A stretch of 64,000 nucleotides of DNA from Patulibacter sp. (GTDB lineage Bacteria > Actinomycetota > Thermoleophilia > Solirubrobacterales > Solirubrobacteraceae). Shown here in pieces: positions 1-64,000 of the stretch. Numbering within the stretch: position 1 is the first letter of the stretch; every line of letters begins with the position of its first letter. Made by a program: the position numbers and the translations under genes. The DNA is taken from NCBI RefSeq assembly GCF_030655195.1, contig NZ_JAURWA010000009.1, forward strand, positions 3,850 to 67,849, given 5' to 3'. The notes under the pieces are model-generated. The model had not been told where the DNA came from. It did no database searches and saw nothing but the letters and a program-made list of their open reading frames with translations.

Positions 1-1089
1 GGTGAGCCGCCGGCCCTCGAGCTCGACCCGCGGCAGGAACTCGCCGGCGACCCGCTCGGCGAGGGCGTGCAGGTCGGTCTGCTCCGGCCGCAGCTCGAGC
101 CCGCCGCTCTCGAGCCGCGAGAGGTCCAGCAGGTCGTAGGAGAGGCGCGTCAGCCGCTCGACCTGCGTCGCCAGCCGGGCGAGGAAGGCGTCGCGCTCCT
201 CGTCGTCGAGCTCCTCGTCCTGCAGCAGCTCGACGAAGCCCGAGAGCGACTGCAGCGGCGTGCGCAGCTCGTGCGACGCGGTGGCGATGAAGCGCTTGCG
301 GCTCGAGTCCAGCTCGCCGAGCTGCCGCTGCATCGTGTTCAGCGATCTGGCCAGCGCACCGAGCTCGTCGGGGGCGTCGACGTCGAAGCGGGTGGCGAAG
401 CGGCCCGAGGCGACCTCGCGGGAGCCCTGCTCCAGGCGGCGCAGCCGGGTCGAGACGCCGACGGCGAACGCGGTGCCCGTGAGCAGCGCGACGACGATGC
501 CCAGGAGCCCGCCGAGGACCAGCCGGCGGCGGACGAGGGAGACCGTCGCGCGGACGTCGGCGAGGTCCTCCGCGACGACGATGACGCCGCGGCGGCCGGT
601 CGCGGCCGCCACCGGCTCCGCGACGCGGGCCACCAGGCGATCGCCGTCGTCGACGGCCCGCATCGTGCGCCGGGCCTGGACCGCGCGGGCGGCGAGCCGG
701 GCGCCCGGGCCGTCGGCCGGGGTCCGGCCGGACGACGAGCGGCGCGTCGGCACGAGCTGCCCCGCGGCGGGCGAGAAGAGGACGACCTCCGCCCCCGTCC
801 GGGCCGCGACCGCGTCGACGAGCAGACGATCGGACCGCGCCGATCCGGGTGATGCGCCCCCGGCCTGCGCCCGCGAGTCGCGGACGGCCGCCCCGGCGTC
901 CTGGGCGAGCGACTGGACCCGCTGCTGGGCCAGCGTGGACTCGAGGCTCGGCAGGACCTGCAGCGCGATCGCGCCGACGGCGACGACCGTCACGGCGACG
1001 AAGGCGAGGGTCAGCCGCAGACGCAGCGACCGGCGCAGCCGGGCCCGCACCCCCAGGAGGCCGCGCCCGCGCTGGCGCTCGCCGGCCAC
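1..1089 (-). CDS. HAMP-domain sensor histidine kinase (partial, runs off left edge)
   Basis: Manual translation, not in ORF track: N-terminal TM (LRLTLAFVAVTVV) and H-box RKRFIATASHELRTPL followed by LLDLSRLESG; lies downstream of a response regulator. Confidence 0.9.
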   Translation of the reverse strand, partial: MAGERQRGRGLLGVRARLRRSLRLRLTLAFVAVTVVAVGAIALQVLPSLESTLAQQRVQSLAQDAGAAVRDSRAQAGGASPGSARSDRLLVDAVAARTGAEVVLFSPAAGQLVPTRRSSSGRTPADGPGARLAARAVQARRTMRAVDDGDRLVARVAEPVAAATGRRGVIVVAEDLADVRATVSLVRRRLVLGGLLGIVVALLTGTAFAVGVSTRLRRLEQGSREVASGRFATRFDVDAPDELGALARSLNTMQRQLGELDSSRKRFIATASHELRTPLQSLSGFVELLQDEELDDEERDAFLARLATQVERLTRLSYDLLDLSRLESGGLELRPEQTDLHALAERVAGEFLPRVELEGRRLT

Positions 1090-1096
1090 CCCGTCC

Positions 1097-1801
1097 TCAG
1101 TCGTCCGCGTCGCGGAACCGGTAGCCCAGGCCGCGGACCGTGATGACGTGCTCGGGCTTCTTCGGGTCGCGCTCGATCTTCTCGCGCAGGTGCAGCACGT
1201 GGACGTCGACGGTCCGCCGCTCGCGGTAGGCCGAGCCGCCCCAGGCCCGCTCCAGCAGCATGTCGCGGGTGAAGACGCGGCCGGGCGCGTAGGCCATGGT
1301 CGTCAGCAGCTCGAACTCGAGATGGGTCAGCTCGACCTCCTCGCCGCGGACGGTCACGCGACGGCGGTCGGGGTCGATGACCAGGTCGCCGACCTCGATC
1401 GGCGGCGTGTCGCCGGGCTGGACCGCCGGCATGGCCGCGCGACGGAGCGCGGCGCGGACGCGGCTGCGCAGCTCGCGGACCGAGAACGGCTTGGTGACGT
1501 AGTCGTCCGCGCCGCTCTCCAGGCCGGTCACGCGGTCGGCCTCCTCGCCGCGGGCGGAGAGCATGATGATCGGCACCGTCGAGCGCTGGCGGAGCTGGCG
1601 GCAGACCTCGAAGCCGTCGACGCCGGGCAGCATCACGTCGAGCAGCACGAGGTCGGGACGGGAGCGGTCGAACTGCTCCAGGGCCTCGCGGCCGTCGGCG
1701 GCGGTCAGGACCTCGTGGCCGTCCCGGCGCAGCGGGAAGGCCAGGAGCGTCCGGATCGATTCCTCGTCGTCGACGACGAGGATGCGGGCGGCGGCGGTCA
1801 T
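1097..1801 (-). CDS. OmpR/PhoB-family response regulator
   Basis: ILVVDDE, LLDVMLP, GADDYVTKPF, winged-helix tail TVRGLGYRF; 234 aa C-terminal part of track ORF 1097..3439. Confidence 0.95.
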   Translation of the reverse strand: MTAAARILVVDDEESIRTLLAFPLRRDGHEVLTAADGREALEQFDRSRPDLVLLDVMLPGVDGFEVCRQLRQRSTVPIIMLSARGEEADRVTGLESGADDYVTKPFSVRELRSRVRAALRRAAMPAVQPGDTPPIEVGDLVIDPDRRRVTVRGEEVELTHLEFELLTTMAYAPGRVFTRDMLLERAWGGSAYRERRTVDVHVLHLREKIERDPKKPEHVITVRGLGYRFRDADD

Positions 1802-1861
1802 CGTCACCCCATCATCGCGCCCGGGCCGCCGGATCGGGGTGCGCCGGTACGCTGGCGGTCC

Positions 1862-3862
1862 TTGGCGATCCGGATCGGCATCGGTGCGCTGCTCCTCGCT
1901 GCGCTGGTCGCGGTGTTCTCGCTGCGCGCGCTGCCGCGGCCCCTCACGGCCGACCTGCCCGCCGACGCCTACGACGCGGCGTCGGCGATGCGCCTGAACA
2001 CCGAGCTGACCCGCACGTTCCCGTCCCGTCGGGCGGGCTCCCCCGGCGACGCGGCCCTCGGCGACCGGGTCGGCGCGGAGCTGCGCCGGGCGCTGCCCTC
2101 CGCGGCGATCGACGTCGACGAGTTCACCTCCGACACGCCCGACGGCACCCGGACCCTGCGCAACGTCTCCGCGACCCTGCCGGGCCTGCCGGGGCCCGAG
2201 ATCATGATCGTGGCCCACCGCGACGCCCTGCGGCGCGGCTCGGCGGCCGAGATGACGGGCACCGCGGGGCTGATCGCCCTCGCACGCGCCGCAGGGCAGA
2301 ACCGCTTCCAGCACACCGTGCAGTTCGTCTCGACCAGCGGCGGCTCGGGCGGCGGGCTCTCCGGGGCGACCCGTCTGGCGAAGGCCGCGAAGGGCCGCGT
2401 CTCGACGGTGATCGTGCTGGGCGACCTGTCGGGAGACCGGTCGCGGCAGCCGGTCGTCGTCTCCTGGGGCAACACGCCGAGCGCGGCGCCCCTGCGGCTC
2501 GGGCGGACCGTCGAGGCGGCGCTGCGCGGCGAGGGTCTGCGGCCGGCGCCGTCGGAGTCGCTGTGGCGCCAGGTCGTCCGGCGCGGGCTGCCGGCGACCG
2601 TCGGCGAGCAGGGCGAGTTCGACCAGGCCGGGGTCCCGTCCGTCCTCCTGACCACGACGGACTCGATCGCCTCGTCCGCGACCGCCCCCGTCGACGCCGG
2701 GCGCTTCGGCGCGTCCGGCCGTGCCGCCGTGCGCGCCCTGCTGGCGGTCGACATGCCGCGGGCGGACGTCGGACCGCAGCAGGGCAGTCTCGTCATCGCC
2801 GGGCGCGAGCTGCCCGGCTGGGCGCTGCGGGTGCTGCTGCTCTGCCTGGTGCTGCCGCTGACCGGCGGGGCGCTGGTCCTCTCGATCGCCCTGGCCCGCG
2901 ACGGGGTGCACCTGCTCGGCGGGCTCGCCTGGACGGTCGGGTGCGCGGTCGGGCCCCTGGTCGCCGGGCTCGTCGCGATCGGTGCCGGTCGCACCGGTCT
3001 GGCCTGGCCCGCGCTCCCGGCCCCGTTCGCCGGGACCGCCGTACAGACCGGCGCCGGGGCGTGGGTGCTGATCGGCGTCCTGCTCCTGCTGCTGCTCGTC
3101 CTCACCGCGCTGGCGCGACCGTTCCTGACGCGCGAGGTCGCCGGCCATCATCGCCCGACGCGCCCGTCCGTGGCCTTCGGCGTGTTCGTCGTCCTGCTGG
3201 TCACGATGGTGCCCCTGCTCGTCCTCGATCCGCTCGCGGCGTACCTGCTGGTGCCCGCGCTGGCGGCCTGGCCGGCGGCGATCTCCCCGTTCCCGGTCGT
3301 CGCGCCGTTGCACCGCGCGGGGCTGTTCCTCGTCGGTGCCCTCCTGCCGCTCGCGGCGATCGTCACGGTGGTCTCGGACCTCCGGGTCGGCATCGTCGAG
3401 GTGCCGTGGTGGCTGGTCCTCCTCGTCGCCGGCGGCCACATCACGCCCGTGGCGATGCTGCTCCTGAGCCTCGTCGCGGGCACGGCGATCGCGACCCTGC
3501 TCTCGGTCGTCCCGCCGGTCACCAACCCGGTGACGGGCCGGCGCGGCGGGGCGCCGGAGCGCGAACCCCGACGGCGTCGCCGCCGCCCGGTCGCGGACGG
3601 CGAGCCGTTCGGAGGTCCCGCACCCCAGGACGAGGCGCCGGCCCCGCCGGTCGGCCCGCCCGGACCACGGCGCCGTCGACGGGCCCCGGTCGCCGACGAC
3701 GAGCCGTTCGAAGGTCCCGCACCGCCCGCCGAGGCGCCGGACCCGCCGGTCAGCCCGCCCGGTGCTCGAAGCCCGCGAGCACGACCGGGACGCCGTCGCG
3801 CAGCAGCCGCGGACCCGGGGCCTCGTCGCCGGCCGCCGCGCGAACCTCGCCGATCCACGTGA
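1862..3862 (+). CDS. Multi-pass membrane protein with degenerate M28-peptidase-like extracellular domain
   Basis: N-terminal [10 protein letters not shown] (HxD), about 8 hydrophobic segments, Pro/Arg-rich tail; start TTG 1862 chosen because TACGCT lies 8 nt upstream; start uncertain. Confidence 0.7.
3566..3763 (+). repeat. Imperfect 99-bp (33-codon) tandem duplication
   Basis: [33 protein letters not shown] (3566-3664) followed by [33 protein letters not shown] (3665-3763). Confidence 0.85.
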
Positions 3863-4718
3863 CGCCGGCCAGGCCGTCGGCGACGCCCGGCGGCGCGGTC
3901 ACCAGCAGCTCGTAGTCCTCCCCGGCCGTCGCGGCCAGCTCCGCGGGGTCCTGCCCCGTGGCCCGGGCGACGGCGTCGACGCCGGCCTGGCGCGGCAGCC
4001 GGGCCAGGTCGACGTCCACCACGACCCCGGACGCCCGCCCGAGGTGCCCGGCGTCGGCGGCGACCCCGTCGGAGAGGTCGATCCCGCAGCGCACGCCGGC
4101 CGCCGACAACGCGACGCCCTCGTCCAGCCGGGGCAGGGGCCGCAGGTACCGCTCGACGAGCGCCGGCCCCTCCGCGGGGCCGGGCGCCCGGCCGAGGACG
4201 ATCGCGAGGCCCGCCCCGCTCCCGCCGAGCGACCCGGTGACGCCGACGCGGTCGCCCGGCCGGGCACGGTCGCGACGCAGCAGCGCCTCGGGACCGGGAG
4301 CCCAACCGACGACGGTGACCGTGATCACGAGGACGGGGCCGGCGGTGACGTCGCCGCCGGCGATCGTCGTGCCGGTGCGCAGCGCGAGCTCCTCCATCGC
4401 CGCGACGGCGCCGAGGACGTCTGCATCGCCCCAGTCCGGGGGCACGGTCAGCGCGACGTACGCCTCGCCGGCCGCCACGCCCATCGCCGCCAGGTCCGAG
4501 AGCGCCGTGGCGAGCGCGCGGTGCCCGACGACCGCGGGCGTCGCCCGCGGATCGCCCGCGGGCAGGTGCACGCCCATGACGGTCGTGTCGGTGCTCGTGA
4601 CCGCCAGCGCGCCGGCGGGACGGACGACGGCGGCGTCGTCGCCGGGCCCGATCAGGAGGCGGTCGTCACGGGCCGTGAGGCCCGCGGTGAACGACCGGAT
4701 GAGTGCGCGTTCGCCCAC
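3750..4718 (-). CDS. thiL: Thiamine-monophosphate kinase
   Basis: [44 protein letters not shown]. Confidence 0.93.
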
Positions 4719-4751
4719 GCCGGGAGCATGACGCCCGGGCGGGGCGGAGGT

Positions 4752-4770
4752 CGGCGGCCCGTGGCCGCCG
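4752..4770 (-). terminator. GC hairpin just downstream of infA (terminator candidate, no U-tract)
   Basis: CGGCGGCC-cgt-GGCCGCCG perfect 8-bp stem, 8 nt after the infA stop. Confidence 0.35.
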
Positions 4771-4778
4771 GGTGCGTC

Positions 4779-4997
4779 CTACCGGTGGCGGTAGACGATG
4801 CGCGCGCGGCTGAGGTCGTACGGCGAGACCTCGACGCGGACCCGGTCGCCCGGGAGGATGCGGATGCGGAAGCGGCGCATCTTGCCGGCGACGTGGCCGA
4901 GGACCTCGTGCCCGTTGTCGAGCTGCACCTTGAACATCGCGTTGGGCAGGGCCTCGACGACCTCGCCCTCGAACTCTACTTTGTCTTCTTTGGCCAT
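4779..4997 (-). CDS. infA: Translation initiation factor IF-1
   Basis: 72 aa, [55 protein letters not shown]. Confidence 0.98.
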
Positions 4998-5150
4998 CCG
5001 ACCTACGGTACCAAGGGTCGACCGGCGGACGCTGAGCCCCTACCACATGGGCGGGCGCCGGGGCAACCGCGGGAGTCCCGGGGCGCCACCGCCGCGGGCC
5101 GCGGCGGGGAGCCGACTGCGGGGGGCCGCCGGCGGCGGCCCCGCCACGTC

Positions 5151-7268
5151 CTACGGGGCGGCGGGGGCCGGCGGGGTCTCGTACGAGTCGGCCGGGTAGG
5201 CGTTCGAGACGCCCGAGGTGCCGGCGCCGGTGGTGCTGCCCGTGCCGGTGCTGCCGGAGTCGCCCGTGCCGCCCGTCGGGTTGCCGTACTGGTCGGTGGT
5301 GCCCGTCCCGTTCGGGGAGGTGCTCGAGCCCCTGCGGCCCTTCGTGCCCGTGAACGGGACGAGGCCCTGGAAGTCGCCGCAGTAGTCGCCGTGCGCCGAC
5401 GCCATGTACTGCTTCCAGATCGGGGCCGAGACGCTCGCGCCCTGGATGTTGCCGCCGGCCTGCGTGGTCGACACGATCGTCTTGCGCGAGCCGGGGTAGC
5501 CGACCCAGACCGCGGTCGACATCCGCGGCGTGTAGCCCGCGAGCCACACGTCGGACGGGCCGTCGGTGGTGCCGGTCTTGCCGCCGGCGGGGCAGCCGAA
5601 GTTCGCCGACGCGGCGGTGCCGCCCTTGATGTCGGCCTGCAGGATGCGGTTGACCTCGGACGCGACGTCCTTCGGGATCCCGCGGGTGCGGCGGACGGGC
5701 TCGGGGCGCTTGACCGACCCGTCGCCGAAGACGACCTTCGTGATCGCCCGCGGGGTGACGCGCATGCCGCCGTTGGCGATCGTCGCGTAGACGCGGGCGA
5801 TCTCCATCGGGGTGACCTCGGCGGCGCCGAGGGACTCCGACGGGTACGACTGCAGCTTCGACGTGATGCCCATCGCGCGGGCGGTCTTCGTCACGTTCTT
5901 CATGCCGACGTCGAGGCCGAGCTGGAAGAAGACCGTGTTGACCGACTTCAACGTCGCGGTCTTCAGGTCCATCGACCCGCCCTTGGAGCCCTCGCCGGCG
6001 AAGTTCTTGACGACGCCCGTGCCGTACTGCGACGGGATCGGCAGCGAGCCCGGGGCCGGGTAGCTCGTGCTCGGGCTGATGCCCTGCTCGAGCGCCGTGG
6101 TCAGGACGATCGTCTTGTAGGTCGAGCCCGGCTGGCGCTTGCCCTGCGTGGCGAGGTCGTACTGGTTCTGCCCGAACTGGGTGGAGCCGGTCGACGCCTC
6201 GATGTCGCCGGTGGCCGGGTCGAGGGTCACGACCGCGGCGGACGGGTCGCCCGCGGACGGGTCGAGCTTGTCGGCCATCGCCTTGCGGGCCAGCTCCTGC
6301 TTGCGCAGGTCGAGCGTCGTGTAGACCTTCAGCCCGCCCTGCGAGACGCGCTTCTTGCCGTACTTGTCGATCAGCTTCGTGCGGACGTAGTTGAGGAAGA
6401 ACCGCTCGCGACGGGTCGTGTAGTAGGTGCCGCCGTTCTTGACGCCGAGCGGCTTGGCCTGGGCGGCCGCGGCCTCCGACGTGCTGACGTAGCCCTGCTG
6501 GGCCATGCGCCGGATGACGTCGTTGCGACGGGCCAGCGCGCCCTCGGGGTTCTGGTACGGGTTGTAGTCCGACGGGGCCTGCGGCAGGCCGGCGATGGTC
6601 GCGGCCTGGGCGAGGGTCAGCTTGCGCGCCGTCGTGCTGAAGAAGACGCGCGCGGCGGCCTCGACGCCCTTGATCTCCTGGCCGCCGACGGTGCCGTACG
6701 GCGCGGTGTTCAGGTAGGTCGTCAGGACCCAGGTCTTGCCCTCGCGACCGGGATGGCGGTCCTCGAGCTGCTGGGCGAGCTTCGCCTCGCGGATCTTGCG
6801 GTCCAGGCTGCTCGTCGTGTCCTTCGTCCACAGGTTGCGGATCAGCTGCATCTCGAGCGTCGAGGCGCCCTCGGCGTTACCGCCCTCGGAGATGTTGCGG
6901 GTCGCGGCGCGGAAGATGCCCTCGACGTCGACGCCGGCGTGCTCGTAGAAGCGCCGGTCCTCGACCGCGACGGTGGCGTTGCGGACCAGGTCCGACATCT
7001 CGGTCGTGCGGATCTTCTCGCGCAGGACGGGGCCGGGCAGGTAGCCCAGGCGCGTGCCGTCCTTGGCGTAGACGACGGACGGCGCACCGGGGTCGACCTG
7101 GTCCATCTCGTCGAGGTCGACGCTGTCGGCGACGGAGACGACGTAGCCCACACCGCCGATCGCGCTCACACCGAGGGCGACGAAGGCGACGGCGAACAGC
7201 ACGAGGACGACTCGTGCCGCACCGCCCTTGGAGCGTCGCTGGCGACGCTTGCGGGCTGCGTGGGACAT
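5151..7268 (-). CDS. Class A penicillin-binding protein (transglycosylase/transpeptidase)
   Basis: N-terminal TM, AVEDRRFYEH, GASTLEMQL, RKIREA, QPGSTYK (SxxK), SVN, GKTGT; Gly/Thr-rich tail; 705 aa. Confidence 0.95.
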   Translation of the reverse strand: MSHAARKRRQRRSKGGAARVVLVLFAVAFVALGVSAIGGVGYVVSVADSVDLDEMDQVDPGAPSVVYAKDGTRLGYLPGPVLREKIRTTEMSDLVRNATVAVEDRRFYEHAGVDVEGIFRAATRNISEGGNAEGASTLEMQLIRNLWTKDTTSSLDRKIREAKLAQQLEDRHPGREGKTWVLTTYLNTAPYGTVGGQEIKGVEAAARVFFSTTARKLTLAQAATIAGLPQAPSDYNPYQNPEGALARRNDVIRRMAQQGYVSTSEAAAAQAKPLGVKNGGTYYTTRRERFFLNYVRTKLIDKYGKKRVSQGGLKVYTTLDLRKQELARKAMADKLDPSAGDPSAAVVTLDPATGDIEASTGSTQFGQNQYDLATQGKRQPGSTYKTIVLTTALEQGISPSTSYPAPGSLPIPSQYGTGVVKNFAGEGSKGGSMDLKTATLKSVNTVFFQLGLDVGMKNVTKTARAMGITSKLQSYPSESLGAAEVTPMEIARVYATIANGGMRVTPRAITKVVFGDGSVKRPEPVRRTRGIPKDVASEVNRILQADIKGGTAASANFGCPAGGKTGTTDGPSDVWLAGYTPRMSTAVWVGYPGSRKTIVSTTQAGGNIQGASVSAPIWKQYMASAHGDYCGDFQGLVPFTGTKGRRGSSTSPNGTGTTDQYGNPTGGTGDSGSTGTGSTTGAGTSGVSNAYPADSYETPPAPAAP

Positions 7269-7311
7269 TCCGGAGGGACGATACCCCCATCGGACCCGTT
7301 CTCCTGCCGGT

Positions 7312-7345
7312 TGCACCCACGGATGCACCCGCGGATGCACCCGCG
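7312..7345 (+). repeat. Triple 12-bp direct repeat in divergent intergenic region
   Basis: TGCACCCACGGA / TGCACCCGCGGA / TGCACCCGCG. Confidence 0.7.
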
Positions 7346-7397
7346 CCGCGGTCCCATCGGTCGCGGTCGGGCGGGGGATCGGGCACCATGACGTCGG

Positions 7398-8837
7398 ATG
7401 GGGCGCCCTCCCCAGCTCGAGCGCCCGCCGGCGTCCGGGCCCCCGACGCCCGCGTCCGTCGCCGCCCCGGCGTCCGCCGCCGGCCCCGCCCCGAACGGCC
7501 CGGCGACGCCCCTCGGCTGGCGCGCGACGGCTCGCGTGGTGCTCCCCGCGTTCGTGCTCACCCGCCTGGTCACGCTGATCGCGGGCGTCGTGGGCGCCGC
7601 GCTCTGGGGGATCCACGACGGCGCGACCACGTACGACCCGGCCGGGCTGACCACCGGCCTGGGCGGCGTCGTCGACCGGCTCGTCGGGCCCTTCGCGCGT
7701 TGGGACGCCGTCTGGTTCCTCGACATCGCCAACAACGGCTACCCGACGGACTACGCGCCGCGGACGGCGTTCTTCCCGCTCTACCCGGTGCTGTTGAACG
7801 TCGGCGGACTCGTGCTCGGCTCGCCGCTGATCGCCGGGCTGCTGATCTCGTCGGTCTGCGCGTTCCTCGGCGCGATGCTCGTGCACCGGCTGACGGAGCT
7901 CGAGCTCGGCCGGCCCGCGGCGGGCGTGGCGGTCTGGGCGCTCCTGCTGTTCCCGGGATCGCTCTGGCTGTCGGCGGTCTACTCGGAGGGCCTGTTCCTG
8001 CTGCTGTCCGCCGCCTGCCTGTACTACGCGCGGGAGCGGCGCTGGGCCGTGGTCGCCGCGTGCGGGGCGCTGGCGGCGACCACCCGCAGCGCGGGCGTGG
8101 TCCTCGTGGTCCCGATCCTCGTGATGGCGTGGCAGGGGCGGACGCCTCGTGGCCGGAGCGGCGTCGAGGGCCCTGCGGGCGGGAGCGGCGTCGCGGGCAC
8201 CGTGGACCGGGTGCTCGTCGGCGGGCGCGCGGCCGCCGACCGGGCCGGCGCGCGGCTGGCCGACGCCGCGGACGACCTGCGCCCCGCGCTGCTCTCGGCC
8301 GGGGCGGTCGTCGGCGGGCTCCTGCTGTTCCTCGTCGGGCTGCGCCTCGCGGGGCACTCGTGGACCGTCTCGTTCGACCAGCAGCAGGAGTGGGGGCGGC
8401 GCAACGTCGGGCCGTTCGAGGGGATCGTCCAGTCGGTCCGGGCCGCGGAGGCCGGGCTGTCGGACCTCGTCCACCCGGTCTCGACCCCCTCCGGCGAGGC
8501 CACCGCGCTGGCGTGGATGAACCCGCTGCTGCTCGTGTTCCTCGTCGGCGCCGTGGTGGCGCTCGTGGGGGCCGCCCGCCGCCTGCCGCCCGCCTACGCG
8601 GCGTACGCCGGCTGCGCGCTGCTGCTGCCGCTGAGCTCCCCCGCGACCGAGGGCGCCGGCCCCCTGATGTCGCTCCCGCGATTCCTCGGGGTCCTGTTCC
8701 CGCTGGCGATGTGGGCCGGCTGGTGGCTGACCCGCGGGCGGCTGCAGCGCACCCGCCGGATCGTCCTCGCGGTCGTGGGTCTCGGGATGCTGGCGCTGTT
8801 CTCCGAGCTGACGACGCGCTGGCTCTTCGTCGCCTGA
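7398..8837 (+). CDS. GT-C fold mannosyltransferase (PIG-V-like)
   Basis: FARWDAVWFLDIANNGY, RTAFFPLYP, YSEGLFL, MSLPRF; many TM segments; start uncertain. Confidence 0.85.
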   Translation: MGRPPQLERPPASGPPTPASVAAPASAAGPAPNGPATPLGWRATARVVLPAFVLTRLVTLIAGVVGAALWGIHDGATTYDPAGLTTGLGGVVDRLVGPFARWDAVWFLDIANNGYPTDYAPRTAFFPLYPVLLNVGGLVLGSPLIAGLLISSVCAFLGAMLVHRLTELELGRPAAGVAVWALLLFPGSLWLSAVYSEGLFLLLSAACLYYARERRWAVVAACGALAATTRSAGVVLVVPILVMAWQGRTPRGRSGVEGPAGGSGVAGTVDRVLVGGRAAADRAGARLADAADDLRPALLSAGAVVGGLLLFLVGLRLAGHSWTVSFDQQQEWGRRNVGPFEGIVQSVRAAEAGLSDLVHPVSTPSGEATALAWMNPLLLVFLVGAVVALVGAARRLPPAYAAYAGCALLLPLSSPATEGAGPLMSLPRFLGVLFPLAMWAGWWLTRGRLQRTRRIVLAVVGLGMLALFSELTTRWLFVA

Positions 8838-8968
8838 GCACCGGCCGCCCGGGTCCCGGACCGTCCCGACGGCGCACCGGCGGAGCCGGGCCGGGCTCCG
8901 GCGGCCCACCGCCGTGCGCCCCCGCCCGGCGGGGCTTTCGACGCCCGGCTGCCGGTACTCTCGGCCCG

Positions 8969-9874
8969 GTGAGCACGCCCGTGTCGACGACGCCGTCGTC
9001 CCCGCCCGCACCCGATCGGGACGGCGACGGCTTCGGTCCCCGGCTCTCGTGGGGCGCCGGGACGGCGCTCCTGGCGTTCATCGCGACGCTCGGCGCCACC
9101 ATCGTCACGTCGATCCCCGCGATCGCGATCGGCGACGACACCGGGACGGCCAAGGCGACGGGCTCCGTCGTCGGATCGATCCTCCAGAACGCCGTCTTCG
9201 TCGGCATGCCGCTCCTGATCGTCGGGATGATGGTCGGCGGCCTGCGGCGCCGCGACGTCGGGCTGGTCCTGCCCCCGAAGGCGTGGCGCATCCCGCTGTT
9301 CGTGGCGGTCGCGCTGGTCCTGTACCTGCTGATCTCGGCCGGGCTCGGCGAGCTCCTGAACGCCGGCGGCCAGGAGGACGAGCTGCCCGACAAGCTCGGG
9401 GCCAAGGAGTCCCTCCTGGCGGGCATCGCGGTCGGCCTGGCGGTGACGGTCTGCGCCCCGATCGGCGAGGAGTTCCTGCTGCGGGGGATCCTCTACCCCG
9501 GCCTGCGCGACTCGCTGGCCCGCATCGCCCCGGTCTGGGTCGCCATCGCGCTGGCGGCGATCCTCGACGGCCTGCTCTTCGGCGCGCTGCACCTCGGCGG
9601 CACGAAGGCGATCTTCCTGCCGGTCCTGATGGTCTTCGGCGTGATCCTCTGCCTGCTGTACCAGCTGACCCGTACGCTGTACGCGAACATCCTCCTGCAC
9701 TGCACGAACAACTCGATCGCGATCACCGTCGCGCTCGACTGGTCGTTCCTCGGCGGCCTGGCCCTGTGGGCGGCGGCGGTCTCGATCATCACGCTGCTCG
9801 CGCTGGCCGCCCGGCGGTTCGAGCTGCGCCTCGGCCCGCCGAAGCGGGTCGGCGGGGTCACGCCCGCGCGCTGA
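8969..9874 (+). CDS. CPBP (Abi/CAAX) intramembrane metalloprotease
   Basis: APIGEEFLLRG, FGALH, ILLHCTNN; GTG start 7 nt after TACTCT. Confidence 0.9.
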   Translation: MSTPVSTTPSSPPAPDRDGDGFGPRLSWGAGTALLAFIATLGATIVTSIPAIAIGDDTGTAKATGSVVGSILQNAVFVGMPLLIVGMMVGGLRRRDVGLVLPPKAWRIPLFVAVALVLYLLISAGLGELLNAGGQEDELPDKLGAKESLLAGIAVGLAVTVCAPIGEEFLLRGILYPGLRDSLARIAPVWVAIALAAILDGLLFGALHLGGTKAIFLPVLMVFGVILCLLYQLTRTLYANILLHCTNNSIAITVALDWSFLGGLALWAAAVSIITLLALAARRFELRLGPPKRVGGVTPAR

Positions 9875-10050
9875 GGGCCTGCGGCCGTCCCGTCACCGCG
9901 GGGGCCGACGACGCCCCGCGGAGGGGACGGATCTGGCGCGCCGCCGCTCGCCACGGGGAGGACGCCGCCCGGTCGGCCCGTCGCCGTCGCCCCGGTGAAC
10001 GGCCCGTCCCAACCGGGGTGCGCCGTCGCGGGCACGGGTACCATGAGGCC

Positions 10051-11052
10051 ATGACGCAGCATCGCCTCCCCGCTCGCAGGTCAGCTCTGGTCGCGGTGCT
10101 GCCGGCCCTCCTGCTGGTGCCGACCGCCGCGCACGCCCAGGCCCCGGCCGCCCCGGCACCGGCTCCGGCACCCGCCCCGGTGGCCACGAAGCTCACGCTC
10201 GTCACCGAGAAGGCCCGCACGGGCGAGGCGCTCAAGGGCGACCGGTGGCGCGCCCTGGTCGTCGCCGACCAGTACGTGGCCGGCACGAAGGTGAAGCTGT
10301 CGTTCAAGGCTTCCAAGCGGACCGTCTCGCGGACGCTCACGCTGAAGCAGCAGAAGAAGGGCGAGAAGGGCTACGTCCGCTTCACGGTGCCCAAGCGGCT
10401 GGAGCGCAGCTCCCGCGTCGTCGTCCGCGCCTCGGTGCCCAGCGGCCAGCCGACCGCCGCGACCGCCGCGAAGACGCGGATCGTCCGGCAGGCCTCGCCG
10501 AACGTCTCCCCCGGCGAGAAGGGCCTCGCCGTCCGGATGCTGCAGCGGATGCTCGCCGACAAGGCGTACGTGATCGGCACGAAGGGCGTCTACGACGCCC
10601 GCACCCAGCGTGCCGTCCTGGCCTTCCGCAAGGTCGTCCGGATGAGCGCCACGAGCGAGGCCGACTCGGCCGTGTTCCGCGCCCTGCGCGCCGGCAAGGG
10701 CACGTTCAAGGTCCGCTTCCCGAGCCACGGCCGCCACATCGAGGGCGACATCGGCCGTCGCGTCATCGCCCTGATCGACAAGGGGAAGGCCGTCCGGATC
10801 TACCACACGTCCCCGGGCAAGGCCTCGACGCCGACCATCCGCGGCAGCTTCAAGGTCTACCGCAAGGACCCGGGCACCAACGCCCTGGGGATGTTCCGCT
10901 CCGTCTACTTCATCCGCGGCTACGCGGTGCACGGCTACCCGTCGGTGCCCGCCGGCTACAGCGCCAGCCACGGCTGCTTCCGCGTCCCGATGGCCGACGC
11001 GACGACGATCTACAACTTCTCGTCGCTGGGCATGCCGGTCGACACCTACTAG
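10051..11052 (+). CDS. Secreted L,D-transpeptidase (YkuD) with PG-binding-like domain
   Basis: Signal peptide ending AHA; AVHGYPS...ASHGCFRV (HxxxxxxxxxxSHGC motif). Confidence 0.9.
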   Translation: MTQHRLPARRSALVAVLPALLLVPTAAHAQAPAAPAPAPAPAPVATKLTLVTEKARTGEALKGDRWRALVVADQYVAGTKVKLSFKASKRTVSRTLTLKQQKKGEKGYVRFTVPKRLERSSRVVVRASVPSGQPTAATAAKTRIVRQASPNVSPGEKGLAVRMLQRMLADKAYVIGTKGVYDARTQRAVLAFRKVVRMSATSEADSAVFRALRAGKGTFKVRFPSHGRHIEGDIGRRVIALIDKGKAVRIYHTSPGKASTPTIRGSFKVYRKDPGTNALGMFRSVYFIRGYAVHGYPSVPAGYSASHGCFRVPMADATTIYNFSSLGMPVDTY

Positions 11053-11193
11053 GACCGCGGCACCCGGCCCGCCCGTGGGTGGCCGGTGAGCAGGATCAGA
11101 CCGCCGGCCCCCGGGCCGGCGGTCGCCGTTGCGGCCCGGCACGACGACGCGGCGCACCCCGTACTCCCCCGGCGACGTAGCATCGCCCGGAAG

Positions 11194-11754
11194 ATGCCTG
11201 ACGCCGAGACCGCCAAGGACCTCCTGGTCGCCGAGCTGCGCGAGCACGCACTGGTGCTCGGCGAGGTCACGCTGACCAGCGGCCGGACCGCGAGCTACTA
11301 CGTCGACGCCAAGCGGGCGATCATGCGCCCCGCCGGATTCCGGGCCCTCGGCGAGCTGCTCGCGGCCGAGGTGCAGCGCCTCGGGGCCACCGCCGTCGGC
11401 GGGCTGACGATGGGCGCCGATCCCGTCGCCTGCGCCGCGCTGGCCGGTGGCGCGGACGCCACCGCGTTCTTCATCCGCAAGGAGACGAAGGCCCACGGCC
11501 TGCAGCGCCGCGTCGAGGGCCCGTTCCTCACCGACGCGGACCGCTGCCTGGTCGTCGAGGACGTCGTCACCACCGGCGGCTCGACCGTCAAGGCGATCGA
11601 GGCCCTGCAGGCCGAGGGCCGCACCATCGTCGGCGTCGTCACCGTCCTGGACCGCCTCGCCGGCGGCGGCGCCCGCATCGAGGACGCCGGCGGCGCCCCC
11701 TACGTCGCGCTCACCACGATCGACGACGTCCATCCCGACCGCGACGACGCCTAG
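11194..11754 (+). CDS. pyrE: Orotate phosphoribosyltransferase
   Basis: LTSGRTASYYVD, RKETKAHG, PRPP-binding VVEDVVTTGGS. Confidence 0.93.
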   Translation: MPDAETAKDLLVAELREHALVLGEVTLTSGRTASYYVDAKRAIMRPAGFRALGELLAAEVQRLGATAVGGLTMGADPVACAALAGGADATAFFIRKETKAHGLQRRVEGPFLTDADRCLVVEDVVTTGGSTVKAIEALQAEGRTIVGVVTVLDRLAGGGARIEDAGGAPYVALTTIDDVHPDRDDA

Positions 11755-11859
11755 AGCCATGACGCACCGCTCCCCCCGCGGCCCGGCCGCCCCCGTGATC
11801 CGCCTCGCCCAGGGCGCCGCCGCCCTCCCCGCTGACGCGTCCTCCGCCGGGGTCGCCCG

Positions 11860-12135
11860 ATGACCCTGGTCGGCGTCATCGTCCTGTTCCTGGGCCTGGC
11901 GACCGCCGGCGCCGGCGCGGGACTCGCGCTGTTCGAGCGCCTCGAGCCGCGCCGCACCCTGACCCTGATGGGCGCCGGCGTCGTGATCGGCGCCGCCGGC
12001 CTGCTCCTGACCCTGGCCTCCGCCGACGACGGCGAGTCGCTCAGCGCGGGCACCTTCGTCCCCCTCGCGATCGTCCTGGCGATCGTGGCCTACGCGGCCT
12101 GGTTCGCGCGTCGGCCTCCGGCGCCGAAGGACTGA
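11860..12135 (+). CDS. Small 3-TM hypothetical membrane protein
   Basis: 91 aa with three hydrophobic stretches; GC3-rich codons. Confidence 0.7.
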   Translation: MTLVGVIVLFLGLATAGAGAGLALFERLEPRRTLTLMGAGVVIGAAGLLLTLASADDGESLSAGTFVPLAIVLAIVAYAAWFARRPPAPKD

Positions 12136-12222
12136 GGGAGCGGCGCACCGGCGCCGGAGGACGGGCGAGCGGCAACCCGCCCGCGGACCTGGCGCCGCGG
12201 AGCCCCGTGCAAGAGTGGGCGC

Positions 12223-15200
12223 GTGCGCGTGGCCGTCCTCGGAGCCCTCGAGGTGTGGCGCGACGAGCGCCTCGTGCCCGTCGCGGGCGGACGCGTGCGA
12301 GCACTCCTGGTGCGCCTGGCCCTCGACGCCGGACGGGAGGTCGGGCGCGACGCGCTGATCGACGCGATCTGGGAGGAGTCGCCGCCCGCCGACGCCGGCC
12401 ACGCCCTGCAGGCCCTGGTCTCCCGCCTGCGCCGCACGCTGGAGTCCGACGCGGTGGTCTCCGGGACCAGCGGCTACCGGCTGGCGGCCGATCCCGCCGA
12501 CGTCGACGCCCTCGCGTTCGAGGTCGCCGCCCGGGCCGGATCCGCCGCGCTGCGGGCCGGGGACGCCGCCGGGGCCGCGGAGGTCCTGCGCGACGCGCTG
12601 GCGACCTGGCGGGGTCCGGCGCTCGGGGAGCTGGCGACGGACCGGCGCTTCGCCGCGCGGGCGGCGGACCGCCTCGAGAGCTCGCGTCTGGCCGCGACCG
12701 TCGACCGGATCGAGGCGGACCTCGCGCTCGGGGCCGGGACCGACCTCGTCCGGGAGCTCGACGACCTGGCGAGCGCCCACCCCCTCGACGAGCGGATCGC
12801 GGCGCAGCGGATGCGGGCGCTGACGGCCGCGGGCCGCGCGGCCGAGGCGCTCGACGGCTACGAGCGGATCCGCACCCGGCTGGACGACGAGCTCGGCGCG
12901 CTGCCGTCCGCCGAGCTCCGGGCGGCACATCTGTCGGTGCTCGGCGGGGCGGCCGGCCCCGGGGGCGGCGCCTCGGGCCGCGGCGACCGTCCCGAGGTCT
13001 CCCCCGCGGTCGGCGCGGTCGGGGCGGTCGGCGGTCCCGCGGCGCCGGCCGCCGTCGAGGCCCCTGCCCAGGAGGCCGTCCCGCGCCGCACGAACCTGCG
13101 CCACGCCATGACGAGCTTCGTCGGGCGCGAGGCGGAGGTCGAGCGCCTCGACGCCCTGCTGGCCGAGCACCGCCTGCTCACGCTGATCGGGCCGGGCGGC
13201 GCGGGCAAGACGCGCCTGGCCGGCGAGGTCGCGGGACGCCAGGGCGGACGGGCCGCCGACGGCGTCTGGATGGTCGAGCTGGCGACGATCACGGACCCGG
13301 GCGACGTCGGGGCGGGCGTCCTCGGGGCGCTCGGCCTGCGCGAGGCGAGCCTGCTGCGGCAGTCCCCCGCCGGCGGCACGGGTCCGGCGGCGGCGCCGGA
13401 CACCGACCCGGTGGCGCACCTGCTCGACGTCCTCGCCGAGCGCGAGACGGTGCTCGTCCTCGACAACTGCGAGCACCTCGTCGCCGCGGCCGCCGTCCTC
13501 GCCGACGAGCTGCTCGCGCACTGCCCGCGGCTGCGGATCATCGCCACCAGCCGCGAGCCCCTCGGCATCGCCGGGGAGCGGCTCGAGCAGGTCCCGCCCC
13601 TGGGCCTGCCGCCCGCGGACGCCGACGCCGCGGTGGCCATGGCCCACCCCGCGGTGCGGCTCTTCGCCGACCGCGCGGCCGACGCGTCGCCCGGCTTCGC
13701 CGTCGACGCGGGGACGGTGGGGAGCGTCGTCGAGATCTGCCGGCGCCTCGACGGCCTGCCGCTGGCGATCGAGCTGGCCGCCGCGCGCCTGCGGTCCCTG
13801 CCGGTCGCGCAGATCGCCGCGCGCCTCGACGACCGGTTCCGCCTGCTGACCGGCGGCAGCCGCGCCGCCTTGCCGCGGCAGCAGACGCTCCGCGCCGTCG
13901 TCGACTGGAGCTGGGACCTGCTGTCGGAGGACGAGCGGCTCCTCGCCCGGCGGGTCGCGGTCTTCCCCGCCGGCGTCACGCCGGAGAGCGCCGCGGCCGT
14001 CTGCGCGGACGACGACCTGGACGCCGACGCGGTGCTCGACCTGCTCGCCGCGCTCGTCGACCGCTCGCTGCTGGTCCTCGTCGACCGGGACGCGCCGCGC
14101 TACCGGATGCTCGAGACGATCCGCGAGTACGCGACCGAGCGGCTCACCGCGACGGGCGAGCTCGGCGCCACCCGCACGGCCCACGCCCGGTTCTTCGCCG
14201 GGCTGGCCGTCGAGGCGGACCCGCACCTGCGTGGCCCCGACCAGCTCGCCTGGTTCCGCAGGCTGCAGGCGGAGCGCGACAACCTGCAGGCCGCGCTGCG
14301 CTGGCTCGCCGAGGACGGCGACGCGCGCTCCGCCCTGGGCCTGGCGCTCTCCCTCTCCTGGTTCTGGGTCCTCTCGGGCAGCCCGAACGACGCGAGCGCC
14401 GCTGTCCGGCTCGCCCACGCGGTCCCCGGTGACGCGGACCCGCTCGACCGCCTCGTCGCGGAGAACCTCGCTCTGTTCGGCGACGACGCGATGACGCAGG
14501 ATCTGCGCGCGGACCTGTCGGGGCTGCTCGACGAGCTCGAGGCGATGGACCTGACGCCGCGCCCCGTCCTGATCGCCGCCGCCCCGGTCCTGGCCTGGTT
14601 CTCGGGGGATCCCGGGCGCGCCCAGCCGCTGTTCGCCGCCGCGCTCCACAGCGACGACCCGTGGGTCCGCGCGACCGTCCCGCTCGTGCTGGCGCAGACC
14701 GCCGAGAACGCCGGTGACGTCGAGGGCATCCGACGGCACCTCGACGAGGCGCTGGCCACCTTCCGCGCGATCGGCGAGCGCTGGGGTCTGACGGCGACCC
14801 TGAGCTCGATCGCGAGCCTGCGGATGCTCGAGGACGACCTCGACGGTGCCGCGGCGGCGCTCGAGGAGGCCCGCTCGCTGTTCCAGGAACTCGGAGCGGA
14901 GAGCGACAACGCGCGGCTCCTGCTCGACATCGCGGGCGTCCGCTGGCGCCAGGGGGATCTCGACGGCGCCCTCGACTACGCGCGCCGGGCGCGCGACGCC
15001 ACCGACGTCGGCGGCATCGAGGCGGCGTTCGCCGGGGCGTTCCTGGCACGCGTCTCGTGGCTCCTCGGTCGCGAGGACGAGGCCCGGGAGCTGATCGCCG
15101 CCGCGCTGCGGACGACCGACCGCGTCTCCCCCGTGCGCCCCGAGCACGGCCACATCCACGCGGCCGTCCGCGCCTCCGCCGTCCTGATCGCGGTCGACGA

Positions 15201-15531
15201 CGGCGGCCTGCGCACGGCTCGCGAGCACCTGGCGCTCGCCCACCCCGCGGCGGTCGGCACGGAGGACCAGCCCGTGATGGCGCTGGTCGGCGTCGCCCTC
15301 GCCGCCCTGGCCGAGCGCACCGGGGACGCGACCGCCGCCGCCGAGATCCTCGGGGCCGCCGCCCGGCTGCGCGGCGCGGCGGACCGCACCGACCCCGCGA
15401 TCGCCCGGCTGACCGCCCGGCTGCGGCAGACCCTCGGGGACGAGACGTTCGACGGGACGTACGCGAAGGGCCTCCGGCAGGACCGCGACGGGGCGCTGCG
15501 GCGGCTGGACCCGGCGACGCTCGGGGGCTGA
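12223..15531 (+). CDS. AfsR/SARP-type BTAD + NB-ARC/ATPase + TPR transcriptional regulator
   Basis: MRVAVLGALEV, HPLDER, FVGRE, GPGGAGKTRLA, VLDNCEH, LDGLPLAIELAAAR; 1102 aa. Confidence 0.93.
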   Translation: MRVAVLGALEVWRDERLVPVAGGRVRALLVRLALDAGREVGRDALIDAIWEESPPADAGHALQALVSRLRRTLESDAVVSGTSGYRLAADPADVDALAFEVAARAGSAALRAGDAAGAAEVLRDALATWRGPALGELATDRRFAARAADRLESSRLAATVDRIEADLALGAGTDLVRELDDLASAHPLDERIAAQRMRALTAAGRAAEALDGYERIRTRLDDELGALPSAELRAAHLSVLGGAAGPGGGASGRGDRPEVSPAVGAVGAVGGPAAPAAVEAPAQEAVPRRTNLRHAMTSFVGREAEVERLDALLAEHRLLTLIGPGGAGKTRLAGEVAGRQGGRAADGVWMVELATITDPGDVGAGVLGALGLREASLLRQSPAGGTGPAAAPDTDPVAHLLDVLAERETVLVLDNCEHLVAAAAVLADELLAHCPRLRIIATSREPLGIAGERLEQVPPLGLPPADADAAVAMAHPAVRLFADRAADASPGFAVDAGTVGSVVEICRRLDGLPLAIELAAARLRSLPVAQIAARLDDRFRLLTGGSRAALPRQQTLRAVVDWSWDLLSEDERLLARRVAVFPAGVTPESAAAVCADDDLDADAVLDLLAALVDRSLLVLVDRDAPRYRMLETIREYATERLTATGELGATRTAHARFFAGLAVEADPHLRGPDQLAWFRRLQAERDNLQAALRWLAEDGDARSALGLALSLSWFWVLSGSPNDASAAVRLAHAVPGDADPLDRLVAENLALFGDDAMTQDLRADLSGLLDELEAMDLTPRPVLIAAAPVLAWFSGDPGRAQPLFAAALHSDDPWVRATVPLVLAQTAENAGDVEGIRRHLDEALATFRAIGERWGLTATLSSIASLRMLEDDLDGAAAALEEARSLFQELGAESDNARLLLDIAGVRWRQGDLDGALDYARRARDATDVGGIEAAFAGAFLARVSWLLGREDEARELIAAALRTTDRVSPVRPEHGHIHAAVRASAVLIAVDDGGLRTAREHLALAHPAAVGTEDQPVMALVGVALAALAERTGDATAAAEILGAAARLRGAADRTDPAIARLTARLRQTLGDETFDGTYAKGLRQDRDGALRRLDPATLGG

Positions 15532-15544
15532 ACCGCCTGCCCGC

Positions 15545-17077
15545 TCAGGCCGGCTGCGCCGTGCGGGCGGCTGGCGGGGCCGCGGCCGGCGTCGCGGCCT
15601 CGGCGGGCTCCTCGACCGGGTGCTCCTCGACGGAGCGGGAGTCGGTCAGCGTCCAGGCGCCGTAGCCGGCGACCAGGCCAACGACGATCGCGAGGATCCC
15701 GTAGGTCACGCGCTCGCCGTGGAAGAACGACTGCACGAGGTCGGGGCTCCACGTGCCGGCGGGCAGGGCGGTAGTGACCAGGACGGCGATCAGCGTGCCG
15801 ACGACGGCGGTGCCGACGCTCGTGCCGACCTCCTGCGCGGTGTCGTTCAGCGCGGTGCCCATCGACGTGCGGTTGGCGGGCATCGCGTCGACGAGGGCGA
15901 CGGCGCAGATGGTCATGATCGTCCGCAGGCCGATGGTCATCACGACCATCGAGATCGCGATGGCGAGGTAGCCGTGGGAGACGCCCCACGACATGCCGCC
16001 GAGCGAGACGGCGAGCAGCCCGGCGCCGATCATGCAGGCGACGCGGTGCCCGAAGCGCTTCGCGAGGCCCTCGGAGAGCGGGGAAGCGAGCAGCATCGTG
16101 ACGATCAGCGGCAGGTTCGCCAGACCGGCCTTCACCGGGCTCCAGCCGTAGGCGTACTGGAAGTGCAGGATCAGGCCGAACATGACGGCGGCCATGGCGA
16201 TCGAGGTGCCGGCCTGCGCGATCGCGGCGCCGCGCACGGTGCCGTTCTTGAACAGGCCCAGGTCGAGCATCGGCGCGTCCGTGCGGCGCTCGTGACGGAC
16301 GAACCACGTGGCCGCACCGACCGCGCCGACGACGGCCGCGAGGGTGCCGGCGCCGAGCCAGCCGTGCTCGACCCCGCTGGTCAGCGAGTAGCACGCGAGC
16401 CCGATGGCGGCGACGCTGAGGACGGCGCCCGGCAGGTCGAGCCGGTCCTGGGTGAGGCCGTCGGGGTGGTCGGCCGCGACGCCCAGGCGGATCCCGACGT
16501 AGGCGATCAGAGCGATCGGCGCGTTGACGACGAGCAGCCACTCCCAGCTGACGTGGGCCAGGGCGGTGCCGCCGAGCAGCGGGCCGAGCACGAACCCGGA
16601 CAGGCCGACGGTGATCATCACCGTCATCGCGCGCATCCGCAGCACCTTGTCGTCGAACAGGCGGAAGACGAGCGAGTTGGTGATCGGCGCCATCATCGCG
16701 GCGGCGATCCCGAGACCGGCACGCAGCGCGATCAGCTCGCCGGCGGAGTGGACGAACACCACGAGCAGGCTCAGCCCGCCGAACAGGCCGAGCCCGACGC
16801 TGAGGACCCGCCGTCGTCCCCAGCGGTCGGCGATCGACCCGGCGGTCAGCAGCAGCCCGCCGAACGTCAGCGAGTACGCCCCGGTGACCCACTGCAGCCC
16901 GGTCGTCCCGCTGCCCAGGTCGCGCCCGATGGTGGGCAGCGCGATCGACAACAGCGTGTTGTCGACCATCTCGACGAAGAAGGCCAGGCAGAGGGCCGCC
17001 AGCGGGATCCACGCCGCGCGGAGCGACGTGTAGGTCCGCGGCCCGGCGGCGAGTGGTGCGGTGGTCGTGGAGCTCAT
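15545..17077 (-). CDS. MFS drug:H+ antiporter (DHA2-like)
   Basis: DNTLLSIALPTIGRDL, GSIADRWGRRR, WEWLLVVNAP; about 14 TM. Confidence 0.92.
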   Translation of the reverse strand: MSSTTTAPLAAGPRTYTSLRAAWIPLAALCLAFFVEMVDNTLLSIALPTIGRDLGSGTTGLQWVTGAYSLTFGGLLLTAGSIADRWGRRRVLSVGLGLFGGLSLLVVFVHSAGELIALRAGLGIAAAMMAPITNSLVFRLFDDKVLRMRAMTVMITVGLSGFVLGPLLGGTALAHVSWEWLLVVNAPIALIAYVGIRLGVAADHPDGLTQDRLDLPGAVLSVAAIGLACYSLTSGVEHGWLGAGTLAAVVGAVGAATWFVRHERRTDAPMLDLGLFKNGTVRGAAIAQAGTSIAMAAVMFGLILHFQYAYGWSPVKAGLANLPLIVTMLLASPLSEGLAKRFGHRVACMIGAGLLAVSLGGMSWGVSHGYLAIAISMVVMTIGLRTIMTICAVALVDAMPANRTSMGTALNDTAQEVGTSVGTAVVGTLIAVLVTTALPAGTWSPDLVQSFFHGERVTYGILAIVVGLVAGYGAWTLTDSRSVEEHPVEEPAEAATPAAAPPAARTAQPA

Positions 17078-17196
17078 GCCCGGCAGCATCCGCGAGCCCG
17101 CTCACAGCGCCCGCACACGGCGCTCACACGGGACCGCCCGGGCGTGTGCGAGCAGGCGCCACCGCGCGATCGCGGCCTCTAGGATTCCCGGAGCCC

Positions 17197-17268
17197 GCCC
17201 CCGTAGCTCAGTGGATAGAGCATTGGTTTCCTAAACCATGTGCGCAAGTTCGATTCTTGCCGGGGGCA
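17197..17268 (+). tRNA. tRNA-Arg (anticodon CCT)
   Basis: GCCCCCG acceptor/CGGGGGC-A, GCTC/GAGC D stem, TT-CCT-AA loop, GCAAG-TTCGATT-CTTGC T arm; one mismatch at top of anticodon stem; CCA not encoded. Confidence 0.95.
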
Positions 17269-17606
17269 TCGGAAGTACCTGAGAATCGAAGCTCGCTGTC
17301 TTACGCGCACGTCTCTCGTGCACATGGTTCTCTGGGCCACTCCCACGTCCCGACCGACTCGCGCGAGCGCTTAGGACGCCAGATTCCTCTCGGGATACTG
17401 AGGCGCGCGGCAAGAGCTCACCGTTCTGGGTCCTGGATTATCCTCAGTGGGCAGATCTGTGGCACGGATCGCTGCCCGGGGACCCGGGTCGAAACCCTGC
17501 CCCGAGTCGGGCGCCGATCGAGCGCTCGGGCTAGGGCCCTAGTTTCGTGAGCGAAACTTGGCCCGGGCTCCCGGCGTCCCAAGTGAAGTTGGGAACCCTC
17601 CCCCCA

Positions 17607-17636
17607 GATCCAAGTTTCGGACGCAATACTTGGATC
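17607..17636 (+). promoter_or_regulatory. Inverted repeat over Fic promoter (operator candidate)
   Basis: GATCCAAGT-N12-ACTTGGATC ending directly at GTG 17637; further palindromes CTAGGGCCCTAG (17531-17542) and AGTTTCG-tgag-CGAAACT (17541-17558). Confidence 0.55.
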
Positions 17637-18812
17637 GTGGATCTCGAACGACTCACCGCCAGCCCCATCGGCACAGTCGTTCCGCTCCGACTTCCCGACC
17701 CCCTCACGCGCAAGACGGTCGACGGCCACGCGTTCCTTCCCGAACCGCTGCCGGTCGAGGTCCAGCTCTCGACAAGCACGTGGACCACCGTCAACCGCGC
17801 CACTGCGTCCCTCGCCCGGCTCGACGGCACTGCCCGCCTGATCCCGAACCCCGGACTCCTGCGCCGCCCCGCCCTGCGCCGCGAGGCCCAGAGCACCAGC
17901 GCCCTCGAGGGCACCTACGCACCCATCGCGGACGTCCTGGCCGCCGACCAGGCGCAGACCGACCTCCCCGCCGCATTGCGCGAAGTCCTGAACTTCGAGC
18001 AGATGGCCGAGCTCGCGTTCTCCTGGCCCGACGATCGACGGCTCACCATCTCGATGCTCGGGGATCTCCAGCAGACCCTGGTCACAGGGACTGCTAGCGA
18101 ACTCGGCGACGCCGGACAGATCCGCAACCGCGTCGTCGTCATCGGGTCGCGCGGCCGGCCCCTCGCCGATGCCCGGTTCGTACCACCCCCGCCCGGAGAT
18201 CAGCTGCGCAGCGGCGTCGAAGCGCTTCTCGACTGGATCGAAACACCACCGGAGCTCCCGACCGTCGTCCAGGCCGCGATGGCTCACTATCAATTCGAGA
18301 CCCTGCACCCCTACTCCGACGGCAACGGCCGCCTCGGCAGGCTGCTCGTCATCGTCCAACTTCTGCGAGGCGCGATCATCCGGGAGCCTCTCCTCGTCGT
18401 CTCGCCTTGGTTCGAGGCACGCCGGACCGCCTACCAAGACGAACTGCTCGACCTCTCGTGCACCGGCGACTGGGACCGCTGGATCGCCTTCTTCGCCGAA
18501 GGCGTCGCCGCTTCCGCGGAGGAGTCCCGCAGCAAGGTCGAAGGCCTTCTCGGCCTCCAAACCGACCTTCGCGCCCGCGTCCACGCCGCCGGCAAACGCG
18601 GCGCCGCCGAGCGGCTCGCAGCCGACCTCGTCGGACGCCCCTACGTCTCACGGCCCGAGGTCGCGCGCCTATACGAGCTGTCGGGACAAGGCGCGGCCAA
18701 CGCGATCCAGGCACTCCAAGCCGTCGGGATCCTCGAACCGTCGGGATTCCGAACGCCCGCCGGCGCCGAAGTCTTCCGAGCGCCCGACGTCTTGACCCTC
18801 CTCACGAGTTGA
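17637..18812 (+). CDS. Fic family protein (class II-like, C-terminal HTH-like region)
   Basis: HPYSDGNGRLGR Fic motif; inhibitory-type TSALEG motif in the N-terminal part; start refined to GTG (MDLERLTASP). Confidence 0.93.
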   Translation: MDLERLTASPIGTVVPLRLPDPLTRKTVDGHAFLPEPLPVEVQLSTSTWTTVNRATASLARLDGTARLIPNPGLLRRPALRREAQSTSALEGTYAPIADVLAADQAQTDLPAALREVLNFEQMAELAFSWPDDRRLTISMLGDLQQTLVTGTASELGDAGQIRNRVVVIGSRGRPLADARFVPPPPGDQLRSGVEALLDWIETPPELPTVVQAAMAHYQFETLHPYSDGNGRLGRLLVIVQLLRGAIIREPLLVVSPWFEARRTAYQDELLDLSCTGDWDRWIAFFAEGVAASAEESRSKVEGLLGLQTDLRARVHAAGKRGAAERLAADLVGRPYVSRPEVARLYELSGQGAANAIQALQAVGILEPSGFRTPAGAEVFRAPDVLTLLTS

Positions 18813-18839
18813 CCGGACTCCCGTTATCTGGCGCCAGCT

Positions 18840-20234
18840 TCAGGATGCGGGGATGGTTCCGGCGGTGACGCGAGTTCCTGAAGTCTTCGCGTTCTCGACC
18901 TCAGCAGCAACGCCGCTGCTCGCGCGGTCGGGTTGCGACTGTCGGAACTCCAGCGCCTCCGGGTCCTCCACGTACTCGAGCAGGTCGCCCGCGAGGTCGA
19001 GCAGGTGTTCGCGCGCTTCTTGTGGTGTGGCGTAGAAGAACTCGCGGCGGAGGTTGACCATGTTGACGCGGCGGTCGGCCAGGCGCTGGTGCATCGCCGT
19101 TTCGATCCCGACCGCATCGTTGGCGAAGAACAACGCGTGCACATCGAAGCGGAACGGCACCGAGGCATCGCCGAGCTCGCGTACGCGATCCAAGGGCTCA
19201 AGGCGACGCGTCATGCCCACCTTGATCATTCGTTCCCCGAACGCCCCGACGTTCGAGATCACGTACACGTAGCCGGCGCGGATGTTCGCGGCGCGGTAGT
19301 CGACGTCGTTGATCGCCCGGTCCACGTCGTCGAGCTGCGCCCGGAGCTTCCCCGCGGCCTCGAGGTCGCCCTTGCTCTCCAGTGATGCCAGAGCGTTGGC
19401 GTAGTGCTGCCGTTCCTTGTCGAGTCGCTCGCGCTCGCGCTGCAGCTCCTGTTGGGCCTTGCGCTCCTCCCGCAGCCGAGCCTTTTCTTCGCGCTCGCGC
19501 TCCTTCTCTTCGGCGACCTTGGCGAGATAGTCGGCCGTCAGTTCGAGCTCGCGGATGCGCAAGCGGTGGTACCTGGGCGAGACCTCGATGCTCATCGTCC
19601 GGCCGAGCTTCGCGATCACCTCGCGGGACTTCGTCAGCCGCGACACGGCGCCGTCGAGCTTGTACGGCTTGAGACCGCGGACCAACGCGTCCGCCTCGGA
19701 GTTGTAGGCCCGCAACATCAGCTTGCAGTTCTCCCGCACCATCTTCCGACCCTGCGCCTCGGACCCGTTGACCGTCCAGCCCGTCGCCCCGGTCACCGCA
19801 CCGCCGTCAGCTCGCGCCATGGCCTTCATCGCTCCGCGAACGTCATCGAGCTCCGCCTTGTACGCGACGGCGTCGTCGAGGGGGTGCCGGAACTCGTACA
19901 CCCCGACCTCCTGCAGCAACTGCTCGTCGGTCGTCGCGACCACCGACCTGCGGAGCTCGTCCAGCTCCGCCCGTGCCTCCCCCACACTCCGCGCGAGATC
20001 GCGTAGCTGCGCTTCCCCTTCTGCCCGACCGGCCACGAGTTGCGCGTCGAGCTGCGCAAGGGCTTCGCGGCGCTCTCGGGTCGAGGTGTCGCGCAGGTCG
20101 ATGATCTGTCGTTGGAGTTCTTCGCGCTGCTGCTCGAGGTCGTAGACCGTCAGGGCGCCCGTACGATCGAGGTGCGCGCGGAGCTCCGCCACCCCTCGGC
20201 TGAGCTCCCCGTTCCGGTCCTGCAGCTCCCGCAC
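18840..20234 (-). CDS. DUF4041 + T5orf172/GIY-YIG-like nuclease (PD-lambda-1/SNIPE-like anti-phage protein)
   Basis: Coiled coil, KLMLRAYNSEAD, ELELTADY, EQRELQ-type charged helix, GYVYVISNVGAFG..IKVGMTRR..PLDRVRELGDASVPF.FDVHA..LRREFF. Confidence 0.88.
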   Translation of the reverse strand: MRELQDRNGELSRGVAELRAHLDRTGALTVYDLEQQREELQRQIIDLRDTSTRERREALAQLDAQLVAGRAEGEAQLRDLARSVGEARAELDELRRSVVATTDEQLLQEVGVYEFRHPLDDAVAYKAELDDVRGAMKAMARADGGAVTGATGWTVNGSEAQGRKMVRENCKLMLRAYNSEADALVRGLKPYKLDGAVSRLTKSREVIAKLGRTMSIEVSPRYHRLRIRELELTADYLAKVAEEKEREREEKARLREERKAQQELQRERERLDKERQHYANALASLESKGDLEAAGKLRAQLDDVDRAINDVDYRAANIRAGYVYVISNVGAFGERMIKVGMTRRLEPLDRVRELGDASVPFRFDVHALFFANDAVGIETAMHQRLADRRVNMVNLRREFFYATPQEAREHLLDLAGDLLEYVEDPEALEFRQSQPDRASSGVAAEVENAKTSGTRVTAGTIPAS

Positions 20235-20238
20235 CCGC

Positions 20239-20424
20239 GCCCCGCGCTCCCAACAGCGGCACCTTCGAGGGCTGCTCTGCCGTGGCCTCGACGGGGACCT
20301 TCACCTCCGGCTCTGGTTCGGCGACCCCCGCGTCGTCGCCCACCAGGGGCACTCGGTCGTCCGCCGAAGGAGATCCACCGGCGCCGTACCTGACCTCGTC
20401 ACGCACCCGCTTCCACACACTCAT
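20239..20424 (-). other. Out-of-frame 62-codon N-terminal segment of the DUF4041 gene
   Basis: ATG 20424 lies 6 nt after TAGCGT; MSVWKRVRDEV...KVPLLGARG has typical codon usage, then 1 nt offset to RVRELQ frame. Confidence 0.65.
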
Positions 20425-20542
20425 TCCGCGACGCTACGTCCCCACCACACCGATGACAAGCGGAATGGACTGCCGCTTCCAACAGATCGAAGGTTTGCTG
20501 AGACTGCTCGCCCGACGTGACCGTTGCGGCCACGATGCTCAG

Positions 20543-21031
20543 ATGGCACGCCGCCGACCGTCGCTCGCCAACGAAGCCGCCGACGCCTTTCTCCGCCTCA
20601 CGACCGGCGCGGGCTTCCTCGCCGGATTGTTCTGGGCGGCGAACCATCCAGTGACGCCGACGAACTGCACCGGCACCTCGAGCGACTCGCTCGGAAAATG
20701 CATGGGCGACACCCTCTGGACGACGTTCCAGCCCTACCTCGTCGGCATCGGCGGCGGCACACTCGCCGGAGCGCTCCTCGCCGTACTGGTCATCGTCGTG
20801 ATCCGCCTCTCGGCCCACGCCTTCCAACGTGCCCCCGGGCCCGCGAACGGAGGGACAGCGTCAGGAGCAGATCGTCCCGTCGTCGCCTCGGCGTCGGTGG
20901 CCGGCCCGCGCGGCCGGTCGATGATCGCCCGGTACCCCGGCACCTGTTCCGGCTGCCGCTCGTCCATCCGACCGGGCGATCGGATCACGCACATCGGGCG
21001 GCAGAACAACCGCTGCGCGGCCTGCGGCTGA
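20543..21031 (+). CDS. Two-TM hypothetical protein with C-terminal Cys4 zinc-finger-like motif
   Basis: 162 aa; TM1 FLRLTTGAGFLAGLFWAA, loop Cys pair, TM2 YLVGIGGGTLAGALLAVLVIVVI; tail ARYPGTCSGC-x19-CAAC. Confidence 0.75.
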   Translation: MARRRPSLANEAADAFLRLTTGAGFLAGLFWAANHPVTPTNCTGTSSDSLGKCMGDTLWTTFQPYLVGIGGGTLAGALLAVLVIVVIRLSAHAFQRAPGPANGGTASGADRPVVASASVAGPRGRSMIARYPGTCSGCRSSIRPGDRITHIGRQNNRCAACG

Positions 21032-21100
21032 GACCGCCCCCAGCGGCCCCCGGAGAGGTCACGGCCGCGGACCCAAGGACGAGCGATCAGGGCCCGATTT

Positions 21101-21137
21101 CTTGTGCCCCAGCGGCACCTTGTGCTTCGTCTTGTGC
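21101..21137 (+). repeat. Three CTTGTGC direct repeats near attR (arm-type-site candidates)
   Basis: CTTGTGC at 21101, 21119, 21131; 6/7 match CTCGTGC at 17315 near attL. Confidence 0.55.
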
Positions 21138-21225
21138 AAGTTTCGTCGAAGCTGGCCTGCCCGAATCGCCTTTGAAACCTGCCTGTTTCGACCTAGACCG
21201 ACCTGGCCCGACCCCCGCGATCGTG

Positions 21226-21266
21226 TTCCTAAACCATGTGCGCAAGTTCGATTCTTGCCGGGGGCA
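21226..21266 (+). repeat. attR: duplicated 3' 41 bp of tRNA-Arg
   Basis: TTCCTAAACCATGTGCGCAAGTTCGATTCTTGCCGGGGGCA identical to 17228-17268. Confidence 0.95.
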
Positions 21267-21378
21267 CTGCGGGCGCCGCGCCCGGGCAGCGCGGACACCG
21301 GCGGTGCTTCGCGTGTCGCGCCGAACGATGGTGCCTCGAGTGCATCCATTCGGGCCTTCACGGCGTTGGTCCCGTCAC

Positions 21379-21618
21379 ATGCTCAGGGCTGACCCGTCCC
21401 CACCGGGAGAGTTGCGTCATCTTGCCCACGCACTCGTCCAGCGCCTGGACGTCCTCACGGACCGTTGGCTCGCCGGAACGGCCCCGACGCCTCAGCAGAT
21501 CGACGCAGCGGTCGACGACGTCGCCGTGCTGCGCGATCTGATTGCAACTCCCCAGCGACAGATCGACGTTCCAGAGACGCACGAGACCGCGCCCTCGGCC
21601 CGGGAGCGCAGGGCCTGA
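21379..21618 (+). CDS. Small helical hypothetical protein (79 aa)
   Basis: MLRADPSPPGELRHLAHALVQRLD...; TGATG overlap with next ORF. Confidence 0.5.
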   Translation: MLRADPSPPGELRHLAHALVQRLDVLTDRWLAGTAPTPQQIDAAVDDVAVLRDLIATPQRQIDVPETHETAPSARERRA

Positions 21619-21836
21619 TGGCAGCGTCCGGGAGCACGATCCCCGTCGCAACAGAGGACGAGGCGAGAAGCACCGCCGTCACCGACGCGCTGAGCCGCCT
21701 CGCCATCGAACTGGATCGCACCACGCGCCACCTCGATCAGTACGTCTCCCGTCTCCACGGCGAACACCTCGCGCCGCAGGACGGCGGAAGCGTCGCCTCA
21801 ACGACCGGTCGGCTCCCCGGACGCCCGCTTCGCTGA
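21618..21836 (+). CDS. Small helical hypothetical protein (72 aa)
   Basis: MAASGSTIP...LSRLAIELDRTTRHLDQYVSRL; starts in the stop codon of the previous ORF. Confidence 0.45.
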   Translation: MAASGSTIPVATEDEARSTAVTDALSRLAIELDRTTRHLDQYVSRLHGEHLAPQDGGSVASTTGRLPGRPLR

Positions 21837-21864
21837 TCGCGCGGTCGGCGGCGCTCGCGGGCGG

Positions 21865-22857
21865 TCACGCCGTAGCGATCGGCGTCGGATCGCCGGTGGT
21901 GCGGGTGGCGAACGCCAGCGTCGCGAGTGCGATCAGGAGCCATCCGCCGAGGATCAGCGCTGGTCCCAGCGCGCCGGTGGCGTCGAACAGCCCGGTGGCG
22001 CGGAGCAGGCTGCCGGCGGCGCCCGGAGGCAGGATCTGGCCGAGCGTGGCCCAGCCGTCCGGCAGCCAGTAGGGGCCCGAGGCCAGCCCGGACAGCGGGT
22101 TGCCGACCAGCATCGCGATCGCCGCGCCGATCCCGAAGCCGACGTAGCCGAAGGCGGTCATCAGCGCCAGCTGGGTCATCGCCAGCGCGCCGATCCCGAG
22201 GCTCAACCCGAGGCCGTTCAGCAGGATGCTGCCGTCGATCGTCTCGAACACGAGTTGCAGGAAGAGCGCGACGCCGAAGCCGGCGATCAGGGAGTACGTC
22301 GCGACGCCCACGATCTCGAGGCGGTTGCGGCGCGCTCCGGTGAGCAGGTTGAAGAAGAGCGCGACCGGGAGCAGGCCGCCGAACACCAGGGGCAGGCCGG
22401 CGCCGGCCAGCCCGGTCCCGCGCGGGTCGCCCTGGGGGAACGGGACGACCTCGACGGGCCTTGCGATCGTCCCGGCGGCCTGGGCGCCTGCCGAGCCGGC
22501 GGAGGTCAGCGCGGCGGTGACCTGTGGTGCTGCGGCCATGGCCGTGTAGATCCGCCACTGCCGGCCGGTCGACTCGATCCCGCCGACCACCTCACGGTCC
22601 TTGATCACCGCCTGCAGCGCGCGGGCGTCTTCGTATGGGCGGACGTCCCACCCACGAGGATCCAGCCTGGCGCCGGCCTGTTGGGCGGCGACGCCGACCG
22701 TGCCGATGGGTGCGGCGTTGGGGCCACTGCCGTGGTTCGGCAGGACGAACGCGAGGAGCATCACCACGATCACCGCAGCGAGCGCAGCGGACAGGCCCAG
22801 CACCTTCTTTGCGTCGTCACCGGCGCGAGGTGCGGAGGGGCGTTCGTCGGGAACCAT
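21865..22857 (-). CDS. ABC-2/DUF3533-type 6-TM permease-like membrane protein
   Basis: N-terminal TM, extracellular loop, DPRGTGL, VGNPLSGLASGPYWLP..W, LPPGAAGSLLR. Confidence 0.75.
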   Translation of the reverse strand: MVPDERPSAPRAGDDAKKVLGLSAALAAVIVVMLLAFVLPNHGSGPNAAPIGTVGVAAQQAGARLDPRGWDVRPYEDARALQAVIKDREVVGGIESTGRQWRIYTAMAAAPQVTAALTSAGSAGAQAAGTIARPVEVVPFPQGDPRGTGLAGAGLPLVFGGLLPVALFFNLLTGARRNRLEIVGVATYSLIAGFGVALFLQLVFETIDGSILLNGLGLSLGIGALAMTQLALMTAFGYVGFGIGAAIAMLVGNPLSGLASGPYWLPDGWATLGQILPPGAAGSLLRATGLFDATGALGPALILGGWLLIALATLAFATRTTGDPTPIATA

Positions 22858-22922
22858 GGTGCCTTCCAGGTAAATGAGAATGAGCCTTCAACTTCCTGTC
22901 GGCACGCTACCAAATAAGTTGA

Positions 22923-22951
22923 GAGGCAGTTCTCAAGTTGAGGACTGCCTC
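22923..22951. promoter_or_regulatory. TetR operator candidate (14-bp-arm palindrome)
   Basis: GAGGCAGTTCTCAA-G-TTGAGGACTGCCTC, 1 mismatch, in divergent permease/TetR promoter. Confidence 0.75.
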
Positions 22952-22973
22952 GTTTTTGCGCTACGGTCCTGTG

Positions 22974-23639
22974 GTGTCCCCGTCGATCGACGCCGTCCCC
23001 GAGCCGCCGTTGCGCCGTGACGCCCGGCGCAACGTCCAGCGCATCCGCGCCGCGGCGCTGGAGGTCTTCCGCGAGCAGGGCCTCGGCGCCTCGCACGAGG
23101 TCATCGCCAGACGCGCCGACGTGAGCGTCGGCACCGTGTACCGCCGGTTCCCCGACCGCGAAGAGCTCATCGACGCGCTGCTGGACGACGAGTTGCTCGT
23201 CGTCGTCGACATCGCCCAGCAGGCGCTGGACACCCCGGACGCGTGGGACGGCCTGGTCGCGCTGCTCGAACGCTCTCTGGAGCTGGCGAGCGCCAACGTC
23301 GCGCTGCAACAGCTGCTGACCGGCAGCCAGCACGGCTCGCACAGGGTCGAACGCATCCGGGCGCGGCTCGAACCGCTCGCGGCGGCGGTGATGCAGCGCG
23401 CGCGCGACAGCGGCGCGATCCGCGCCGACGCGGACACCCAGGACCTACCGCTGCTGCAGCTGATGCTCAGCTCGCTGCTGGACGCCAGCCGTGACCTTGC
23501 CCCGCAGCTGTGGCGTCGCTATCTGGCGATCTTCCTGGACGGCCTGCGGCCGGGCGAGCCTCGCACCCAGCTTCCACCGCCGATCGACCTCAGCATCGTC
23601 CACGACGTGGTGGTCCGCTCCCACACCGTCGGACGCTGA
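22974..23639 (+). CDS. TetR family regulator
   Basis: RRDARRNVQRIRAAA..IARRADVSVGTVYRRFPDREEL; GTG 6 nt after TACGGT. Confidence 0.92.
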   Translation: MSPSIDAVPEPPLRRDARRNVQRIRAAALEVFREQGLGASHEVIARRADVSVGTVYRRFPDREELIDALLDDELLVVVDIAQQALDTPDAWDGLVALLERSLELASANVALQQLLTGSQHGSHRVERIRARLEPLAAAVMQRARDSGAIRADADTQDLPLLQLMLSSLLDASRDLAPQLWRRYLAIFLDGLRPGEPRTQLPPPIDLSIVHDVVVRSHTVGR

Positions 23640-23674
23640 GATCGGACGCGGAGCGGGCGGTCGAGACGCTGGTG

Positions 23675-24382
23675 TTAGGAGGGCAGCTGGGTCTCGACTG
23701 GCGAGCCCTCGGCGGCCATCGTCCAGAGAGCCTCGGCGAGCGTGTCCGGCTCGACCACGGGATACGGGATCGGCGCGGCGTCGTCGCCGCCGGCGAGCGC
23801 CGTGTGCGCGGCGCTGCCTTCGATCAGGGCCGAGATCAGCAGCGATCCCACGTGGATGCCGTGCGCGGAGAGTTCGGCGGCGAGGCCGTGGGCGTAGTTC
23901 CGGGTGGCGGCCATGGCGGGGCCCGCGCCGCTGCGGTCGGCCTTGGGCTGCGCCGCGGTGGTGCCGAAGCCGAACAGGATCGCTCCGCTGCGTCGCTCGG
24001 TCATCTCCGGAAGCACGGCCTGGACGATGTCGACCGGGGCCAGCGTCAGCAGCTCCACGTTTGCTCGCAGCTCGGCCGAGGTGAGCGATCGCGCCGGGGT
24101 GAAGCCGACCTCCGACCCGACGGGGCCGTAATAGACGGTGTCGATGCGTCCCATCTCCTTCCGGATGCGTTCCACCACGTCCGACGCCCCGCCGCGAGAG
24201 GAGAGATCTGCAGGAAAGGCGCGTGCGGTGATGCCGTCCGCCGAGAGCTCGTCGGCCAACGCGGCGAGGGGCGCGGGGCGCCGTGCGACGAGTGCGACCT
24301 CGAAGCCTTCGCGACCGAACCGCCTGGCGACCGCGGAACCCAGACCGGGACCGGCACCGAACACCGCAATAACCTGAGACAT
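23675..24382 (-). CDS. Atypical SDR oxidoreductase
   Basis: VFGAGPGLG, VALVARR; canonical YxxxK not evident. Confidence 0.85.
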   Translation of the reverse strand: MSQVIAVFGAGPGLGSAVARRFGREGFEVALVARRPAPLAALADELSADGITARAFPADLSSRGGASDVVERIRKEMGRIDTVYYGPVGSEVGFTPARSLTSAELRANVELLTLAPVDIVQAVLPEMTERRSGAILFGFGTTAAQPKADRSGAGPAMAATRNYAHGLAAELSAHGIHVGSLLISALIEGSAAHTALAGGDDAAPIPYPVVEPDTLAEALWTMAAEGSPVETQLPS

Positions 24383-24424
24383 GCCTCAAGTTATAGCGAA
24401 CCAGGGCGGAGGTACTCTCGACAC

Positions 24425-24964
24425 GTGGTCCGTGCCGACGCCCGACGCAACGCAGAACGGCTGAGGGCGGCGGCGCAGGAGGTGTTCGCCGAGCAGGGCC
24501 TCGGCGCCTCGCTCGAAGCGATCGCCGCCCGGGCAGGCGTGAGCATCGGAACCCTCTACAACCGCTTCGGCTCCCGGGAGGGGCTCATCGATGGCGCGAT
24601 GACGGGCCTCTTGCGAGAGCAGGTCGATTCGATCGCGGCACGCGCCGAAGCCTGCGTCGACCCGTGGGACCGGCTCGAGAGCCACCTGCACGGCCTGGTG
24701 GAGATGCAGATCCTGACGCCGGCGCTGGCCCAGTCCATCGCCCAGGCACCGCCCGGCAGCGCGCTCGCCCAGGAGTGCACCACCGCGATGAACGGTGTCG
24801 GCGCGGCGCTCGCCGACGCGATCGACGCCGGCTCCGCCCGTCCGGACGCGCACATCGACGACGTCGCGGCGCTGCTGGTGGCCAACGTGGCCGTGCTCTC
24901 CACCCTCGGCGCCGAATCGGCCCGCCGCCTCAGCACCATCGTGCTCGCCGGCCTGCGCCGCTGA
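24425..24964 (+). CDS. TetR family regulator
   Basis: RADARRNAERL..IAARAGVSIGTLYNRFGSREGL; GTG 6 nt after TACTCT. Confidence 0.92.
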   Translation: MVRADARRNAERLRAAAQEVFAEQGLGASLEAIAARAGVSIGTLYNRFGSREGLIDGAMTGLLREQVDSIAARAEACVDPWDRLESHLHGLVEMQILTPALAQSIAQAPPGSALAQECTTAMNGVGAALADAIDAGSARPDAHIDDVAALLVANVAVLSTLGAESARRLSTIVLAGLRR

Positions 24965-25040
24965 GACGTCCCCACGACGCAAGTCCCTCAGAACGCAGCA
25001 CGCACGTCGACCCCCGACGACCGATCCAGGCGGGGTGGCC

Positions 25041-25505
25041 TCAAGGACGCAGGATCGGCGGGTGGGTTCCCCCGGAGACCTCGAACTCCCCCGGCCGCAC
25101 CTCGTCCCCGCAGGCCTCGCACACCACGACGGGATGCAGCTCTGCGCCACAACGGTGACGGAACACGGCCGTTGGCTGATGGTGCTCTCCCGTGTGGCGC
25201 TCGCCCCAGACCTTGAGCGCGAGGAGCACCGGGACGAGGTCGTACCCGGCGTCGGTCAGGACGTACTCGTCGCGGGGCGGGCGCTCGGAGTACCGGCGGC
25301 GGGCGATGACGCCGGCGGACTCCAGCTTGCGCAGACGGGAGGTCAGCAGCGACCGCGGAGCCCCGGTCAGCGTGGCCAGCTCGGAGAACCGGCGATACCC
25401 GTAGAGGATCTCCCGCAGCAACGGCAACGAGTGGCTGTCGCCGAGCACGCCGACCGCGTCGGTGAGCGAACACGTCCTGGGACTCGGTAGCACTTCTGGA
25501 CCCAT
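25041..25505 (-). CDS. HxlR-family winged-helix regulator with C-terminal Cys/His motif
   Basis: CSLTDAVGVLGD, RRFSEL, LTSRLRKL, RDEYVLTDAG, HRCG..VVVCEACG. Confidence 0.9.
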   Translation of the reverse strand: MGPEVLPSPRTCSLTDAVGVLGDSHSLPLLREILYGYRRFSELATLTGAPRSLLTSRLRKLESAGVIARRRYSERPPRDEYVLTDAGYDLVPVLLALKVWGERHTGEHHQPTAVFRHRCGAELHPVVVCEACGDEVRPGEFEVSGGTHPPILRP

Positions 25506-25566
25506 GCCTGTACGGTACACCGCAGTCAGTCCGGAAGTTGGACCTACAACCGCGATCGAGCAGACC

Positions 25567-25704
25567 ATGACCGTCTCCGAGACCCTGACCACCCGCAACG
25601 CGTCGTTCGCCACCGAGGCCTTCCAGCCCGCGTTGCGGATGATGCCGTCGCTGCGCACGATCGTGATCGGGTTCTGCGCTCCCGTCGCGGCGTTCGCCGG
25701 TTAG
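25567..25704 (+). pseudogene. 5' remnant of a beta-carbonic-anhydrase-like gene
   Basis: MTVSETLTTRNASFATEAFQPALRMMPSLRTIVIG resembles (from memory) actinobacterial beta-CA N-termini; diverges just before the expected CxDxR motif. Confidence 0.6.
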
Positions 25705-25710
25705 GGCGTC

Positions 25711-26355
25711 GTGCGCCTCCACCACCTGCCCGGGAGTCGATCGACCCGGGTGCTCTGGACCCTCGAGGAGCTCGGCATCGACTACGACCTCCACGTCATG
25801 ACCGGGGCCGAGCGCACCGGCCCCGAGCATCGCGCGCTGCACCCGCTCGGCCGCGTCCCGGTCCTCGAGCTCGACGACGGCCGGCACGTCTTCGAGTCCG
25901 CCGCCATCTGCCTGCACCTCGCCGACCTCCATCCGGACGCCGGCCTGGCCCCGCCCGTCGGCACGAGCGACCGCGCTGCGCTCTACCAATGGCTGTTCTT
26001 CGCGATGGCCGAGCTCGAGCCGGCCGTCTTCGGATGGATGCGGGCCACACGGGGCGGGACGCTCCAGGAGGTCGAGGCTGCCGCTCAGCACTTCGCCACC
26101 GTCGCCGCGGTCCTCCGCGACGTCGTGAGCGAGCGGCGGTGGATGCTCGGCGACACCTTCACGGTCGCCGACGTGCTCTGCAGCGGCCCGCTCGGCACCG
26201 CCTACCGCCGCGGACTAGCCGACGAGGATGGCCCGCTCCGCGAGTACGTCGAGCGCGCGGCGGCGCGCCCGGCGAACGTCCGCGCCGAGAGCGTCCGACA
26301 CCCCGGCGCGGCATCGGCCAGAACGACCATGCCCCGCGGATCGAGGACGAGATGA
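25711..26355 (+). CDS. Glutathione S-transferase family protein
   Basis: SRSTRVLWTLEELG, HPLGRVPVL, FESAAICLHL, LGDTFTVADV. Confidence 0.92.
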   Translation: MRLHHLPGSRSTRVLWTLEELGIDYDLHVMTGAERTGPEHRALHPLGRVPVLELDDGRHVFESAAICLHLADLHPDAGLAPPVGTSDRAALYQWLFFAMAELEPAVFGWMRATRGGTLQEVEAAAQHFATVAAVLRDVVSERRWMLGDTFTVADVLCSGPLGTAYRRGLADEDGPLREYVERAAARPANVRAESVRHPGAASARTTMPRGSRTR

Positions 26356-27233
26356 CACGCACCCCAGGACCGCTCGAGGCGCCGCTCCCTGACACCCCCG
26401 TCCCGTCGGGGCGGGTCCGCGCGGCCGGCGTCGACACGTTCTTCTACGACACCGGGACCGGCGAGGTCCCGACGATCTGCGTGCACGGGAACCCGGACTC
26501 GGCCGACGCCTGGCTGCCGATCCTCCACCGGGCGGGCGAGATCGGTCGCGTCATCGCTCCGGACCTCCCCGGGTTCGGGCGCTCGGAACGACCCGACCCC
26601 GCGGCGTTCGATGCGACGCTGGTCGCGTACGTCGCATGGTTCGACGCATTCGTCGACGCCCTGGACGTGCCCCGCTTCAACCTCGTCGTCCACGACTGGG
26701 GCAGCCTCGCCCTCGCCGCCGCAGCGCGGCGGCCACAGCAGCTCGAGCGACTCGTCGCGATCGACATCGTCCCGCTCTCGGCGGACTACCGCTGGCACTG
26801 GTTGGCGACCTACCTCTGGCGACCCCGCGTGGTGGGCGAGGTCGGCATGACCGTCTTCAACCGCTTCACCATCAAGCTCCTGACTCGCCTGCAGCGCCCG
26901 GGCCTCCGCCCGCTCGACGCCGACCTCCTGGACCGCGTGAAGCGCGACCTCGACCCAGGGATGAAGCGCGCGATCCTCAGCCTCTACCGCTCAGCCGATC
27001 CCGAGCTCCTGGGGCGCTACGGCGCAAACCTGCCCGACGTCGTCGCGCCGGCGCTCGTCCTCTGGGGCACCGACGACCCCTACGTCGGCCCCCACGAAGC
27101 GGACGTCCTGACGGCGGCCCTCGGCGGCCCCACCGAGACCGCGCTCGTGAAGGGTGGACACTGGCCGATGCTCGACACCGACGACGTGTTCGACCGCACG
27201 ATCGCCTTCCTCGGGGACGGAACCGGCGCCTGA
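26352..27233 (+). CDS. Alpha/beta hydrolase, haloalkane-dehalogenase/epoxide-hydrolase-like
   Basis: VHGNP, APDLPGFGRS, VVHDWG, LWGTDDP, GGHWP; ATGA overlap with GST. Confidence 0.88.
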   Translation: MTRTPGPLEAPLPDTPVPSGRVRAAGVDTFFYDTGTGEVPTICVHGNPDSADAWLPILHRAGEIGRVIAPDLPGFGRSERPDPAAFDATLVAYVAWFDAFVDALDVPRFNLVVHDWGSLALAAAARRPQQLERLVAIDIVPLSADYRWHWLATYLWRPRVVGEVGMTVFNRFTIKLLTRLQRPGLRPLDADLLDRVKRDLDPGMKRAILSLYRSADPELLGRYGANLPDVVAPALVLWGTDDPYVGPHEADVLTAALGGPTETALVKGGHWPMLDTDDVFDRTIAFLGDGTGA

Positions 27234-27377
27234 ACCGGCCCGAGCGCACGGTTCTGAGGTCGACCGCCGTCCGGGAGCCGACCGCTCGTCGGACGCTCGT
27301 GAGCGATCGCGGGCCCTGGGCCGCCGGTCCACGGTGACGGGAGCCCGGCACAGGACCGTCCCGCGGAAGTCGGTCCC

Positions 27378-27863
27378 TCAGACGCGCTTGCGTCCTGCCG
27401 CGAGCGCCTCCGCCGCCTTCGCTACCCGCCGGGCGCGAGTCTCGGCCGCCTTCGCCTGTTCGATCGTGGTGACGAAGCCCTTCTGCTGGCTCGCCGTCAA
27501 CCCGTCGAAGAACGCCCGAGCACCGGGCAGCGCCTCGAGGGCGGACGCGAGGTCGTCGGGGACCTCGACGGTGCGGGGAGCGGTGTCCAGCGCGAGAGTC
27601 ACGTCGACCTCATCGCCGGCCCCGACCCCGGCCAGCTCGCGGTTCTCGGCGCTCAGCGAGACGAGTGAGCGACCACCACGGGTCGCGATCATTCCGCGGT
27701 AGCTGTGACTGCCGACGGTGATGGCGACCAGTGGCTGGCGCCCGCCGCCGAGCTCCTCGACGACCTGCGGCGGGACCAGCACGCCGGTCGTGGCCCCGCC
27801 GCCGGACACGATCGTGCTGCGGAAGCGGACGGCGGGGTCGGGCGTGGGGGGAGTGGAGACCAT
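27378..27863 (-). CDS. DUF1905 + YdeI/OmpD-associated domain protein
   Basis: FRSTI..TGVLVP..HSYRGMI..GDEVDVTL..RTVEVPDDL..FDGLTASQQK..AKAAETRARR. Confidence 0.85.
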   Translation of the reverse strand: MVSTPPTPDPAVRFRSTIVSGGGATTGVLVPPQVVEELGGGRQPLVAITVGSHSYRGMIATRGGRSLVSLSAENRELAGVGAGDEVDVTLALDTAPRTVEVPDDLASALEALPGARAFFDGLTASQQKGFVTTIEQAKAAETRARRVAKAAEALAAGRKRV

Positions 27864-27920
27864 GTGCTTGTCCTTCGATCGGAGCCCGCCATTCGGGACG
27901 CGCGGCGGGTGGTCGAGCTG

Positions 27921-27947
27921 AGACCGCCGCGTCGTTCCGAACTCATC
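27921..27947 (-). promoter_or_regulatory. ECF sigma promoter candidate GATGAGTT-N15-GTCT
   Basis: Same motif and spacing as 57543-57569; about 58 nt upstream of the YdeI gene. Confidence 0.55.
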
Positions 27948-28267
27948 GGGGGGGGGCATTCGTCGGCTCGTCGCCGCAGCCCCGTCGCCAGCCCTTCGAG
28001 CAGCGACGAACCGGCGCGAGGCGAGACACCGGCTGGCTCGTCGCGCTTGCTGCCTCCGCTTCCGTCAGGACGAATCGTACCTGTCGAGGCGGGCGGTGCA
28101 GAGGTGGTTGCTCGACATCGGCCCGGTCGGGCGATCGCTGGGCACGCGGGATGGCACGAGGTGACGCTCGAGCGCATCGTCCGCCTGGGTCGTCGGTCGG
28201 CTGCGGAACACGGGATCCTCGAGGCGCTCGCGCGCCGTCGCCGACCGGAACGCCGTGCCGGGGAGCG

Positions 28268-29164
28268 TCAGCCCGCCTGCAGGAAGGCGGATACCGCGCG
28301 GGCGACACCGGCGGGGTCGTCCAGTTGCGGGCAGTGTCCCGCGCCGTGGAGCACTTGGAGCTCGGCGTCGGGCAGCGCGGCGAGGTAGCGATCCATCTGT
28401 GTCCGGTCGGCGATCGTGTCCCGGTCGCCCCACAGGAGCAGGACCGGGGTGTCGATCTCGTCGGCCCTGACGATGCGGTCCAGGCTGCCGTCCGGTGCGC
28501 GGGCGGCATCGAACAGGGCCGGCACGTCGGCCCACGTGAAGGCCTCGGCGATGCGGGTTGCGAACTGCGCATCGAGGCGGCCCGCGTCGACGACGAGGTC
28601 CTGGAGCGCGACGCGTCGGATCGCCGGCACCGAGAGCGCTGCGGCTGCGAGAGGACGGCTGAGGCGCGCGAGGCGGTGGCGGGGGCGAAACCGTCGTTCG
28701 AGCGCACGGCCCTGAGCGGCGTCGTGCATGCCCATCGGCCCGATCGCCACCACGCGTCTCGCCCGGCCACGACGGGCGAGCTCGAGGGCGGCCCAGCCGC
28801 CGATCGAGTTGCCCACGACGTCGATCGGCTCGTGGACGCCGTGGTCGTCCAGGTGGCGCTCCAGGGCGTCGACGAGGACGTCGAATCGCTCACGGCCTGG
28901 TCCGGGGTCCACGACGAAGGGAAGCTCGGGGCCTCCGATGTGTCCGGGCAGCGTCGGGGCGATGACGTCGCGGCGTCCGCCGAGGGCGGCCACGAACGGC
29001 TTCCACATCTCCCAGGACGTCCATCCGGCATGCACGAGCAGCAGCGGCTCACCCGCTCCGCCCCGGAAGGACGGCTGGGGAGCGGCGGTCCGGCGGCTCC
29101 GGCGGGGCGACGGGCCGCCGGGGCTCGACGGGTCCCGCACGCCGGCGGCGGAGTGGTCGCTCAT
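28268..29164 (-). CDS. Alpha/beta hydrolase (Ser nucleophile)
   Basis: LLLVHAG, APTLPGH, VGNSIGG, LWGDRD, GAGHCPQLD. Confidence 0.88.
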   Translation of the reverse strand: MSDHSAAGVRDPSSPGGPSPRRSRRTAAPQPSFRGGAGEPLLLVHAGWTSWEMWKPFVAALGGRRDVIAPTLPGHIGGPELPFVVDPGPGRERFDVLVDALERHLDDHGVHEPIDVVGNSIGGWAALELARRGRARRVVAIGPMGMHDAAQGRALERRFRPRHRLARLSRPLAAAALSVPAIRRVALQDLVVDAGRLDAQFATRIAEAFTWADVPALFDAARAPDGSLDRIVRADEIDTPVLLLWGDRDTIADRTQMDRYLAALPDAELQVLHGAGHCPQLDDPAGVARAVSAFLQAG

Positions 29165-29799
29165 CGAGTGGCCCTTCGGGAAGCGGCGAGGAACAGGTCG
29201 GCGACGTCGTCGGCGACCGCCCCCGGCGTGCCGGGGGATCGTCCGTCGGCGGCGGCGATCAGGAGTTCCGCGAGACCCCCGGTGAGGGTGTGGGCCGAGA
29301 GGGTGAGCGCGGGATCCGGCGGCTGGTCCGGCGTCGCTCGGAGCGCCTGCATCATCCGCGCGGCGAGGGTCGCTGCGTCCGCGAGCGCGTCGCCGCGCAA
29401 TCGCCGCAGGCGCGGGGTCGCGAACGACTCGACGAGGCAGACCTGAGTGATCCGTGCGTCCTGGAGGAAGTAGGACGAGACCGCGGCCAACGCTGCCCGG
29501 AGGCGGTCCTCCGGCGGTGTCGCGGTGTCGCCGGCGGCCATGGTGACGACGCGACGGACGTCGGAGAGGACGCGCTCGAGGATGGCGGCGAAGAGTGCCT
29601 CGCGATCGGCGTGCTCCTCGTAGAACTGGCGGCGGCTGAGCCCCACGCGCTCGCACACACCGGCGACCGTCGCCCCGTCCCAGCCGCGGGAGGCGAACTC
29701 GTTCAGACCCCCGTCGAGGAGCCGTTCGCGTCGATCGGCGGTGCGCTCCTCCGTGGTGCGCCCGCCGTAGACGCGACCCGGCGTGGTGCGGTCTCCCAT
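29161..29799 (-). CDS. TetR family regulator
   Basis: RVYGGRTTEERTADRRERLL, VCERVGLSRRQFYEE; ATGA overlap with hydrolase. Confidence 0.9.
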   Translation of the reverse strand: MGDRTTPGRVYGGRTTEERTADRRERLLDGGLNEFASRGWDGATVAGVCERVGLSRRQFYEEHADREALFAAILERVLSDVRRVVTMAAGDTATPPEDRLRAALAAVSSYFLQDARITQVCLVESFATPRLRRLRGDALADAATLAARMMQALRATPDQPPDPALTLSAHTLTGGLAELLIAAADGRSPGTPGAVADDVADLFLAASRRATR

Positions 29800-29933
29800 G
29801 CACCCACGGTAGCAATCAGGAACGCGAACGTCTCAGATTGCCCGGACGCGGCTCGACGCTCTCGCCGCCCGGGGCTGGGCGACGCCCGAGCTGCGACCGT
29901 CGCCGTCGCCGCCCGGGTGCCCCTCGGTGCCGG

Positions 29934-31358
29934 TCAGTGCGCCACGGGGCACCCCGCCGCGGCTGCGGGGGCGGCAGCGGCCCGAGGCACCTCGGTGGCG
30001 ACGGACGCGACCGCGTCCCCGTGCCGCGGGACAGGTCGCCGCCGGACGACCGCGAGTCCGCCGTCGGAGGGGGCGTAGGCGAGGCCGCGGAAGCTCTGCC
30101 GCTCGGCCCGCCGGTTCGTCGGCTCGAGGTCGAAGTGCCGGAGCATCGTACGGAGGACGATCTCGAGCTCGAAGAGGGCGAACGACGCCCCGAGGCACCG
30201 GCGACGCCCCCCGCCGAAGGGGACCCAGGTGTAGGTCCCCGGCTTCGCGTCGACGTAGCGGCCGGGATCGAAGCCTTCTGCGTGCGCGTGGAAGCGGGTG
30301 TCGTCGTGGATCGTCGCCAGCGCGGGGAAGAGCATCGTTCGCGCCGGGATCCGCCACTCGCCGAGCTGCACCGGCACGACGGCGCGCCGACCGGTCCCAC
30401 CGATGATCGTGCGGTGGCGCAGGAGCTCGAGGATCGTCGCGGCCCGGTAGGTGGAGTCGCCCGTCTCCGCCTCCTCCTCGAGCCGGCGGAGGACCAACGG
30501 GTGACGACGCAGCCGCTCGACGGCGTAGGCGAGGGACGACGCGGTCGTCTCGTGACCGGCGACCAGGAGCGTCAACAGCTCGTTGGCCACGGCGGTCCGG
30601 TCGACCTCGCCGCCGCCGTCCTGCCCCGCCTGGAGCATCATGGCGAGCACGTCGGTCCGCTGGGACAGCTCCGGGTCGGCGAGGCAGCCGTCGATCAGTC
30701 GGCCCACGAGCTCCTCGTACCGCGAGCGCAGGCGCTTCAGCCTCCCGCCCGGGCTCCGCCGCCCGAGGTCGCGACGCAGCGCCGGGGCGACGACCATGCG
30801 CTGCCCCAGCGCCGTGGCCTCGGGCAGCAGGTCCTCGAGTTCGTCGAGCTCGTCGCCTGCGGCACCGAACACGGCCCGCAGGATCACGCGCAGGGTGATC
30901 GCGTTGAAGGACGGCAGGGTCGGGAACTCCTCCCCGTCCGGCCACGCCGCCATCGCCCGCAGCGCCTCCTCCTCGACGAGCTCCTCGTAGACGCGCATCC
31001 GGTCGCCGTGGAACGCCGGGAGCAGCAGCCGGCGTTCGCGCAGGTGATCTTCCTCGTCGAGCGCGAAGATCGACCCACGCCCGAGGACGTCCCCCAAGGG
31101 GTTCTCTCCCGCGTGCAGGACGGCGGCGTCTGCGGTGAACACCGCCTTGACGAGATCGGGGTGGCAGACGACGACGGCTCGCCCGATCCCCGGCAGCGGG
31201 ATCGAGAACGCGTCCCCGTACCGCCGCTGCAACGTCGTGAAGAACGGCCGCCGGGCGAACGCGAACAGTGCCGCGCTGACGAGCGTGGGCAGGCGGGGCC
31301 CGGCCGGGAGGCGCGGGGGCACCGACGGTTCGAGCGGGGTGACGGACAGCTTGGACAC
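29934..31358 (-). CDS. Cytochrome P450
   Basis: LVAGHETT, ELLR (ExxR), FDPGRY, VPFGGGRRRCLG; GGAG RBS before GTG. Confidence 0.95.
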   Translation of the reverse strand: MSKLSVTPLEPSVPPRLPAGPRLPTLVSAALFAFARRPFFTTLQRRYGDAFSIPLPGIGRAVVVCHPDLVKAVFTADAAVLHAGENPLGDVLGRGSIFALDEEDHLRERRLLLPAFHGDRMRVYEELVEEEALRAMAAWPDGEEFPTLPSFNAITLRVILRAVFGAAGDELDELEDLLPEATALGQRMVVAPALRRDLGRRSPGGRLKRLRSRYEELVGRLIDGCLADPELSQRTDVLAMMLQAGQDGGGEVDRTAVANELLTLLVAGHETTASSLAYAVERLRRHPLVLRRLEEEAETGDSTYRAATILELLRHRTIIGGTGRRAVVPVQLGEWRIPARTMLFPALATIHDDTRFHAHAEGFDPGRYVDAKPGTYTWVPFGGGRRRCLGASFALFELEIVLRTMLRHFDLEPTNRRAERQSFRGLAYAPSDGGLAVVRRRPVPRHGDAVASVATEVPRAAAAPAAAAGCPVAH

Positions 31359-31371
31359 GGGATCTCCACGG

Positions 31372-31413
31372 CGGTAATCGTGAGTACCCAAGCTAGGGTA
31401 CTGCCGGTTACCG
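31372..31413. promoter_or_regulatory. TetR operator candidate between P450 and TetR
   Basis: CGGTAATCGTGAGTACCC-aagcta-GGGTACTGCCGGTTACCG, 15/18 arm match. Confidence 0.65.
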
Positions 31414-31460
31414 TACGACGCAAGGCAGGTCGACGTGCCTCCGCGAGTAGCGTTCGGGAG

Positions 31461-32060
31461 GTGACCGCACCCAGCAGCGATCCACGGCGACGGATCCTCG
31501 ACGGCCTCGCCGCGTCGCTGCGGGAGCGGGGGCTCGCGCACACCCAGATCGACGACATCGTGCGCCACGCCCGGATGTCGAAGCGCACGTTCTACGCCAC
31601 CTTTCCCGACAAGGAGTCGGCGTTCGTCGAGCTGATCCGGGAAGGCAGCATCGAGACCTTCGACGCCGTCGCCCGCCTGGTGGGCGGTGACCTGCCGTGG
31701 GAGGAGCAGGTCGAGCTCGGCGTGACCGCCTACCTCCGCGCCCTGGACGACAACCCGCTGCTCGTCGCGGCCATCTCTCGTGACCTGCCCGGTCTCGGCC
31801 CCCGCGGCATCGCCCTGCACCGGGAGGCCCTCGACCGCTTCGCGGGGCTCTTCACCGAGATGTCCCGGTCGTTCGCCGGCAGCGGCGCGGCGGTACGGCC
31901 GATCCCACAGCTGTCCGCGGTCCTGCTGGTCGCCGGCGTGGCCGAGCTCGTCGCCCGTGCGGCCCTCGACCACGGGCCGATGGAGGACCTCGCGCCGGTC
32001 ATCGTCGACGCCATCGTGGCCTTCGCGCAACCGCGACGGGAGCCCGCGTCCGGGGCGTGA
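31461..32060 (+). CDS. TetR family regulator
   Basis: RRRILDGL, IDDIVRHARMSKRTFYATFPDKES; GTG 7 nt after TAGCGT. Confidence 0.92.
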   Translation: MTAPSSDPRRRILDGLAASLRERGLAHTQIDDIVRHARMSKRTFYATFPDKESAFVELIREGSIETFDAVARLVGGDLPWEEQVELGVTAYLRALDDNPLLVAAISRDLPGLGPRGIALHREALDRFAGLFTEMSRSFAGSGAAVRPIPQLSAVLLVAGVAELVARAALDHGPMEDLAPVIVDAIVAFAQPRREPASGA

Positions 32061-32063
32061 AGT

Positions 32064-32360
32064 CTGCCCCGCCGCTGCTTCGGCACCCGCGGGGGCCTGG
32101 TCGTCGCCCTCGCCGAGGAGGTCCTCGCAGAGCTTCGCGGCTGCCCGCCCCGACGCGACGTACCGCGACTGGACCGCACAGCACCCGTGGGGCCACGCGA
32201 TGTGGACGCACTGCCCCGAGGTCCGTCCCGAGTTCGCCACCATCGTCTCGAACGCCCGGCGGCACCTCGCAGCCCTCGTCGCTGGCATTGCGAGCTGGCG
32301 AACGTCCCCCGCCCCCGTGTACGTCGGCCGGCGCCGCCGGCTGACCACCGGCTCGGGGCA
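32064..32360 (+). pseudogene. Degenerate TetR-like remnant (frameshifted, no start)
   Basis: RRCFGTRGGLVVALAEEVLAELR then, in another frame, DATYRDWTAQHPWGHAMW; end approximate. Confidence 0.35.
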
Positions 32361-32410
32361 TCCGCCGCCCCGACGGCCGGCGGGCTTGCGATCGCGAGAG
32401 CCGCCCCGGG

Positions 32411-33331
32411 TCAGTCGGCCGCAGCGACCCGCGCGTGCGTCTCGACGATGATCTCCGCCAACCGCGGGCCGGCGTCCTCCTGGCAGAAGTGCGCGGTGCT
32501 CCCGAGGGTCTCGTGGGGCTGGCCGGCCGCCCCGGCGACCTGCGCGATCAGCACGCGGTCGGCGCCACGGGTGATCGGGTCCGAGTCGCCGAACGCACAG
32601 ACGAACGGACCGGGGAACGACCGCAGCCCCTCCCACGCGGCGCGGTTGTCGACCGCACCGGGATCGTCGGGCCGGTCGGGGACCAGCGCGGGGAACCGGC
32701 GGGCGCCGGCCTTGTAGGACTCGTCCGGGAACGGTGCGTCGTAGGCCGCGAGCTCCTCCGCCGACAGCTCGCGGGCCGTGGCGCCCTGGAGGATGTTCGC
32801 CACCGGGAACACGTCGACGGACTGCGAGTACGAGCGCCAGGCCTCGAACGCCTTGCCCAGCGGCCGCTCCCCGGTCGGCAGGAACGTGTTCGAGGCCACG
32901 ACCGCGGAGAACCTCTCGGGCTGCTGCCCCACGAGCCGCAGGCCGATCAGCCCACCCCAGTCCTGGCCGAACAGGACGACGTCGCGCAGCTCGAGCTTGA
33001 GGAAGAGCAGGTCCTCGATCCAGCCGGCGTGGCGGACGTAGGTGTAGTCCTCGAGTGCGGTCGGCTTGTCCGAACGGCCGAAGCCGATGAGGTCGGGAGC
33101 GATCACGCGCATCCCGGCCGCGACGAGCGGGCCGATCATGTGCCGGTAGAGGTAGGACCAGCTGGGCTCACCGTGCAGCAGCACGACGACCGGCCCGTCC
33201 GCCGGCCCCTCGTCGACGTAGGCCATCCGCAGCGTGCCCGACCCGTCGACGTCGACCTCTGCGTAGTGCGGAGCGTACGTCCAGCCGCTGAGGCCGTCGA
33301 ACCGCTCGTCGGGCGTGCGCAGGGCGTCCAT
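32411..33331 (-). CDS. Haloalkane dehalogenase (DhmA/HLD-I-like)
   Basis: LRTPDERF, LLHGEPSWSYLYR, APDLIGFGRSDKP, FGQDWGG, GARRFP, AHFCQED. Confidence 0.92.
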   Translation of the reverse strand: MDALRTPDERFDGLSGWTYAPHYAEVDVDGSGTLRMAYVDEGPADGPVVVLLHGEPSWSYLYRHMIGPLVAAGMRVIAPDLIGFGRSDKPTALEDYTYVRHAGWIEDLLFLKLELRDVVLFGQDWGGLIGLRLVGQQPERFSAVVASNTFLPTGERPLGKAFEAWRSYSQSVDVFPVANILQGATARELSAEELAAYDAPFPDESYKAGARRFPALVPDRPDDPGAVDNRAAWEGLRSFPGPFVCAFGDSDPITRGADRVLIAQVAGAAGQPHETLGSTAHFCQEDAGPRLAEIIVETHARVAAAD

Positions 33332-33395
33332 GCCCGGACCCTAGCCCCGGGGGTGGGCGGCGCGGGCGTCGTGAACGGAAAGCCGGACGCAGCCT

Positions 33396-33570
33396 CTACG
33401 GCCACTCGCACTTCGCGGCCGTCGCCGCCGCCTCGATGCCCGTGTCGCGCTCGTCGTAGATCGGGACGGCGTAGGTCGTCGTCCCGCCGCCGCGGGAGGA
33501 GATGGCGATCCGCACCGTCCGTGGCTCGCCGCTGCGGAGCCTCGCCAGGGCCGCATGGTCCCGCGACGCT
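33396..33570 (-). pseudogene. Orphan 3' gene fragment (unknown family)
   Basis: GC3-rich codons DHAALARLRSGEPRTVRIAISSRGGGTTTYAVPIYDERDTGIEAAATAAKCEWP*; no plausible nearby start; 5' edge approximate. Confidence 0.3.
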
Positions 33571-33602
33571 GGTCCCGGCGCCTCGTTCGCTACGTTCGGC
33601 CC

Positions 33603-34064
33603 GTGCCGTCGTCTCGATCCCTCGAGGACCTCTTCGCCGATCGTCCCGACCTGACGGGTACGGCGGTCGCCGAGATCGCGTTCCCCGGCGAGCTGCGGGA
33701 ACGACTGATCGCCGCGTACCTCGACGGCACGAAGACCGCCGGATCGTCCCTGCTGCTCGAGTACGAGATCGCCGACGAGCCCCTCCCCGTCCCGGGCGAC
33801 CGATCGATCATGGTCGACTCGCAGCGACGGCCCGTGGCACTCCTGACCGTCTCTGCGGTCGACGTGGTCCCGATGGACGAGGTCGACCTCCGGATCGCGG
33901 TCGGCGAGGGCGAGGGCTTCGCGTCCGTCGACCAGTGGCGCGCGGCGCACATGGAGTTCTGGACCAGCGACGACTTCCGGGACGAGATCGGCGACCCGGC
34001 GTTCACGCCGGCCGACGACGCACCCGTCGTCGTCGAATGGGTCGAGCTCGGCGAGACGTTCTGA
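33603..34064 (+). CDS. ASCH domain protein
   Basis: FPGELRERL..YLDGTKTAGSS, GEGEG..SVDQWRAAH..FW; GTG 6 nt after TACGTT. Confidence 0.88.
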   Translation: MPSSRSLEDLFADRPDLTGTAVAEIAFPGELRERLIAAYLDGTKTAGSSLLLEYEIADEPLPVPGDRSIMVDSQRRPVALLTVSAVDVVPMDEVDLRIAVGEGEGFASVDQWRAAHMEFWTSDDFRDEIGDPAFTPADDAPVVVEWVELGETF

Positions 34065-34139
34065 CAGGGCCCGGCGATCCGCAACGATTCACGTCCGCCC
34101 GGGTTCATGGTCCGACCGTCCCCCTTGCCCAGGAACACC

Positions 34140-34799
34140 ATGCGCCCGCCACTCCTGTCCGCAGCCACCGCACTGGTCCTCCTCGCCGGCACGGCGACGG
34201 CCGCAGCGGACACCACCCCGACCCGCGCCGAGTTCGAGTCACGCGTGACGCGCCTCCTGACCGACCGTCACGGGGCCGACTTCACCGACGCAGCGGTGCG
34301 GTACGTCGCATGCCCCGCGGCCCAGCTCAGTCACGACCGCAACTACGGCAGCCAGCAGGACTGCCGCTACGAGTTCGGCAGCCGGAGCCGGCGCACGGCC
34401 GGCGGCATCAGCTTCTTCGACGACTTCGGAGGCGGCGGCGAGTTCCGACCGAGCCCGGCCACGCGAGCGACGTTCGACACCGCACCCCGCGCCTGCACCG
34501 GCAGCAGACTCCGCGCGGGCTTCGCGGACCCCGGATGGACGCTCCGTTCGCTCCGTGCGACCGCCGACGACCCCTACTCCTGCCGCACCTCAGGACAGCT
34601 CCTCGACCACCTCGCCGCCACGACGCGCAGCTCGAGCCGTCTGCCCAGGCACCGCACCATCCGGCTGAGCGACGCCGGCCCCGGATACCCGACCCTGGAC
34701 GACTGGGACTGCTCTCGAACCGGCGCCCGTTCCCAGACCGTCACCTGCCGCAACGGCCTCGGTCACCGGATCACCGCGCGACTCGAACCGACCGACTGA
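34140..34799 (+). CDS. Secreted Cys-containing hypothetical protein
   Basis: Signal peptide MRPPLLSAATALVLLAGTATAAA; 6 Cys in the mature region. Confidence 0.75.
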   Translation: MRPPLLSAATALVLLAGTATAAADTTPTRAEFESRVTRLLTDRHGADFTDAAVRYVACPAAQLSHDRNYGSQQDCRYEFGSRSRRTAGGISFFDDFGGGGEFRPSPATRATFDTAPRACTGSRLRAGFADPGWTLRSLRATADDPYSCRTSGQLLDHLAATTRSSSRLPRHRTIRLSDAGPGYPTLDDWDCSRTGARSQTVTCRNGLGHRITARLEPTD

Positions 34800-34919
34800 C
34801 GGACGGTCGCCTGCGGCCGACGCCGGCTCAGCAGCCGATCCGGCGTCCCGCCGTCCGCAGGAAGACGGTGTCGTTCCGACTGTTCGCGGTCGTCGCGCGA
34901 CGGTGCGAGCCTGTGCCGT

Positions 34920-35285
34920 ATGACCGAGTCGACCACCACGCTCTGGCGGCCCGTCGGGCAGAAGGAACTCGACCTGATCGAGGCGTCCGCGTGGAAGCGG
35001 TTCCCGCCGCGACTGCTGGGACAGCCGATCTTCTACCCCGTCCTCAACGAGGAGTACGCGACGAAGATCGCCCGCGACTGGAACACGAAGGATCCTGCGT
35101 CGGAGCACGTCGGCCACGTCTTGCGGTTCGAGGTCGACAGCACGTACCTGAGGAGGTTCGAGCCCCGGCGAGTCGGGGGTCGCGGGATCGACGAGCTCTG
35201 GGTGCCGGCCGAAGACCTCGACGAGTTCAACGACCACATCCGCGGAACGATCGAGATCGTCTCGACCCACCGACCCGCGGTCTGA
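34920..35285 (+). CDS. Small conserved protein of the family commonly labelled ADP-ribosylation/crystallin J1
   Basis: TLWRPVGQKEL..FPPRL..QPIFYPVLNEEYATKIARDWN..ELWVPAEDLDEFN recognised from memory. Confidence 0.75.
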   Translation: MTESTTTLWRPVGQKELDLIEASAWKRFPPRLLGQPIFYPVLNEEYATKIARDWNTKDPASEHVGHVLRFEVDSTYLRRFEPRRVGGRGIDELWVPAEDLDEFNDHIRGTIEIVSTHRPAV

Positions 35286-35329
35286 CCCCGCCGCCATCGC
35301 CCCGCGCGCCGGCGCCGGAGGTCACCTCG

Positions 35330-36106
35330 TCACGCCCCGGCACCCCCGTCGACGGGCACGATCGCCCCGGTGACGAACGACGCGCGGTCGCTGAGCAGCC
35401 ACGCCGCGACCTCCGCGACCTCGTGGGGCTCCGCCATCCGGCCGAGGGGGATCGAGGCCGTCACCTGCGCGACCACTCCGGGGGTCGCGGCCTCCCACTC
35501 GTCGATCATCTCCGTGGCCGTCCCCCCGGGGGTGATGCCGTTGACGCGGATGCCCTCCGGGGCCCAGGTCACCGCCGCGGACTCCGTGATGCTGTCGAGT
35601 GCGCGCTTCATCGCCCCGTACGCGGGCAGGACGGGGTTCGCGCGGCGGCTCCCGATGCTCGAGGTGTTCACGATCGCGCCGCCACCGCCGGCGCGCATCA
35701 ACGCGGCCTCGGCGGTCATCGCGGTCCAGTGGCCGCGGAAGTTCACCGCGAACTGCCGGTCGAGGTCCTCGCCGCTCGTCGCGTCCAACGGACCGGGCGC
35801 CTGGATCGCCGCCCCGTTGTTGAACGCCCCGTCCAGTCGGCCGTGCAGGTCCTCGACCCGCGACACCGCCGCGCGGACGCTCGCCTCGTCGGCGAGGTCC
35901 AGGGGCACGGCGTCGGCGACGCCGCCGGCGGCACGGATCCCGGCGACGACCCGGTCCAGCGCGTCGGTGCCCCGGGCCCCCAGGACGACGGCGGCGCCCT
36001 CCCGGGCGAACAGGCGGGCCGCGGCCGCACCGATGCCGCGGCTGGCGCCGCTGATCAGGATCACCTTCTCGTGGAGCAGGCCGATGGGCGGGGCGTGAGT
36101 GGTCAT
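35330..36106 (-). CDS. Classical SDR oxidoreductase
   Basis: SGASRGIG, FNNGA, NTSS, YGAMK, IRVNGITPG. Confidence 0.93.
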   Translation of the reverse strand: MTTHAPPIGLLHEKVILISGASRGIGAAAARLFAREGAAVVLGARGTDALDRVVAGIRAAGGVADAVPLDLADEASVRAAVSRVEDLHGRLDGAFNNGAAIQAPGPLDATSGEDLDRQFAVNFRGHWTAMTAEAALMRAGGGGAIVNTSSIGSRRANPVLPAYGAMKRALDSITESAAVTWAPEGIRVNGITPGGTATEMIDEWEAATPGVVAQVTASIPLGRMAEPHEVAEVAAWLLSDRASFVTGAIVPVDGGAGA

Positions 36107-36192
36107 GGGTCGGAGTGTCGAGCGGCGCGGCAGCCGGATCCAGGCACGGGCAGTACCAGGATGCGGCGGCCCCGAGGGCGCATACTCGGTGC

Positions 36193-37053
36193 ATGGACAA
36201 GCACGAGCTCGGCGCGTTCCTGCGCAGCCGTCGCGAGCGGCTGCGCCCCGAGGACGTCGGCCTCGCCTCCGGATCGCGGCGCCGGACGCCGGGGCTGCGC
36301 CGCGAGGAGGTGGCGGTCCTCGCGCACATCTCCATCGAGTACTACGTGCGCCTCGAGCAGGGCCGTGCGCCGCGCCCGTCGGGCGACGTGCTCGCCGGGA
36401 TCGTCGGCGCCCTGCGGCTGACGGACGCGGAGTCCGCCCACCTCCACGTCCTCGCCGGCACCGCGCCGAGCCGCACCGGGGTGCACCGCCGGGACGTCCG
36501 CCCGAGCATCCTCGCGCTCCTGGAGCGGCTCCCCGGGACGGCCGGGTTCGTGATGTCCGCCGCGTTCGAGGTGCTCGCCTGGAACGAGCTCGCCGCCGCG
36601 CTCATGGAGGACTTCGGGCACCTCGATCCCGAGGACCGCAACCTCGCGCGACGGGCGTTCCTCCGGTCCGTGGACCCCGCGGACGGTGGCCTCTACGGCG
36701 TCTCGGACGCGGCCGAGTTCCGCAGCACCGTCGTGACGGAGCTTCGTGCCACCCGGGCCCGCTACCCCACCGATCCGGACGTCGTCGGTCTGGTCGCCGA
36801 GCTGCTCGACGGCAGCCCCGAGTTTCGGCGCCTGTGGGAGCGCCAGGACGTGCGGGTCGCGCCCATGCTGACGAAGACCTTCCACCACCCGGTCGTCGGC
36901 GACGTCACCGTGGACTGCGACGCCACCACGCTCGTCGATCGCGACCAGCACCTCGTGCTCTACTCCGCCCCGCAGGGCTCGCCGGCGGCCGAGGCGCTCG
37001 CGTTCCTCGGCGTGCTCGGCGTGGACGGTGTCCGGGCCGGCCGACCGCGGTAG
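36193..37053 (+). CDS. XRE/MmyB-like regulator
   Basis: LGAFLRSRRERL, RRTPGLRREEVA, YYVRLEQGR, FHHPVVG. Confidence 0.93.
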   Translation: MDKHELGAFLRSRRERLRPEDVGLASGSRRRTPGLRREEVAVLAHISIEYYVRLEQGRAPRPSGDVLAGIVGALRLTDAESAHLHVLAGTAPSRTGVHRRDVRPSILALLERLPGTAGFVMSAAFEVLAWNELAAALMEDFGHLDPEDRNLARRAFLRSVDPADGGLYGVSDAAEFRSTVVTELRATRARYPTDPDVVGLVAELLDGSPEFRRLWERQDVRVAPMLTKTFHHPVVGDVTVDCDATTLVDRDQHLVLYSAPQGSPAAEALAFLGVLGVDGVRAGRPR

Positions 37054-37262
37054 TCGGCGGGTGGCCCGGCGCCGCCCGCCCCCGTGTCGGTGGCGGCTAC
37101 GACGTGCCGGCCAGACCTGCGGAGCCGGTGTCGCTCACGACGGGATCTGCGCGCCGTCCGGGAAGTCGGTGCTCCGCGAGAGGTCCTCCCTGTCGCGTCC
37201 GCACCGACGCGCTCGCACCCCGCGATGATGGGGCGCACCACCGAGACCCCCACGAGGACGGC

Positions 37263-38387
37263 ATGACCACCACACCGACCAGCGGGCGCACCCTGCGCTC
37301 GACCATCACCTCCGACGGCGCGCTGCAGCTCCGGATCGTCGACGAGCCCGTCGCCGCCCCGACGGGCTCGCAGGTGCTCGTGTCGATCGAGGCCACGCCG
37401 ATCAACCCCTCGGACCTCGGCGTCCTGCTGGGGCCGGCGGACCCCGGGACGCTCTCGCCCGTCGCGGGCGGTCTGGACGGCGTCGTGCCCGAACGGGCCA
37501 TCCCCGCGCTGCGCGACCGGCTCGACCGGGCGCTGCCGGTCGGCAACGAGGGCGCCGGGACGGTCATCGCGGCGGGCCCGGACGCCGAGGGGCTCCTCGG
37601 ACGGCGGGTCGCGACCCTGGGCGGGGCGATGTGGTCGGACCTCCGGCTCACCGACGCCGCCTCCGTCGTCCCGCTCCCCGACGGGGTGGAGGCCGCGGAC
37701 GGGGCGGCGATCTTCGTCAACCCCCTGACGGCGCTGGCCATGGTCGCGACGATGCGCGAGGAGGGACACACGGCGCTCGTGCACACGGCCGCCGCGTCGA
37801 ACCTCGGACGGATGCTCGTGCGGATCTGCCGCGACGACGGCGTCGGTCTCGTCAACGTGGTCCGCAGCGCCGAGCAGGTCGAGGCGCTCGTCGAGCTCGG
37901 CGCCGAGCACGTCGTCGACTCGTCCCTGCCGGACTTCGCCGACCGCCTCACCGACGCGGTCGCGGCGACGGGGGCGACCGTGGCCTTCGACGCCGTCGGC
38001 GGGGGCACGCTGGCCGGCGAGATCCTCGCGGCGATGGAGCGGACCGCCGAGCGGGACGGGCCCTGGACGCCGTACGGGTCGCAGACCCACAAGCAGGTCC
38101 ACGTCTACGGCAGCCTGGACCGGGCGCCGACGACGATCGACCGGACCTTCGGCATGCGCTGGAGCGTCGGCGGCTTCCTGCTGACCGACGCGCTCACCCG
38201 CCTGCCGCCCCAGGTCGTGGCCGCGATGCGGGGCCGGGTGCTCGACGAGCTGCACACGACCTTCGCGTCGACCTACGCCCGGACGATCGGCCTCGCCGAC
38301 GTGCTGGACCCGGAGCACCTGGCGGTCTTCGGGCGGCGCAGCACCGGGACCAAGTACCTCATCGACCCGACGCTGGACCGCCCCTGA
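37263..38387 (+). CDS. Zinc-independent MDR oxidoreductase
   Basis: PINPSDL, GNEGAG, FVNPLTA, HTAAASNLG, DAVGGG. Confidence 0.88.
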   Translation: MTTTPTSGRTLRSTITSDGALQLRIVDEPVAAPTGSQVLVSIEATPINPSDLGVLLGPADPGTLSPVAGGLDGVVPERAIPALRDRLDRALPVGNEGAGTVIAAGPDAEGLLGRRVATLGGAMWSDLRLTDAASVVPLPDGVEAADGAAIFVNPLTALAMVATMREEGHTALVHTAAASNLGRMLVRICRDDGVGLVNVVRSAEQVEALVELGAEHVVDSSLPDFADRLTDAVAATGATVAFDAVGGGTLAGEILAAMERTAERDGPWTPYGSQTHKQVHVYGSLDRAPTTIDRTFGMRWSVGGFLLTDALTRLPPQVVAAMRGRVLDELHTTFASTYARTIGLADVLDPEHLAVFGRRSTGTKYLIDPTLDRP

Positions 38388-39030
38388 CGTTCGCCGCGAC
38401 GGCCTCCGCGATCGGGACGGCACCGCCGTTCAGCTCGAGGATCTGCCTCCGGATCCCGGGCTCGTGGAGGAGCTCGGCGAGCGTCACCGCGACGTCGGCC
38501 CGGGCGATCTCGCCGTGGAGCTCCGCCGGCCCCAGGGAGACGGTGCCCGTCGGGGCGGCGTCGACGAGCATCGACGGGCGCAGGATGAGCCAGTCCAGGG
38601 CGCTGCGGCTGAGCGCGACGTCCGCGTCCTTCTTGACGGTGAAGTAGGACTCGAGCTCCTCGTCGAGGTCGCGCTCGCGCCACGACTCGGGGAGGACGGA
38701 GACCGACGCGAGACGTCGCACCCCCGCCGACCCCGCCGCGTCGGTGACCGTCGCGAGGGCGCGGCGGTCGATCGCCTCGGTCGTCGCCGTGCTCCCGCCG
38801 TTGGATCCCGCGCTGAAGACCAGCACGTCGGAGCCGCGGATCGCGTCGGCGATCGCCGACGCGGACATCGTGGCGAGATCGCCCACCCGAGCGGCGATCC
38901 CGCGCGACCGCAGCGCGCTCCGCTGGTCCTCGCGTCGCACGAGGCCCGCGACGTCGTCTCCCCGCCGCAGCAGCTCGGTGGCCAGCAGTCCACCGACGCC
39001 GCCCGTGATGCCGAAGACGAAGACCTTCAT
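38359..39030 (-). CDS. NAD(P)-binding Rossmann protein (extended SDR)
   Basis: FGITGGVG, LVFSAGS, LDWLILRPS, IARADVA; 29-bp convergent overlap with MDR gene. Confidence 0.88.
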   Translation of the reverse strand: MKVFVFGITGGVGGLLATELLRRGDDVAGLVRREDQRSALRSRGIAARVGDLATMSASAIADAIRGSDVLVFSAGSNGGSTATTEAIDRRALATVTDAAGSAGVRRLASVSVLPESWRERDLDEELESYFTVKKDADVALSRSALDWLILRPSMLVDAAPTGTVSLGPAELHGEIARADVAVTLAELLHEPGIRRQILELNGGAVPIAEAVAANVRGGPASGR

Positions 39031-39173
39031 CGTGCGCCTCCGGCGGCGGCGGAGCGGGTCGTGCCCGGGTCGGGCGTCTCGCGTGCGGTCATGGACCCAG
39101 CGTCCCGCTCCGGGGGCCCCACCGGAATGGCCAGGACGCCGGATCGCATGTGCGGGCGTCCTACGATGCGGAC

Positions 39174-40121
39174 GTGGACGTGTTCAGCGACGTGATGCGT
39201 GGGGTGCGCGCCGACGACTCGACCTTCGGACGCTCCACGCTGCGCGCACCGTGGGCGCTCCGGTTCGACGACGGCCCGCCGCTGACGCTCGTGAGCGTCC
39301 TGCACGGCTCGGGCTGGATCGTCCCGGACGGTCGTCCCCCCGAGCACCTCGGCGCCCGGGACACCGTCGTCGTATGCGGGCCCGCCGGCTTCGCGTTCGT
39401 CGACGAGATCGGCACCACGGCGCCGACCGTCCCCTGCGGCGAGCGCCGCTCGACGCTCGGTCGCCCCGGGTCCGTGCACCGGCGCGGGTGGTGCGACGCC
39501 GCCCCGGACGCGCCCGGCAGCACGACCGTCGTCGTGGGCGCGTACCCGGTGGGCGGCGAGATCAGCTACCGCCTGCTCGACGCGCTGCCGACCGTGATCC
39601 GCGTCCCGGCCGTCGAGACCGGCGATCCCGTCCTCGACCACCTGGCCGCGGAGATCGCCGTGGACGCCCCCGGCCAGCAGGCCGTGCTCGACCGCCTGCT
39701 GGACTGGCTCCTGGTCTGCACGCTGCGCGAGTGGTTCGACCGCCCCGGCAACGACCCGCCGGCCTGGTGGGCCGCGCAGCGCGACCCGGTGGTCGGCGCC
39801 GCGCTGCGCCTCCTGCACGCGGACCCGGCCGCGACGTGGACCGTCGCCGGGCTCGCGGCGCGGACCGGGGTGTCGCGGTCGACACTCGCCCGTCGGTTCG
39901 CCGAGCTCCTCGGCGAGGGGCCCCTGACCTACCTCGCCCGCTGGCGCATGACCCTGGCCGCCGACCTGCTGAGCGCACCGGAGCCGACGATGCTGGAGGA
40001 GGTGGCGCAGGTCGTCGGCTACGCCGACGCGTTCGCGTTCAGCACCGCGTTCAAGCGCATCCGCGGTGTCAGCCCCAGCGAGTTCCGGCGACGGGCGACC
40101 GCCCTCGACCGGAGCGCCTGA
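39174..40121 (+). CDS. AraC family regulator with cupin-like N-domain
   Basis: WTVAGLAARTGVSRSTLARRF, YLARWRM, VGYADAFAFSTAFKR; GTG 6 nt after TACGAT. Confidence 0.92.
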   Translation: MDVFSDVMRGVRADDSTFGRSTLRAPWALRFDDGPPLTLVSVLHGSGWIVPDGRPPEHLGARDTVVVCGPAGFAFVDEIGTTAPTVPCGERRSTLGRPGSVHRRGWCDAAPDAPGSTTVVVGAYPVGGEISYRLLDALPTVIRVPAVETGDPVLDHLAAEIAVDAPGQQAVLDRLLDWLLVCTLREWFDRPGNDPPAWWAAQRDPVVGAALRLLHADPAATWTVAGLAARTGVSRSTLARRFAELLGEGPLTYLARWRMTLAADLLSAPEPTMLEEVAQVVGYADAFAFSTAFKRIRGVSPSEFRRRATALDRSA

Positions 40122-40148
40122 CGCGCCGCCTGCCGCGGCGCCCCGCCG

Positions 40149-40898
40149 TCAGATCTGCGACTGGCCGCCGTCCGCGAACAGCTCGACGCCGTTGACGAAG
40201 CTCCCGTCGGGGGAGACCAGGAACAGCGCGGCGCCCGCGATCTCCGACGGATCCGCGACGCGCCCGAGCGGCACACCCCGGGCGAGATCGTCGAGCAGCC
40301 CCTGCTTCTGGTCGTTCGGGACGAGACCGGTCAGCCCCGGCGTCAGCGTCGGTCCCGGGGAGAGCGCGTTCACGCGGATGGCGCGGTCCTTGAGGTCGTT
40401 CGCCCAGCCGCGGGCGAAGCTGCGGACCGCGGCCTTCGACGCCGCGTAGATGCTGAACGCCTCGCCCCCGAGGATCGAGGCGTTCGAGCTCATGAGGACG
40501 ATCGCCGCCCCGTCGACGAGCAGGGGCAGCGCTCCCTGGACCGTGAGGAGCGTGCCCTTGACGTTCGTGTCGAAGGTGTCCTGGTACTGCTGCTCGGTGA
40601 TCGCGCCGAGCGGTGCGAAGGAGCCCCCGCCGGCGTTCGAGACGAGGACGTCGACGTGGCCGGCCGCGTCGCGCACCGCCGCGAAGAGCGCGTCGACGTC
40701 GGCGGCGACGGACGCGTCGGCACGGATGCCGGTCGCGTTCTCGCCCAGCTCAGCGAGGGCGGCGTCGAGCGCCTCCTGCCTCCGTCCCGTGATGAACAGC
40801 CGAGCGCCTTCGTCGGCGTAGCGGCGGGCGATCGCCAGGCCGATGCCGCTCGTCGCGCCGGTGACGACGGCGACCTTGCCCTCGAGGATCTTGGTCAT
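40149..40898 (-). CDS. Classical SDR oxidoreductase
   Basis: TGATSGIG, SNAGG, YAASK, IRVNALSPG. Confidence 0.94.
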   Translation of the reverse strand: MTKILEGKVAVVTGATSGIGLAIARRYADEGARLFITGRRQEALDAALAELGENATGIRADASVAADVDALFAAVRDAAGHVDVLVSNAGGGSFAPLGAITEQQYQDTFDTNVKGTLLTVQGALPLLVDGAAIVLMSSNASILGGEAFSIYAASKAAVRSFARGWANDLKDRAIRVNALSPGPTLTPGLTGLVPNDQKQGLLDDLARGVPLGRVADPSEIAGAALFLVSPDGSFVNGVELFADGGQSQI

Positions 40899-40922
40899 GG
40901 GAACTCCGCGATCGATGGTTGT

Positions 40923-40974
40923 GGAATGTTCGGTCCCGAACACCCGATGAGGAGCATAGCGGAACGAACGGTCC
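40923..40974. promoter_or_regulatory. TetR operator candidates between SDR and TetR
   Basis: TGTTCGG-tc-CCGAACA palindrome (40927-40942); related GGAATGTTCGGTCC (40923) and GGAACGAACGGTCC (40961). Confidence 0.55.
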
Positions 40975-40996
40975 GGAACTCGCCTACACTCGTTCG

Positions 40997-41599
40997 ATGG
41001 CCCGCCCGCGGACGTTCGACGAAGACCTCGTGATCGGCCGCGCCCGGGAGGTCTTCCACGACCACGGGTTCGCCCCGACGTCGGTCGAGGACCTGACGGC
41101 GGCGACCGGCCTGAGCCGCAGCAGCCTCTACGGCGCCTTCGGCGACAAGCACCGGCTGTTCCTGCGGTCCTTCGCGCAGTACTGCGAGGAGGAGGTCGCG
41201 GTGCTCGAGCGCGAGCTCACGGGCGACGACGAGGGTGCGCGGAGCCGCCTCGAGGACCACGTCCACCGCAAGACCGCCGACGCCCGGCAGTCACTGCGCG
41301 GGTGCCTCCTGGCGAAGGTCGGAGCCGAGCTGGGGACCGACGATCCGGACGTCGCGCCCGTCGCGACGGCCTTCTACGCGACGTACGAACGGCTGCTCGA
41401 GGACTGCGTGCGGGGAGCACAGGCCGCCGGCGACCTGCGGAGCGACATGACCGCCGGCGACGTCGCAGCGGTGCTCCTCGCGACGCTGCGCGGCATCGAG
41501 GCGCTCGGCCGGATCGGTCGCCCGCCCGCCGCACTCCGGGCGGTCGCCGCCGCCACGCTGACCGCGCTGTCAGAGCCCCGGGGCCCCGGCTCGACCTGA
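40997..41599 (+). CDS. TetR family regulator
   Basis: MARPRTFDE, TGLSRSSLYGAFGDK, RGCLL; ATG 6 nt after TACACT. Confidence 0.93.
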   Translation: MARPRTFDEDLVIGRAREVFHDHGFAPTSVEDLTAATGLSRSSLYGAFGDKHRLFLRSFAQYCEEEVAVLERELTGDDEGARSRLEDHVHRKTADARQSLRGCLLAKVGAELGTDDPDVAPVATAFYATYERLLEDCVRGAQAAGDLRSDMTAGDVAAVLLATLRGIEALGRIGRPPAALRAVAAATLTALSEPRGPGST

Positions 41600-41634
41600 G
41601 GCCGTCGGCGCCCCGGACGGCGCCCCGCCCCGGC

Positions 41635-42549
41635 TCATCCGAGGGTGCGGTTGAGGAAGTCGATCTGGTCGCCGACGACGCTCTCGAAGTATGGGTCCAG
41701 GTACGGCTCGAAGTGCGAGCAGTCGTAAGTCTTGACCTGCGCGCGAGGGATCCGTGCGGCCGCCTTCTTCGCGACCTTCACCGGGGTCACGATGTCCTTC
41801 AGCGCGATCTGCACCAGCGTCGGGGCGGTGATCCGGTCCGCGTGGCGGCCCGGCGAGTAGGTCGCCATCACCAGCGCGATGCGTGCCGCGACGACGTTCT
41901 CCCGCTCGAAGCGGGGGAGGTCGGCGGCGACGAGGCGCTGCACGAGCGGCCAGGCGTCCGGGGCGGTCATCATCGCGATCTCGCCCGGCTTGCCGACGGC
42001 CGGGACGCGGTGCGGCGAGCGACCCAGGGCCGCGCCGATCGCGTCGCGGAGCCCCGCGAGGATCAGGCGGGCCGAGACCCGGACCGGGACGGAGCGCACC
42101 GCCGCGGGCCCGCTGACGTGCGGGACCTGCGCGATGACGGCCGCGAGGTCGTGGTCCTCGGCGGCGAGGTGCAGGACGTGCCCGCCGGCGAACGACGTCC
42201 CCCACGCCACCACGCGCGAGGTGTCGACGTCCGGGAGGGTGCGGGCGTGGGCCACGGCGGCGCGCCAGTCCTCGTGCTGCATCGGGACGCTCAGGACCTG
42301 GCGGGGTCGGCCGTCGCTGTCGCCGAAGCCGCGGTAGTCGAAGACCAGGACCGCGAAGCCGGCCTGTGCGAAGCGCTCGGCGTAGGCGTCCAGGCGCATC
42401 CCCCGGACCGCGCCGAAGCCGTGGGCCATGACGATGATCGGCGGGGCCTCGCCGCGGTCGGGCCGGTAGAGCCAGGCGGCGCACGACGTGCCGTGCGAGT
42501 CGAACGTCGTGTCCTCCCGGGTGTACGTGCCGGTGGTTGTGGTGCTCAT
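41635..42549 (-). CDS. Alpha/beta hydrolase (CocE/NonD/S15-like)
   Basis: MAHGFG, FDYRGFGDSDG, WGTSFAGG, CSHFEPY. Confidence 0.88.
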   Translation of the reverse strand: MSTTTTGTYTREDTTFDSHGTSCAAWLYRPDRGEAPPIIVMAHGFGAVRGMRLDAYAERFAQAGFAVLVFDYRGFGDSDGRPRQVLSVPMQHEDWRAAVAHARTLPDVDTSRVVAWGTSFAGGHVLHLAAEDHDLAAVIAQVPHVSGPAAVRSVPVRVSARLILAGLRDAIGAALGRSPHRVPAVGKPGEIAMMTAPDAWPLVQRLVAADLPRFERENVVAARIALVMATYSPGRHADRITAPTLVQIALKDIVTPVKVAKKAAARIPRAQVKTYDCSHFEPYLDPYFESVVGDQIDFLNRTLG

Positions 42550-42652
42550 CGGGGCCTCGCTCCTCGCTGCTGTAGAACGCCGTTCAAGACGGCGGGAGCG
42601 GAACGGTAGCGGACTCTTGATCGACGTACAAGAGTGCTAGCGTCCCGGCTCG

Positions 42653-43189
42653 ATGCCGCCGACCAAGCCGCGCCAGGACCGGGACGAGAAGCGCCGCGAG
42701 CTCGTCGACGCCGCGCGTCGGTTGTTCATCGGGGACGGCTACGACGCGACCTCGATGGCCGCGCTCGCGAGGGCCGCGGGAGTGGCCCCGAACACGATCT
42801 ACTGGTACTTCGGCGACAAGGACGACCTGCTGATCGCCGTCCTCGACGCCGTCATGGCCGACGCGCTCGCGGAGTACGCCGGCGTCGCGGACCGGCCGAT
42901 CGCCGAGCAGATGCTGTGGACGGTCCGGCAGCTGCAGCAGCTGGAGCGCCTGGTCACCACGGTGCACGCGCGGATCGGCCGATCCGAGGCGCTGAACACG
43001 TGGCACGACACGTTCCACGCGACGACCGAGGGACTCCTGCGGACCTCGATCGAGCAGACGGTCCCCCCGGGCGCGATCGACGCGGAGGTGCGGATCGCGG
43101 TGTTCGCGGTCGAGGGGCTCCTGACCCACCGGATGCCCGAGCCCGACCAGCGCGCGATCTGCGAGCAGCTCGCCTCCCGCTGGGCCTGA
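42653..43189 (+). CDS. TetR family regulator
   Basis: EKRRELVDAA, LARAAGVAPNTIYWYFGDKDDL. Confidence 0.92.
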   Translation: MPPTKPRQDRDEKRRELVDAARRLFIGDGYDATSMAALARAAGVAPNTIYWYFGDKDDLLIAVLDAVMADALAEYAGVADRPIAEQMLWTVRQLQQLERLVTTVHARIGRSEALNTWHDTFHATTEGLLRTSIEQTVPPGAIDAEVRIAVFAVEGLLTHRMPEPDQRAICEQLASRWA

Positions 43190-43216
43190 GCGCCCCGGGT
43201 CGGTCACCATCCCCGC

Positions 43217-43720
43217 GTGCTGACGGACGTCCTGCTGGAGCACCGGTGGCTGATGCCCGCGGTGCTCGCCGTCCTGGTCGTGCTCGGGCCGCCGGTCGGC
43301 GCCGTGGTGGCCGACCGTCGACGGACGCTGGCGGTGCTCGCGGCCGCGTCGACCGTCGCGGTCCTCGTCCTCACCCTGCTCCCCACGCCGCGCGGCCCCG
43401 GGGAGGTCGGGCGGTGCGAGCTCACGCTCGTGCTGCCCACACCGGACCGGGTCGAGCTGTTCGGCAACCTCGTGCTCTTCGTCGTCCCGGCGTTCCTCGC
43501 CGTCCTCGCGTTCCGCCGGCCGCTCCACGCCCTCGTCGGCCTCGTGCTGCTCTCGATCGCGATCGAGGCGTTCCAGTCGCTCGTGCCGTCGATCGGCCGC
43601 TCCTGCGCGCTGACCGACCTGACGTCCAACGGGCTCGGGGTCGTGATCGGCGTCGCCCTCGGCGCGGTCGCCCTGCGGATCGCCCCGCGGCGGCGGACGA
43701 CCTCCGCGCCCGGACAGTGA
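43217..43720 (+). CDS. VanZ-like membrane protein
   Basis: LTLLP, GNLVLFV.P, SIAIEAFQ, GRSC..TDL..N.LG. Confidence 0.8.
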   Translation: MLTDVLLEHRWLMPAVLAVLVVLGPPVGAVVADRRRTLAVLAAASTVAVLVLTLLPTPRGPGEVGRCELTLVLPTPDRVELFGNLVLFVVPAFLAVLAFRRPLHALVGLVLLSIAIEAFQSLVPSIGRSCALTDLTSNGLGVVIGVALGAVALRIAPRRRTTSAPGQ

Positions 43721-43758
43721 CCTCGGCCTCCGGAGGGGTCCGCTACCGTTGGCCTCCG

Positions 43759-44079
43759 GTGCGGCCAGGTCTCCACATCTCGCGGGTCCTCTCGGCGCTG
43801 GCGGTCCTCGCGGCGCTGGCGCTGGCCGTGCTCGAGGCGCCCCAGGTGGCGCTGCTGCTCGGGCCGGCGTTCCTGCTGCTGCTGATCCTCGTCGTCGGCG
43901 TGTTCCCCGGCGAGGAGGCGATCGCCCGTGCCAGGGCCCGCCGGTCCCGCGCCCGCCGCACCCGGGCGCCCGTCCGGGTCGCGCCCCCCGCACTGCCGGA
44001 CGTGGCTCGTCCGGCCGGCGCCGCGCTCGCGTTCGCGCTGGCGATGCGTCCGCCACCGGCGGCCGCCGTCTGCCGCTGA
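43759..44079 (+). CDS. Small 2-TM upstream ORF ending in ..LAFALAMRPPP.. (leader/arrest-peptide candidate)
   Basis: 106 aa, GC3-rich; GTG 9 nt after TACCGT; C-terminal part of track ORF 42634..44079. Confidence 0.65.
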   Translation: MRPGLHISRVLSALAVLAALALAVLEAPQVALLLGPAFLLLLILVVGVFPGEEAIARARARRSRARRTRAPVRVAPPALPDVARPAGAALAFALAMRPPPAAAVCR

Positions 44080-44414
44080 GCGCGCTCTCGGTCCTGGTGG
44101 ACCGGGCAGCCCACCCGTCGTAGCGACCGGGCCCCCGAGAACGGGGGTCCGTGCCTCCGGCGGCCTCACCGGCGGCAGGGCGCACCCGCGCCCGCAGCAC
44201 GACCCGACCGCCGCTCACGGTCCCTCCCCCACGCCGCCCCTCAGCGGGCGGACGGGCGGGCCCGCGAACACGGCCCCCGACCGACGCCGCCCCTGCGCCG
44301 CGCGGTCGCGCCATCGGTCCGTCGCGCCCCGGAGCCGACGAGGCCCGCCGAGAACGGCGGCCCGTCCCCGACGGGGCTGCGCGAGACCGGGCCCAGCCAT
44401 CCCTTCCGCCGGAC
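44080..44414 (+). promoter_or_regulatory. 335-nt structured leader with repeated AGAA-loop hairpins
   Basis: CCCCCG-AGAA-CGGGGG (44132-44147) and CCGCCG-AGAA-CGGCGG (44345-44360). Confidence 0.4.
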
Positions 44415-45887
44415 ATGACCACCGACACCTCACCCCCACCTCCCGCTCCGCTCACCCTCCCGACCCCAGCAGCACCGCCGGCGCCCACGCCCGGTGCGAG
44501 CCCGCGCCGATCCTCCGCGCGACCGCTCGTCCTGCGCCTGCACTTCTACGCGGGCATCCTCGTCGCCCCGCTCCTGGTGGTCGCCTGCATCACCGGGCTG
44601 CTCTACACGACGATGCCCCAGGTCGAACCGCTCGTCCACCGCAAGGAGCTGCACGTCAGCGCCCCGGCCGGCGCGCAGCGGATCCCCCTGATCGATCAGG
44701 TCCGCGCCGCCCGCGCGGCCTACCCCCAGGGCACCATCTCGTCCGTCGCGCCGTCCGATCGGGCCGACCGCACCACGCGCGTCAACCTCGCGGTGCCCGG
44801 CGTCCGCGAGGGCTACCAGCGCACCGTCTTCGTCGACCCCTACACCGGCCGGATCCAGGGCAACGTCGAGACCCTCGGGCAGTGGCTGCCGGTGCGGGTG
44901 TGGTTCGACGACCTCCACCGCAACCTCCACCTCGGCGACGTCGGCCGGCTCTACAGCGAGACGGCCGCGAGCTGGCTGTGGGTCGTCGTCCTCGGCGGCC
45001 TCTACCTCACCTGGCGCCGCCGCCGCGACGAGCGACGCCGGCGTTCCCCCGCCGCGGGCGCGCCGCCCCGGGTCCTCGCCCGTCTGCGGACGATGCGCTG
45101 GCACCGCACGATCGGGGTCGTCGCCGCGATCGGGTTGCTCGGGCTCTCGGCCACGGGCCTGACGTGGTCGAAGTACGCGGGCGAGAACGTCTCCGAGCTG
45201 CGGTCGACGCTCTCGTGGACGACCCCGACCGTCGACACGGGGACGGGGGCCTCCGACGAGCACGCCGGCCATGCGGGACACGGGGCCGCCGCGACCGGCG
45301 GGCCGGGCGGCGACCAGGAGCTGCAGCGCGTCTCCGCCATCGACGACACCGTCCGGACGGCCCGGACCGCGGGTCTCGTCGACCCCATGGTGATCACGCC
45401 GCCCGCCGCCGAGGGCGGCGGCTGGTCGGTGCAGGAGAACCACCGTCGCTGGCCCGAGCGCCAGGACGCCGTGGCGGTCACCCCACCCGGCACCGCGGTC
45501 ACGGACGTCTCCCGGTTCGACGACTGGCCGATCGGCGCCAAGCTCACGAGCTGGGGCGTCGACGCCCACATGGGGCTGCTGTTCGGTCTCGCCAACCAGC
45601 TCGTCCTCGCGGCGCTGGCGATCGCGCTCCTTTCCCTGATCGTGCTCGGCTACCGGATGTGGTGGCAGCGCCGCCCCAAGCACGCCACCGGCGTGCGACC
45701 CGGCAGGCCGATCCCGCGCGGCGCGTGGCGCCACCTGCCGTGGAAGGTGCTCGTGCCGAGCGTCGTCGTGGTCGCCGCGATCGGCTGGTTCGTCCCGCTG
45801 CTCGGGATCACGCTCGTGGCGTTCCTCGTCCTCGACGCGGTGATCGGCGCGACGCGACGACCCCGTGCGCGGAAGCGCCCGGCATGA
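44415..45887 (+). CDS. PepSY-associated TM helix domain protein (heme-b reductase-like)
   Basis: LRLHFYAG, VFVDPYTG, DLHRNLHLG, RWHRTIG, DAHMG; His-rich DEHAGHAGH. Confidence 0.9.
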   Translation: MTTDTSPPPPAPLTLPTPAAPPAPTPGASPRRSSARPLVLRLHFYAGILVAPLLVVACITGLLYTTMPQVEPLVHRKELHVSAPAGAQRIPLIDQVRAARAAYPQGTISSVAPSDRADRTTRVNLAVPGVREGYQRTVFVDPYTGRIQGNVETLGQWLPVRVWFDDLHRNLHLGDVGRLYSETAASWLWVVVLGGLYLTWRRRRDERRRRSPAAGAPPRVLARLRTMRWHRTIGVVAAIGLLGLSATGLTWSKYAGENVSELRSTLSWTTPTVDTGTGASDEHAGHAGHGAAATGGPGGDQELQRVSAIDDTVRTARTAGLVDPMVITPPAAEGGGWSVQENHRRWPERQDAVAVTPPGTAVTDVSRFDDWPIGAKLTSWGVDAHMGLLFGLANQLVLAALAIALLSLIVLGYRMWWQRRPKHATGVRPGRPIPRGAWRHLPWKVLVPSVVVVAAIGWFVPLLGITLVAFLVLDAVIGATRRPRARKRPA

Positions 45888-45948
45888 GCCGCGACCGCCG
45901 GACCGCCCACCCCTCCCCGCCCGTCTCCCCCGACACCAAGGACCCCCG

Positions 45949-46596
45949 ATGACCCCCCTCACCCGCACCACGAGCACCGCCCTGGCCGTCTCCGCACTCG
46001 CGCTGGGCGCGGTCGGCTGCGGCTCCGACGACCAGAGCTCGAACGTCTCGGCGTCGGGCACCAGCGCGACCACCTCGACGTCCGGCCACAGCGGCCACGA
46101 CATGTCGTCGATGGGCTCCGGCGCGCCCAGCCAGGCCGACCAGCAGGCCGTCGCGTCGTCGATGCGGATGGAGCGGCTGGGCAGCGCGACCGCCGGCGAC
46201 CGCAAGGTCGAGCTGGACGCGTCCGAGCCGGTGACGTTCGGCGTGTACGAGGGCGACCGCCTCGTGCAGCACGCCCCGCGCAAGGGCGAGAACGCCCACG
46301 TGATGCTGACGCTGTCGGACGCCCGGACCGGCGACCGGCTGCCGGACGCCACGATCACGCTGCGGGTCATCGACCAGGCCGGCAAGGTCGTCGCGTCGGG
46401 CCCGCAGTACCCCATGATCGGCATGGGGATGGGCATCCACTACGGCGACAACGTCACCATCCCGAAGGCCGGGAAGTACACCGCGCAGCTCGTGGTCGGG
46501 CCGCCGCGGATCGGCCGGCACGCCGACGTCGAGGGCCGCTGGAACACCACCGTGAAGGCGACCATCCCGTTCACCTGGAAGGGCGCCGCGCGATGA
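45949..46596 (+). CDS. Lipoprotein with P19/Tpd/FtrA-like iron/copper-binding motif
   Basis: Lipobox LGAVGC; GHSGHDMSSMG; HVML, YPMIGMGMGIHYGDNV, GKY, PP.IGRH.D. Confidence 0.75.
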   Translation: MTPLTRTTSTALAVSALALGAVGCGSDDQSSNVSASGTSATTSTSGHSGHDMSSMGSGAPSQADQQAVASSMRMERLGSATAGDRKVELDASEPVTFGVYEGDRLVQHAPRKGENAHVMLTLSDARTGDRLPDATITLRVIDQAGKVVASGPQYPMIGMGMGIHYGDNVTIPKAGKYTAQLVVGPPRIGRHADVEGRWNTTVKATIPFTWKGAAR

Positions 46597-47837
46597 GGCT
46601 CACCCGACGCCGGCTGCTGCTCGGCGGTGCCGCCGCCGGCGCCACCGGCGTCGGGGCGGCCGTGGCCGCGACCGCCGGCGGTCACACCGACCAGCAGCCG
46701 CCGGCCGCCGCGCTGCCCGCACCCGCCACCGGTGAGGTCCGCCAGCACGCCTGGGACACCGCGCTGCACCACGACGAGCACGGCAACGTCCTGCCGCCGC
46801 GGTTCCAGCGCCTCGTGCTCTGCGAGCTCGCCGGAGACCCGACACCGGACCGCGCCCGCGCGGCGGAGGCGGCGCTGCGCCGTCTCGAGCACGCCGTGCC
46901 GGCCGGCCCGGAGGGCGTCCTCCTCACCGTCGCGTGGGGACCCTCCTGGTTCCGGCGCGTCGGGGTGCCGTCGCCGATCCCCGCTGCGAAGGCCCTCAGC
47001 CCGGTCGAGGCGCCGACGATCGACGACCCCGCCGCGATCGTCCACCTCGCCTCCGACGACGAGGCCCTCCTGGACCGCGTCGAGCGGGCGCTGTTCGCCG
47101 GAGGCACGCTCCCCGGCGCCCGCGGCCCCGTCGCCCTGACCGGGCTCCTGCGGGTGCGCACCCGGCGCACCGGGTTCGTCGGAGCCGGCCTCCCGCGCGC
47201 CCACCAGCGCGACACCGTCGGACTGCCGACGGACCGGCCGATCGCCCGGTCCGCCCCGCTCTACATGGGCTTCCAGTCCGGTCTGCGGAAGAACCAGGCC
47301 ACCGAGGACGACGTGACCATCGAGGACGGTCCGTGGGCCGGCGGCACGACGATGCACGTCTCCGCGATCGACCTCACCCTGGACACCTGGTACCACGGCG
47401 TCGACGACGCCGGACGCGTCCGCCGGATGTTCGCCGCCGACCGCGCCCCGCAGGACGTCCGGGACCACCCCACCGGCCTGCCCAACCCCGACCGGGACCT
47501 CGCCGCCGTCGCGAAGCAGCGTGGCGTCGTCGGCCACGCCGAGTCGATGGCCGCCGTCCGCCGCAACGGGCGACCCCGGATCATCCGGCGCGACTTCGAC
47601 AGCCGCGACGGCGACGCCGCACAGGTCCACTTCGTCGCCCTGCAACGGTCGATCGCGGACTTCGAGGTCACCCGCGCGGCGATGAACGCGGCGCGCGCCA
47701 CGAACGAGCAGGCCGGCGTCGGCGCCCAGGTCAACAACGGCATCAACGAGTGGATCACCGTCACCGCCCGGGGCAACTACCTCGTCCCTCCACGCCCGCG
47801 ACGCGTCTGCCCCGGCCTGCCCGGATGGGACGCATGA
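46593..47837 (+). CDS. Tat-exported DyP-like (dimeric alpha/beta barrel) heme protein
   Basis: Tat motif LTRRRLL; YMGFQSG, GVVGHA (proximal His), IIRRDF (distal Arg), HFVALQ, RGNYLVPP. Confidence 0.75.
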   Translation: MRLTRRRLLLGGAAAGATGVGAAVAATAGGHTDQQPPAAALPAPATGEVRQHAWDTALHHDEHGNVLPPRFQRLVLCELAGDPTPDRARAAEAALRRLEHAVPAGPEGVLLTVAWGPSWFRRVGVPSPIPAAKALSPVEAPTIDDPAAIVHLASDDEALLDRVERALFAGGTLPGARGPVALTGLLRVRTRRTGFVGAGLPRAHQRDTVGLPTDRPIARSAPLYMGFQSGLRKNQATEDDVTIEDGPWAGGTTMHVSAIDLTLDTWYHGVDDAGRVRRMFAADRAPQDVRDHPTGLPNPDRDLAAVAKQRGVVGHAESMAAVRRNGRPRIIRRDFDSRDGDAAQVHFVALQRSIADFEVTRAAMNAARATNEQAGVGAQVNNGINEWITVTARGNYLVPPRPRRVCPGLPGWDA

Positions 47838-48379
47838 ACGTCCGGTCGACCCTCGCCCTGGCGCTGGCCACGGCGGCGGCGCTGTTCGTGCCGGCGACCG
47901 CGGGCGCGCACGGCGGGATCATCCTGGCGAGCACCACCGCCGGCCCCTACCGCGTGCAGGTCGCCGGAGCGCCGCTGACGGAACCCGGCAGACCCCCGGC
48001 GATCGACGTGACCGTCTACGTCGCCAACGCCACCTCCGGCAGCCCGGTGTCGGGCGCCAACGTACGGACCACCGTCACCGCGGACGAGCGGACCGTCACC
48101 CCCGACGTCCGCGAGATCGCCGGCGGCTACGAGGCGATCGTCCCGGTCCGCGACGCCTACACCGTCGGACAGCAGACCATCGACGTCCGCGTCGCCGGGC
48201 CGCTGGGGACCGGGCGGGTCACCGTCCGACCGACCGACGACCAGGACACGGCTCCCACCGCGCTGATCGTCGGAAGCGCAGCGCTCCTGAGCCTCCTCGT
48301 CGCCGTCGCGATCCGCGTCCGCCGCCGCCGCGGCGGCGGCGATACCGAGGCCGACGTGTGGCCCGACGCCGCGGCGTGA
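47834..48379 (+). CDS. Exported, C-terminally anchored Ig-like protein with predicted N-terminal His
   Basis: Signal peptide ending AGA then HGG; beta-rich core; TM followed by RVRRRR; ATGA overlap. Confidence 0.75.
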   Translation: MNVRSTLALALATAAALFVPATAGAHGGIILASTTAGPYRVQVAGAPLTEPGRPPAIDVTVYVANATSGSPVSGANVRTTVTADERTVTPDVREIAGGYEAIVPVRDAYTVGQQTIDVRVAGPLGTGRVTVRPTDDQDTAPTALIVGSAALLSLLVAVAIRVRRRRGGGDTEADVWPDAAA

Positions 48380-48499
48380 CGGGCGCGACGTGACGGGGCC
48401 GCCGGCACCGTGCGGGTGCCCTCGACCCGGGTGCACCCGCGTTCGGCGAGCCCCCCGGGGTTCGCCGGGCTGCGTCCTCCCCGCCGGGCATCCCGGACG

Positions 48500-48997
48500 T
48501 CAGACCGCGCGGACCGCCGGTGCGCCGGCGCGGTTCCAGGCGAAGAGCGTGAGGTGCCACAGGCCGGGCCGCTTCCGAGACGGATCGATCAGCCCGGTCG
48601 CGCCCAGCCGCTCGAGCCCGAACCGCAGGTCCCACGAGGCGGGGGTCCGATCCGCGGCGAGGTCGTCCTGCCAGGGAGCCGCCGCGGCCTCCGCGTCGAC
48701 CCCGAGCGCGGCCATCGCCCCGGCATCCCGCAGATCGGCGATCCCCCGTGCGCGGACGTCGAACGCGAGGACCTCGAGGTCGGAGGCACGGGTGTCGGCG
48801 TGGGCGATCATCGCCGCGGCGACGCCCTCCGTCGACGAGCTCAGGTAGAGGGTCGGAACGTCCGGGGGCGAGTACCGGCCGGCCGCGCGCGACCCGGCGA
48901 GCGCGGAATCCGCACGACCGGACGCGACCGCCCGGTAGAAGGTCCCGTGGACGGAGCAGAGCCCCGTCGCGGCCGGATCGACACGAGGCTTCGCGAT
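48500..48997 (-). CDS. RES domain protein (no canonical start codon upstream of the domain)
   Basis: FYRAV, AGRYS, TLYLSSSTEG, GLIDPSR; in-frame TAG at 49009-49007; only ATC at 48997 fits the promoter geometry. Confidence 0.7.
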   Translation of the reverse strand: MAKPRVDPAATGLCSVHGTFYRAVASGRADSALAGSRAAGRYSPPDVPTLYLSSSTEGVAAAMIAHADTRASDLEVLAFDVRARGIADLRDAGAMAALGVDAEAAAAPWQDDLAADRTPASWDLRFGLERLGATGLIDPSRKRPGLWHLTLFAWNRAGAPAVRAV

Positions 48998-49040
48998 GTC
49001 CGCAGCCTAGCCACGGCGCGCGATCCTCACCCGTGGGCTC

Positions 49041-50939
49041 CTACCGGAACGCCACGACGCGGATCTTCTTCACCCGCGTCGTCCGCCGGCCCGGCGCGGT
49101 GTAGGTGACCTCGACGCGCACCTTGACCTGGGTCTCGCCACGACGCCGCTTGCCGTCGAGGTACCGCGCGCCGTACCTCGAGCGCCGGAGGGCGATCTTG
49201 ACCGTGCCGGTGGAGGTGCGGGTCGTCGCGCCGCTCGCGAGAGTCCGGCCGTTCTTCACGTACCGCCGGATCGCGACGGTGTAGCGGCCCGCGGGGGCCC
49301 TCGAGAGGACCACGCTGCTGCGGCGGCCGTCGCGGACGTACCGGGCCAGGCGGGGCTTCAGCAGAAGCCCGCGCGCCGCGAGCGAGAGGCGCTCCGTCGG
49401 GTCGAGGAACGACACCGGCGGGGTCGGCGCGGGAGCCGAGGGCAGTGGCGCGCTCCCCGGCAGCGGCGCGACCGGCGCCGGTGTCGCCGGGGCGCCGGGC
49501 CGGGTGCGACCGAGCGCGTCGTCGACGAGGCGCTCGAGGCCCTCCTGCGTCGGGTCCTGGGAGTACACGTGCCGCAGGGACGTGGAGCCCCCGGCCGGGA
49601 CGTCGCGGACGAAGCGGATCACGAAGCTCGACGGGGACAGGAAGCGCCCGTCGCTGGGCGCGGCGTCGAACGTGAAGGCCCCTTCGGGGCCGGCGCCGAC
49701 GGCACCCGTGTCGCCGGGCGCGCCGAACTGCGGGGCGTGCGCGTAGATCGTCGCCGGGCCGGCGGGGGCCGCCGGGATCGCGTCCCCGGCCGCCGGGGTC
49801 GCGTAGGCCTCGGACGACCACGGCACGCGGAACGCCGGTGGGGCGGTCTGGACGAGGTCGAGCGGACCGGTGACCTGCGACGGCATCACGCCCTGGCTGT
49901 AGCGCAGCTCGACGCGGTGGCCGTCCCCGTCGGCGGACTCGAGGGTGTCGCGGAACGTCGTCTGCCGGCCGGCGTGGTCCTGCACGATGGTCCGGCGGAG
50001 GCGGACGCCGGTCGAGGTGAGCGCGCCGGGGTCCCCGGTGAAGACCACGGGCGCCGTCTCGACGATCGTCAGGTCGCCGGTGACCGGATCGACCGCCTGC
50101 GAGACCACGCTGCTGAACTCGCCGGTCACCGTCTGGAAGAGCGGGAGGGCGGCGCGCCCGTCGACGACCATCCCGGCGTCGGCGAGGTCGACGGCGTCCG
50201 GGACGTCCCGGGCGCTCGTGCGAGCCCGGGACCGCGCGGCGGGGGCGCCGAAGCGCGAGAGCGACGCCGAGCCGTAGAACACGCCGCGCAGGTTCGTGTC
50301 CTCCGCGGTGTAGGAGACCGCCAGCCCGCCGCCGCTCCCGGCACCGCCTCCACCGAGCGAGAACGGGAGGCTCGCGCTGTTGTACTGCGCGACCCCGCCG
50401 GCCTGGCCCTGGCTCGTCTGGGTGAACACGTTCGGCGTGTCGCCGCCCGGCTGGAAGCGGTAGGCGGTGTACTGCCCGGCGAGGATCGGCGGACCCGTGA
50501 AGGCGGCCTGCTGCGCCGGGGTGAGCGCGTCGTCGTTGCCGACGCCCTCGTCCGTGGGGATCGCGCGCAGGGTGCACGGCAGCTGGGGCACCACGACGGT
50601 GGACGAGGAGAACCGACCGTCCGCCACGGGCACCGGCCCCTGAGAGACCTCGACGACCTGGGAGCGCCCGTAGAAGCGGACGTCGCAGACGAGGTCGACG
50701 GTCTCGCCGTCCGCGGCCCCCGGCGCGGTGCCGGTCACCGTGGTGGTGCGCGCCGTCGTGCCGGCGCCGCCGACGTTGACGAAGACCGTGCCCTGCAGCA
50801 CGGTGCCGGGAGCGGGCGAGGTGACCGTCGTCGTGGTGATCTCGGCCGAGGCGACGGCCGGGGCGACGAGGGCGGTGGCGAGGACCGCCGCTGGAACGAG
50901 GAGCCGGGCGCTCGGGCGCCGGCTGCGGAAGTGCTGCAC
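49041..50939 (-). CDS. Secreted surface protein with Pro linker and basic C-terminal domain
   Basis: Signal peptide ending ASA; 632 aa; PGAPATPAPVAP linker; Arg/Lys-rich beta tail. Confidence 0.85.
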   Translation of the reverse strand: MQHFRSRRPSARLLVPAAVLATALVAPAVASAEITTTTVTSPAPGTVLQGTVFVNVGGAGTTARTTTVTGTAPGAADGETVDLVCDVRFYGRSQVVEVSQGPVPVADGRFSSSTVVVPQLPCTLRAIPTDEGVGNDDALTPAQQAAFTGPPILAGQYTAYRFQPGGDTPNVFTQTSQGQAGGVAQYNSASLPFSLGGGGAGSGGGLAVSYTAEDTNLRGVFYGSASLSRFGAPAARSRARTSARDVPDAVDLADAGMVVDGRAALPLFQTVTGEFSSVVSQAVDPVTGDLTIVETAPVVFTGDPGALTSTGVRLRRTIVQDHAGRQTTFRDTLESADGDGHRVELRYSQGVMPSQVTGPLDLVQTAPPAFRVPWSSEAYATPAAGDAIPAAPAGPATIYAHAPQFGAPGDTGAVGAGPEGAFTFDAAPSDGRFLSPSSFVIRFVRDVPAGGSTSLRHVYSQDPTQEGLERLVDDALGRTRPGAPATPAPVAPLPGSAPLPSAPAPTPPVSFLDPTERLSLAARGLLLKPRLARYVRDGRRSSVVLSRAPAGRYTVAIRRYVKNGRTLASGATTRTSTGTVKIALRRSRYGARYLDGKRRRGETQVKVRVEVTYTAPGRRTTRVKKIRVVAFR

Positions 50940-51067
50940 GGGGGGACGTCCTGGACGAGGGATCGGGGTGGCGCGACCCTACGCCCGGCGTGGGCTGCCG
51001 GACAGGCCCACGGGCGGCGTTCACCCGGGTGATTCGCGGCGACCGTCGACGGCCACCGCTCACCCCG

Positions 51068-52405
51068 TCACCAGGTCTCGGCCGCGTCCTTCGGCAGGGC
51101 GGCGACGCCGCTCTCGACGGCCGCCTTGCGGACGGCCGCGGCGACCGCGGCGTGGACCGCCGGGTCCAGGACGTCCGGGACCAGCTCGGACTCGACCGTC
51201 AGGCCCGCGAGCGCCCAGGCCGCGGCGCGCTTCATCTCGACGTTGATGCGCGTGGCGCCGGCCTCCAGCGCCCCCTTGAAGATCCCGGGGTACCCGAGGA
51301 CGTTGTTGACGCTGGTGCCGTCGGCGGCGAACGCGGCGCCCGCGGCCAGGGCCGCCTCGGGCTCGATCTCCGGCGCGGGGTTGGTCAGGGCGAGCACGAC
51401 GGTGCCCGGCCGGACCCACTCCGGGCGGATCAGGCCCGGCTGCCCGCTCGTGGCGATCACGACGTCGGCCTGCGCCATGACGGCCTCCACCCCGTCGACG
51501 ATCTCGAGGCCGCTCCGGGCGGCGCGCTCGCGGGCGGCGGGGTTGGGGTCCGTCGCGACGAGCCGGTCGACGCCCGCGTCGTGGATGAGGTTCGCGATCC
51601 CCGAGCCGGCCGCGCCGAGACCGATCTGCCCGACGACCGCCTTGTCCAGCCGCAGCCCCACGTGACGACAGGCCGCCAGGGCGGCCGCGAACGTCGCGAC
51701 GGCGGTGCCGTGGACGTCGTCGTGCATGACGGGCTTGTCCAGCGCCTCGTCGAGGCGCCGCTCGACCTCGAAGCACGTCGGCGCGGAGATGTCCTCGAGG
51801 TGGATCGCCCCGAACCCGGGCGAGATCCGCAGCACCGTCTCGACGATCTCGTCGGCGTCGTGGCTGTCGATCAGGATCGGCACCGCCGTCAGGCCGACGA
51901 ACTGGCTGTAGAAGAGCGCCTTGCCCTCCATCACCGGCATCGCCGCGACCGGCCCGATGTCCCCGAGCCCCAGGACGCGGCTGCCGTTGGTCACGATCGC
52001 CACGGAGCGGCCGATCATCGTGAAGCGGTCGGCGAGCTCCGGGTGGTCCGCGATGGCCTGCGAGACGCGGGCCACGCCGGGCGTGTAGACGTCGCGGACC
52101 TGCTGGACCGTCGTCACCGGTGCGCCCGAGGTGCGGAGCTTGCCGCCGTCGTGGGCGATGAACGCCCGGTCGTGGTGCCAGCTCACCGAGACGTCGGGCA
52201 GCTCCTCGAGCGCGCGGGCGAGCTCGTCGGCGTGCGCCTTGTCGCGCACCTCGACCGTGATCTCGCGCAGCGCCTCGTGACGGGCGACCGACACGGTCAC
52301 GATGTCGCCGATGATCCCGTCGTGCTCCGCGATGCGGGCGGTCAGCTTGGCGAGCTGGCCGACGCGGTGCGGGATGTGGAGGCGGTAGGTGCAGTCGAGG
52401 GCCAT
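51068..52405 (-). CDS. NAD-dependent malic enzyme with N-terminal ACT domain
   Basis: VYTPGVA, VTNGSRVLGLGDIG, MPVMEGKA, IHLEDI, HDDVHGTA, ALTNP, NNVLGYPG. Confidence 0.93.
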   Translation of the reverse strand: MALDCTYRLHIPHRVGQLAKLTARIAEHDGIIGDIVTVSVARHEALREITVEVRDKAHADELARALEELPDVSVSWHHDRAFIAHDGGKLRTSGAPVTTVQQVRDVYTPGVARVSQAIADHPELADRFTMIGRSVAIVTNGSRVLGLGDIGPVAAMPVMEGKALFYSQFVGLTAVPILIDSHDADEIVETVLRISPGFGAIHLEDISAPTCFEVERRLDEALDKPVMHDDVHGTAVATFAAALAACRHVGLRLDKAVVGQIGLGAAGSGIANLIHDAGVDRLVATDPNPAARERAARSGLEIVDGVEAVMAQADVVIATSGQPGLIRPEWVRPGTVVLALTNPAPEIEPEAALAAGAAFAADGTSVNNVLGYPGIFKGALEAGATRINVEMKRAAAWALAGLTVESELVPDVLDPAVHAAVAAAVRKAAVESGVAALPKDAAETW

Positions 52406-52433
52406 GGGGGCATGATCCTCCCCCGTCGGCCCA

Positions 52434-54125
52434 TCAGGCGGCCGCGCGGGCGCGTCGCGGCTTCTTGACGGCGTGGCGGCGACAGACGAAGAACGGGTCC
52501 CAGTCCGGACCGTGGTCGGGCAGCGCGGCGGGATCCGTCAGGACGGCGCCTCCGCGGAACTCGCCCATCAGGTCGCGTCCGAGGATCGTGCTCGCGGTGC
52601 CGACGCCGCCACGGAGGGTGAACGCGACGCCGTAGAGGTAGACCGTCGACGCCCCGGCGAGGTGGAGTCCGCGGATCTCGGTCGTCGTGGCGAGGCGACG
52701 GAACGGGCCGATCTGGTCCTTCGCGTTCTCCGGGCCGTAGGGCATGCGGCTGAGGGTGTAGCGCTCGTGGGTCAGCGGGGTCGCGGACTCCTGCCAGACG
52801 ACGTGCCCGCGCAGCTCGGGCATCGTCGTGAGCACCCGTTCGAGGATCGTCTCCTCGATCTCGGCCTTGCGCTCGCGGTACAGCGGGTCGTCCTCGTAGT
52901 CGCGACCCTGCAGGGGATCTCCGGTGCCGGTCCAGAACGCGTGGTCGCCCGGGACGGCCGCGAAGGCCTCGATCGACGACTCGCCGGGCTCGCCGACGTG
53001 GCGCCGGCCGCCGGTCTTCAGCGTCGGCGAGCTGATCGCGAGCCACCCGTCGGGGTCCCAGCGGCCCCGGTCCATCAGGTCGTAGGTGGTCTGCAGGTCG
53101 TAGCGGCCGTGGTCGACGTAGTTCGTCGCCGGCCGGTGCGCGGCGACGTCGACGTCCGCGCCGAGGTAGAGGCTGAAGATCGAGTGGGGCCGGCGGAACC
53201 GGTGGATCCGCCGCAACGTGCGCGGGCGCAGGTGCTCCGGGGCGATCATCCGCTGGAAGGTGCGGTGGGCGTCGGCGTTGCTGACGACGACGTCGGCGGT
53301 CAGGCGCTCGCCGTCGTCGAGCGTGATCCCGGTGACGCGGCCGGCGACGACGTCGATGGACGCCACCCGCGCCTTGGTGCGGACGGTGCCGCCGTGGGAC
53401 TGGATCACCTCGCAGAGGTTCGCGGCCAGCACCTGGCCGCCGAGCGTCGGGAACCACGCACCGTCGGCGAAGTAGTGGCGCAGCAGCGCGGCGACCAGCA
53501 GCGCGGGCGTCCGGTCCGGCGGGGTGTTGTGGAGGTGGACGAGCGCCAGGACCGCAGCCCGGGCCTGCGGACCCAGGCCGCAGCGGCCGAAGAGCCGGTC
53601 GATCGGCTCCTCGAGACCGCGCACGATGCGCGCCAGCTCTCGGGGGCGCCGCAGCAGCGGCAGGACGACGCCCACGGAGTGGGGCACGTCGCGGATCCGG
53701 TCCGCGCCCTCGCCGATCGTGCGCAGCTCCTGGACGCAGCGCCGCAACCCGGCGGCGTCCTCCGGGAACGCCGCCCCGAGCTCGTGCGCCCAGCCGTCCC
53801 AGGACGTCGGGACGCGGAACCGGTGGTCGGGGAACGAGACGGTGTCCATCCCCGCGTCGTCCATCCGCGACCACGCCACGCGGTCCTCGACCCCGAGACC
53901 CCGCAGCACGGTGGCGATGATGCCGTCGGAGCCCCGGGCGACACCGCCCACGTAGTGCACGCCGACGTCGAACTCGAAGCGGTTCCTGCGACGGAACACC
54001 TGGCTGCAGCCGCCGAGCATCTCGTGCTGCTCGACGACGATCACCCGCTTCCCGGCCGCCGCGAGGCACGCGGCCGTCGACATCCCGCCGAGGCCCGATC
54101 CGATGACGATGGCGTCCCAGTCCAT
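52434..54125 (-). CDS. Phytoene-desaturase/retinol-saturase-like FAD oxidoreductase
   Basis: VIGSGLGG, EQH..LGGC, FEFDVGVHY, VVSNAD, ESATPLT, LHLAG. Confidence 0.88.
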   Translation of the reverse strand: MDWDAIVIGSGLGGMSTAACLAAAGKRVIVVEQHEMLGGCSQVFRRRNRFEFDVGVHYVGGVARGSDGIIATVLRGLGVEDRVAWSRMDDAGMDTVSFPDHRFRVPTSWDGWAHELGAAFPEDAAGLRRCVQELRTIGEGADRIRDVPHSVGVVLPLLRRPRELARIVRGLEEPIDRLFGRCGLGPQARAAVLALVHLHNTPPDRTPALLVAALLRHYFADGAWFPTLGGQVLAANLCEVIQSHGGTVRTKARVASIDVVAGRVTGITLDDGERLTADVVVSNADAHRTFQRMIAPEHLRPRTLRRIHRFRRPHSIFSLYLGADVDVAAHRPATNYVDHGRYDLQTTYDLMDRGRWDPDGWLAISSPTLKTGGRRHVGEPGESSIEAFAAVPGDHAFWTGTGDPLQGRDYEDDPLYRERKAEIEETILERVLTTMPELRGHVVWQESATPLTHERYTLSRMPYGPENAKDQIGPFRRLATTTEIRGLHLAGASTVYLYGVAFTLRGGVGTASTILGRDLMGEFRGGAVLTDPAALPDHGPDWDPFFVCRRHAVKKPRRARAAA

Positions 54126-54183
54126 GCGATCGAGTCTCTGCCCCCGACCGGACCGGGCGCCAGTGGGAGACCGACCAGGTCCG

Positions 54184-55434
54184 TTATCCGGACCGGACAA
54201 CGACGCGGTGCAGCACGAGCGCCGTCTCCAGGGCGGCACGGCGCGGGCCCAGCGGCGTCCCGAGGAGCTCCTCGGCGCGGCGCAGGCGGTGCGCGACCGT
54301 CTTCTCGTGGATGCCGAGGACCGCCGCGGTCCCGGCCTTGCGCTCCCCGGCCGCGAAGTAGGCCGCCAGGGTGTCGCACAGGTCGAGGTTGCGCTGCGTC
54401 GGCTCGGCGAGCGGACCCAGCACCGCGTGCACCAGGCGCTCGGCGCGGGTCCGGTCCTCCAGCAGGACGCCGAGCATCGCGACGTCCGCGTGCGCCGCGA
54501 CCGCACCGCCCGGGTGCAGGCGCACGAGCGCCGCGAGGCTCGCGCGCACGTCCGGTGCCACCGCGGACATGGCGCCGACCCCACCTGGCACGACCGCGGT
54601 CACGACCCATCCCGTCCTGCCGCGGAGGGCCTCGTGCACCGCGCGCTGGAGCGGCTCGGGTTCCGCGGTCGCCAGCCAGGAGAGCGACGTTCCGTCCGCC
54701 AGCTCGACGTCGGCGCGTGGGACGACCCCGCCGACGTCGACGACGCCCACGGCCGGGCCGGTCGACGGCGCAGGGCGCCTCGCGACGACGATCTGCGGGC
54801 CGTCCGTCGGGTGGTCGAGCACCGACGGGTCGACCGGCTCACCGGCCGCGAGGGCCCGGAGGGCGGCGTCCCGCCGGCGGCCGGCGAGCGCCGCGGCCAG
54901 CGTCACGTCCTCCCACCGGTCCGCGATCACCTCGGAGAGGCGATCGACGTACGCGGCGACGTGGTCCAGCGAGCGCCGGACCAGCCGGTCGAACGTCGCG
55001 ACGTCGCGGACGCAGCCCGCGAGGTGCGTGATCCACTGCTGCTCGAAGCCGGCCCCGCCGAGCCGGTAGGCCCGCAGCATCGCGGGCAGCGCCGAGGGCT
55101 CCACCGCGACGTGGTCCAGCAGTGCGAGAGCACCGTCGGGGACGTCCATCCGCGCCGGAGAGACGCCGAAGGCCAGCGTCGACAGGACCGCGCCGACGTT
55201 CGCGCCGGTGGCGTCGCGGACGGCGGCCACCGCGTCCGGATCCCGCAGGTCGATCAGGTCCGGGTGCTGCTCCAGGATGCCCGCGCTGACCCGGTCGACG
55301 ATCGCATCGATCCGCTCTTGGGCGATGGACACCGCGACGCGCAACGCGTCGTCGTCGCCGCGCCGGTCGCGCGCGACCGGCGCCGCGTCGGCCGTCCCTG
55401 ATGCCTGGCGGTCCACGTCGCGACTCTCCCACAC
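54184..55434 (-). CDS. PucR/CdaR family regulator
   Basis: AMLRAYRLG, VLGPL, DTLAAYF, LGIHEKTVAHRLRRAEELLG. Confidence 0.9.
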   Translation of the reverse strand: MWESRDVDRQASGTADAAPVARDRRGDDDALRVAVSIAQERIDAIVDRVSAGILEQHPDLIDLRDPDAVAAVRDATGANVGAVLSTLAFGVSPARMDVPDGALALLDHVAVEPSALPAMLRAYRLGGAGFEQQWITHLAGCVRDVATFDRLVRRSLDHVAAYVDRLSEVIADRWEDVTLAAALAGRRRDAALRALAAGEPVDPSVLDHPTDGPQIVVARRPAPSTGPAVGVVDVGGVVPRADVELADGTSLSWLATAEPEPLQRAVHEALRGRTGWVVTAVVPGGVGAMSAVAPDVRASLAALVRLHPGGAVAAHADVAMLGVLLEDRTRAERLVHAVLGPLAEPTQRNLDLCDTLAAYFAAGERKAGTAAVLGIHEKTVAHRLRRAEELLGTPLGPRRAALETALVLHRVVVRSG

Positions 55435-55530
55435 CGCCGCCGGCCATCCCGCCCGCGGATCGCACGGCGCCGGGCCCCGACGACGGAGGCCCGGGCGCGG
55501 GACGGGCCCGCCCGTCGGGCCGAGGCGGCG

Positions 55531-55971
55531 CTACGCCCCGCCCGCGGTGTCGCTCGACGGGTCGCCCAGCATGAAGATCTCGACCATCACGTCGGGGTCC
55601 ACGGAGTTCGCGCTGAGGAACGTCGTCACGTCGCGTCCGACGATCTCCTCGACCGCCGGGATCATGTCGTCCCGCATGGCCTCCTGGAAGGAGTGGCGCA
55701 GGTCCAGGACCGACTGGCCCATGTCGTGCTCGAGCAGCACGCCCTCGCCCTTCGTGAGGCAGTCCTCGAGGATGACGACGACGGAGCGACTGTCGATCAT
55801 CGACCGCGCGCGGGTCGCTCCCCGTCCGGTGTGCGACCGGAGGATCGCGATCACGGCCTCGTTGACCCGCATGCGGATCGAGTGGTCGGCGACCTGCTGC
55901 GACTGCGACGGATCGGCGGTGTCCTGCTGGGGAGCGATCGTCTGGTGGACGACCGGCTGGGACTCGGGCAC
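55531..55971 (-). CDS. DUF2294/MpsC-family protein
   Basis: HTGRGATRARS..VVVILEDCLTKGE..LRHSFQ..VEEIVGR.V..FLS..VDPD..VEIF. Confidence 0.85.
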   Translation of the reverse strand: MPESQPVVHQTIAPQQDTADPSQSQQVADHSIRMRVNEAVIAILRSHTGRGATRARSMIDSRSVVVILEDCLTKGEGVLLEHDMGQSVLDLRHSFQEAMRDDMIPAVEEIVGRDVTTFLSANSVDPDVMVEIFMLGDPSSDTAGGA

Positions 55972-56402
55972 GGAAGATCCTTTGGAAGCTCTCCGGCAAT
56001 GTCCGAACCAGCGGAAGGAGAACAGCGGCTCCGGCTCGGCTACGCCCCGACGGGATTCGCGATGACGCGCGCCCCCTCGATTCGTGCCCGGCCATCGTCG
56101 CAGGTCCGGAGGGGTCGGGTCCGAGCATCGGGCCGACACCGACGCGATCGCCGCTACCGCCCCTTCGGCTCACCCCGGTGAATGAGGTGGCGCACGTCGT
56201 CGCCGACCTGGTTGGCGGCGGCGCGGTCCGAGATCAGCTCCGCGACCCGGCCTTCGCGCAGACCCGCCGTCGTGAGAGCACCGTCGTGTACGAGTTGATC
56301 GCGATCGCGGCGTCCCGGGCGCCGAGATCCGGGAGGGGCTGGGGCGCGTCCATGCGCTGCCTCTGCCCAGCCCACCGGGGTCCCACCGCCGCGGATCGCG
56401 GC

Positions 56403-57413
56403 CTACCCGTCCTCCTTCTTCTCGAGCTTCGAGATGTCCCGCGGCTCCAGGAACGGCTCGTCGAGCGGCGCGTCCTGGCCGGCCTCGATCTGCTGGCTGC
56501 GCTGCAGCTCGGCGTTGAACTCGGCGCCGAAGAGGATCACGAGGTTCGTGATCCAGATCCAGACGAGGAACGCGATGACGCCGCCCAGCGGGCCGTACGT
56601 CTTGCTGTAGGACGCGAACGTGCCGAGGTAGAGCACGAACAGCGCGGTGGCCACGATCCACAGCAGCAGGGCGAGCACGCCGCCGGGGCTGAAGAACTTG
56701 AAGCCCGGCTGCTTCACGTTCGGGGCGGTCTTGTAGAGGAACGCGAACATGAACGAGACGGCGAGCAGGACGAACGGGATCTTGGCGATGTCCCAGATCA
56801 GGATCGCGCTGTCGCCGACCCCGAAGACCTTGCCGACCTCCTCGGCGATCGGGCCCGACACGACCACGGCCCCGATGATCAGGACGAGCGTGAGGATCAG
56901 GACGAGGACGATCCCGATCTGCTGCGGCTTGAGCTTCCAGACCGGTCGGCCCTCGACGACCTCGTAGATCGAGTTCGAGGCGCGGGTGAACGCCGCGACG
57001 TAGCCCGACGCGGAGTTCAGGGCGAGCAGGATGCCGACGACGAACGCGACCCCGGCCGCTCCCGGCTTGCTCGCGACGTTGTCGATGGTCGAGCCGACGA
57101 TCTCCTTGGCCGGGCCGGGCGCGAGGCTCGAGACGTTGCTCTGCAGCTCCTGCACCGCGGAGTCGCCGAGCAGCCCGACGATCGAGACCAGGGCGATGAT
57201 CGCCGGGAACACCGCGAGGACGCTGTAGTACGTCAGCGCAGCGGCGCGGTCGGTGATCTCGTCGGCCTGGAACTCCTTGAAGGCGCGCTTGACCGTCGCC
57301 ATCTTCGTGTACTCGAGCTCCGTGGGCGAGTCTGGTGCGCGGCCCTTCGGTGCGCCGCGGCCGTCCCGCTTGGCCTCGACGGTCTGTCGTTCGTCCTCGT
57401 GCTCCAGTGCCAT
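56403..57413 (-). CDS. YihY/virulence factor BrkB family membrane protein
   Basis: DRAAALTYYSVLAVFP, NSIYEV.EGRP, YSKTYG.LGGVI, ILFGAEFNAE. Confidence 0.92.
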   Translation of the reverse strand: MALEHEDERQTVEAKRDGRGAPKGRAPDSPTELEYTKMATVKRAFKEFQADEITDRAAALTYYSVLAVFPAIIALVSIVGLLGDSAVQELQSNVSSLAPGPAKEIVGSTIDNVASKPGAAGVAFVVGILLALNSASGYVAAFTRASNSIYEVVEGRPVWKLKPQQIGIVLVLILTLVLIIGAVVVSGPIAEEVGKVFGVGDSAILIWDIAKIPFVLLAVSFMFAFLYKTAPNVKQPGFKFFSPGGVLALLLWIVATALFVLYLGTFASYSKTYGPLGGVIAFLVWIWITNLVILFGAEFNAELQRSQQIEAGQDAPLDEPFLEPRDISKLEKKEDG

Positions 57414-57542
57414 GCGGCACCTCCTGAAAGTTCGCGGGTGGTCCAGCTGCGCTGCCCGGACCGGCTGCCCAGCCTGGACGCACCAGGAACGTCGGGACCG
57501 GCGATCGCGTCGTCCGCCGGTACGCCGACTTCCCGCCCCCGG

Positions 57543-57569
57543 GATGAGTTCCGCCCCCCGCCGGCGTCT
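57543..57569 (+). promoter_or_regulatory. ECF sigma promoter candidate GATGAGTT-N15-GTCT
   Basis: Same motif and spacing as 27921-27947; 41 nt upstream of the VOC gene. Confidence 0.55.
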
Positions 57570-57610
57570 GAGAGACGGATGCCATCACCCCGACCCAGGA
57601 CGGAGTCCCC

Positions 57611-58051
57611 ATGGACGCTCCCGCGCACCCCTCCCGCTCGCTCATCGTCAACATGCCCGTCGCCGACGTCGAGCGCAGCAAGGCGTTCTTCCTGAAGCTC
57701 GGCTTCGGACTCGACCCGCGGGCCACCGACGAGGGGAACCACGCGATGCTCGTGTTCGGCGATCAGGCGTCGGTGATGCTCTCCAGCCGCGAGAGCTTCG
57801 CGACGTACTCGAAGCTGCCGGCCGGCGACCCGGCCACCCACGCCCTGGCGCTCTACACGTTCACCGTCGCGTCCCGCGACGAGGTCGACGCGGTCTCCGC
57901 CACCGCGCTCGCCGAGGGGGCCACCGAGGCCGACGGGGCCGAGGACTTCGGCTTCATGTACACGCGCAGCTTCTTCGACCTGGACGGCCACGGCTGGCAG
58001 ATCATGTGGGTGAACCCCGAGCAGCCGGGGGACGACGGGGCCGCCGCCTGA
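57611..58051 (+). CDS. VOC/glyoxalase family protein
   Basis: VNMPVADVERSKAFF, FGFMY.RSF.DLDGHGW. Confidence 0.9.
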   Translation: MDAPAHPSRSLIVNMPVADVERSKAFFLKLGFGLDPRATDEGNHAMLVFGDQASVMLSSRESFATYSKLPAGDPATHALALYTFTVASRDEVDAVSATALAEGATEADGAEDFGFMYTRSFFDLDGHGWQIMWVNPEQPGDDGAAA

Positions 58052-58189
58052 CGCCGGGGCCGCCCCGCGGCCGACGCGGGTCGCGGCCGGTCCGACGCGA
58101 CCGTCTCGCTCACCGCCGTCCCGACGCGCCCGAGGGTGGGACCGCCCGGCCCATGGTGCCCGCGGTGGGCGAGGAGGAGCATGCCCCGC

Positions 58190-58888
58190 ATGTCCACCAT
58201 CCTCATCACCGGCGCGAACAAGGGCCTCGGCCGGGAGGCCGCCAGGCGCCTGGTCGACGCCGGCCACGACGTCTGGATCGGCGCCCGCGACCCCGAGCGC
58301 GGTCGCGAGGCCGCCGAGGCGCTCGGCGCCCGGCACGTCGTCCTCGACGTCACCGATCAGGCGAGCGTCGACGCGGCGGCGCAGGAGGTCGGCGCGGCGA
58401 CCGGCGGCACGCTCGACGTGCTCGTCAACAACGCCGGCATCGCGGGCGGCCAGACCCCCGTCGCGGAGATCACCACGGCCGAGGTCGAGGAGGTCTACGC
58501 GGTGAACGTCTTCGGGGCCGTCCGCGCGTTCCAGGCCTTCCTGCCGCTGCTCACCGCGGCGCAGCATGGCGTCGTCGTCAACGTCTCCAGCGGTCTGGGG
58601 TCGCACGTCGCGACGTCCGACCCCGACCGCATCGAGAGCTCGTTCCAGGCGCCTGCCTACTGCTCGTCGAAGGCGGCGCTGAACATGCTCACCGCGCAGT
58701 GGGCCGCGGCGCTGCCCGGCCTGCGCGTCAACTGCGTCGACCCCGGCTACACCGCCACGGACCTCAACGGCAACAGTGGCCCGCAGACGGTGGAGGAGGG
58801 CACCGACGCGATCGTGACGGCCGCGACCGTCGCGGCCGACGGCCCGACGGGCACCTTCTTCGACCGGCACGGCACCGTCGGCTGGTAG
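58190..58888 (+). CDS. Classical SDR (carbonyl-reductase-like)
   Basis: TGANKGLG, VNNAG, YCSSK, DPGYTATDLN. Confidence 0.93.
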   Translation: MSTILITGANKGLGREAARRLVDAGHDVWIGARDPERGREAAEALGARHVVLDVTDQASVDAAAQEVGAATGGTLDVLVNNAGIAGGQTPVAEITTAEVEEVYAVNVFGAVRAFQAFLPLLTAAQHGVVVNVSSGLGSHVATSDPDRIESSFQAPAYCSSKAALNMLTAQWAAALPGLRVNCVDPGYTATDLNGNSGPQTVEEGTDAIVTAATVAADGPTGTFFDRHGTVGW

Positions 58889-58981
58889 CACCCCGCCCCG
58901 GGGCGCCCGCGCGAACCCTCGATGGTGCCGGGGGGGGCGCCGGCGGCGTGCCCCCGGTGACGGGGCGGCGCCTGCCGCCCG

Positions 58982-59512
58982 TCAGCTCTCGGTCGACGGG
59001 GCGCCCGGCGCCTCGTCCTCCCACTCGTCCGGGACGACGCGGAACTCACGGGTCGGGGCGTCCGGCGCGCGTCGCGCGCCCTGCCCCGGCTGCGGCGCGG
59101 GGGCGATCGTCGTCGCCCGGGCCCGCTCGTCGCGCGCGACGCCGTCGATGGTGGTCGGCGTACGGGCGAGGATCCGCTCGCCGCAGCTCCAGCAGAACTC
59201 GGCGGACCGCCCGTGCGGCGCGCCGCAGAAGCGGCAGGCGCCCGCGATCCCCGCGTGGTCGTCGGCGAGGCGCTCGATCTCGCTCAGCCGCGCGTCGAGG
59301 CGCTGCAGGACGGCCGCCCGCTCGACGAGGACGTCGACCCGGAAGTGGTCGCGGACGGCCATCTCGTAGACCAGGCCGCCGAGGTCCCAGGTGCTCTCGG
59401 CCACCAGGTCGGAGAGCCGGCGACGCTCGTCCTCCAGCGCCGCCCGCTGGGGCGAGATCCCCGGGGCGGGCACCGGTGCCTCGGGCCGCCGCCAGGGCAT
59501 GCGGGAGGCCAT
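58982..59512 (-). CDS. Coiled-coil + double zinc-ribbon protein
   Basis: WDLGGLVYEM helix region; CRFCG..FCWSCG; TGATG coupling. Confidence 0.8.
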   Translation of the reverse strand: MASRMPWRRPEAPVPAPGISPQRAALEDERRRLSDLVAESTWDLGGLVYEMAVRDHFRVDVLVERAAVLQRLDARLSEIERLADDHAGIAGACRFCGAPHGRSAEFCWSCGERILARTPTTIDGVARDERARATTIAPAPQPGQGARRAPDAPTREFRVVPDEWEDEAPGAPSTES

Positions 59513-60147
59513 CAGCCGCCGCCCGTCGAGACGACGTCGGGCAGGGACTGCGAGGCCTCGCGCGCCTTGTCCGGGTCCTTGCTGGCCAGGTCCTTCTTCG
59601 TCTGGTCGCTGATCGCCTTGGCCGGCGGCGTCTTCGACGGCGTCTTCTCGATCTCGGCGGCCTCCTGCTTCTCGGTGGCGTCGAGGTTCTTCTTGTCGAT
59701 CTTCGTCGTCGCGTCGGAGGACGACGCGTCGTCCTCGGACGCCGTCGTGTCGGTCGTCGACGTCGCGGCGGCCTCCGTCGTGGTCGGCGCGACGGCGGAG
59801 GCGGCCGGGGCGCCCCCGAGGACGATCGGCTGCTGCGATCCGCCGTCGCCGTCGCCGCCGGCCAGCACGCCGACGCCGAACGCGAGGAGGACGCACGCCA
59901 GGGCGGCGAGGAGCGTCGTCGTGCCGGGCCCGGAGGTCGCCGGCGTCGACCACAGCGCGGGCGCCGGGCCGGGCACCTGGACGACCGGCCCCACCGGGGC
60001 CATGGCGTCCTGGAAGGGCAGGCGCGCGTGCGTGCGCCGCGCGCCGCAGGACAGGCAGTAGCGCTGGTCGGTGGCCATCGGCGCGCCGCACTGGCCGCAC
60101 GCACCGGCGCGCGGATCGTCGGCGGGCAGGAACGGACTGGTGCTCAT
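59512..60147 (-). CDS. Zinc-ribbon + single-TM + low-complexity protein
   Basis: CGQCG..YCLSCG, TM LLAALACVLLAFGVGVL, Thr/Ser/Lys-rich tail. Confidence 0.8.
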   Translation of the reverse strand: MSTSPFLPADDPRAGACGQCGAPMATDQRYCLSCGARRTHARLPFQDAMAPVGPVVQVPGPAPALWSTPATSGPGTTTLLAALACVLLAFGVGVLAGGDGDGGSQQPIVLGGAPAASAVAPTTTEAAATSTTDTTASEDDASSSDATTKIDKKNLDATEKQEAAEIEKTPSKTPPAKAISDQTKKDLASKDPDKAREASQSLPDVVSTGGG

Positions 60148-60896
60148 CGGGACCTCTGGGTCTTGGGCAGCTTGGTGGGGAGGGCCTGGGCGACCAGGCG
60201 GCCGCGGCGGCCGTCACCGACGACCACGGCCTCGAAGGGTTGGGACTTCCGGGCGGCGATCACGGGGATGCGCGACGACCCGGCGGCGACGATGCGCCCG
60301 CCGTCGCGGACGGTCACGTAGACCGGGACCTCGGTCTGCTCGCGGCGCAGGTCGTTGTGGACGACGCCGACGACCGCGACGCCGTCCTCGCCGGAGTCCT
60401 CGGCGCTGCGCCTCAGGCCCGTGACGCGCAGCTGCGCGGCGGGACGCTGAGAGCGACGGACCGGGGCACCGAGGACGACGTCGAGCTTCGCGCCCTCGTC
60501 GGCGACGGGCACGTTGGCGTTGACCCAGCTCACCCGCGAGCGCGGCGGCAGGACCGGGACGCGCAGCAGCAGCTCGTCCCCGCCGTCGAGGTCGTTGGCG
60601 TACTGCTGCTTCCCGCCGACCGTCAGCCGGAGCGCGATGGGAACCCGCACGAGCGCCCGCGGGCCCGTGTTCTCGAGCTCGACGACGACCGCGGTGGTCG
60701 CCTTCCCGCGCAGCTCCTGGCGCGAGCGCACCCGCACCTCGGCGCTCGGACGGCCGATCTTGACCCGCCCGGGCGCGTCGACGGACGCCGCCTTCGCCTG
60801 CAGGGCGGCGCTCTCGTCCTGCGTGGTCGCGCAGCCGACCAGGGCCAGCGCGCCGGCCGCCGCGACGGCGAGGGCCGTGTGGCGCCCGTGGCTCAC
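60144..60896 (-). CDS. Lipoprotein with two Ig-like (FxLYD-like) modules
   Basis: Lipobox LALVGC; two similar beta modules (VVELENTG / VGVVHND); GTGA overlap with pstB stop. Confidence 0.75.
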
Positions 60897-61780
60897 CCGA
60901 ACGCGCCCTGCACGTAGTCGCGCGTGCGGTCCGCGCGCGGGTTGGTGAACAGCTCCTCCGTCGGCGCGTACTCGACGAGGTCGCCGAGGTACATGAACGC
61001 CACGTGGTCGCCGACCCGGCGGGCCTGCGCGAGGTTGTGCGTGACGATGACGATCGCGAGCGTCTCGCGGAGCTCGTGGATCAGCTCCTCGATCACCCCG
61101 GTCGAGATCGGGTCCAGCGCGGAGCACGGCTCGTCCATCAGCAGGACGTGCGGCTCGACGGCGAGCGCGCGGGCGATGCAGAGGCGCTGCTGCTGGCCGC
61201 CGGAGAGCCGCAGGGCGGGGCGGTTCAGGTCGTCGGCGACCTCGTCCCAGAGCCCGGCGCGGCGCAGGGCGCTCTCGACCCGGGGGGCGAGGACGGCCTT
61301 CCCCGGACGGCGCATCGCCTGCTCGCGGATCGCGTAGGCGACGTTGTCGAAGATCGACATCGGGAACGGGTTGGGCTGCTGGAAGATCATCGAGACGCGG
61401 CGTCGCAGCCGGGTGATCTCGAGGTGGTCGACGTCCTCGCCGTCCAGCAGGATCCGGCCGTCGCGGGTCGCGCCCGGCGTCAGCTCGACGAGGCGGTTCA
61501 GCGACCGCAGGAGCGTCGTCTTGCCGCAGCCCGACGGGCCGATCAGCGCGAGCACCTCGCCCTGGCGGACCGGCAGCGTGACCGCGTTGACGGCCGGCTT
61601 GGCCGCCCCGGCGTAGTGGATCGAGACGCCGTCGATGCGCAGGCGCTCGGGGCCGTAGGACGGCGCGAGGGCGCGGGCGATCGGCTCCGGGATCGCGTCG
61701 CGGCTGGACGGGTCGACGACGTTGGGCACCCCGTCCGCGCTGATGCGGCGGACGGGCGGCGGGAACTCGGCCATGGTCAT
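60893..61780 (-). CDS. pstB: Phosphate ABC transporter ATPase
   Basis: [57 protein letters not shown]. Confidence 0.95.
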
Positions 61781-62760
61781 CTCGGGAGGTCGTTTCCGGC
61801 GCGCCGGCGGCCGATGAAGGCGACCAGCAGGTTGAGGCCGATGATCAGGAGCATCAGCACGAAGGCGGCGGCGTAGGCCTTCTCGGGCGCGTTGCCCTCG
61901 CCGGTCGGGGAGTTGTTGTAGACGTAGCTCGTCAGGGTCGAGCCGGTGCCCTGGAGCGTGCCGACGCCGGGGATGTCCGAGCCGGCCTGCAGCTGCAGCG
62001 TGGCCCCGAGCAGCAGCACGATGATCGCCGTGTCGCCCGCGATGCGGCCCATCCCCAGCGCCGTGCCGGTGGCGATGTCGGGGCGGACCGTCGGGAGCAG
62101 GACGCGGCGGATCGTCGCCCAGCGCGTCTTGCCCAGCCCGTAGCTCGCCTCGCGCACGTGACGTGGCACGGACTGCAGCGCCTCGCGGGTGGTGGCGAAG
62201 ATCGACGGCAGCGCGATCAGCGACATGACGGTCCCCGCGGCGATGAAGCTGCGTCCGAAGACCCCGCCCCCGTCCGCGGCGAACGACGCCCAGCCGAACA
62301 GCGGCAGCTGGAAGATCGCCAGGCCGAAGATGGCGATCGCGATCGACGGGGCGCCGGCGATGACCTCGATGCCCGACTCGACGACCCGGGCCAGCCAGCG
62401 GGGCCGGCCGTACTCGACGATCCACAGCGCCGCACCGACCGCGAGGGGCAGCGCGATCGCCGTGGCGATCACGATGATCAGCAGCGTGCCGACGATCGGG
62501 TCGAGGATCCCGCCGGTCTGCGACTGGTCGGACCCCGGCTGCGGGCGGGACACCAGCAGGTCGAGGTTGACGTACTGCAGGCCCTTGTAGCCCATGTAGA
62601 GCAGCAGCGTGCCGGCGACGAGGACGAGCAGCAGGCCGACGAGCCAGGCGGCGGCGACCCCGGCGAGGTCCAGTGGGCGCCACAGGCGCAGCTCGCCGAG
62701 CAGGCGTTGACGCCGGCCGGGCGGGGTGGCGCCGGGACCCGTCGTGCCCGGGACGCTCAT
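61777..62760 (-). CDS. pstA: Phosphate ABC transporter permease
   Basis: [29 protein letters not shown]. Confidence 0.9.
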
Positions 62761-63737
62761 CGGGCCGTCCCGACGCGGAAGCGGCGCTTGATGATCGAGC
62801 CGCCGACGGAGAGGAAGAGCGACGAGACCAGCAGCACGAGGGCCATGGCGTAGACGCTGGCCTTCAGCGCGGGGGCGGAGATGCCCTCGGACTGCTCGGC
62901 GATCGTGGCCGCCAGCGGGCGCAGCGGCTCGAAGAGGAAGATCAGCCCGTCCCACGGCTGGGGCGCGAAGCCCTTCGAGCCCGAGACCATCGAGAGCATG
63001 ATCGCCTCGCCCAGGGCGCGGGCGGAGGCGAGGACGGCGGCGGCGACGATGGCCGGCCGGATCGCCTTGACCGACACCGACATGGTCGCCCGCCACTGCG
63101 TCACGCCGAGGGCGAGCGCGCCCTCGCGCCAGCCGCGCGGGACGGCGCTCATCGCGTCGACGATCAGCGCGATCATGATCGGCGTGATCATCAGCGTCAG
63201 CAGGACGACGGAGACGAGGAGCCCGGGGCCCGTCAGCGGGATCACGTAGGCCACCGACTCGCGCTGGCCCTCCGAGATCAGGTGGTCGTTGACGAACGGG
63301 ACGAGCACGAGGATCCCGATCAGCCCGTAGACCACGGACGGGACCGCGGCGAGGAGGCGCACGACGGGGACGACGATCGAGCGCACGCGCGGCGGGGCGA
63401 GCTCGACGATGAAGATCGAGGCGAGGACCGAGACGACCACGCCGATGCCGACGGCGAGGATCGTCGTCAGCGCCGTCGCGTAGACCAGCGGCCAGGCGCG
63501 CAGGCGGTAGGCCTCGTCGGACGGGTCCGCGCCGGCGTTGACCATCTCCCCCAGCTCGGCGTCGACGTCCCCGCCGGAGCCGAACCACTTCAGGCCGTTG
63601 TGCTGGAACGAGGGCCAGGCCGATATCGCGATGAAGACGATCATCGCGACGATGACCAGCACGACCGCGACCGCCGTCCCGCCGAGCAGCTGCTCGGCGC
63701 GACGGTCGGTCAGCGGTCGCCGGAGGCGACGCAGCAC
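62757..63737 (-). CDS. pstC: Phosphate ABC transporter permease
   Basis: [27 protein letters not shown]. Confidence 0.9.
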
Positions 63738-63788
63738 GCGGGTGGTTCCTGTTCGGCGGTGGGGTCGGTGCGGGTCGCGTCCGGAGGG

Positions 63789-64000
63789 TTACTTGAGCGG
63801 CACGGCCTTCTGGGCGACGACGATCTTGCGCGCCGCGGAGCTCGTGCGGATCCAGTTGATGAAGCGCGCGGTCTCGCCCTTCGGGGCGCCCTTCGTGACC
63901 ATCCAGAAGGAGCGGGTGCCCTTGTAGGCGCCGGACTTCGCGTTGCCCGTCGTGCAGGCGACGCCCTGGTAGGAGGCGGCCTGGACGCCGCCGAGGAACT
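63789..64000 (-). CDS. pstS: Phosphate-binding protein (C-terminal part; runs off right edge)
   Basis: Manual translation ..SGAYKGTRSFWMVTKG.P..ETARFINWI..KAVPLK*; directly upstream of pstC. Confidence 0.75.
   Translation of the reverse strand, partial: FLGGVQAASYQGVACTTGNAKSGAYKGTRSFWMVTKGAPKGETARFINWIRTSSAARKIVVAQKAVPLK

Follow-up and report, generated by a model that had tools for sequence, protein, structure and literature searches.

The 64-kb stretch of DNA that we analysed (hereafter the window) belongs to a Patulibacter-like actinobacterium of the class Thermoleophilia and harbors, at an intact tRNA-Arg(CCT) gene (17197–17268, + strand), a short islet enclosed by two copies of the 3′ part of that tRNA, its integration target. 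This single + strand tRNA is called by both ARAGORN and Rfam (RF00005, 68.4 bits), and Rfam at E ≤ 0.1 returned nothing else between 16900 and 22000. The 3′ part of the gene constitutes the attL core (17228–17268, + strand); the attR core, a displaced 3′ tRNA fragment in direct orientation, lies at 21226–21266 (+ strand), with a start-to-start spacing of 3998 bp. The islet carries only a SoFic-type Fic/DOC gene, a SNIPE/PD-lambda-1 nuclease gene and a small gene termed ORF161; it contains neither a relaxase nor a conjugation gene, nor any phage replication, packaging or structural gene by Pfam and PHROG.

The repeat pair and the non-coding ends

A preliminary description of the locus had proposed a perfect 41-bp tRNA-Arg repeat that begins in the anticodon loop and is of a type used by tyrosine integrases, and our searches bear this out. 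The two copies are identical at 41 of 41 positions and run from tRNA position 32, where the anticodon loop begins (the anticodon CCT occupies 17230–17232), to the last base of the tRNA. Even when 3 mismatches were allowed, repeat and DNA searches of the window found these two copies only, with no degenerate third one (at least 25/41), and none of 100 shuffled control sequences gave any repeat match. In independent contigs from other metagenomes the match begins exactly at 17228 and the upstream sequence is unrelated; the related contigs L083, L088 and L089 and several metagenomes have independent junctions with this boundary at the start of the anticodon loop. With integrases adjoining the same tRNA or core in relatives, the repeats are a real attL/attR pair of the tyrosine-integrase type. 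The GC content of the islet (0.62–0.72, mostly 0.66–0.70) lies below that of its flanks (0.72–0.82). Read depth in the source run is about 61–64x, equal in the islet and both flanks, with no surplus of a circular copy. No joint between attL and attR (3998 bp) was listed among the unitigs, which at k = 31 break within the 41-nt repeat and leave attB and attP indistinguishable from attL and attR.

The attR core is preceded by a conserved P arm. Three tandem CTTGTGC repeats (starting at 21101, 21119 and 21131; 21101–21137, + strand), found by motif search, are candidate arm-type integrase-binding sites, and the core-proximal part of the arm (21138–21225, + strand) comprises two blocks recognized in junction alignments, CTGTTTCG and GACCCCCGyGAwCGyG, directly 5′ of the core. 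Across both strands of the window the motif YTTGTGC occurs in these three copies only, none of them on the attL side. A cluster of three to four copies is kept in L083, L089, L091 and L085 (three CTTGTGC and one TTTGTGC in the last), and L087 has two copies between its core and the start of its integrase gene.

On the attL side, the tRNA is followed by a 20-nt trailer-like sequence, TCGGAAGTACCTGAGAATCG (17269–17288, + strand). Comparison with relatives locates similar sequence after the tRNA in L095 and L087 and after the solo cores of L083 and L089; it is absent after attR in the window. These 20 nt could extend the att homology imperfectly, or they could be the native tRNA trailer or the start of a P′ arm. 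A trailer after attL and not after attR is not what plain integration predicts, unless it was part of the element's attP. Next comes a non-coding spacer (17289–17536) that is unique to this genome: it has no Pfam match in any frame, no Rfam match and no YTTGTGC motif, cannot be aligned with the L095 spacer, and occupies the place that arm sites and an integrase hold in related islands. To the right of attR, composition and third-position GC plots delimit a border zone (21267–21860) of islet-like low GC with no clear coding frame, no Pfam or PHROG match and no homology to any fetched locus, which could be either native flank or what is left of another, decayed element. Folding of the sequence after each core copy, as a test for a native terminator, gave no significant structure at either place in the window. 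A promoter and terminator scan was uninformative.

Two defence genes and ORF161

The SoFic-type gene (17547–18812, + strand) has Pfam Fic_N and Fic domains and matches the PADLOC SoFic profile at 1.3e-75 over positions 7–358 of 361. Its longest reading frame encodes 421 aa, and the 391-aa length of homologues points to GTG 17637 as the start codon. The catalytic Fic motif, HPYSDGNGRLGR, is intact as read from the translation, and the protein is predicted to be an AMPylating toxin of abortive-infection defence. The mechanism of SoFic has been published (PMC12249575; for the system see also 10.1101/2022.05.11.491447), and the window's gene shares the domain architecture of these systems, as well as a near full-length profile match. 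In E. coli, SoFic is accompanied by a small downstream antitoxin, AS1 (PMC12249575), whereas the window's SoFic has no such partner: only 27 nt separate its stop codon (18812) from that of the SNIPE gene (18840), leaving no room for an AS1-like small gene downstream. AS1 may not be universal among SoFic systems.

The convergently read SNIPE gene is disrupted. Its nuclease body (18840–20234, − strand), identified by Pfam, PADLOC and homologues, is a 464-aa frame from an internal GTG with a central DUF4041 domain (PF13250, 8.7e-18) and a C-terminal T5orf172/GIY-YIG domain (PF10544, 3.2e-14); it matches the PADLOC PD-Lambda-1 profile at 6.4e-112 and has homologues at 87–93% identity. The N-terminal 62 codons (20235–20424, − strand), delimited by alignment with L091 and L083, begin at ATG 20424 (MSVWKRVRDEV...) and lie out of frame owing to a +1 frameshift caused by a surplus G in the run of Gs near 20240. 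The variants X2 and X4 have one base fewer at 20240, and L091, L083 and L085 read through without a break in frame. Compared with the published SNIPE mechanism (PMC13190303), the window's gene agrees in domain architecture and in its near full-length profile match, but its N-terminal targeting region is severed from the nuclease body; in this clade, no transmembrane helix is predicted in that region.

ORF161 (20546–21031, + strand), recognized by its third-position GC frame signal and its relatives, is the final gene ahead of the P arm and is conserved in that position. It encodes a small predicted membrane protein that has a pair of hydrophobic segments and, at its C-terminus, a CxxC...CxxC zinc ribbon, and has no Pfam or PADLOC match and only a weak match to phrog_1581. 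Counterparts of 162 aa occupy the same place in L083 and L091, and L089 has a frameshifted copy.

Integrases and modules in related contigs

The absence of a recombinase, noted in the preliminary description, persists under deeper search. No integrase was found by Pfam in the islet's ORFs, in six frames of 17100–17600 and 20180–21900 at E ≤ 5, in 30 further ORFs of the window, or among the precomputed Pfam calls for the right flank. A tblastn search of the kind first proposed for the non-coding ends, run with the L085 integrase against the whole window, gave a best match of E = 0.62 far from the islet. Neither a recombinase nor a remnant of one is thus recognizable in the islet or in the scanned ORFs of the 64 kb, a scan that covered ORFs backed by third-position GC content and leaves small gaps. 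IMG/VR contains no match for the 41-mer and no relatives of ORF161 or of the L087 integrase; plasmid and phage collections yielded nothing but a phage tRNA-Arg and partial matches to the DUF4041 gene (66–78% identity), with neither an att nor an ORF161 module among them.

Integrases do occur at this site elsewhere. In three metagenome contigs (L087, L088 and L090) the exact 41-mer is part of the same tRNA, which is immediately followed by a Phage_integrase gene, of 456 aa on the strand of the tRNA in L087 and of approximately 324–340 aa reading toward the tRNA in L088 and L090. In L085, the SNIPE is 87% identical, the P arm is the same, and the core, which is partial, is followed by a 448-aa tyrosine integrase. 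No conjugation, mobilization or phage genes were seen in the available fragments of these related islands, and an empty tRNA-Arg site was found in none of the relatives.

The right 2.4 kb of the islet, comprising SNIPE, ORF161, the P arm and the core, recurs in other contigs as a module situated at island ends, at 93% nucleotide identity in L091 and L092 and 78% in L083 and L084; L089 carries ORF161, the P arm and the core. In L091 and L083 this module adjoins ordinary metabolic and regulator genes and forms no 4-kb unit. An unmatched 1.6 kb in a 94% variant islet (X4, L091) was considered as the place of the missing integrase and rejected, as AraC-type and ABM genes lie there. The left half has a different distribution. 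The closest relative (L095–97) shares the left-flank synteny and has the tRNA, then a spacer of 300 nt, then SoFic with 87% nucleotide identity, a value in line with the 76–86% identity of the flanking host genes; its contigs run unbroken through the tRNA and contain no second core copy. The two modules meet sharply at the SoFic stop codon, where the homology of the SoFic cassette (approximately 17537–18812) ends in all relatives. By these comparisons the islet is a mosaic, with the tRNA and SoFic on the left common to the closest relative and a right module that recurs elsewhere. Searches for an empty site that started from the neighbouring genes gave none. A scan from the MFS protein on the left listed 80 loci; in the 11 closest of them homology ends at 17130, and the tRNA is missing from all 13 that were checked, since the regulator and MFS pair is a laterally shared block. 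For the right neighbour, a membrane protein of 330 aa, the homologues do not exceed 49% identity.

Across these contigs conservation is far higher in the core than around it. It matches the window at 41/41 positions in L089 and 40/41 in L083, as against 72–75% for the adjacent 200 nt of P arm, and such conservation has a neutral probability of about 1e-6 and 9e-5, respectively. The L083 core is moreover an exact match to the tRNA allele of L095. The core has therefore been selected, or re-templated, as a recombination site.

Origin and history of the islet

We consider it probable (roughly 0.6) that the islet is a CIME-type island in the 3′ half of tRNA-Arg(CCT), decayed and no longer autonomous, with its integrase end replaced; on the best reading it now acts only as a small anti-phage defence islet. 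Loss of the integrase is a common and well-understood fate for tRNA islands. An ancestral island would have integrated via an anticodon-loop crossover, with its integrase and arm sites on the tRNA-proximal (P′) side as in L087; the P′ end would later have been lost and its place taken over by the spacer and the SoFic cassette, leaving the islet unable to excise alone. Any movement would then depend on a cognate integrase acting in trans or on accretion with an incoming element. The SNIPE frameshift, the module junction at the SoFic stop codon and the lack of arm repeats on the attL side all point to decay and mosaicism.

The timing is less simple. In L095–97, SoFic stands in the place of an integrase at the divergence of host genes, which suggests that the integrase was probably lost before the split from that lineage; since no second core is present there, the adjacency of tRNA and SoFic seems older than the perfect attR. 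Were attR older than the split and neutral, the chance of no change in 41 nt would be about 0.007–0.06, so that one island, one deletion and a recent date do not fit together. The right module or attR may have been gained or renewed later, or homogenized by gene conversion with the tRNA. Of the "recently reduced island" suggested in the preliminary description, the reduction stands (the att pair, the integrase-bearing relatives L085, L087, L088 and L090, the conserved attR end and the SNIPE frameshift), and the recency is doubtful in light of L095–97. The same description had named ancestry of the block in relatives as evidence against it; this is partly borne out, the left, SoFic part being conserved at the same tRNA in relatives.

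Could the islet instead be an active minimal element, an att-bounded defence cassette moved by an integrase in trans or by CIME-style accretion? The perfect attL and attR, a P arm that retains its CTTGTGC cluster, a core outlasting its flanks across relatives and the cognate-type integrases of related contigs speak for it, and a perfect attR is hard to square with an old, neutrally decaying remnant. We nonetheless regard this as unlikely, given an attL arm devoid of arm-type repeats, 64 kb without an integrase, the equal depth of islet and flanks, a frameshifted SNIPE, a left half fixed beside the tRNA in relatives that lack attR, and the metabolic and regulator neighbours of the right module in L091 and L083. 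A somewhat fainter prospect is that one or more defence genes, ORF161, the CTTGTGC repeats and the core form an integrase-less cassette shuttled at tRNA-Arg(CCT) by integrases of the community, its att site kept perfect by selection.

It is similarly improbable that the islet is the leftover of a tandem array, in which "attR" would be a hybrid junction with an integrase-bearing right-hand island, since deleted or decayed into 21267–21860. Sites at tRNA genes often hold tandem arrays and decayed partners (PMC5704250; PMC4383910), the L085 integrase lies directly beyond the core on this same side, low GC lacking a clear coding frame extends some 600 bp past attR, and the 20 trailer-like nt that should follow a native attR are missing; yet 21267–21900 yields no integrase remnant by all-frame Pfam (E ≤ 5) or tblastn, the window has no third core, even a degenerate one, and no fetched island shares homology with those 600 bp. 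As for the idea that the repeat arose by chance or through local duplication of the 3′ half of the tRNA and encloses ordinary chromosomal DNA, the flank-like divergence at which tRNA and SoFic are conserved in relatives would be in keeping with it; the shuffled controls, the low GC of the islet, the unrelated contexts of its right half and, above all, a core boundary that recurs at independent junctions and beside integrases effectively refute it.

The preferred reading, a decayed CIME-type island, finds its nearest precedent in the cis-mobilizable elements defined for decayed streptococcal ICEs and IMEs (PMC5704250) and adopted as a category in ICEberg 2.0 (PMC6323972). Like these, the islet lacks integration genes, retains attL and attR, occupies a tRNA 3′ end, a target common to several distantly related integrases, and would in principle be movable by accretion. 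It differs in an attL arm seemingly stripped of arm sites and in its Thermoleophilia host and anti-phage cargo. CIMEs derive from ICE or IME decay; the islet has integrase-bearing relatives (L085, L087 and L088), with no conjugation or mobilization genes seen in the fragments available. The tRNA islands found by Islander, with anticodon-centred attP (PMC4383910; Williams 2002 cited there), share its intact tDNA, displaced direct-orientation 3′ tDNA fragment, anticodon-loop boundary and anomalous composition, but require an integrase gene inside the interval, so that Islander would filter the islet out as inactive or damaged. Phage satellites and prophages combine an integrase with replication, packaging or structural genes, of which the islet has none. 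Defence hotspots adjoin the attachment sites of integrative elements, as in the P2/P4 hotspot work. The islet likewise packs single-gene systems (SoFic and SNIPE) beside an att site, with cassettes swapped among related elements and junctions at gene ends; here, the carrier element is gone and the att-proximal cargo alone survives. Defence islands are also described as a general concept (10.1101/2022.05.11.491447).

Beyond annotation, the islet itself has little significance. The locus documents tRNA-Arg(CCT) as a hotspot of integration and defence genes in Patulibacter-like Thermoleophilia, a poorly studied group, and illustrates how att-proximal defence cargo (SoFic, SNIPE) outlives the integrase of its carrier island. 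If mobilizable in trans, the islet would be a compact natural case of CIME-type spread of defence genes outside Firmicutes; if shuttled as a cassette, it would be a tRNA-site analogue of cassette capture, spreading anti-phage genes among Solirubrobacterales. For the cognate integrases, the conserved CTTGTGC cluster beside the core provides a specific candidate for the arm site.

The repeat and the tRNA-Arg(CCT) site

The sole tRNA gene of the window, tRNA-Arg(CCT) at 17197-17268 on the forward strand (ARAGORN; Rfam RF00005, 68.4 bits), ends in a 41-nt core (attL, 17228-17268) that recurs as an exact direct repeat at 21226-21266 (attR), with a spacing of 3998 bp. No third copy occurs in the window, whether up to 3 mismatches are allowed or a threshold of 25/41 ungapped identities is applied, and 0 of 100 shuffles gave any match. 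Since the anticodon occupies 17230-17232, the repeat extends from the anticodon loop's first base to the final tRNA base; islands of tyrosine integrases typically have an anticodon-centred crossover and a displaced 3' tDNA fragment (PMC4383910). The GC content of the islet enclosed by the two cores is 0.62-0.72, mostly 0.66-0.70, versus 0.72-0.82 in the flanks. By ARAGORN, Rfam and the repeat search, the preliminary description had thus placed repeat and islet correctly. The repeats are genuine att sites, with a predicted attB junction of ...GAGCATTGGT + core + CTGCGGGCGCC and a predicted attP junction of ...CGCGATCGTG + core + TCGGAAGTACC.

The exact 41-mer is present in 4 metagenome contigs. 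In other metagenomes, several contigs match 17228-17269 only, the match starting exactly at 17228 with unrelated sequence upstream, and each of these is an independent attR-type junction that shares the window's boundary. The preliminary description had proposed a comparison with related genomes for an empty tRNA-Arg site; none was found in any relative, and all 5/5 relatives examined (L087, L088/L090, L094, L095-97, and the variant islet contigs X2/X4) carry differing content there, which makes the site a hotspot.

Genes of the islet

Because spurious open reading frames are plentiful in this GC-rich genome, real frames were chosen by third-position GC content (GC3). A Fic_N + Fic protein (17547-18812, forward strand; Pfam) matches SoFic in PADLOC (1.3e-75, 7-358 of 361 positions), and a DUF4041 + T5orf172/GIY-YIG protein (18840-20234, reverse strand; Pfam) matches PD-Lambda-1, or SNIPE, in PADLOC (6.4e-112). 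The third gene, ORF161 (20546-21031, forward strand), is supported by GC3 and homologues and encodes a 161-aa protein that combines two hydrophobic segments with a zinc ribbon (CxxC...CxxC) at its C-terminus and has no family match in Pfam or PADLOC. SoFic acts in abortive infection as an AMPylating toxin (PMC12249575; 10.1101/2022.05.11.491447), and the SNIPE nuclease cleaves phage DNA as it is being injected, its variable N-terminal region giving membrane targeting (PMC13190303); with this content, the islet is a miniature defence island and resembles the defence hotspots that lie next to att sites of integrative elements.

SNIPE itself is damaged: a single surplus G in a short G-run near 20240 causes a +1 frameshift, so that the first 62 codons (20235-20424, reverse strand, ATG at 20424) stand in a different frame from the remainder, and the frame is unbroken in 3 relatives. 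In E. coli SNIPE, the N-terminal region targets the membrane and its deletion is toxic (PMC13190303). The window copy may be a young pseudogene, a source of N-terminally truncated protein, or a switchable gene. ORF161 is conserved, always lies directly before the P arm (the core-proximal stretch left of attR) and is divergent from SNIPE; because the SNIPE homologues of the window clade themselves lack a transmembrane helix, ORF161 is conceivable as their membrane partner. Whereas E. coli SoFic has an AS1 antitoxin gene downstream (PMC12249575), only 27 nt separate the SoFic and SNIPE stops in the window (18812-18840), leaving no room 3' of SoFic for an AS1-like antitoxin gene.

That no recombinase ORF or remnant is recognizable was borne out by Pfam and tblastn. 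Pfam identified no recombinase among the islet ORFs and nothing recombinase-like in six frames of 17100-17600 and 20180-21900 (E<=5), and the tblastn search proposed earlier, run with the L085 integrase against the whole window, gave a best E of 0.62 at a position far from the islet. Neither the 30 further GC3-supported ORFs of the window nor the precomputed Pfam annotation of 21237-32857 contains an integrase, serine recombinase or transposase.

Two modules and their relatives

Contexts of the right-hand module (SNIPE, ORF161, P arm and core) were reached through close SNIPE homologues. Two contigs, L091 and L092, share 93% nt identity over 18811-21254, with SNIPE, a 162-aa ORF, P arm and core present, and AraC-type and ABM genes in place of the window's Fic. 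The same module at 78% identity in L083 and L084 is flanked by IclR-led and ABC-transporter genes, and in L089, which comes from one sequencing project with L087, a frameshifted ORF161, P arm and core adjoin genes for GIY-YIG/PP2C and HEAT-repeat proteins. In L085, SNIPE (87% amino-acid identity), the same P arm and a partial core (26/41) are followed directly by a tyrosine integrase (448 aa) whose 3' end faces the core. On these comparisons, the right half of the islet is a recurrent island end.

Integrases also occur at the tRNA itself. In L087, the same tRNA, preceded by a 49-nt upstream region conserved with the window, has a Phage_integrase gene of 456 aa after it, in the same orientation; in L088 and L090, it is followed by a Phage_integrase of ~324-340 aa reading toward the tRNA. 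A second core copy, differing at 2 positions, lies 1.1 kb away in L088, so that positions 1032-2205 of this contig form a mirror image of the window islet, a 1.1-kb islet holding the integrase only.

The motif YTTGTGC has only 3 occurrences in the 64-kb window, both strands counted, all within 21101-21137, and clusters of 3-4 tandem copies are found also in L083, L089, L091 and L085. Two copies lie between core and integrase start in L087, inside a 15-mer common to L085 and L089. We infer that the CTTGTGC clusters are candidate arm-type integrase-binding sites; the attL-side arm of the window (17269-17546) has 0 copies. The core is 41/41 identical to the window's in L089 and 40/41 in L083, compared with 72-75% over the adjacent 200 nt (P ~1e-6 and 9e-5 under neutrality), and the L083 core is exactly the L095 tRNA allele, which together argue that the core is maintained or re-templated as a recombination site. 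Over the last 100 nt before the core (window 21126-21225), L091 falls from 93% to ~75% identity and is L089-like, a pattern that suggests recombination breakpoints within the P arm.

The left half has a history of its own. Three Logan contigs reached via close Fic homologues, L095-97, share the left-flank synteny of the window, with nucleotide identities to L095 of 81% (10735-11068), 86% (PRTase gene, 11178-11763), 76% (small ORF, 11860-12113), 94.6% (tRNA region) and 86.6% (Fic). In L095, the tRNA is followed by a 300-nt spacer, which keeps the arm-site 15-mer with 1 mismatch, and then by Fic, oriented as in the window. The three contigs contain no SNIPE, ORF161 or second core copy, and because they pass unbroken through the tRNA, each core k-mer must be unique in that genome. 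All three terminate in IS3-family transposase fragments ~790 nt after Fic; at L095 3088-3873, and also at the ends of L096 and L097, such fragments and a terminal hairpin span ~80-790 nt after Fic and account for the contig breaks; they also suggest that in this lineage the distal end of the island was lost through an IS element. In L094 (Patulibacter sp. S7RM1-6), Fic adjoins the tRNA inverted. In all relatives, homology of the Fic cassette (~17537-18812) stops exactly at the Fic stop codon, and the right-hand module starts at 18811. The islet is thus a mosaic in which two modules meet at the end of a gene.

History of the islet and its flanks

Integrase absence and mosaic structure are both observed, and the islet is most likely an ordinary decayed island remnant, of a kind already known. 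In the ancestral attP, a P arm bearing CTTGTGC repeats would have been followed by the 41-nt core, by a trailer-like stretch of homology of ~20 nt and, as in L087, by a P' arm (the tRNA-proximal side) with repeats and integrase. Such an island would have entered tRNA-Arg(CCT) via anticodon-loop crossover; its integrase-proximal end would then have been lost and the spacer and SoFic cassette put in place, in an order that we infer, leaving an islet presumably unable to recombine alone. The Islander definition of an active island needs an integrase (PMC4383910), and the window islet, being without one, falls outside it. A prophage or satellite was rejected, with no support from viral-catalogue and phage-protein comparisons.

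Between the recently reduced island and the element mobilised in trans offered by the preliminary description, the reduced island is supported but its recency is doubtful: integrase loss is probably old, because SoFic lies beside the tRNA in the sister lineage L095-97 at host-like divergence. Under neutral evolution, the chance that a 41-nt attR of that age stayed perfect is ~0.007-0.06, so that the right module or attR may have been gained or renewed later, homogenised with the tRNA, or kept under selection. The last option keeps mobilisation in trans alive, although its probability is low given an attL arm stripped of arm repeats, a frameshifted SNIPE, a read depth in the source run (SRR13727533) that is equal for the islet and its flanks (63.5 versus 63.9 and 61) and no integrase within 64 kb. 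A former tandem partner right of attR is suggested by the L085 arrangement, with its integrase directly beyond the core, by the 600 bp of low-GC sequence without a coding frame that follow attR and by the lack of trailer-like sequence there, but no integrase remnant supports it.

To the right of the islet, 21267-21860 has an islet-like low GC (0.67-0.69) that runs ~600 bp past attR with no clear coding frame, no domain match and no homologue in any fetched locus. To the left, a BTAD/STAND regulator and MFS transporter block (12223-17130) is absent from L095, where it would fall between a small ORF (11860-12132) and the tRNA promoter, and appears to have been inserted immediately upstream of the tRNA by lateral transfer. 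The block is common to distant Solirubrobacterales at 80-85% nt identity, Streptomyces and Nocardioides have the MFS protein by itself at 77-94% identity, and the BTAD gene of L094 is found on the opposite side of tRNA-Fic.

Follow-up and report, generated by a model that had tools for sequence, protein, structure and literature searches.

The cassette described here is probably (at a rough probability of 0.6) a module for copper redox chemistry and copper chaperoning outside the cytoplasm, likely serving copper supply to, or copper insertion into, cuproenzymes such as haem-copper oxidases. It comprises five genes, all located on the plus strand and running in one direction on a Patulibacter-like (Thermoleophilia) contig from groundwater, of which a stretch of 64,000 nucleotides (the window) was analysed. 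The cassette appears to be a so far undescribed version of the copper-delivery operons with which actinobacteria supply their respiratory enzymes, and does not look like an iron uptake system.

Gene layout and upstream region

The first-pass annotation had described four co-oriented genes. All four were found on the plus strand at the place it had given, but the total is five, since an additional small, conserved gene starts at 43759, the first coordinate of the interval that had been annotated (Table 1). The ATGA overlaps that it had reported for the last three genes can be read directly in the sequence at 46593-46596 and 47834-47837, and a gap of 61 bp separates the PepSY_TM gene, which starts with a conserved ATG at 44415, from the lipoprotein gene. 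GC3 is 0.92-0.99 for the four genes first described and 0.92 for the small gene.

Table 1. Features of the cassette and their positions in the window.
Feature	Position	Strand	Basis or remark
Small 2-TM protein, 106 aa	43759..44079	+	GTG start at 43759; opens conserved block
Palindrome-bearing intergenic stretch	44132..44360	.	two copies of CC[C/G]CCGAGAACGG[G/C]GG
PepSY_TM membrane protein, 490 aa; putative haem-b metal reductase	44415..45887	+	PF03929, E 1.2e-70
P19/FtrA-family lipoprotein, 215 aa; putative copper chaperone	45949..46596	+	PF10634, E 2e-9
DUF7405 protein, 414 aa, Tat-exported, DyP-type two-ferredoxin-like fold	46593..47837	+	PF24152, E 5e-101
Exported membrane-anchored Ig-like protein, 181 aa; mature N-terminus His-Gly-Gly	47834..48379	+	model, signal peptide

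Besides a basic stretch, the small 2-TM protein has the motif ...ALAMRPPP at its C-terminus, and a Pfam search with its 106 residues gave no match. Its gene is kept 5' of the cassette at several related loci (L005, L087, L092, L009, L008, L001 and L002). In profile comparison the protein weakly resembles (hhalign 44%, E 2e-4) the C-terminal portion of a membrane protein family of about 203 amino acids (memb203), which stands before the P19-like/DUF7405 gene pair in Solirubrobacterales. Between the 2-TM and PepSY_TM genes, the two palindrome copies (44132-44147 and 44345-44360) are the sole exact matches in the window. They are not conserved in L005 or L087, and the 200-bp stretch that carries them is replaced in one related strain. 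The palindromes might form a hairpin or serve as an operator.

Proteins of the cassette

The lipoprotein is a member of the P19 family, as had been proposed: it matches PF10634 (Iron_transport) with 38 bits (cut-off 21), and the single sequence matches FtrA (8vv5) with an E of 1e-5. With the family profile, matches were obtained to FtrA 8vv5 (E 1e-13), FetP (2e-10) and P19 (5e-7). The signal ends with ...LGAVGC and is followed by GHSGHDMSSMG, which agrees with the His/Met-rich N-terminus noted earlier and takes the form MxGMxMG in relatives, then by PMIGMGMGIHYGDNV and GRHAD. Invariant in an alignment of 33 family sequences are H117, M119, M156, H164 and H191; the His and Met ligands of the P19 copper site are taken to be those reportedly identified by Chan et al. 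2010. The Mn/Fe site of P19 consists of Glu3, Glu44, Asp46 and Asp92 (PMC9174327). In the profile alignment to FtrA, Glu44 corresponds to an invariant Met, Asp46 to Leu/Thr and Asp92 to Met (fHlMvll against VHLEADI and PM..ymGpHYG against PMVAN-DGPHYG in FtrA), a comparison that rests on these three residues, Glu3 of the acidic patch lying outside the alignment coverage. Judged from these alignments, the P19-like subfamily keeps the copper-site His/Met and has Met or hydrophobic residues at the iron-site carboxylates.

The Tat-exported protein begins with MRLTRRRLLLGG. It had been called DyP-like, which holds for its fold: the structure model (pLDDT 78.6, pTM 0.81) retrieved DyPs, including DtpA/SCO3963, from the PDB with Foldseek at probability 1.0 and E ~1e-13. 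Its sequence family is PF24152 (DUF7405), and Pfam Dyp_perox gave no direct match. Residues H315, R332, R333 and D334 are invariant, and at the GXXDG position the protein has no acidic residue, the motif there being G194-F-V-G197-A-G; these residues were placed on the DyP haem pocket from where they stand in the motifs and not from superposed structures. Aligned by profile with 6qzo, the family matches weakly (E 0.003), with the His offset by three residues.

The last gene encodes an exported protein whose signal peptide ends AGA|HGG, so that the mature chain begins with His, as the earlier reading had predicted; all of 27 close homologues have this His, and nearly all of 34 distant ones. The protein also has conserved Asp, Glu and Tyr residues, and at its C-terminus a TM anchor followed by RRRR. 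The best PDB folds for the model (pLDDT 86.5) are Tp34 and HftA (E 3e-3), and the family aligns with that of the adjacent P19-like protein (hhalign 83%, E 9e-6). The Ig-like protein is accordingly related, though remotely, to the P19 fold. Its family includes at least 150 cluster representatives in which AxA|HGG is kept, and its Pfam matches are sub-threshold (YtkA in 5 of 34, FixH in 2 of 34).

The PepSY_TM protein contains five His residues that are invariant among 25 homologues (H43, H168, H172, H230 and H385), and a His-rich periplasmic loop, DEHAGHAGHG, of which EHAGHxGHG is conserved among homologues.

Gene neighbourhoods and the metal handled

According to tblastn, about 74 out of 80 related genomes have the P19-like gene directly 5' of the DUF7405 gene, and this translationally coupled pair is the conserved core of the cassette. 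The proposal of a distinct, co-conserved metal module lacking an Ftr1-type permease is upheld: among the membrane ORFs of the 64 kb window none carries REXXE motifs in a pair, and the FTR1 family is absent from the annotated neighbour families of related loci. Copper and oxidase genes found at 82 related loci were SCO1/SenC (49), CopC-CopD-YtkA (10) and CtaG (4), with at least one of these at 54 loci; Cu-ATPase genes also occur as neighbours. At L003, SCO1 is located upstream and genes for HMA and a P-type ATPase downstream, and in Patulibacter sp. SYSU D01012 (L087) CtaG adjoins the cassette. The haloarchaeal pairing mentioned in the first-pass annotation is real, since the pair is also encoded there, on megaplasmids, and the partner of the haloarchaeal DUF7405 protein carries the same HxM and PM..MG.H signature, with a heavy-metal ATPase gene 5 kb away.

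Iron acquisition had been the main reading of the first-pass annotation. The PepSY_TM protein would then reduce Fe(III) or ferric siderophores, and the P19-like and DyP-like proteins would handle and re-oxidise the iron in the manner of EfeUOB, FtrABCD or FetMP, and a permease encoded elsewhere would import it. The family names point in this direction (PF10634 is named 'Fe2+ transport protein', and PMC13038864 lists FoxB, FsrB, FpvG and HiuB as ferric reductases of the PepSY_TM type), as does the precedent of EfeB, a Tat-exported DyP in iron uptake (PMC4736821). Furthermore, the Asp, Glu and Tyr of the Ig-like protein together with its N-terminal His could in principle bind Fe(III). In L087 a siderophore-type ABC transporter (FecCD/Peripla_BP_2) is located divergently upstream of the cassette, and characterised PepSY_TM proteins are mostly ferric-siderophore reductases. 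Both observations count against a role in copper handling, as do the FUR-family and Zur-like genes adjoining one Nocardioides homologue and the absence of Sco, CopCD, CtaG and any copper regulator from the neighbourhood of the cassette within the window. Nevertheless, since three of the iron-site carboxylates align to Met or Leu/Thr, the copper-site His/Met are invariant, 54 of the 82 loci have copper genes and Ftr1/EfeU was not found in the window or among the annotated neighbour families, the iron reading is unsupported and we consider it unlikely; in addition, copper and oxidase-assembly genes overwhelmingly predominate as neighbours and no IdeR box was detected in the window. Copper handling, which had been offered in brackets, is better supported by the invariant copper-site residues and the company of SCO1/SenC, CopCD and CtaG. 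It might also take the form of detoxification or periplasmic buffering, with the P19-like protein sequestering Cu(I) and the DyP-like protein oxidising it to the less toxic Cu(II), like CueO or PcoA. Resistance proteins are typically Met/His-rich, CopC-CopD, HMA and P-type ATPase genes are located near some loci, and in Haloarcula marismortui a heavy-metal ATPase is encoded at a distance of 5 kb from the megaplasmid-borne pair. This role is improbable, as the dominant neighbours SCO1/SenC and CtaG are assembly factors and not resistance genes, a Cu(I)-producing PepSY_TM reductase would be counter-productive and the precedents CrpH and DtpA concern supply under low copper.

It is also conceivable that the PepSY_TM protein is a mere neighbour with another role, and that the functional unit consists of the P19-like/DUF7405 pair plus, in this clade, the Ig-like protein. 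The PepSY_TM gene is indeed missing at most loci with the pair (seen at 2 of 82 in the genome survey and at 2 further Patulibacter loci), its association with the cassette is restricted to one Patulibacter sub-clade, it is spaced by 61 bp instead of overlapping, and most Actinomycetes homologues are not adjacent to copper genes. Its slot is occupied by CopC-CopD in close relatives, at exactly the same position in the closest named one (L004), and by an uncharacterised 317-aa membrane protein in most Solirubrobacterales; these comparisons do not bear out the idea that PepSY_TM replaces Ftr1. However, order and orientation, including the 2-TM gene, are held across Patulibacter lineages (L005, L087, L092) down to 62% identity. 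Moreover, PepSY_TM homologues adjoin PCuAC and DyP genes at 9 of 84 loci (Mycolicibacterium and 8 metagenome loci), and in 7 of 40 well-flanked loci, so that the combination recurs independently with analogous, non-homologous parts. An unrelated role is thus very unlikely.

As a copper supply module, the cassette could work as follows. The PepSY_TM protein would carry electrons across the membrane via two b-haems and, like CrpH in the role proposed for it, reduce Cu(II) to Cu(I) on the outer side. Copper would be taken up and carried by the lipoprotein, which is rich in Met and His, and the DyP-like, putatively haem-containing protein may tune the copper redox state or clear peroxide at the hand-over point; an analogous role has been proposed for DtpA of the sco-ecuc-copCD-dtpA operon and, with iron, for EfeB (PMC4736821). 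The Ig-like protein might bind Cu(II) at the membrane surface in a CopC/YcnI-like manner. A reductase and a putative oxidase within one operon are plausible by Fre/Fet3 analogy only.

Comparison with known copper and iron systems

The operon has parallels in the sco-ecuc-copCD-dtpA operon of Streptomyces and in the copper-linked PepSY_TM protein CrpH. The sco operon of Streptomyces lividans, with the order sco - ecuc - SLI_4212 (CopCD-like) - dtpA (PMC4736821), is likewise actinobacterial, and in it a lipoprotein that chaperones copper outside the cytoplasm goes together with a membrane protein and a DyP-fold haem protein exported by Tat. The order memb203-P19-CopCD-DUF7405-SCO1 at L014-L017 parallels it, SCO1 and CopCD occurring in the same order at these relatives and L004, and the proteins that DUF7405 matches in fold include DtpA and SCO3963. 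In contrast, the chaperone has the P19 fold here and is PCuAC/ECuC there, DUF7405 does not match canonical DyPs significantly in sequence and reads Gly-Ala in place of the Asp-Gly of GXXDG, and the window contains PepSY_TM instead of CopCD, with no Sco nearby. CrpH of Bordetella pertussis, described in 2026, represents a PepSY_TM subfamily that supports haem-copper oxidases and is a proposed periplasmic copper reductase (PMC13038864). Likened by description and not by sequence, both are PepSY_TM proteins with invariant His of the haem-ligand type and linked genetically to copper rather than to siderophores; CrpH, however, has a TonB-dependent copper importer as its genetic partner and comes from a Gram-negative host, whereas the partner genes here encode P19-like and DUF7405 proteins.

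With P19/cFtr1, FetMP and FtrABCD the lipoprotein shares its fold family (PF10634) and the copper-site motifs PM...GxHYGxN and RH. It differs in the Met or Leu/Thr at Glu44, Asp46 and Asp92 and in being a lipoprotein with a His/Met-rich N-terminal tail, and the cassette lacks an Ftr1-type permease, the FtrB cupredoxin and the FtrD polyferredoxin. EfeUOB also pairs an extracytoplasmic metal binder with a Tat-exported DyP-type protein, but here EfeU is missing, the binder has the P19 fold and not that of cupredoxin/M75, and the metal is probably copper. The exported Ig-like sandwich of the fifth protein recalls CopC, YcnI, YtkA (CtaK) and FixH, its mature N-terminal His is like that of CopC and YcnI, and YcnI also has a membrane anchor at the C-terminus; none of these families gives a significant match, the best profile kin of the protein being the adjacent P19-like family.

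The PepSY_TM - PCuAC - DyP clusters, which occur in Mycolicibacterium and in other Actinomycetes, are not described in the literature that we found. They contain a PCuAC chaperone (PF04314, E 3e-32) and a canonical peroxidase with Dyp_perox_N/C, two of the loci also have CopCD and one SCO1, and neither the Ig-like protein nor the small 2-TM gene was encountered at them. Nevertheless, they share the three-part design of the cassette, with PepSY_TM proteins that are 40-53% identical.

Gene content and layout of the cassette

The cassette at 43759-48379 is real: its five plus-strand genes, their overlaps and their motifs were confirmed, and its core, consisting of the P19-like lipoprotein gene and the DUF7405 gene (hereafter the pair), is strongly co-conserved. 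All four co-oriented genes described by the first-pass annotation are present, but a fifth, encoding a small protein with two transmembrane (TM) segments, had been missed. The ATGA overlaps could be read in the sequence at 46593 and 47834. The reported motifs were found as well, namely the conserved histidines of the PepSY_TM protein, PM....G.HYG.NV and RHxD in the lipoprotein, the Tat signal and the histidine at the start of the mature exported protein. Read by eye, the Tat motif RLTRRRxL is conserved in the DUF7405 family, the lipobox of the window protein is AVGC and that of its Patulibacter orthologues L-(A/G)-(A/G)-C, and the cleavage site of the fourth protein, between A-x-A and H-G-G, is conserved too. 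The five genes have GC3 values of 0.92-0.99 in a window of about 75% G+C, and the nearest relatives of the window proteins come from Patulibacter (Thermoleophilia). A groundwater metagenome run contains an identical sequence. NCBIfam gave no usable match for any of the five proteins.

Genes of the cassette and the gene following it
Feature	Position	Strand	Matches and remarks
2-TM protein, 106 aa	43759-44079	+	start coincides with that of the first-pass annotation
PepSY_TM protein	44415-45887	+	PF03929, E 1e-70
Lipoprotein	45949-46596	+	PF10634 Iron_transport, E 2e-9; FtrA 8vv5, E 1e-5
Twin-arginine protein	46593-47837	+	PF24152 DUF7405, E 5e-101
Exported protein, 181 aa (fourth protein)	47834-48379	+	no Pfam or NCBIfam match
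Secreted protein, 632 aa	49041-50939	-	just downstream of the cassette; signal peptide, no Pfam match

The search for an IdeR iron box, allowing up to three mismatches, found none across the window, and a sigma-70 scan returned neither a promoter nor a credible terminator, which is uninformative at 75% GC. A 242-nt contig, possibly from an RNA run, matches 47175-47416 inside the DUF7405 gene with one mismatch, a weak hint that this gene is transcribed somewhere; nothing in the same data spans the junctions of the cassette genes. Two exact palindromes, CC[C/G]CCGAGAACGG[G/C]GG, are located 213 bp apart at 44132-44147 and 44345-44360, both within the 335 bp that separate the 2-TM gene from the PepSY_TM gene; the 64 kb contain no other exact match. 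In a closely related strain this stretch is swapped for 200 other bases. We considered whether the CCCCCGAGAACGGGGG palindromes form a CsoR-like operator, but in P. americanus and Patulibacter sp. SYSU D01012 they are not kept, and thus we make no operator claim.

Conservation of the pair and its neighbours

Scanning one genome per species yielded 502 stretches encoding DUF7405 relatives, of which the best 80 were examined; genes in the related loci were called by GC3 and then clustered with coverage limits. These 80 come from Thermoleophilia (Patulibacter, Solirubrobacterales, Gaiellales), with one further bacterium, a MAG labelled Candidatus Bipolaricaulota, in which the order P19-like, DUF7405, SCO1 is kept at 48% identity and which could reflect horizontal transfer or a binning error. 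By tblastn, a P19-like gene lies directly upstream of DUF7405 in about 74 of the 80. The fourth gene is confined, among the best 80, to loci of the Patulibacter clade, and the PepSY_TM gene was found there only in P. americanus, whose strain DSM 16676 carries the whole cassette, and, beyond these, in SYSU D01012 and a JGI metagenome contig. Several further Patulibacter-like contigs appear to carry both.

The usual order in Solirubrobacterales is a 203-aa membrane protein, a 317-aa membrane protein, the P19-like protein, DUF7405 and SCO1/SenC, the last often fused to thioredoxin-like domains. Counted over 82 loci, SCO1/SenC is present in 49, CopC-CopD-YtkA fusions in 10 and Caa3_CtaG in 4, with at least one of these in 54. 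P. minatonensis DSM 18081 has CopC-CopD in divergent orientation to the pair, SYSU D01012 has CtaG directly beside the cassette, and in a Solirubrobacterales MAG the pair is flanked by SCO1 upstream and by an HMA protein and a P-type ATPase downstream. CopCD sits exactly in the slot of PepSY_TM in Patulibacter sp. NPDC049589, which has an 80%-identical DUF7405 protein, and four loci (L014-L017) show the order 203-aa membrane protein, P19, CopCD, DUF7405, SCO1.

Two of the accompanying families have no Pfam match and almost always precede the pair in Solirubrobacterales, one of about 317 aa (L025:6358-7335 and about 40 other loci) and one of about 203 aa (L025:5479-6099 and about 36 others). 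Neither is related to CopCD by hhalign, and the 203-aa family has a C-terminal ...R(G/P)PP motif in common with the small 2-TM protein of the window. Three more families (about 341, 144 and 214 aa), of unassigned identity, travel with SCO1 genes. An Ftr1/EfeU permease had been reported as lacking, and this is borne out: the REXXE scan of membrane ORFs in the window was empty, and none was present in the Pfam-annotated neighbourhoods and annotated frequent neighbour clusters of the 82 loci, several frequent clusters having no Pfam match.

The resemblance to haloarchaeal gene pairs, which the first-pass annotation had pointed out, is correct, since DUF7405 overlaps an Iron_transport + DUF7350 gene on pHMA155 of Haloarcula marismortui, where a heavy-metal ATPase lies 5 kb from the pair. 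DUF7405 occurs on 40 plasmid records, nearly all of them haloarchaeal megaplasmids, at 39-45% identity. The haloarchaeal partner combines two P19-like domains (Iron_transport, then DUF7350) in a single protein, encoded downstream of DUF7405 (L084:8151-9212); in Thermoleophilia the P19-like gene is upstream, and Patulibacter adds a second, remote P19-like protein downstream. A paper on the copper machinery of Haloferax is silent on the pair.

Predicted metal sites and folds of the cassette proteins

The assignment of the lipoprotein to the P19 family holds. The PF10634 match, which covers the C-terminal half of the model only, reaches 38.1 bits against a cut-off of 21, and with a profile built from 33 members of the family, matches to FtrA (E 1e-13), FetP (2e-10) and P19 (5e-7), as well as to HftA and Tp34, were obtained. 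Invariant in these 33 members are H117, M119, D124, P155-M156, G162, H164-Y-G, R190-H191 and W210. The alignment to FtrA places fHlMvll on VHLEADI and PMisaymGpHYG on PMVAN-DGPHYG, and thus the position of P19 Glu44 is an invariant Met in the lipoprotein family. H117, M156, H164 and H191 align to VH-LEAD, PM, GPH-YG and RH of FtrA and FetP, and likewise to His42, Met88, His95 and His132, which we take to be the copper ligands of P19; this list reportedly goes back to Chan et al. 2010. The Mn/Fe site of P19 is an acidic patch of Glu3, Glu44, Asp46 and Asp92, about 7 Å from the copper site (PMC9174327). This patch is not kept, as Glu44 is replaced by Met119, Asp46 by Leu or Thr and Asp92 by Met161, a position that is Met in most family members; Glu3 is not alignable. 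In addition, the N-terminal tails are rich in His and Met (GHSGHDMSSMG in the window, MxGMxMG in relatives), and the signatures HxM and PM..MG.H are also found in the haloarchaeal partner protein. Judged by its residues, the lipoprotein family has a copper-type ligand set and no iron site.

The DUF7405 protein had been described as DyP-like, which stands for the fold (Foldseek probability 1.0) but not for the sequence, by which the window protein reached no DyP model: DUF7405 is its only Pfam match, and TIGR01412 gave 12.6 bits (E 0.044) against a cut-off of 428. A search of the PDB with the single sequence returned nothing and one with the DUF7405 profile only 6qzo (E 0.003), so that a fold search was needed. 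The AlphaFold model, built on 35 homologues (pLDDT 78.6, pTM 0.81), matched about 50 DyP structures with probability 1.0 (E 5e-14 to 1e-12, target TM-score 0.54-0.72), including DtpA of S. lividans and SCO3963. A few DUF7405 homologues also match Pfam Dyp_perox_C (PF20628). Since the modelled fold matches DyPs and the window sequence reaches none, DUF7405 is best described as a predicted DyP by fold that forms a separate sequence family.

H315 and the motif RRDF (R332, R333, D334) are invariant, including haloarchaeal and Streptomyces members at 40-43% identity. The proximal His and the distal Arg would most naturally be H315 and R332/R333, and the protein may bind haem; the His-to-Arg spacing is 17-18 residues versus 15 in 6qzo, and the HMM alignment shifts the His by three residues. 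After the fourth strand, the position of the GXXDG motif, placed by motif position, reads R-T-G-F-V-G197-A-G-L-P versus GFxDG in DyPs, and by this placement the distal Asp is absent from the window protein. G197 is invariant and is followed by Ala or Thr in Thermoleophilia and by Asp or Glu in haloarchaeal and Streptomyces members. DyP subclasses without the distal Asp exist, among them subclass I1 of Halobacteria, in which it is replaced by Ala or Ser (PMC9719856). We considered DUF7405 as I1, but its haloarchaeal members show Gly-Asp at this site and the identity is therefore not established. We found no mention of DUF7405 in the papers searched. On a plasmid of Streptomyces sp. NBC_00503, a homologue with 43% identity (L085:6980-8056) has neither a Tat signal nor a P19-like neighbour; its gene belongs to a dehydrogenase cluster, where it overlaps one for an NAD(P)H-binding protein, and this homologue may represent a cytoplasmic branch of DUF7405.

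In the model of the fourth protein (pLDDT 86.5), the signal peptide is followed by an Ig-like sandwich and then by a TM helix at the C terminus. The best folds for it in the PDB are Tp34 and HftA, both of the P19 fold, although the matches are weak (E 3e-3, TM 0.35-0.44). By hhalign it matches the neighbouring P19-like family with 83% probability (E 9e-6, 92 columns) and the YtkA domain of CopCD with only 24%, and the P19 His/Met positions are replaced. Neither PF13115 nor PF05751 matches the window protein; in 34 distant family members, YtkA matches five and FixH two, all below the cut-offs. A full-library HMM search revealed at least 150 cluster representatives of this architecture, in which the junction between AxA and HGG is nearly invariant. 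A mature N-terminal His is a hallmark of the CopC and YcnI copper sites, and we infer copper binding by the fourth protein.

The PepSY_TM protein matches PF03929 over its full length (profile 1-295, 239 bits against a cut-off of 28.8). In 25 homologues H43, H168, H172, H230 and H385, in or beside predicted TM segments, are invariant. The periplasmic loop DEHAGHAGHG (window 45240-45290, residues about 280-292) is kept as EHAGHxGHG across many Actinomycetes homologues and might bind metal at a site separate from the putative haem-ligand histidines.

Copper handling as the probable reading, iron uptake and known systems

The first-pass annotation had favoured iron uptake, with copper handling as the alternative. 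The iron reading fails, because the acidic residues that define iron binding in P19 are absent where they can be aligned, and because of the gene context. Copper handling is the best-supported reading, and we put its probability at about 60%. On PepSY_TM the evidence points both ways. A functional tie to the pair is suggested by the synteny, since its order and orientation with the cassette persist to 62% identity, alongside the small 2-TM gene, and by Mycolicibacterium celeriflavum, in which a 49%-identical PepSY_TM gene is followed by PCuAC (PF04314, E 3e-32) and a canonical DyP with overlapping boundaries. PCuAC and DyP lie beside PepSY_TM in 9 of 84 further homologue loci and in 7 of the 40 with at least 2.5 kb on either side, in the orders PepSY-PCuAC-DyP or (CopCD-)PCuAC-DyP-PepSY, once with SCO1 too; thus, the three-part design recurs with analogous parts. 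However, most PepSY_TM homologues have no copper gene alongside, and a 51%-identical one on a Nocardioides luteus-like contig (L088, 7001-15437) lies by a FUR-family regulator, paralogues of ribosomal proteins L28, S14 and L31, an ArsP_1/DUF1980 pair and CobW. Such a setting resembles a Zur-type response to zinc starvation, and therefore this group of PepSY_TM proteins may not be specific for a single metal. Divergently upstream of the cassette in SYSU D01012 (L087:1160-5976) is a siderophore-type ABC transporter (FecCD, Peripla_BP_2, ABC_tran), which also speaks against the tie and is the only iron-type neighbour seen.

If the cassette handles copper, PepSY_TM would do the reduction, the Met/His lipoprotein would carry the copper, the DyP-like predicted haem protein would adjust redox and the N-terminal-His protein would offer a Cu(II) site; this mechanism as a whole is one we infer by analogy. 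A more far-reaching proposal is tentative, and we consider it rather unlikely: in this branch of the P19 family the iron site would have turned into a second soft (Met) site, giving a copper-only chaperone that, with the distal-Asp-less, DyP-fold, predicted haem protein DUF7405, would form an undescribed two-protein unit for copper redox and hand-over in Thermoleophilia and haloarchaea. In Patulibacter it would be plugged into a PepSY_TM cupric reductase and the N-terminal-His Ig-like protein, and the whole would carry external Cu(II) all the way to the respiratory oxidases independently of PCuAC.

Should the copper reading be true, the labels 'Fe2+ transport protein' (Pfam) and 'iron transporter' (NCBI) would mislead for this subfamily in hundreds of genomes, affecting the annotation of metal homeostasis in Thermoleophilia and haloarchaea. 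As the counterpart of DtpA, DUF7405 would acquire a role that can be tested; for DtpA and EfeB, the roles of Tat-exported DyPs beside metal chaperones are so far proposals. PepSY_TM beside a chaperone and a DyP (P19/DUF7405 here, PCuAC/DyP in Actinomycetes) would provide independent genomic support, from Gram-positive lineages, for the 2026 proposal that certain PepSY_TM proteins reduce copper and not iron, and would name concrete partner proteins for biochemical tests.

Several known systems are similar. In the sco operon of Streptomyces (sco, ecuc, a CopCD-like gene and dtpA), copper chaperones that are lipoproteins occur together with a membrane protein and a Tat DyP; the copper-dependent maturation of GlxA requires DtpA, for which the authors proposed metal oxidation, likening the layout to that of EfeUOB (PMC4736821). 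Genes for a DyP, PCuAC and CopC are adjacent in Corynebacterium diphtheriae (PMC13001254). CrpH of Bordetella pertussis, which requires its haem-binding histidines, represents a PepSY_TM subfamily that supports haem-copper oxidases; the paper describing it speculates that CrpH reduces copper in the periplasm (PMC13038864). Gene context suggests a link between the window PepSY_TM and this subfamily. Unlike the P19/FtrA/FetP iron systems, the cassette has no adjoining Ftr1, FetM or FtrC permease in the window scan or the annotated neighbourhoods. The likeness to operons of the Sco/PCuAC/CopCD/DtpA type is functional and architectural and not one of membership: no gene for Sco, PCuAC or CopCD occurs in the window, the chaperone has the P19 fold and the DyP is DUF7405. 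The cassette probably works like the sco, C. diphtheriae and CrpH systems, but as a whole it is a member of none of them.

Follow-up and report, generated by a model that had tools for sequence, protein, structure and literature searches.

Copper-responsive arrest leaders have been established only between 2022 and 2025, and every studied example has Cys or His ligands. The kind is already known from CruR (2022), from CutF (2023, 2025) and from a survey of December 2025 with its tests in S. lividans. CruR homologues head PepSY_TM, YcnI, CopC and MbnPH genes in proteobacteria, the spacing between the CXXC and the RAPP of CruR is conserved, and in this system the nascent RNA has been shown to be shielded from Rho-dependent termination (PMC9426467). 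Moreover, the PepSY_TM gene of the CruR operon encodes CrpH, a protein on which the function of haem-copper oxidase draws support (PMC13038864). According to the December 2025 survey, genes for small secreted or membrane proteins with RAPP or RGPP motifs precede copper genes, with an enrichment before those for YcnI, PCu(A)C and PepSY, and the uORFs before YcnI genes in Actinomycetota mostly encode TM proteins (PMC12992588). The same work describes RxPP with x = G, A, S or P as arrest-inducing, reports that Ala-to-Pro variants of ApdA and ApdP retain partial activity, and finds that the RAPP and RGPP motifs resist EF-P (PMC12992588). In E. coli assays, RPPP is the strongest XPPP staller, and its stalls are relieved by EF-P (PMC4176338).

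Here we compare with these systems a small ORF of Patulibacter sp. that lies in the window, by which we mean the whole stretch of 64,000 nucleotides that was analysed (Table 1). We assign a probability of roughly three in four to the reading that this ORF is a cis-acting RxPP arrest-peptide leader and the first cistron of a near-leaderless copper-operon transcript. As such, it would be a functional analogue of CruR and CutF and of the actinobacterial RAPP/RGPP leaders.

Table 1. Coordinates of the candidate arrest leader, its flanks and the operon behind it, as positions of the window.
Feature	Position	Strand	Basis or remark
-10-like hexamer TACCGT	43744..43749	+	9 nt before GTG start; no Shine-Dalgarno
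Leader ORF, 106 aa, candidate ribosome-arrest peptide	43759..44079	+	GTG start 43759, TGA 44077-44079
Two predicted TM helices, residues 3-26 and 28-49	43765..43905	+	AlphaFold2, hydropathy, conserved residues
FPGEE at cytoplasmic end of TM2, then Arg-rich helix	43903..43974	+	family alignment
Candidate arrest module: helix AALAFALAM, then R97-P98-P99-P100	44014..44058	+	invariant residues
Variable six-residue tail and TGA stop	44059..44079	+	tail length and sequence among family members
Untranslated leader, 335 nt	44080..44414	+	no codon periodicity
PepSY_TM membrane protein, first structural gene, no Shine-Dalgarno	44415..45887	+	PF03929, E = 4.7e-71
P19-like Fe2+ transport lipoprotein	45865-46596	+	Pfam
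Tat DUF7405/DyP-like protein	46593-47837	+	Pfam
Exported protein with C-terminal TM anchor	47834-48379	+	no Pfam match

The frame at 43759-44079 is confirmed as a real and conserved coding gene. The GC contents at codon positions 1, 2 and 3 are 0.88/0.59/0.92 in the ORF versus 0.86/0.80/0.78 in the 335-nt leader, and 47 differences from the orthologues fall at third positions, compared with 26 and 19 at the others. The original prediction described an ORF of 106 aa with two TM segments, a basic linker and AFALAM-RPPP near the C-terminus, and both its coordinates and its content proved right in the translation and in the AlphaFold2 model. With the family alignment as input, AlphaFold2 (mean pLDDT 76) predicts helices at residues 3-26 and 28-46, which form the TM hairpin, at 52-68, which is the Arg-rich helix, and at 86-95, which corresponds to AALAFALAM; the TM helices are joined by a loop of a few residues that carries a conserved Pro. 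The RPPP itself occupies residues 97-100 (44047-44058), with six residues left before the stop. Searches of Pfam and NCBIfam with the ORF returned no match, and a PADLOC-type family signal was absent.

The ORF belongs to a family that is large and lineage-specific. A word-indexed search returned 31 clusters, all of about 105 aa, with E values down to 4e-51 and with names from Patulibacter and Solirubrobacteraceae only, and of 1.84 billion representatives searched with a profile, 741 matched at E<=1e-3. In the alignment of the 31 clusters, in which the lowest identity to the ORF of the window is 37%, the residues G47, G51, R57, A93, L94, A95, R97, P98, P99 and P100 are invariant. The residues F49, P50 and E52 of the FPGE motif are nearly invariant and its G51 is fully so, and the conserved residues of the TM region are A31, L32, P36, A37, L40, L44 and G47. 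No column of conserved Cys, His or Met was found in an alignment of 56 members. Among the genomes of the family Solirubrobacteraceae, the profile matched 23 of 61, often with two to four copies each, and in a sample of the phylum it matched three of 201, all three inside the order Solirubrobacterales. The leader family is thus confined to this order in the genomes sampled, and its range looks narrow. A metagenome scan with the single protein of the window returned no match, and a scan with the alignment returned only relatives at <=55% identity. Where a genome has two to four copies, each copy heads a different copper operon. The genome to which the window belongs has three copies, namely that of the window, one before a YcnI gene and one that is cut by a contig end.

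The case for arrest begins with the motif itself. The original prediction proposed an arrest peptide and named conservation of a C-terminal R-x-P-P among homologues as a check, and the motif is kept in essentially all of them, with x only P, A or G. It was found in 174 of 178 inspected representatives (of the 741), at 1-12 and mostly 3-10 residues from the end. The homologous column of 88 distinct copies in the fetched loci reads RPPP in 70, RGPP in 10, RAPP in six and NAPP in one, with no motif in the remaining copy, so that 86 of the 88 have P, A or G at position x. In 84 of the 87 motif-bearing members, the stop follows 2-12 residues past the motif, and beyond a first Ala or Val the C-terminal tail is unconserved. 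The conservation includes A-[FS]-A-L-A-x just ahead of RxPP. Across the family, the Arg and Pro codons of the motif vary freely among synonyms, so it is the peptide that is under selection, and not an RNA motif. These patterns suggest that the motif behaves as an arrest core, unlike an RNA element or a chance run of prolines. The rare Pro codons CCT and CCA are enriched about 2.4-fold at the motif, with a nominal p of about 1e-3 for sequences that are kin and therefore not independent. The genome encodes EF-P (228 bits), and RPPP stalls are relieved by this factor, so the putative stall could be brief.

The motif also stands at a nearly fixed distance from the membrane segment. In 173 of 198 members, 45-47 residues separate G51 of FPGE, at the end of TM2, from R97 of RxPP. 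Force-profile work with arrest peptides places in such a range of distances the pull that a hydrophobic segment exerts on the nascent chain as it inserts into the membrane. A tie between membrane insertion and the RPPP is plausible because this distance is fixed. The residues of TM2 are conserved beyond the need of a pure force sensor, and the protein could therefore have a role of its own.

The geometry of the 5' end suggests that translation begins close to the start of the transcript. Among 52 members, a TANNNT word ends 6-12 nt before the start in 31, compared with 1.3% of control windows, and a motif resembling a Shine-Dalgarno (SD) sequence stands ahead of the start in only four. The most enriched upstream word in the family is the -35-like TTGCGC. 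With a -10 box close to the start and no SD, the leader ORF probably opens a near-leaderless transcript as its first cistron, despite a gap of only 38 nt between the VanZ gene and this ORF. The genes upstream differ by species, and the locus of P. americanus lacks the TetR and VanZ genes present in the window. A sigma-70 consensus promoter was not found at the window locus, and a search for operators in the upstream regions of the family found only the -10 and -35-like words. The absence of an IdeR/DtxR-type box, which the original prediction had noted, holds on closer inspection, in that the best site has 10 mismatches of 19.

Behind the leader ORF, the gene content points to metal handling. 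The PepSY_TM gene starts with the ATG at 44415 (MTT...), and its N-terminus is the same in the orthologues of two other species. Beyond this gene, the operon of the window extends over 45865..48379, with the same gene order in locus L002, and the genes for P19 and DUF7405 stand directly behind a family member in loci L003 and L050. In every PepSY orthologue locus of the genus with a readable upstream flank, a co-oriented family member lies ahead, three of them with RPPP and two more distant ones with KRGPP, which bears out the synteny with PepSY_TM genes that the original prediction had named as a further check. A co-oriented copper-type gene lies within 1.3 kb downstream in 73 of 78 members, a set defined by a stop near the motif and a downstream flank of at least 700 nt; these counts are drawn from genome and metagenome scans that give the context of a minority of the 741 representatives, they stem from related genomes and are not independent, and the downstream start codons are estimates. 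The downstream types are PepSY_TM, P19-like with DUF7405, MbnP with the di-haem peroxidase MbnH, YcnI (DUF1775) and CopC, and a further recurrent operon has two unnamed proteins followed by CopC and YcnI. These copper-type genes belong to several unrelated families. The leader family precedes MbnPH, YcnI and CopC more often than PepSY_TM, and the genes behind it are for the most part those that also follow CruR homologues and RAPP/RGPP uORFs. The family-wide association points to copper, although the operon of the window also looks iron-related, and we consider copper more likely than iron as the metal behind the family. Since there is no conserved metal ligand, it is from the neighbouring genes only that the link to copper is drawn.

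Several observations concern the downstream proteins. The operon that is commonest behind the leader opens with a pair of proteins that belong to no known family (L005:6185-7444, with homologues in L001, L006, L009-L012, L014, L015, L017, L018, L025, L030 and L036), and CopC and YcnI come after them. The first of the two unnamed proteins has about 350 residues and a weak carboxypeptidase-regulatory-like domain, and a PDB sequence search with the unnamed downstream proteins u420 and u482 returned no match. Both unnamed proteins before CopC and YcnI are candidates for new copper-uptake components. The product of 47834-48379, which ends in a TM anchor, is predicted to have a mature chain that starts with His after AGA/HGG, and this layout may resemble that of copper proteins with an N-terminal His brace, among them YcnI and CopC. 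An Atlas lead to DUF6412 (score 0.90) was dropped because it was absent from 41 genomes of the order and from the control genomes; no mention of DUF6412 was found in the literature.

Some copies of the family are unusual. At MbnP/MbnH loci, family ORFs occur in tandem (L016:6011-6631; also L047, L054, L061, L067, L069 and L074), in which the first ORF ends in ...ALAMRPPPV.. and the second, of about 90 aa, ends in ...RTFRGPPIFAA; such pairs would be a double arrest leader. The second copy in the genome of the window (G000:C34:22874-23113, minus strand, which equals L086 at about 4375-4614, minus strand) reads ...GAGVASRPPPRRRS..., and its frame is open for more than 500 codons across the following YcnI gene (DUF1775, E = 1.7e-40), which means a lost stop, a frameshift or an assembly error. 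Two further members are likewise without a nearby stop; that of L049 runs in frame into the signal peptide of YcnI, and that of L070 continues into a VKOR-like segment. The contig of an uncultured Solirubrobacteraceae (L008) holds five family members in 5 kb on both strands, which face YcnI, PepSY_TM and DUF4383 genes, and one of them has RPPR where the others have RPPP.

The intergenic leader of the window is long, and the evidence for structure in it is weak. The original prediction spoke of a structured leader of 335 nt; the length is correct, whereas the structure is weakly supported by a marginal fold (MFE z = -2.1 versus shuffles) and is unconserved in two orthologous leaders. In these two, sequence conservation stops at the stop codon and the length is held at about 270-355 nt; at other loci of the family, the lengths are at least 45-300 nt for the most part, these figures being lower bounds. 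The leader of the window is composed of 47% C and 35% G, with a C/G ratio of about 1.6-1.7 over 44180-44340, a modest bias that the coding regions share. It has no Rfam match and no intrinsic terminator, and conserved RNA structure, a terminator and anti-SD pairing were all looked for at the window locus and not found. The start of PepSY_TM (44395-44417 and the equivalents in L078 and L079) is without an SD in three species, 270-355 nt into the transcript. Two GC hairpins with a GAGAAC loop lie at 44131-44148 and 44344-44361; only 34 such hairpins exist on both strands of the 4.55-Mb genome, so two within 213 nt are unexpected, and neither of the orthologous leaders (L078 and L079) has them. 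One fold showed a long-range helix that joined the stall codons to the start of PepSY; it was rejected, as it vanished once the flanks were longer and was also missing in the orthologue. In three of 14 short-leader loci, the RxPP codons (CCUCC-like) pair with the SD of the next gene, and as a general rule such pairing was rejected on this count.

Taken as an arrest leader, the ORF would work as follows. Once R97-P98-P99 has reached the P site and Pro100 the A site, the next peptide bond would fail to form, in a manner likened to that of the RAPP/RGPP arrest motifs and of RPPP polyproline stalls. During the stall, the upper exit tunnel would contain AFALAM, with the Arg-rich helix deeper down, and TM2, 46 residues upstream of the stall, would be just out of the ribosome and entering the membrane. 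The duration of the stall would then set the expression of the genes behind the leader. Because the leader of the window is long, C-rich, unconserved and without an SD, the most likely output here would be that the nascent RNA is shielded from Rho-dependent termination; the genome encodes a Rho-like protein with the Rho RNA-binding and N-terminal domains. For the paralogues with short leaders, the output could be the unmasking of the ribosome-binding site of the next gene. The signal would probably be copper supply, because the controlled genes are of copper-acquisition types family-wide, and expression would be expected when copper is scarce. Since Cys, His and Met are not conserved, copper is probably not bound through classical ligands, and sensing may go via force on TM2, via a membrane partner or via EF-P.

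Three other accounts must be weighed against the regulated arrest leader. The lack of metal-ligand residues, the TM hairpin at a fixed distance from the stall site and the fact that almost every downstream gene encodes an exported or membrane protein would fit a stall that is real but constitutive, with copper sensed elsewhere, for example by a transcription factor. The nascent TM hairpin would in that case tether the transcript to the membrane, so that the exported and membrane cuproproteins behind the leader would be made there, or the long SD-less leader would stay free of Rho. We hold this to be unlikely, given that a search of the upstream regions found shared promoter-like motifs only and no operator, that the restriction of such a device to copper genes would go unexplained, and that the characterised analogues CruR and CutF are sensors themselves. 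The ORF might instead encode a small membrane protein of the usual sort, active once it is released, such as an assembly factor or a partner of copper-handling membrane proteins, with the RPPP as a protein-interaction or stability motif. In favour of this account, TM2 and FPGE are conserved at specific residues and the AlphaFold2 helical hairpin is confident. However, the strongest conservation falls on a peptide-bond-blocking motif just before a variable tail, x is limited to the arrest-competent P, A or G, several copies per genome each head a different operon, and no Pfam, NCBIfam or PADLOC-type family signal was found, which makes a released protein quite improbable as the explanation.

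Least credible, in our judgement, is the idea that what the leader monitors is the translation apparatus, for instance EF-P activity or proline supply, and not a metal. It would then be a polyproline pause like those of EF-P-dependent regulators, and RPPP is indeed a classic EF-P-dependent stall, the regulation by CutF depends on EF-P, the factor is present in the genome, and rare Pro codons are enriched 2.4-fold at the motif. Relatives in the family nevertheless carry RAPP or RGPP in the same column, which are EF-P-resistant motifs (PMC12992588), and the association is specific to copper genes; we therefore regard this account as very unlikely.

Within the arrest-leader reading, a bolder idea is worth stating even though we find it doubtful. 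An arrest leader might report copper without any metal-binding residue, or the nascent hairpin might mainly hold cuproprotein mRNA at the membrane. In the ligand-free version, the insertion machinery, or a membrane partner that depends on copper, would pull or not pull on the TM hairpin at its fixed distance. For the holding of mRNA at the membrane, XBP1u offers a parallel in eukaryotes. If either version were true, bacterial arrest peptides would have a principle of sensing or targeting that is new, and the family would represent a modular "peptide cis-element" placed before several unrelated operon types in one order.

Whichever mechanism applies, a family of 741 cluster representatives without ligands poses the question of how a nascent chain senses copper, or what else it senses. 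Its compact design, with 106 aa, a fixed spacer of 46 residues and a leaderless geometry, lends itself to testing, and the natural variants at position x (P, A or G), the tandem copies and the short and long leaders lend themselves to comparison. The annotation is also corrected, in that these ORFs are now "hypothetical proteins" or are uncalled. Moreover, the family ORFs mark the copper regulons of Solirubrobacterales, including two operon genes without a known family.

Compared with CruR, the ORF of the window has much in common. Both head a copper-acquisition operon that includes a PepSY_TM gene, both have an N-terminal membrane or export segment, a C-terminal arrest motif (a candidate one here) and a fixed spacing between that motif and a conserved upstream element, and both are followed by a long intergenic region without translational coupling (PMC9426467). 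With the CruR/CutF family as a whole, it shares a proline-rich putative arrest motif a few residues before the C-terminus (RPPP at 97-100 of 106) and the position as first gene of a copper-homeostasis operon with a long intergenic region, here of 335 nt. The differences from CruR are equally clear. CruR belongs to DUF2946, and the leader family is not a member of it; DUF2946 (PF11162) gave no match for the ORF of the window at E<=0.01 or for any of 31 family members at E<=10, nor was it found in the genome. There is no CXXC, RPPP takes the place of RAPP, and the organism lacks an outer membrane and a TonB receptor. The original prediction had already remarked that the CxxC of CruR is absent from the ORF, and the family extends this remark to all conserved Cys, His and Met. 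Without a CxxC, such a ligand column or DUF2946, the earlier description of the switch as "analogous but differently sensing" fits.

CutF of Rhodobacter capsulatus (PMC9973294, bioRxiv 10.1101/2025.02.05.636593) resembles the proposed leader in stalling at a C-terminal PPP with the involvement of EF-P, in requiring co-translational membrane targeting, and in controlling a downstream copper gene through the stall. In contrast, CutF carries a Sec signal that is cleaved off and a CxxxC that lies in the periplasm, and it activates a detoxifying oxidase at high copper via a short SD-masking stem-loop, whereas the window has acquisition-type genes and a leader of 335 nt in which no such stem-loop was found. 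SecM, MifM, VemP, ApdA, ApdP and ApcA share with the ORF an N-terminal TM or signal segment and a C-terminal arrest sequence, which is putative in our case. Unlike these monitors of Sec and YidC, the ORF is followed by copper genes and not by sec or yidC.

The closest relatives in kind may be the small RAPP/RGPP proteins (EMBO J 2025, PMC12992588; SLIV_16130 and SLIV_18480 of S. lividans were tested), with which we compare the family by description. Common to both are an R-x-P-P core placed shortly ahead of the stop, TM segments, an origin in Actinomycetota, a size below 300 aa (106 here) and a co-oriented copper gene downstream (here the PepSY_TM/P19 operon), and 16 of the 88 relatives of the ORF carry RAPP or RGPP in the same column. 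The copy of the window and about 80% of the family nonetheless have RPPP and not a literal RAPP or RGPP, so searches for the latter two motifs miss the family. Furthermore, two TM helices are predicted here, and neither a signal peptide nor four TM helices, and the S. lividans examples have predicted copper sites, whereas Cys, His and Met are not conserved in this family. What is new here, as read from the sequences, is a putative arrest core of the RPPP type, a short form with two predicted helices, and a family-wide lack of ligand residues in an element that otherwise closely resembles the leaders described so far.
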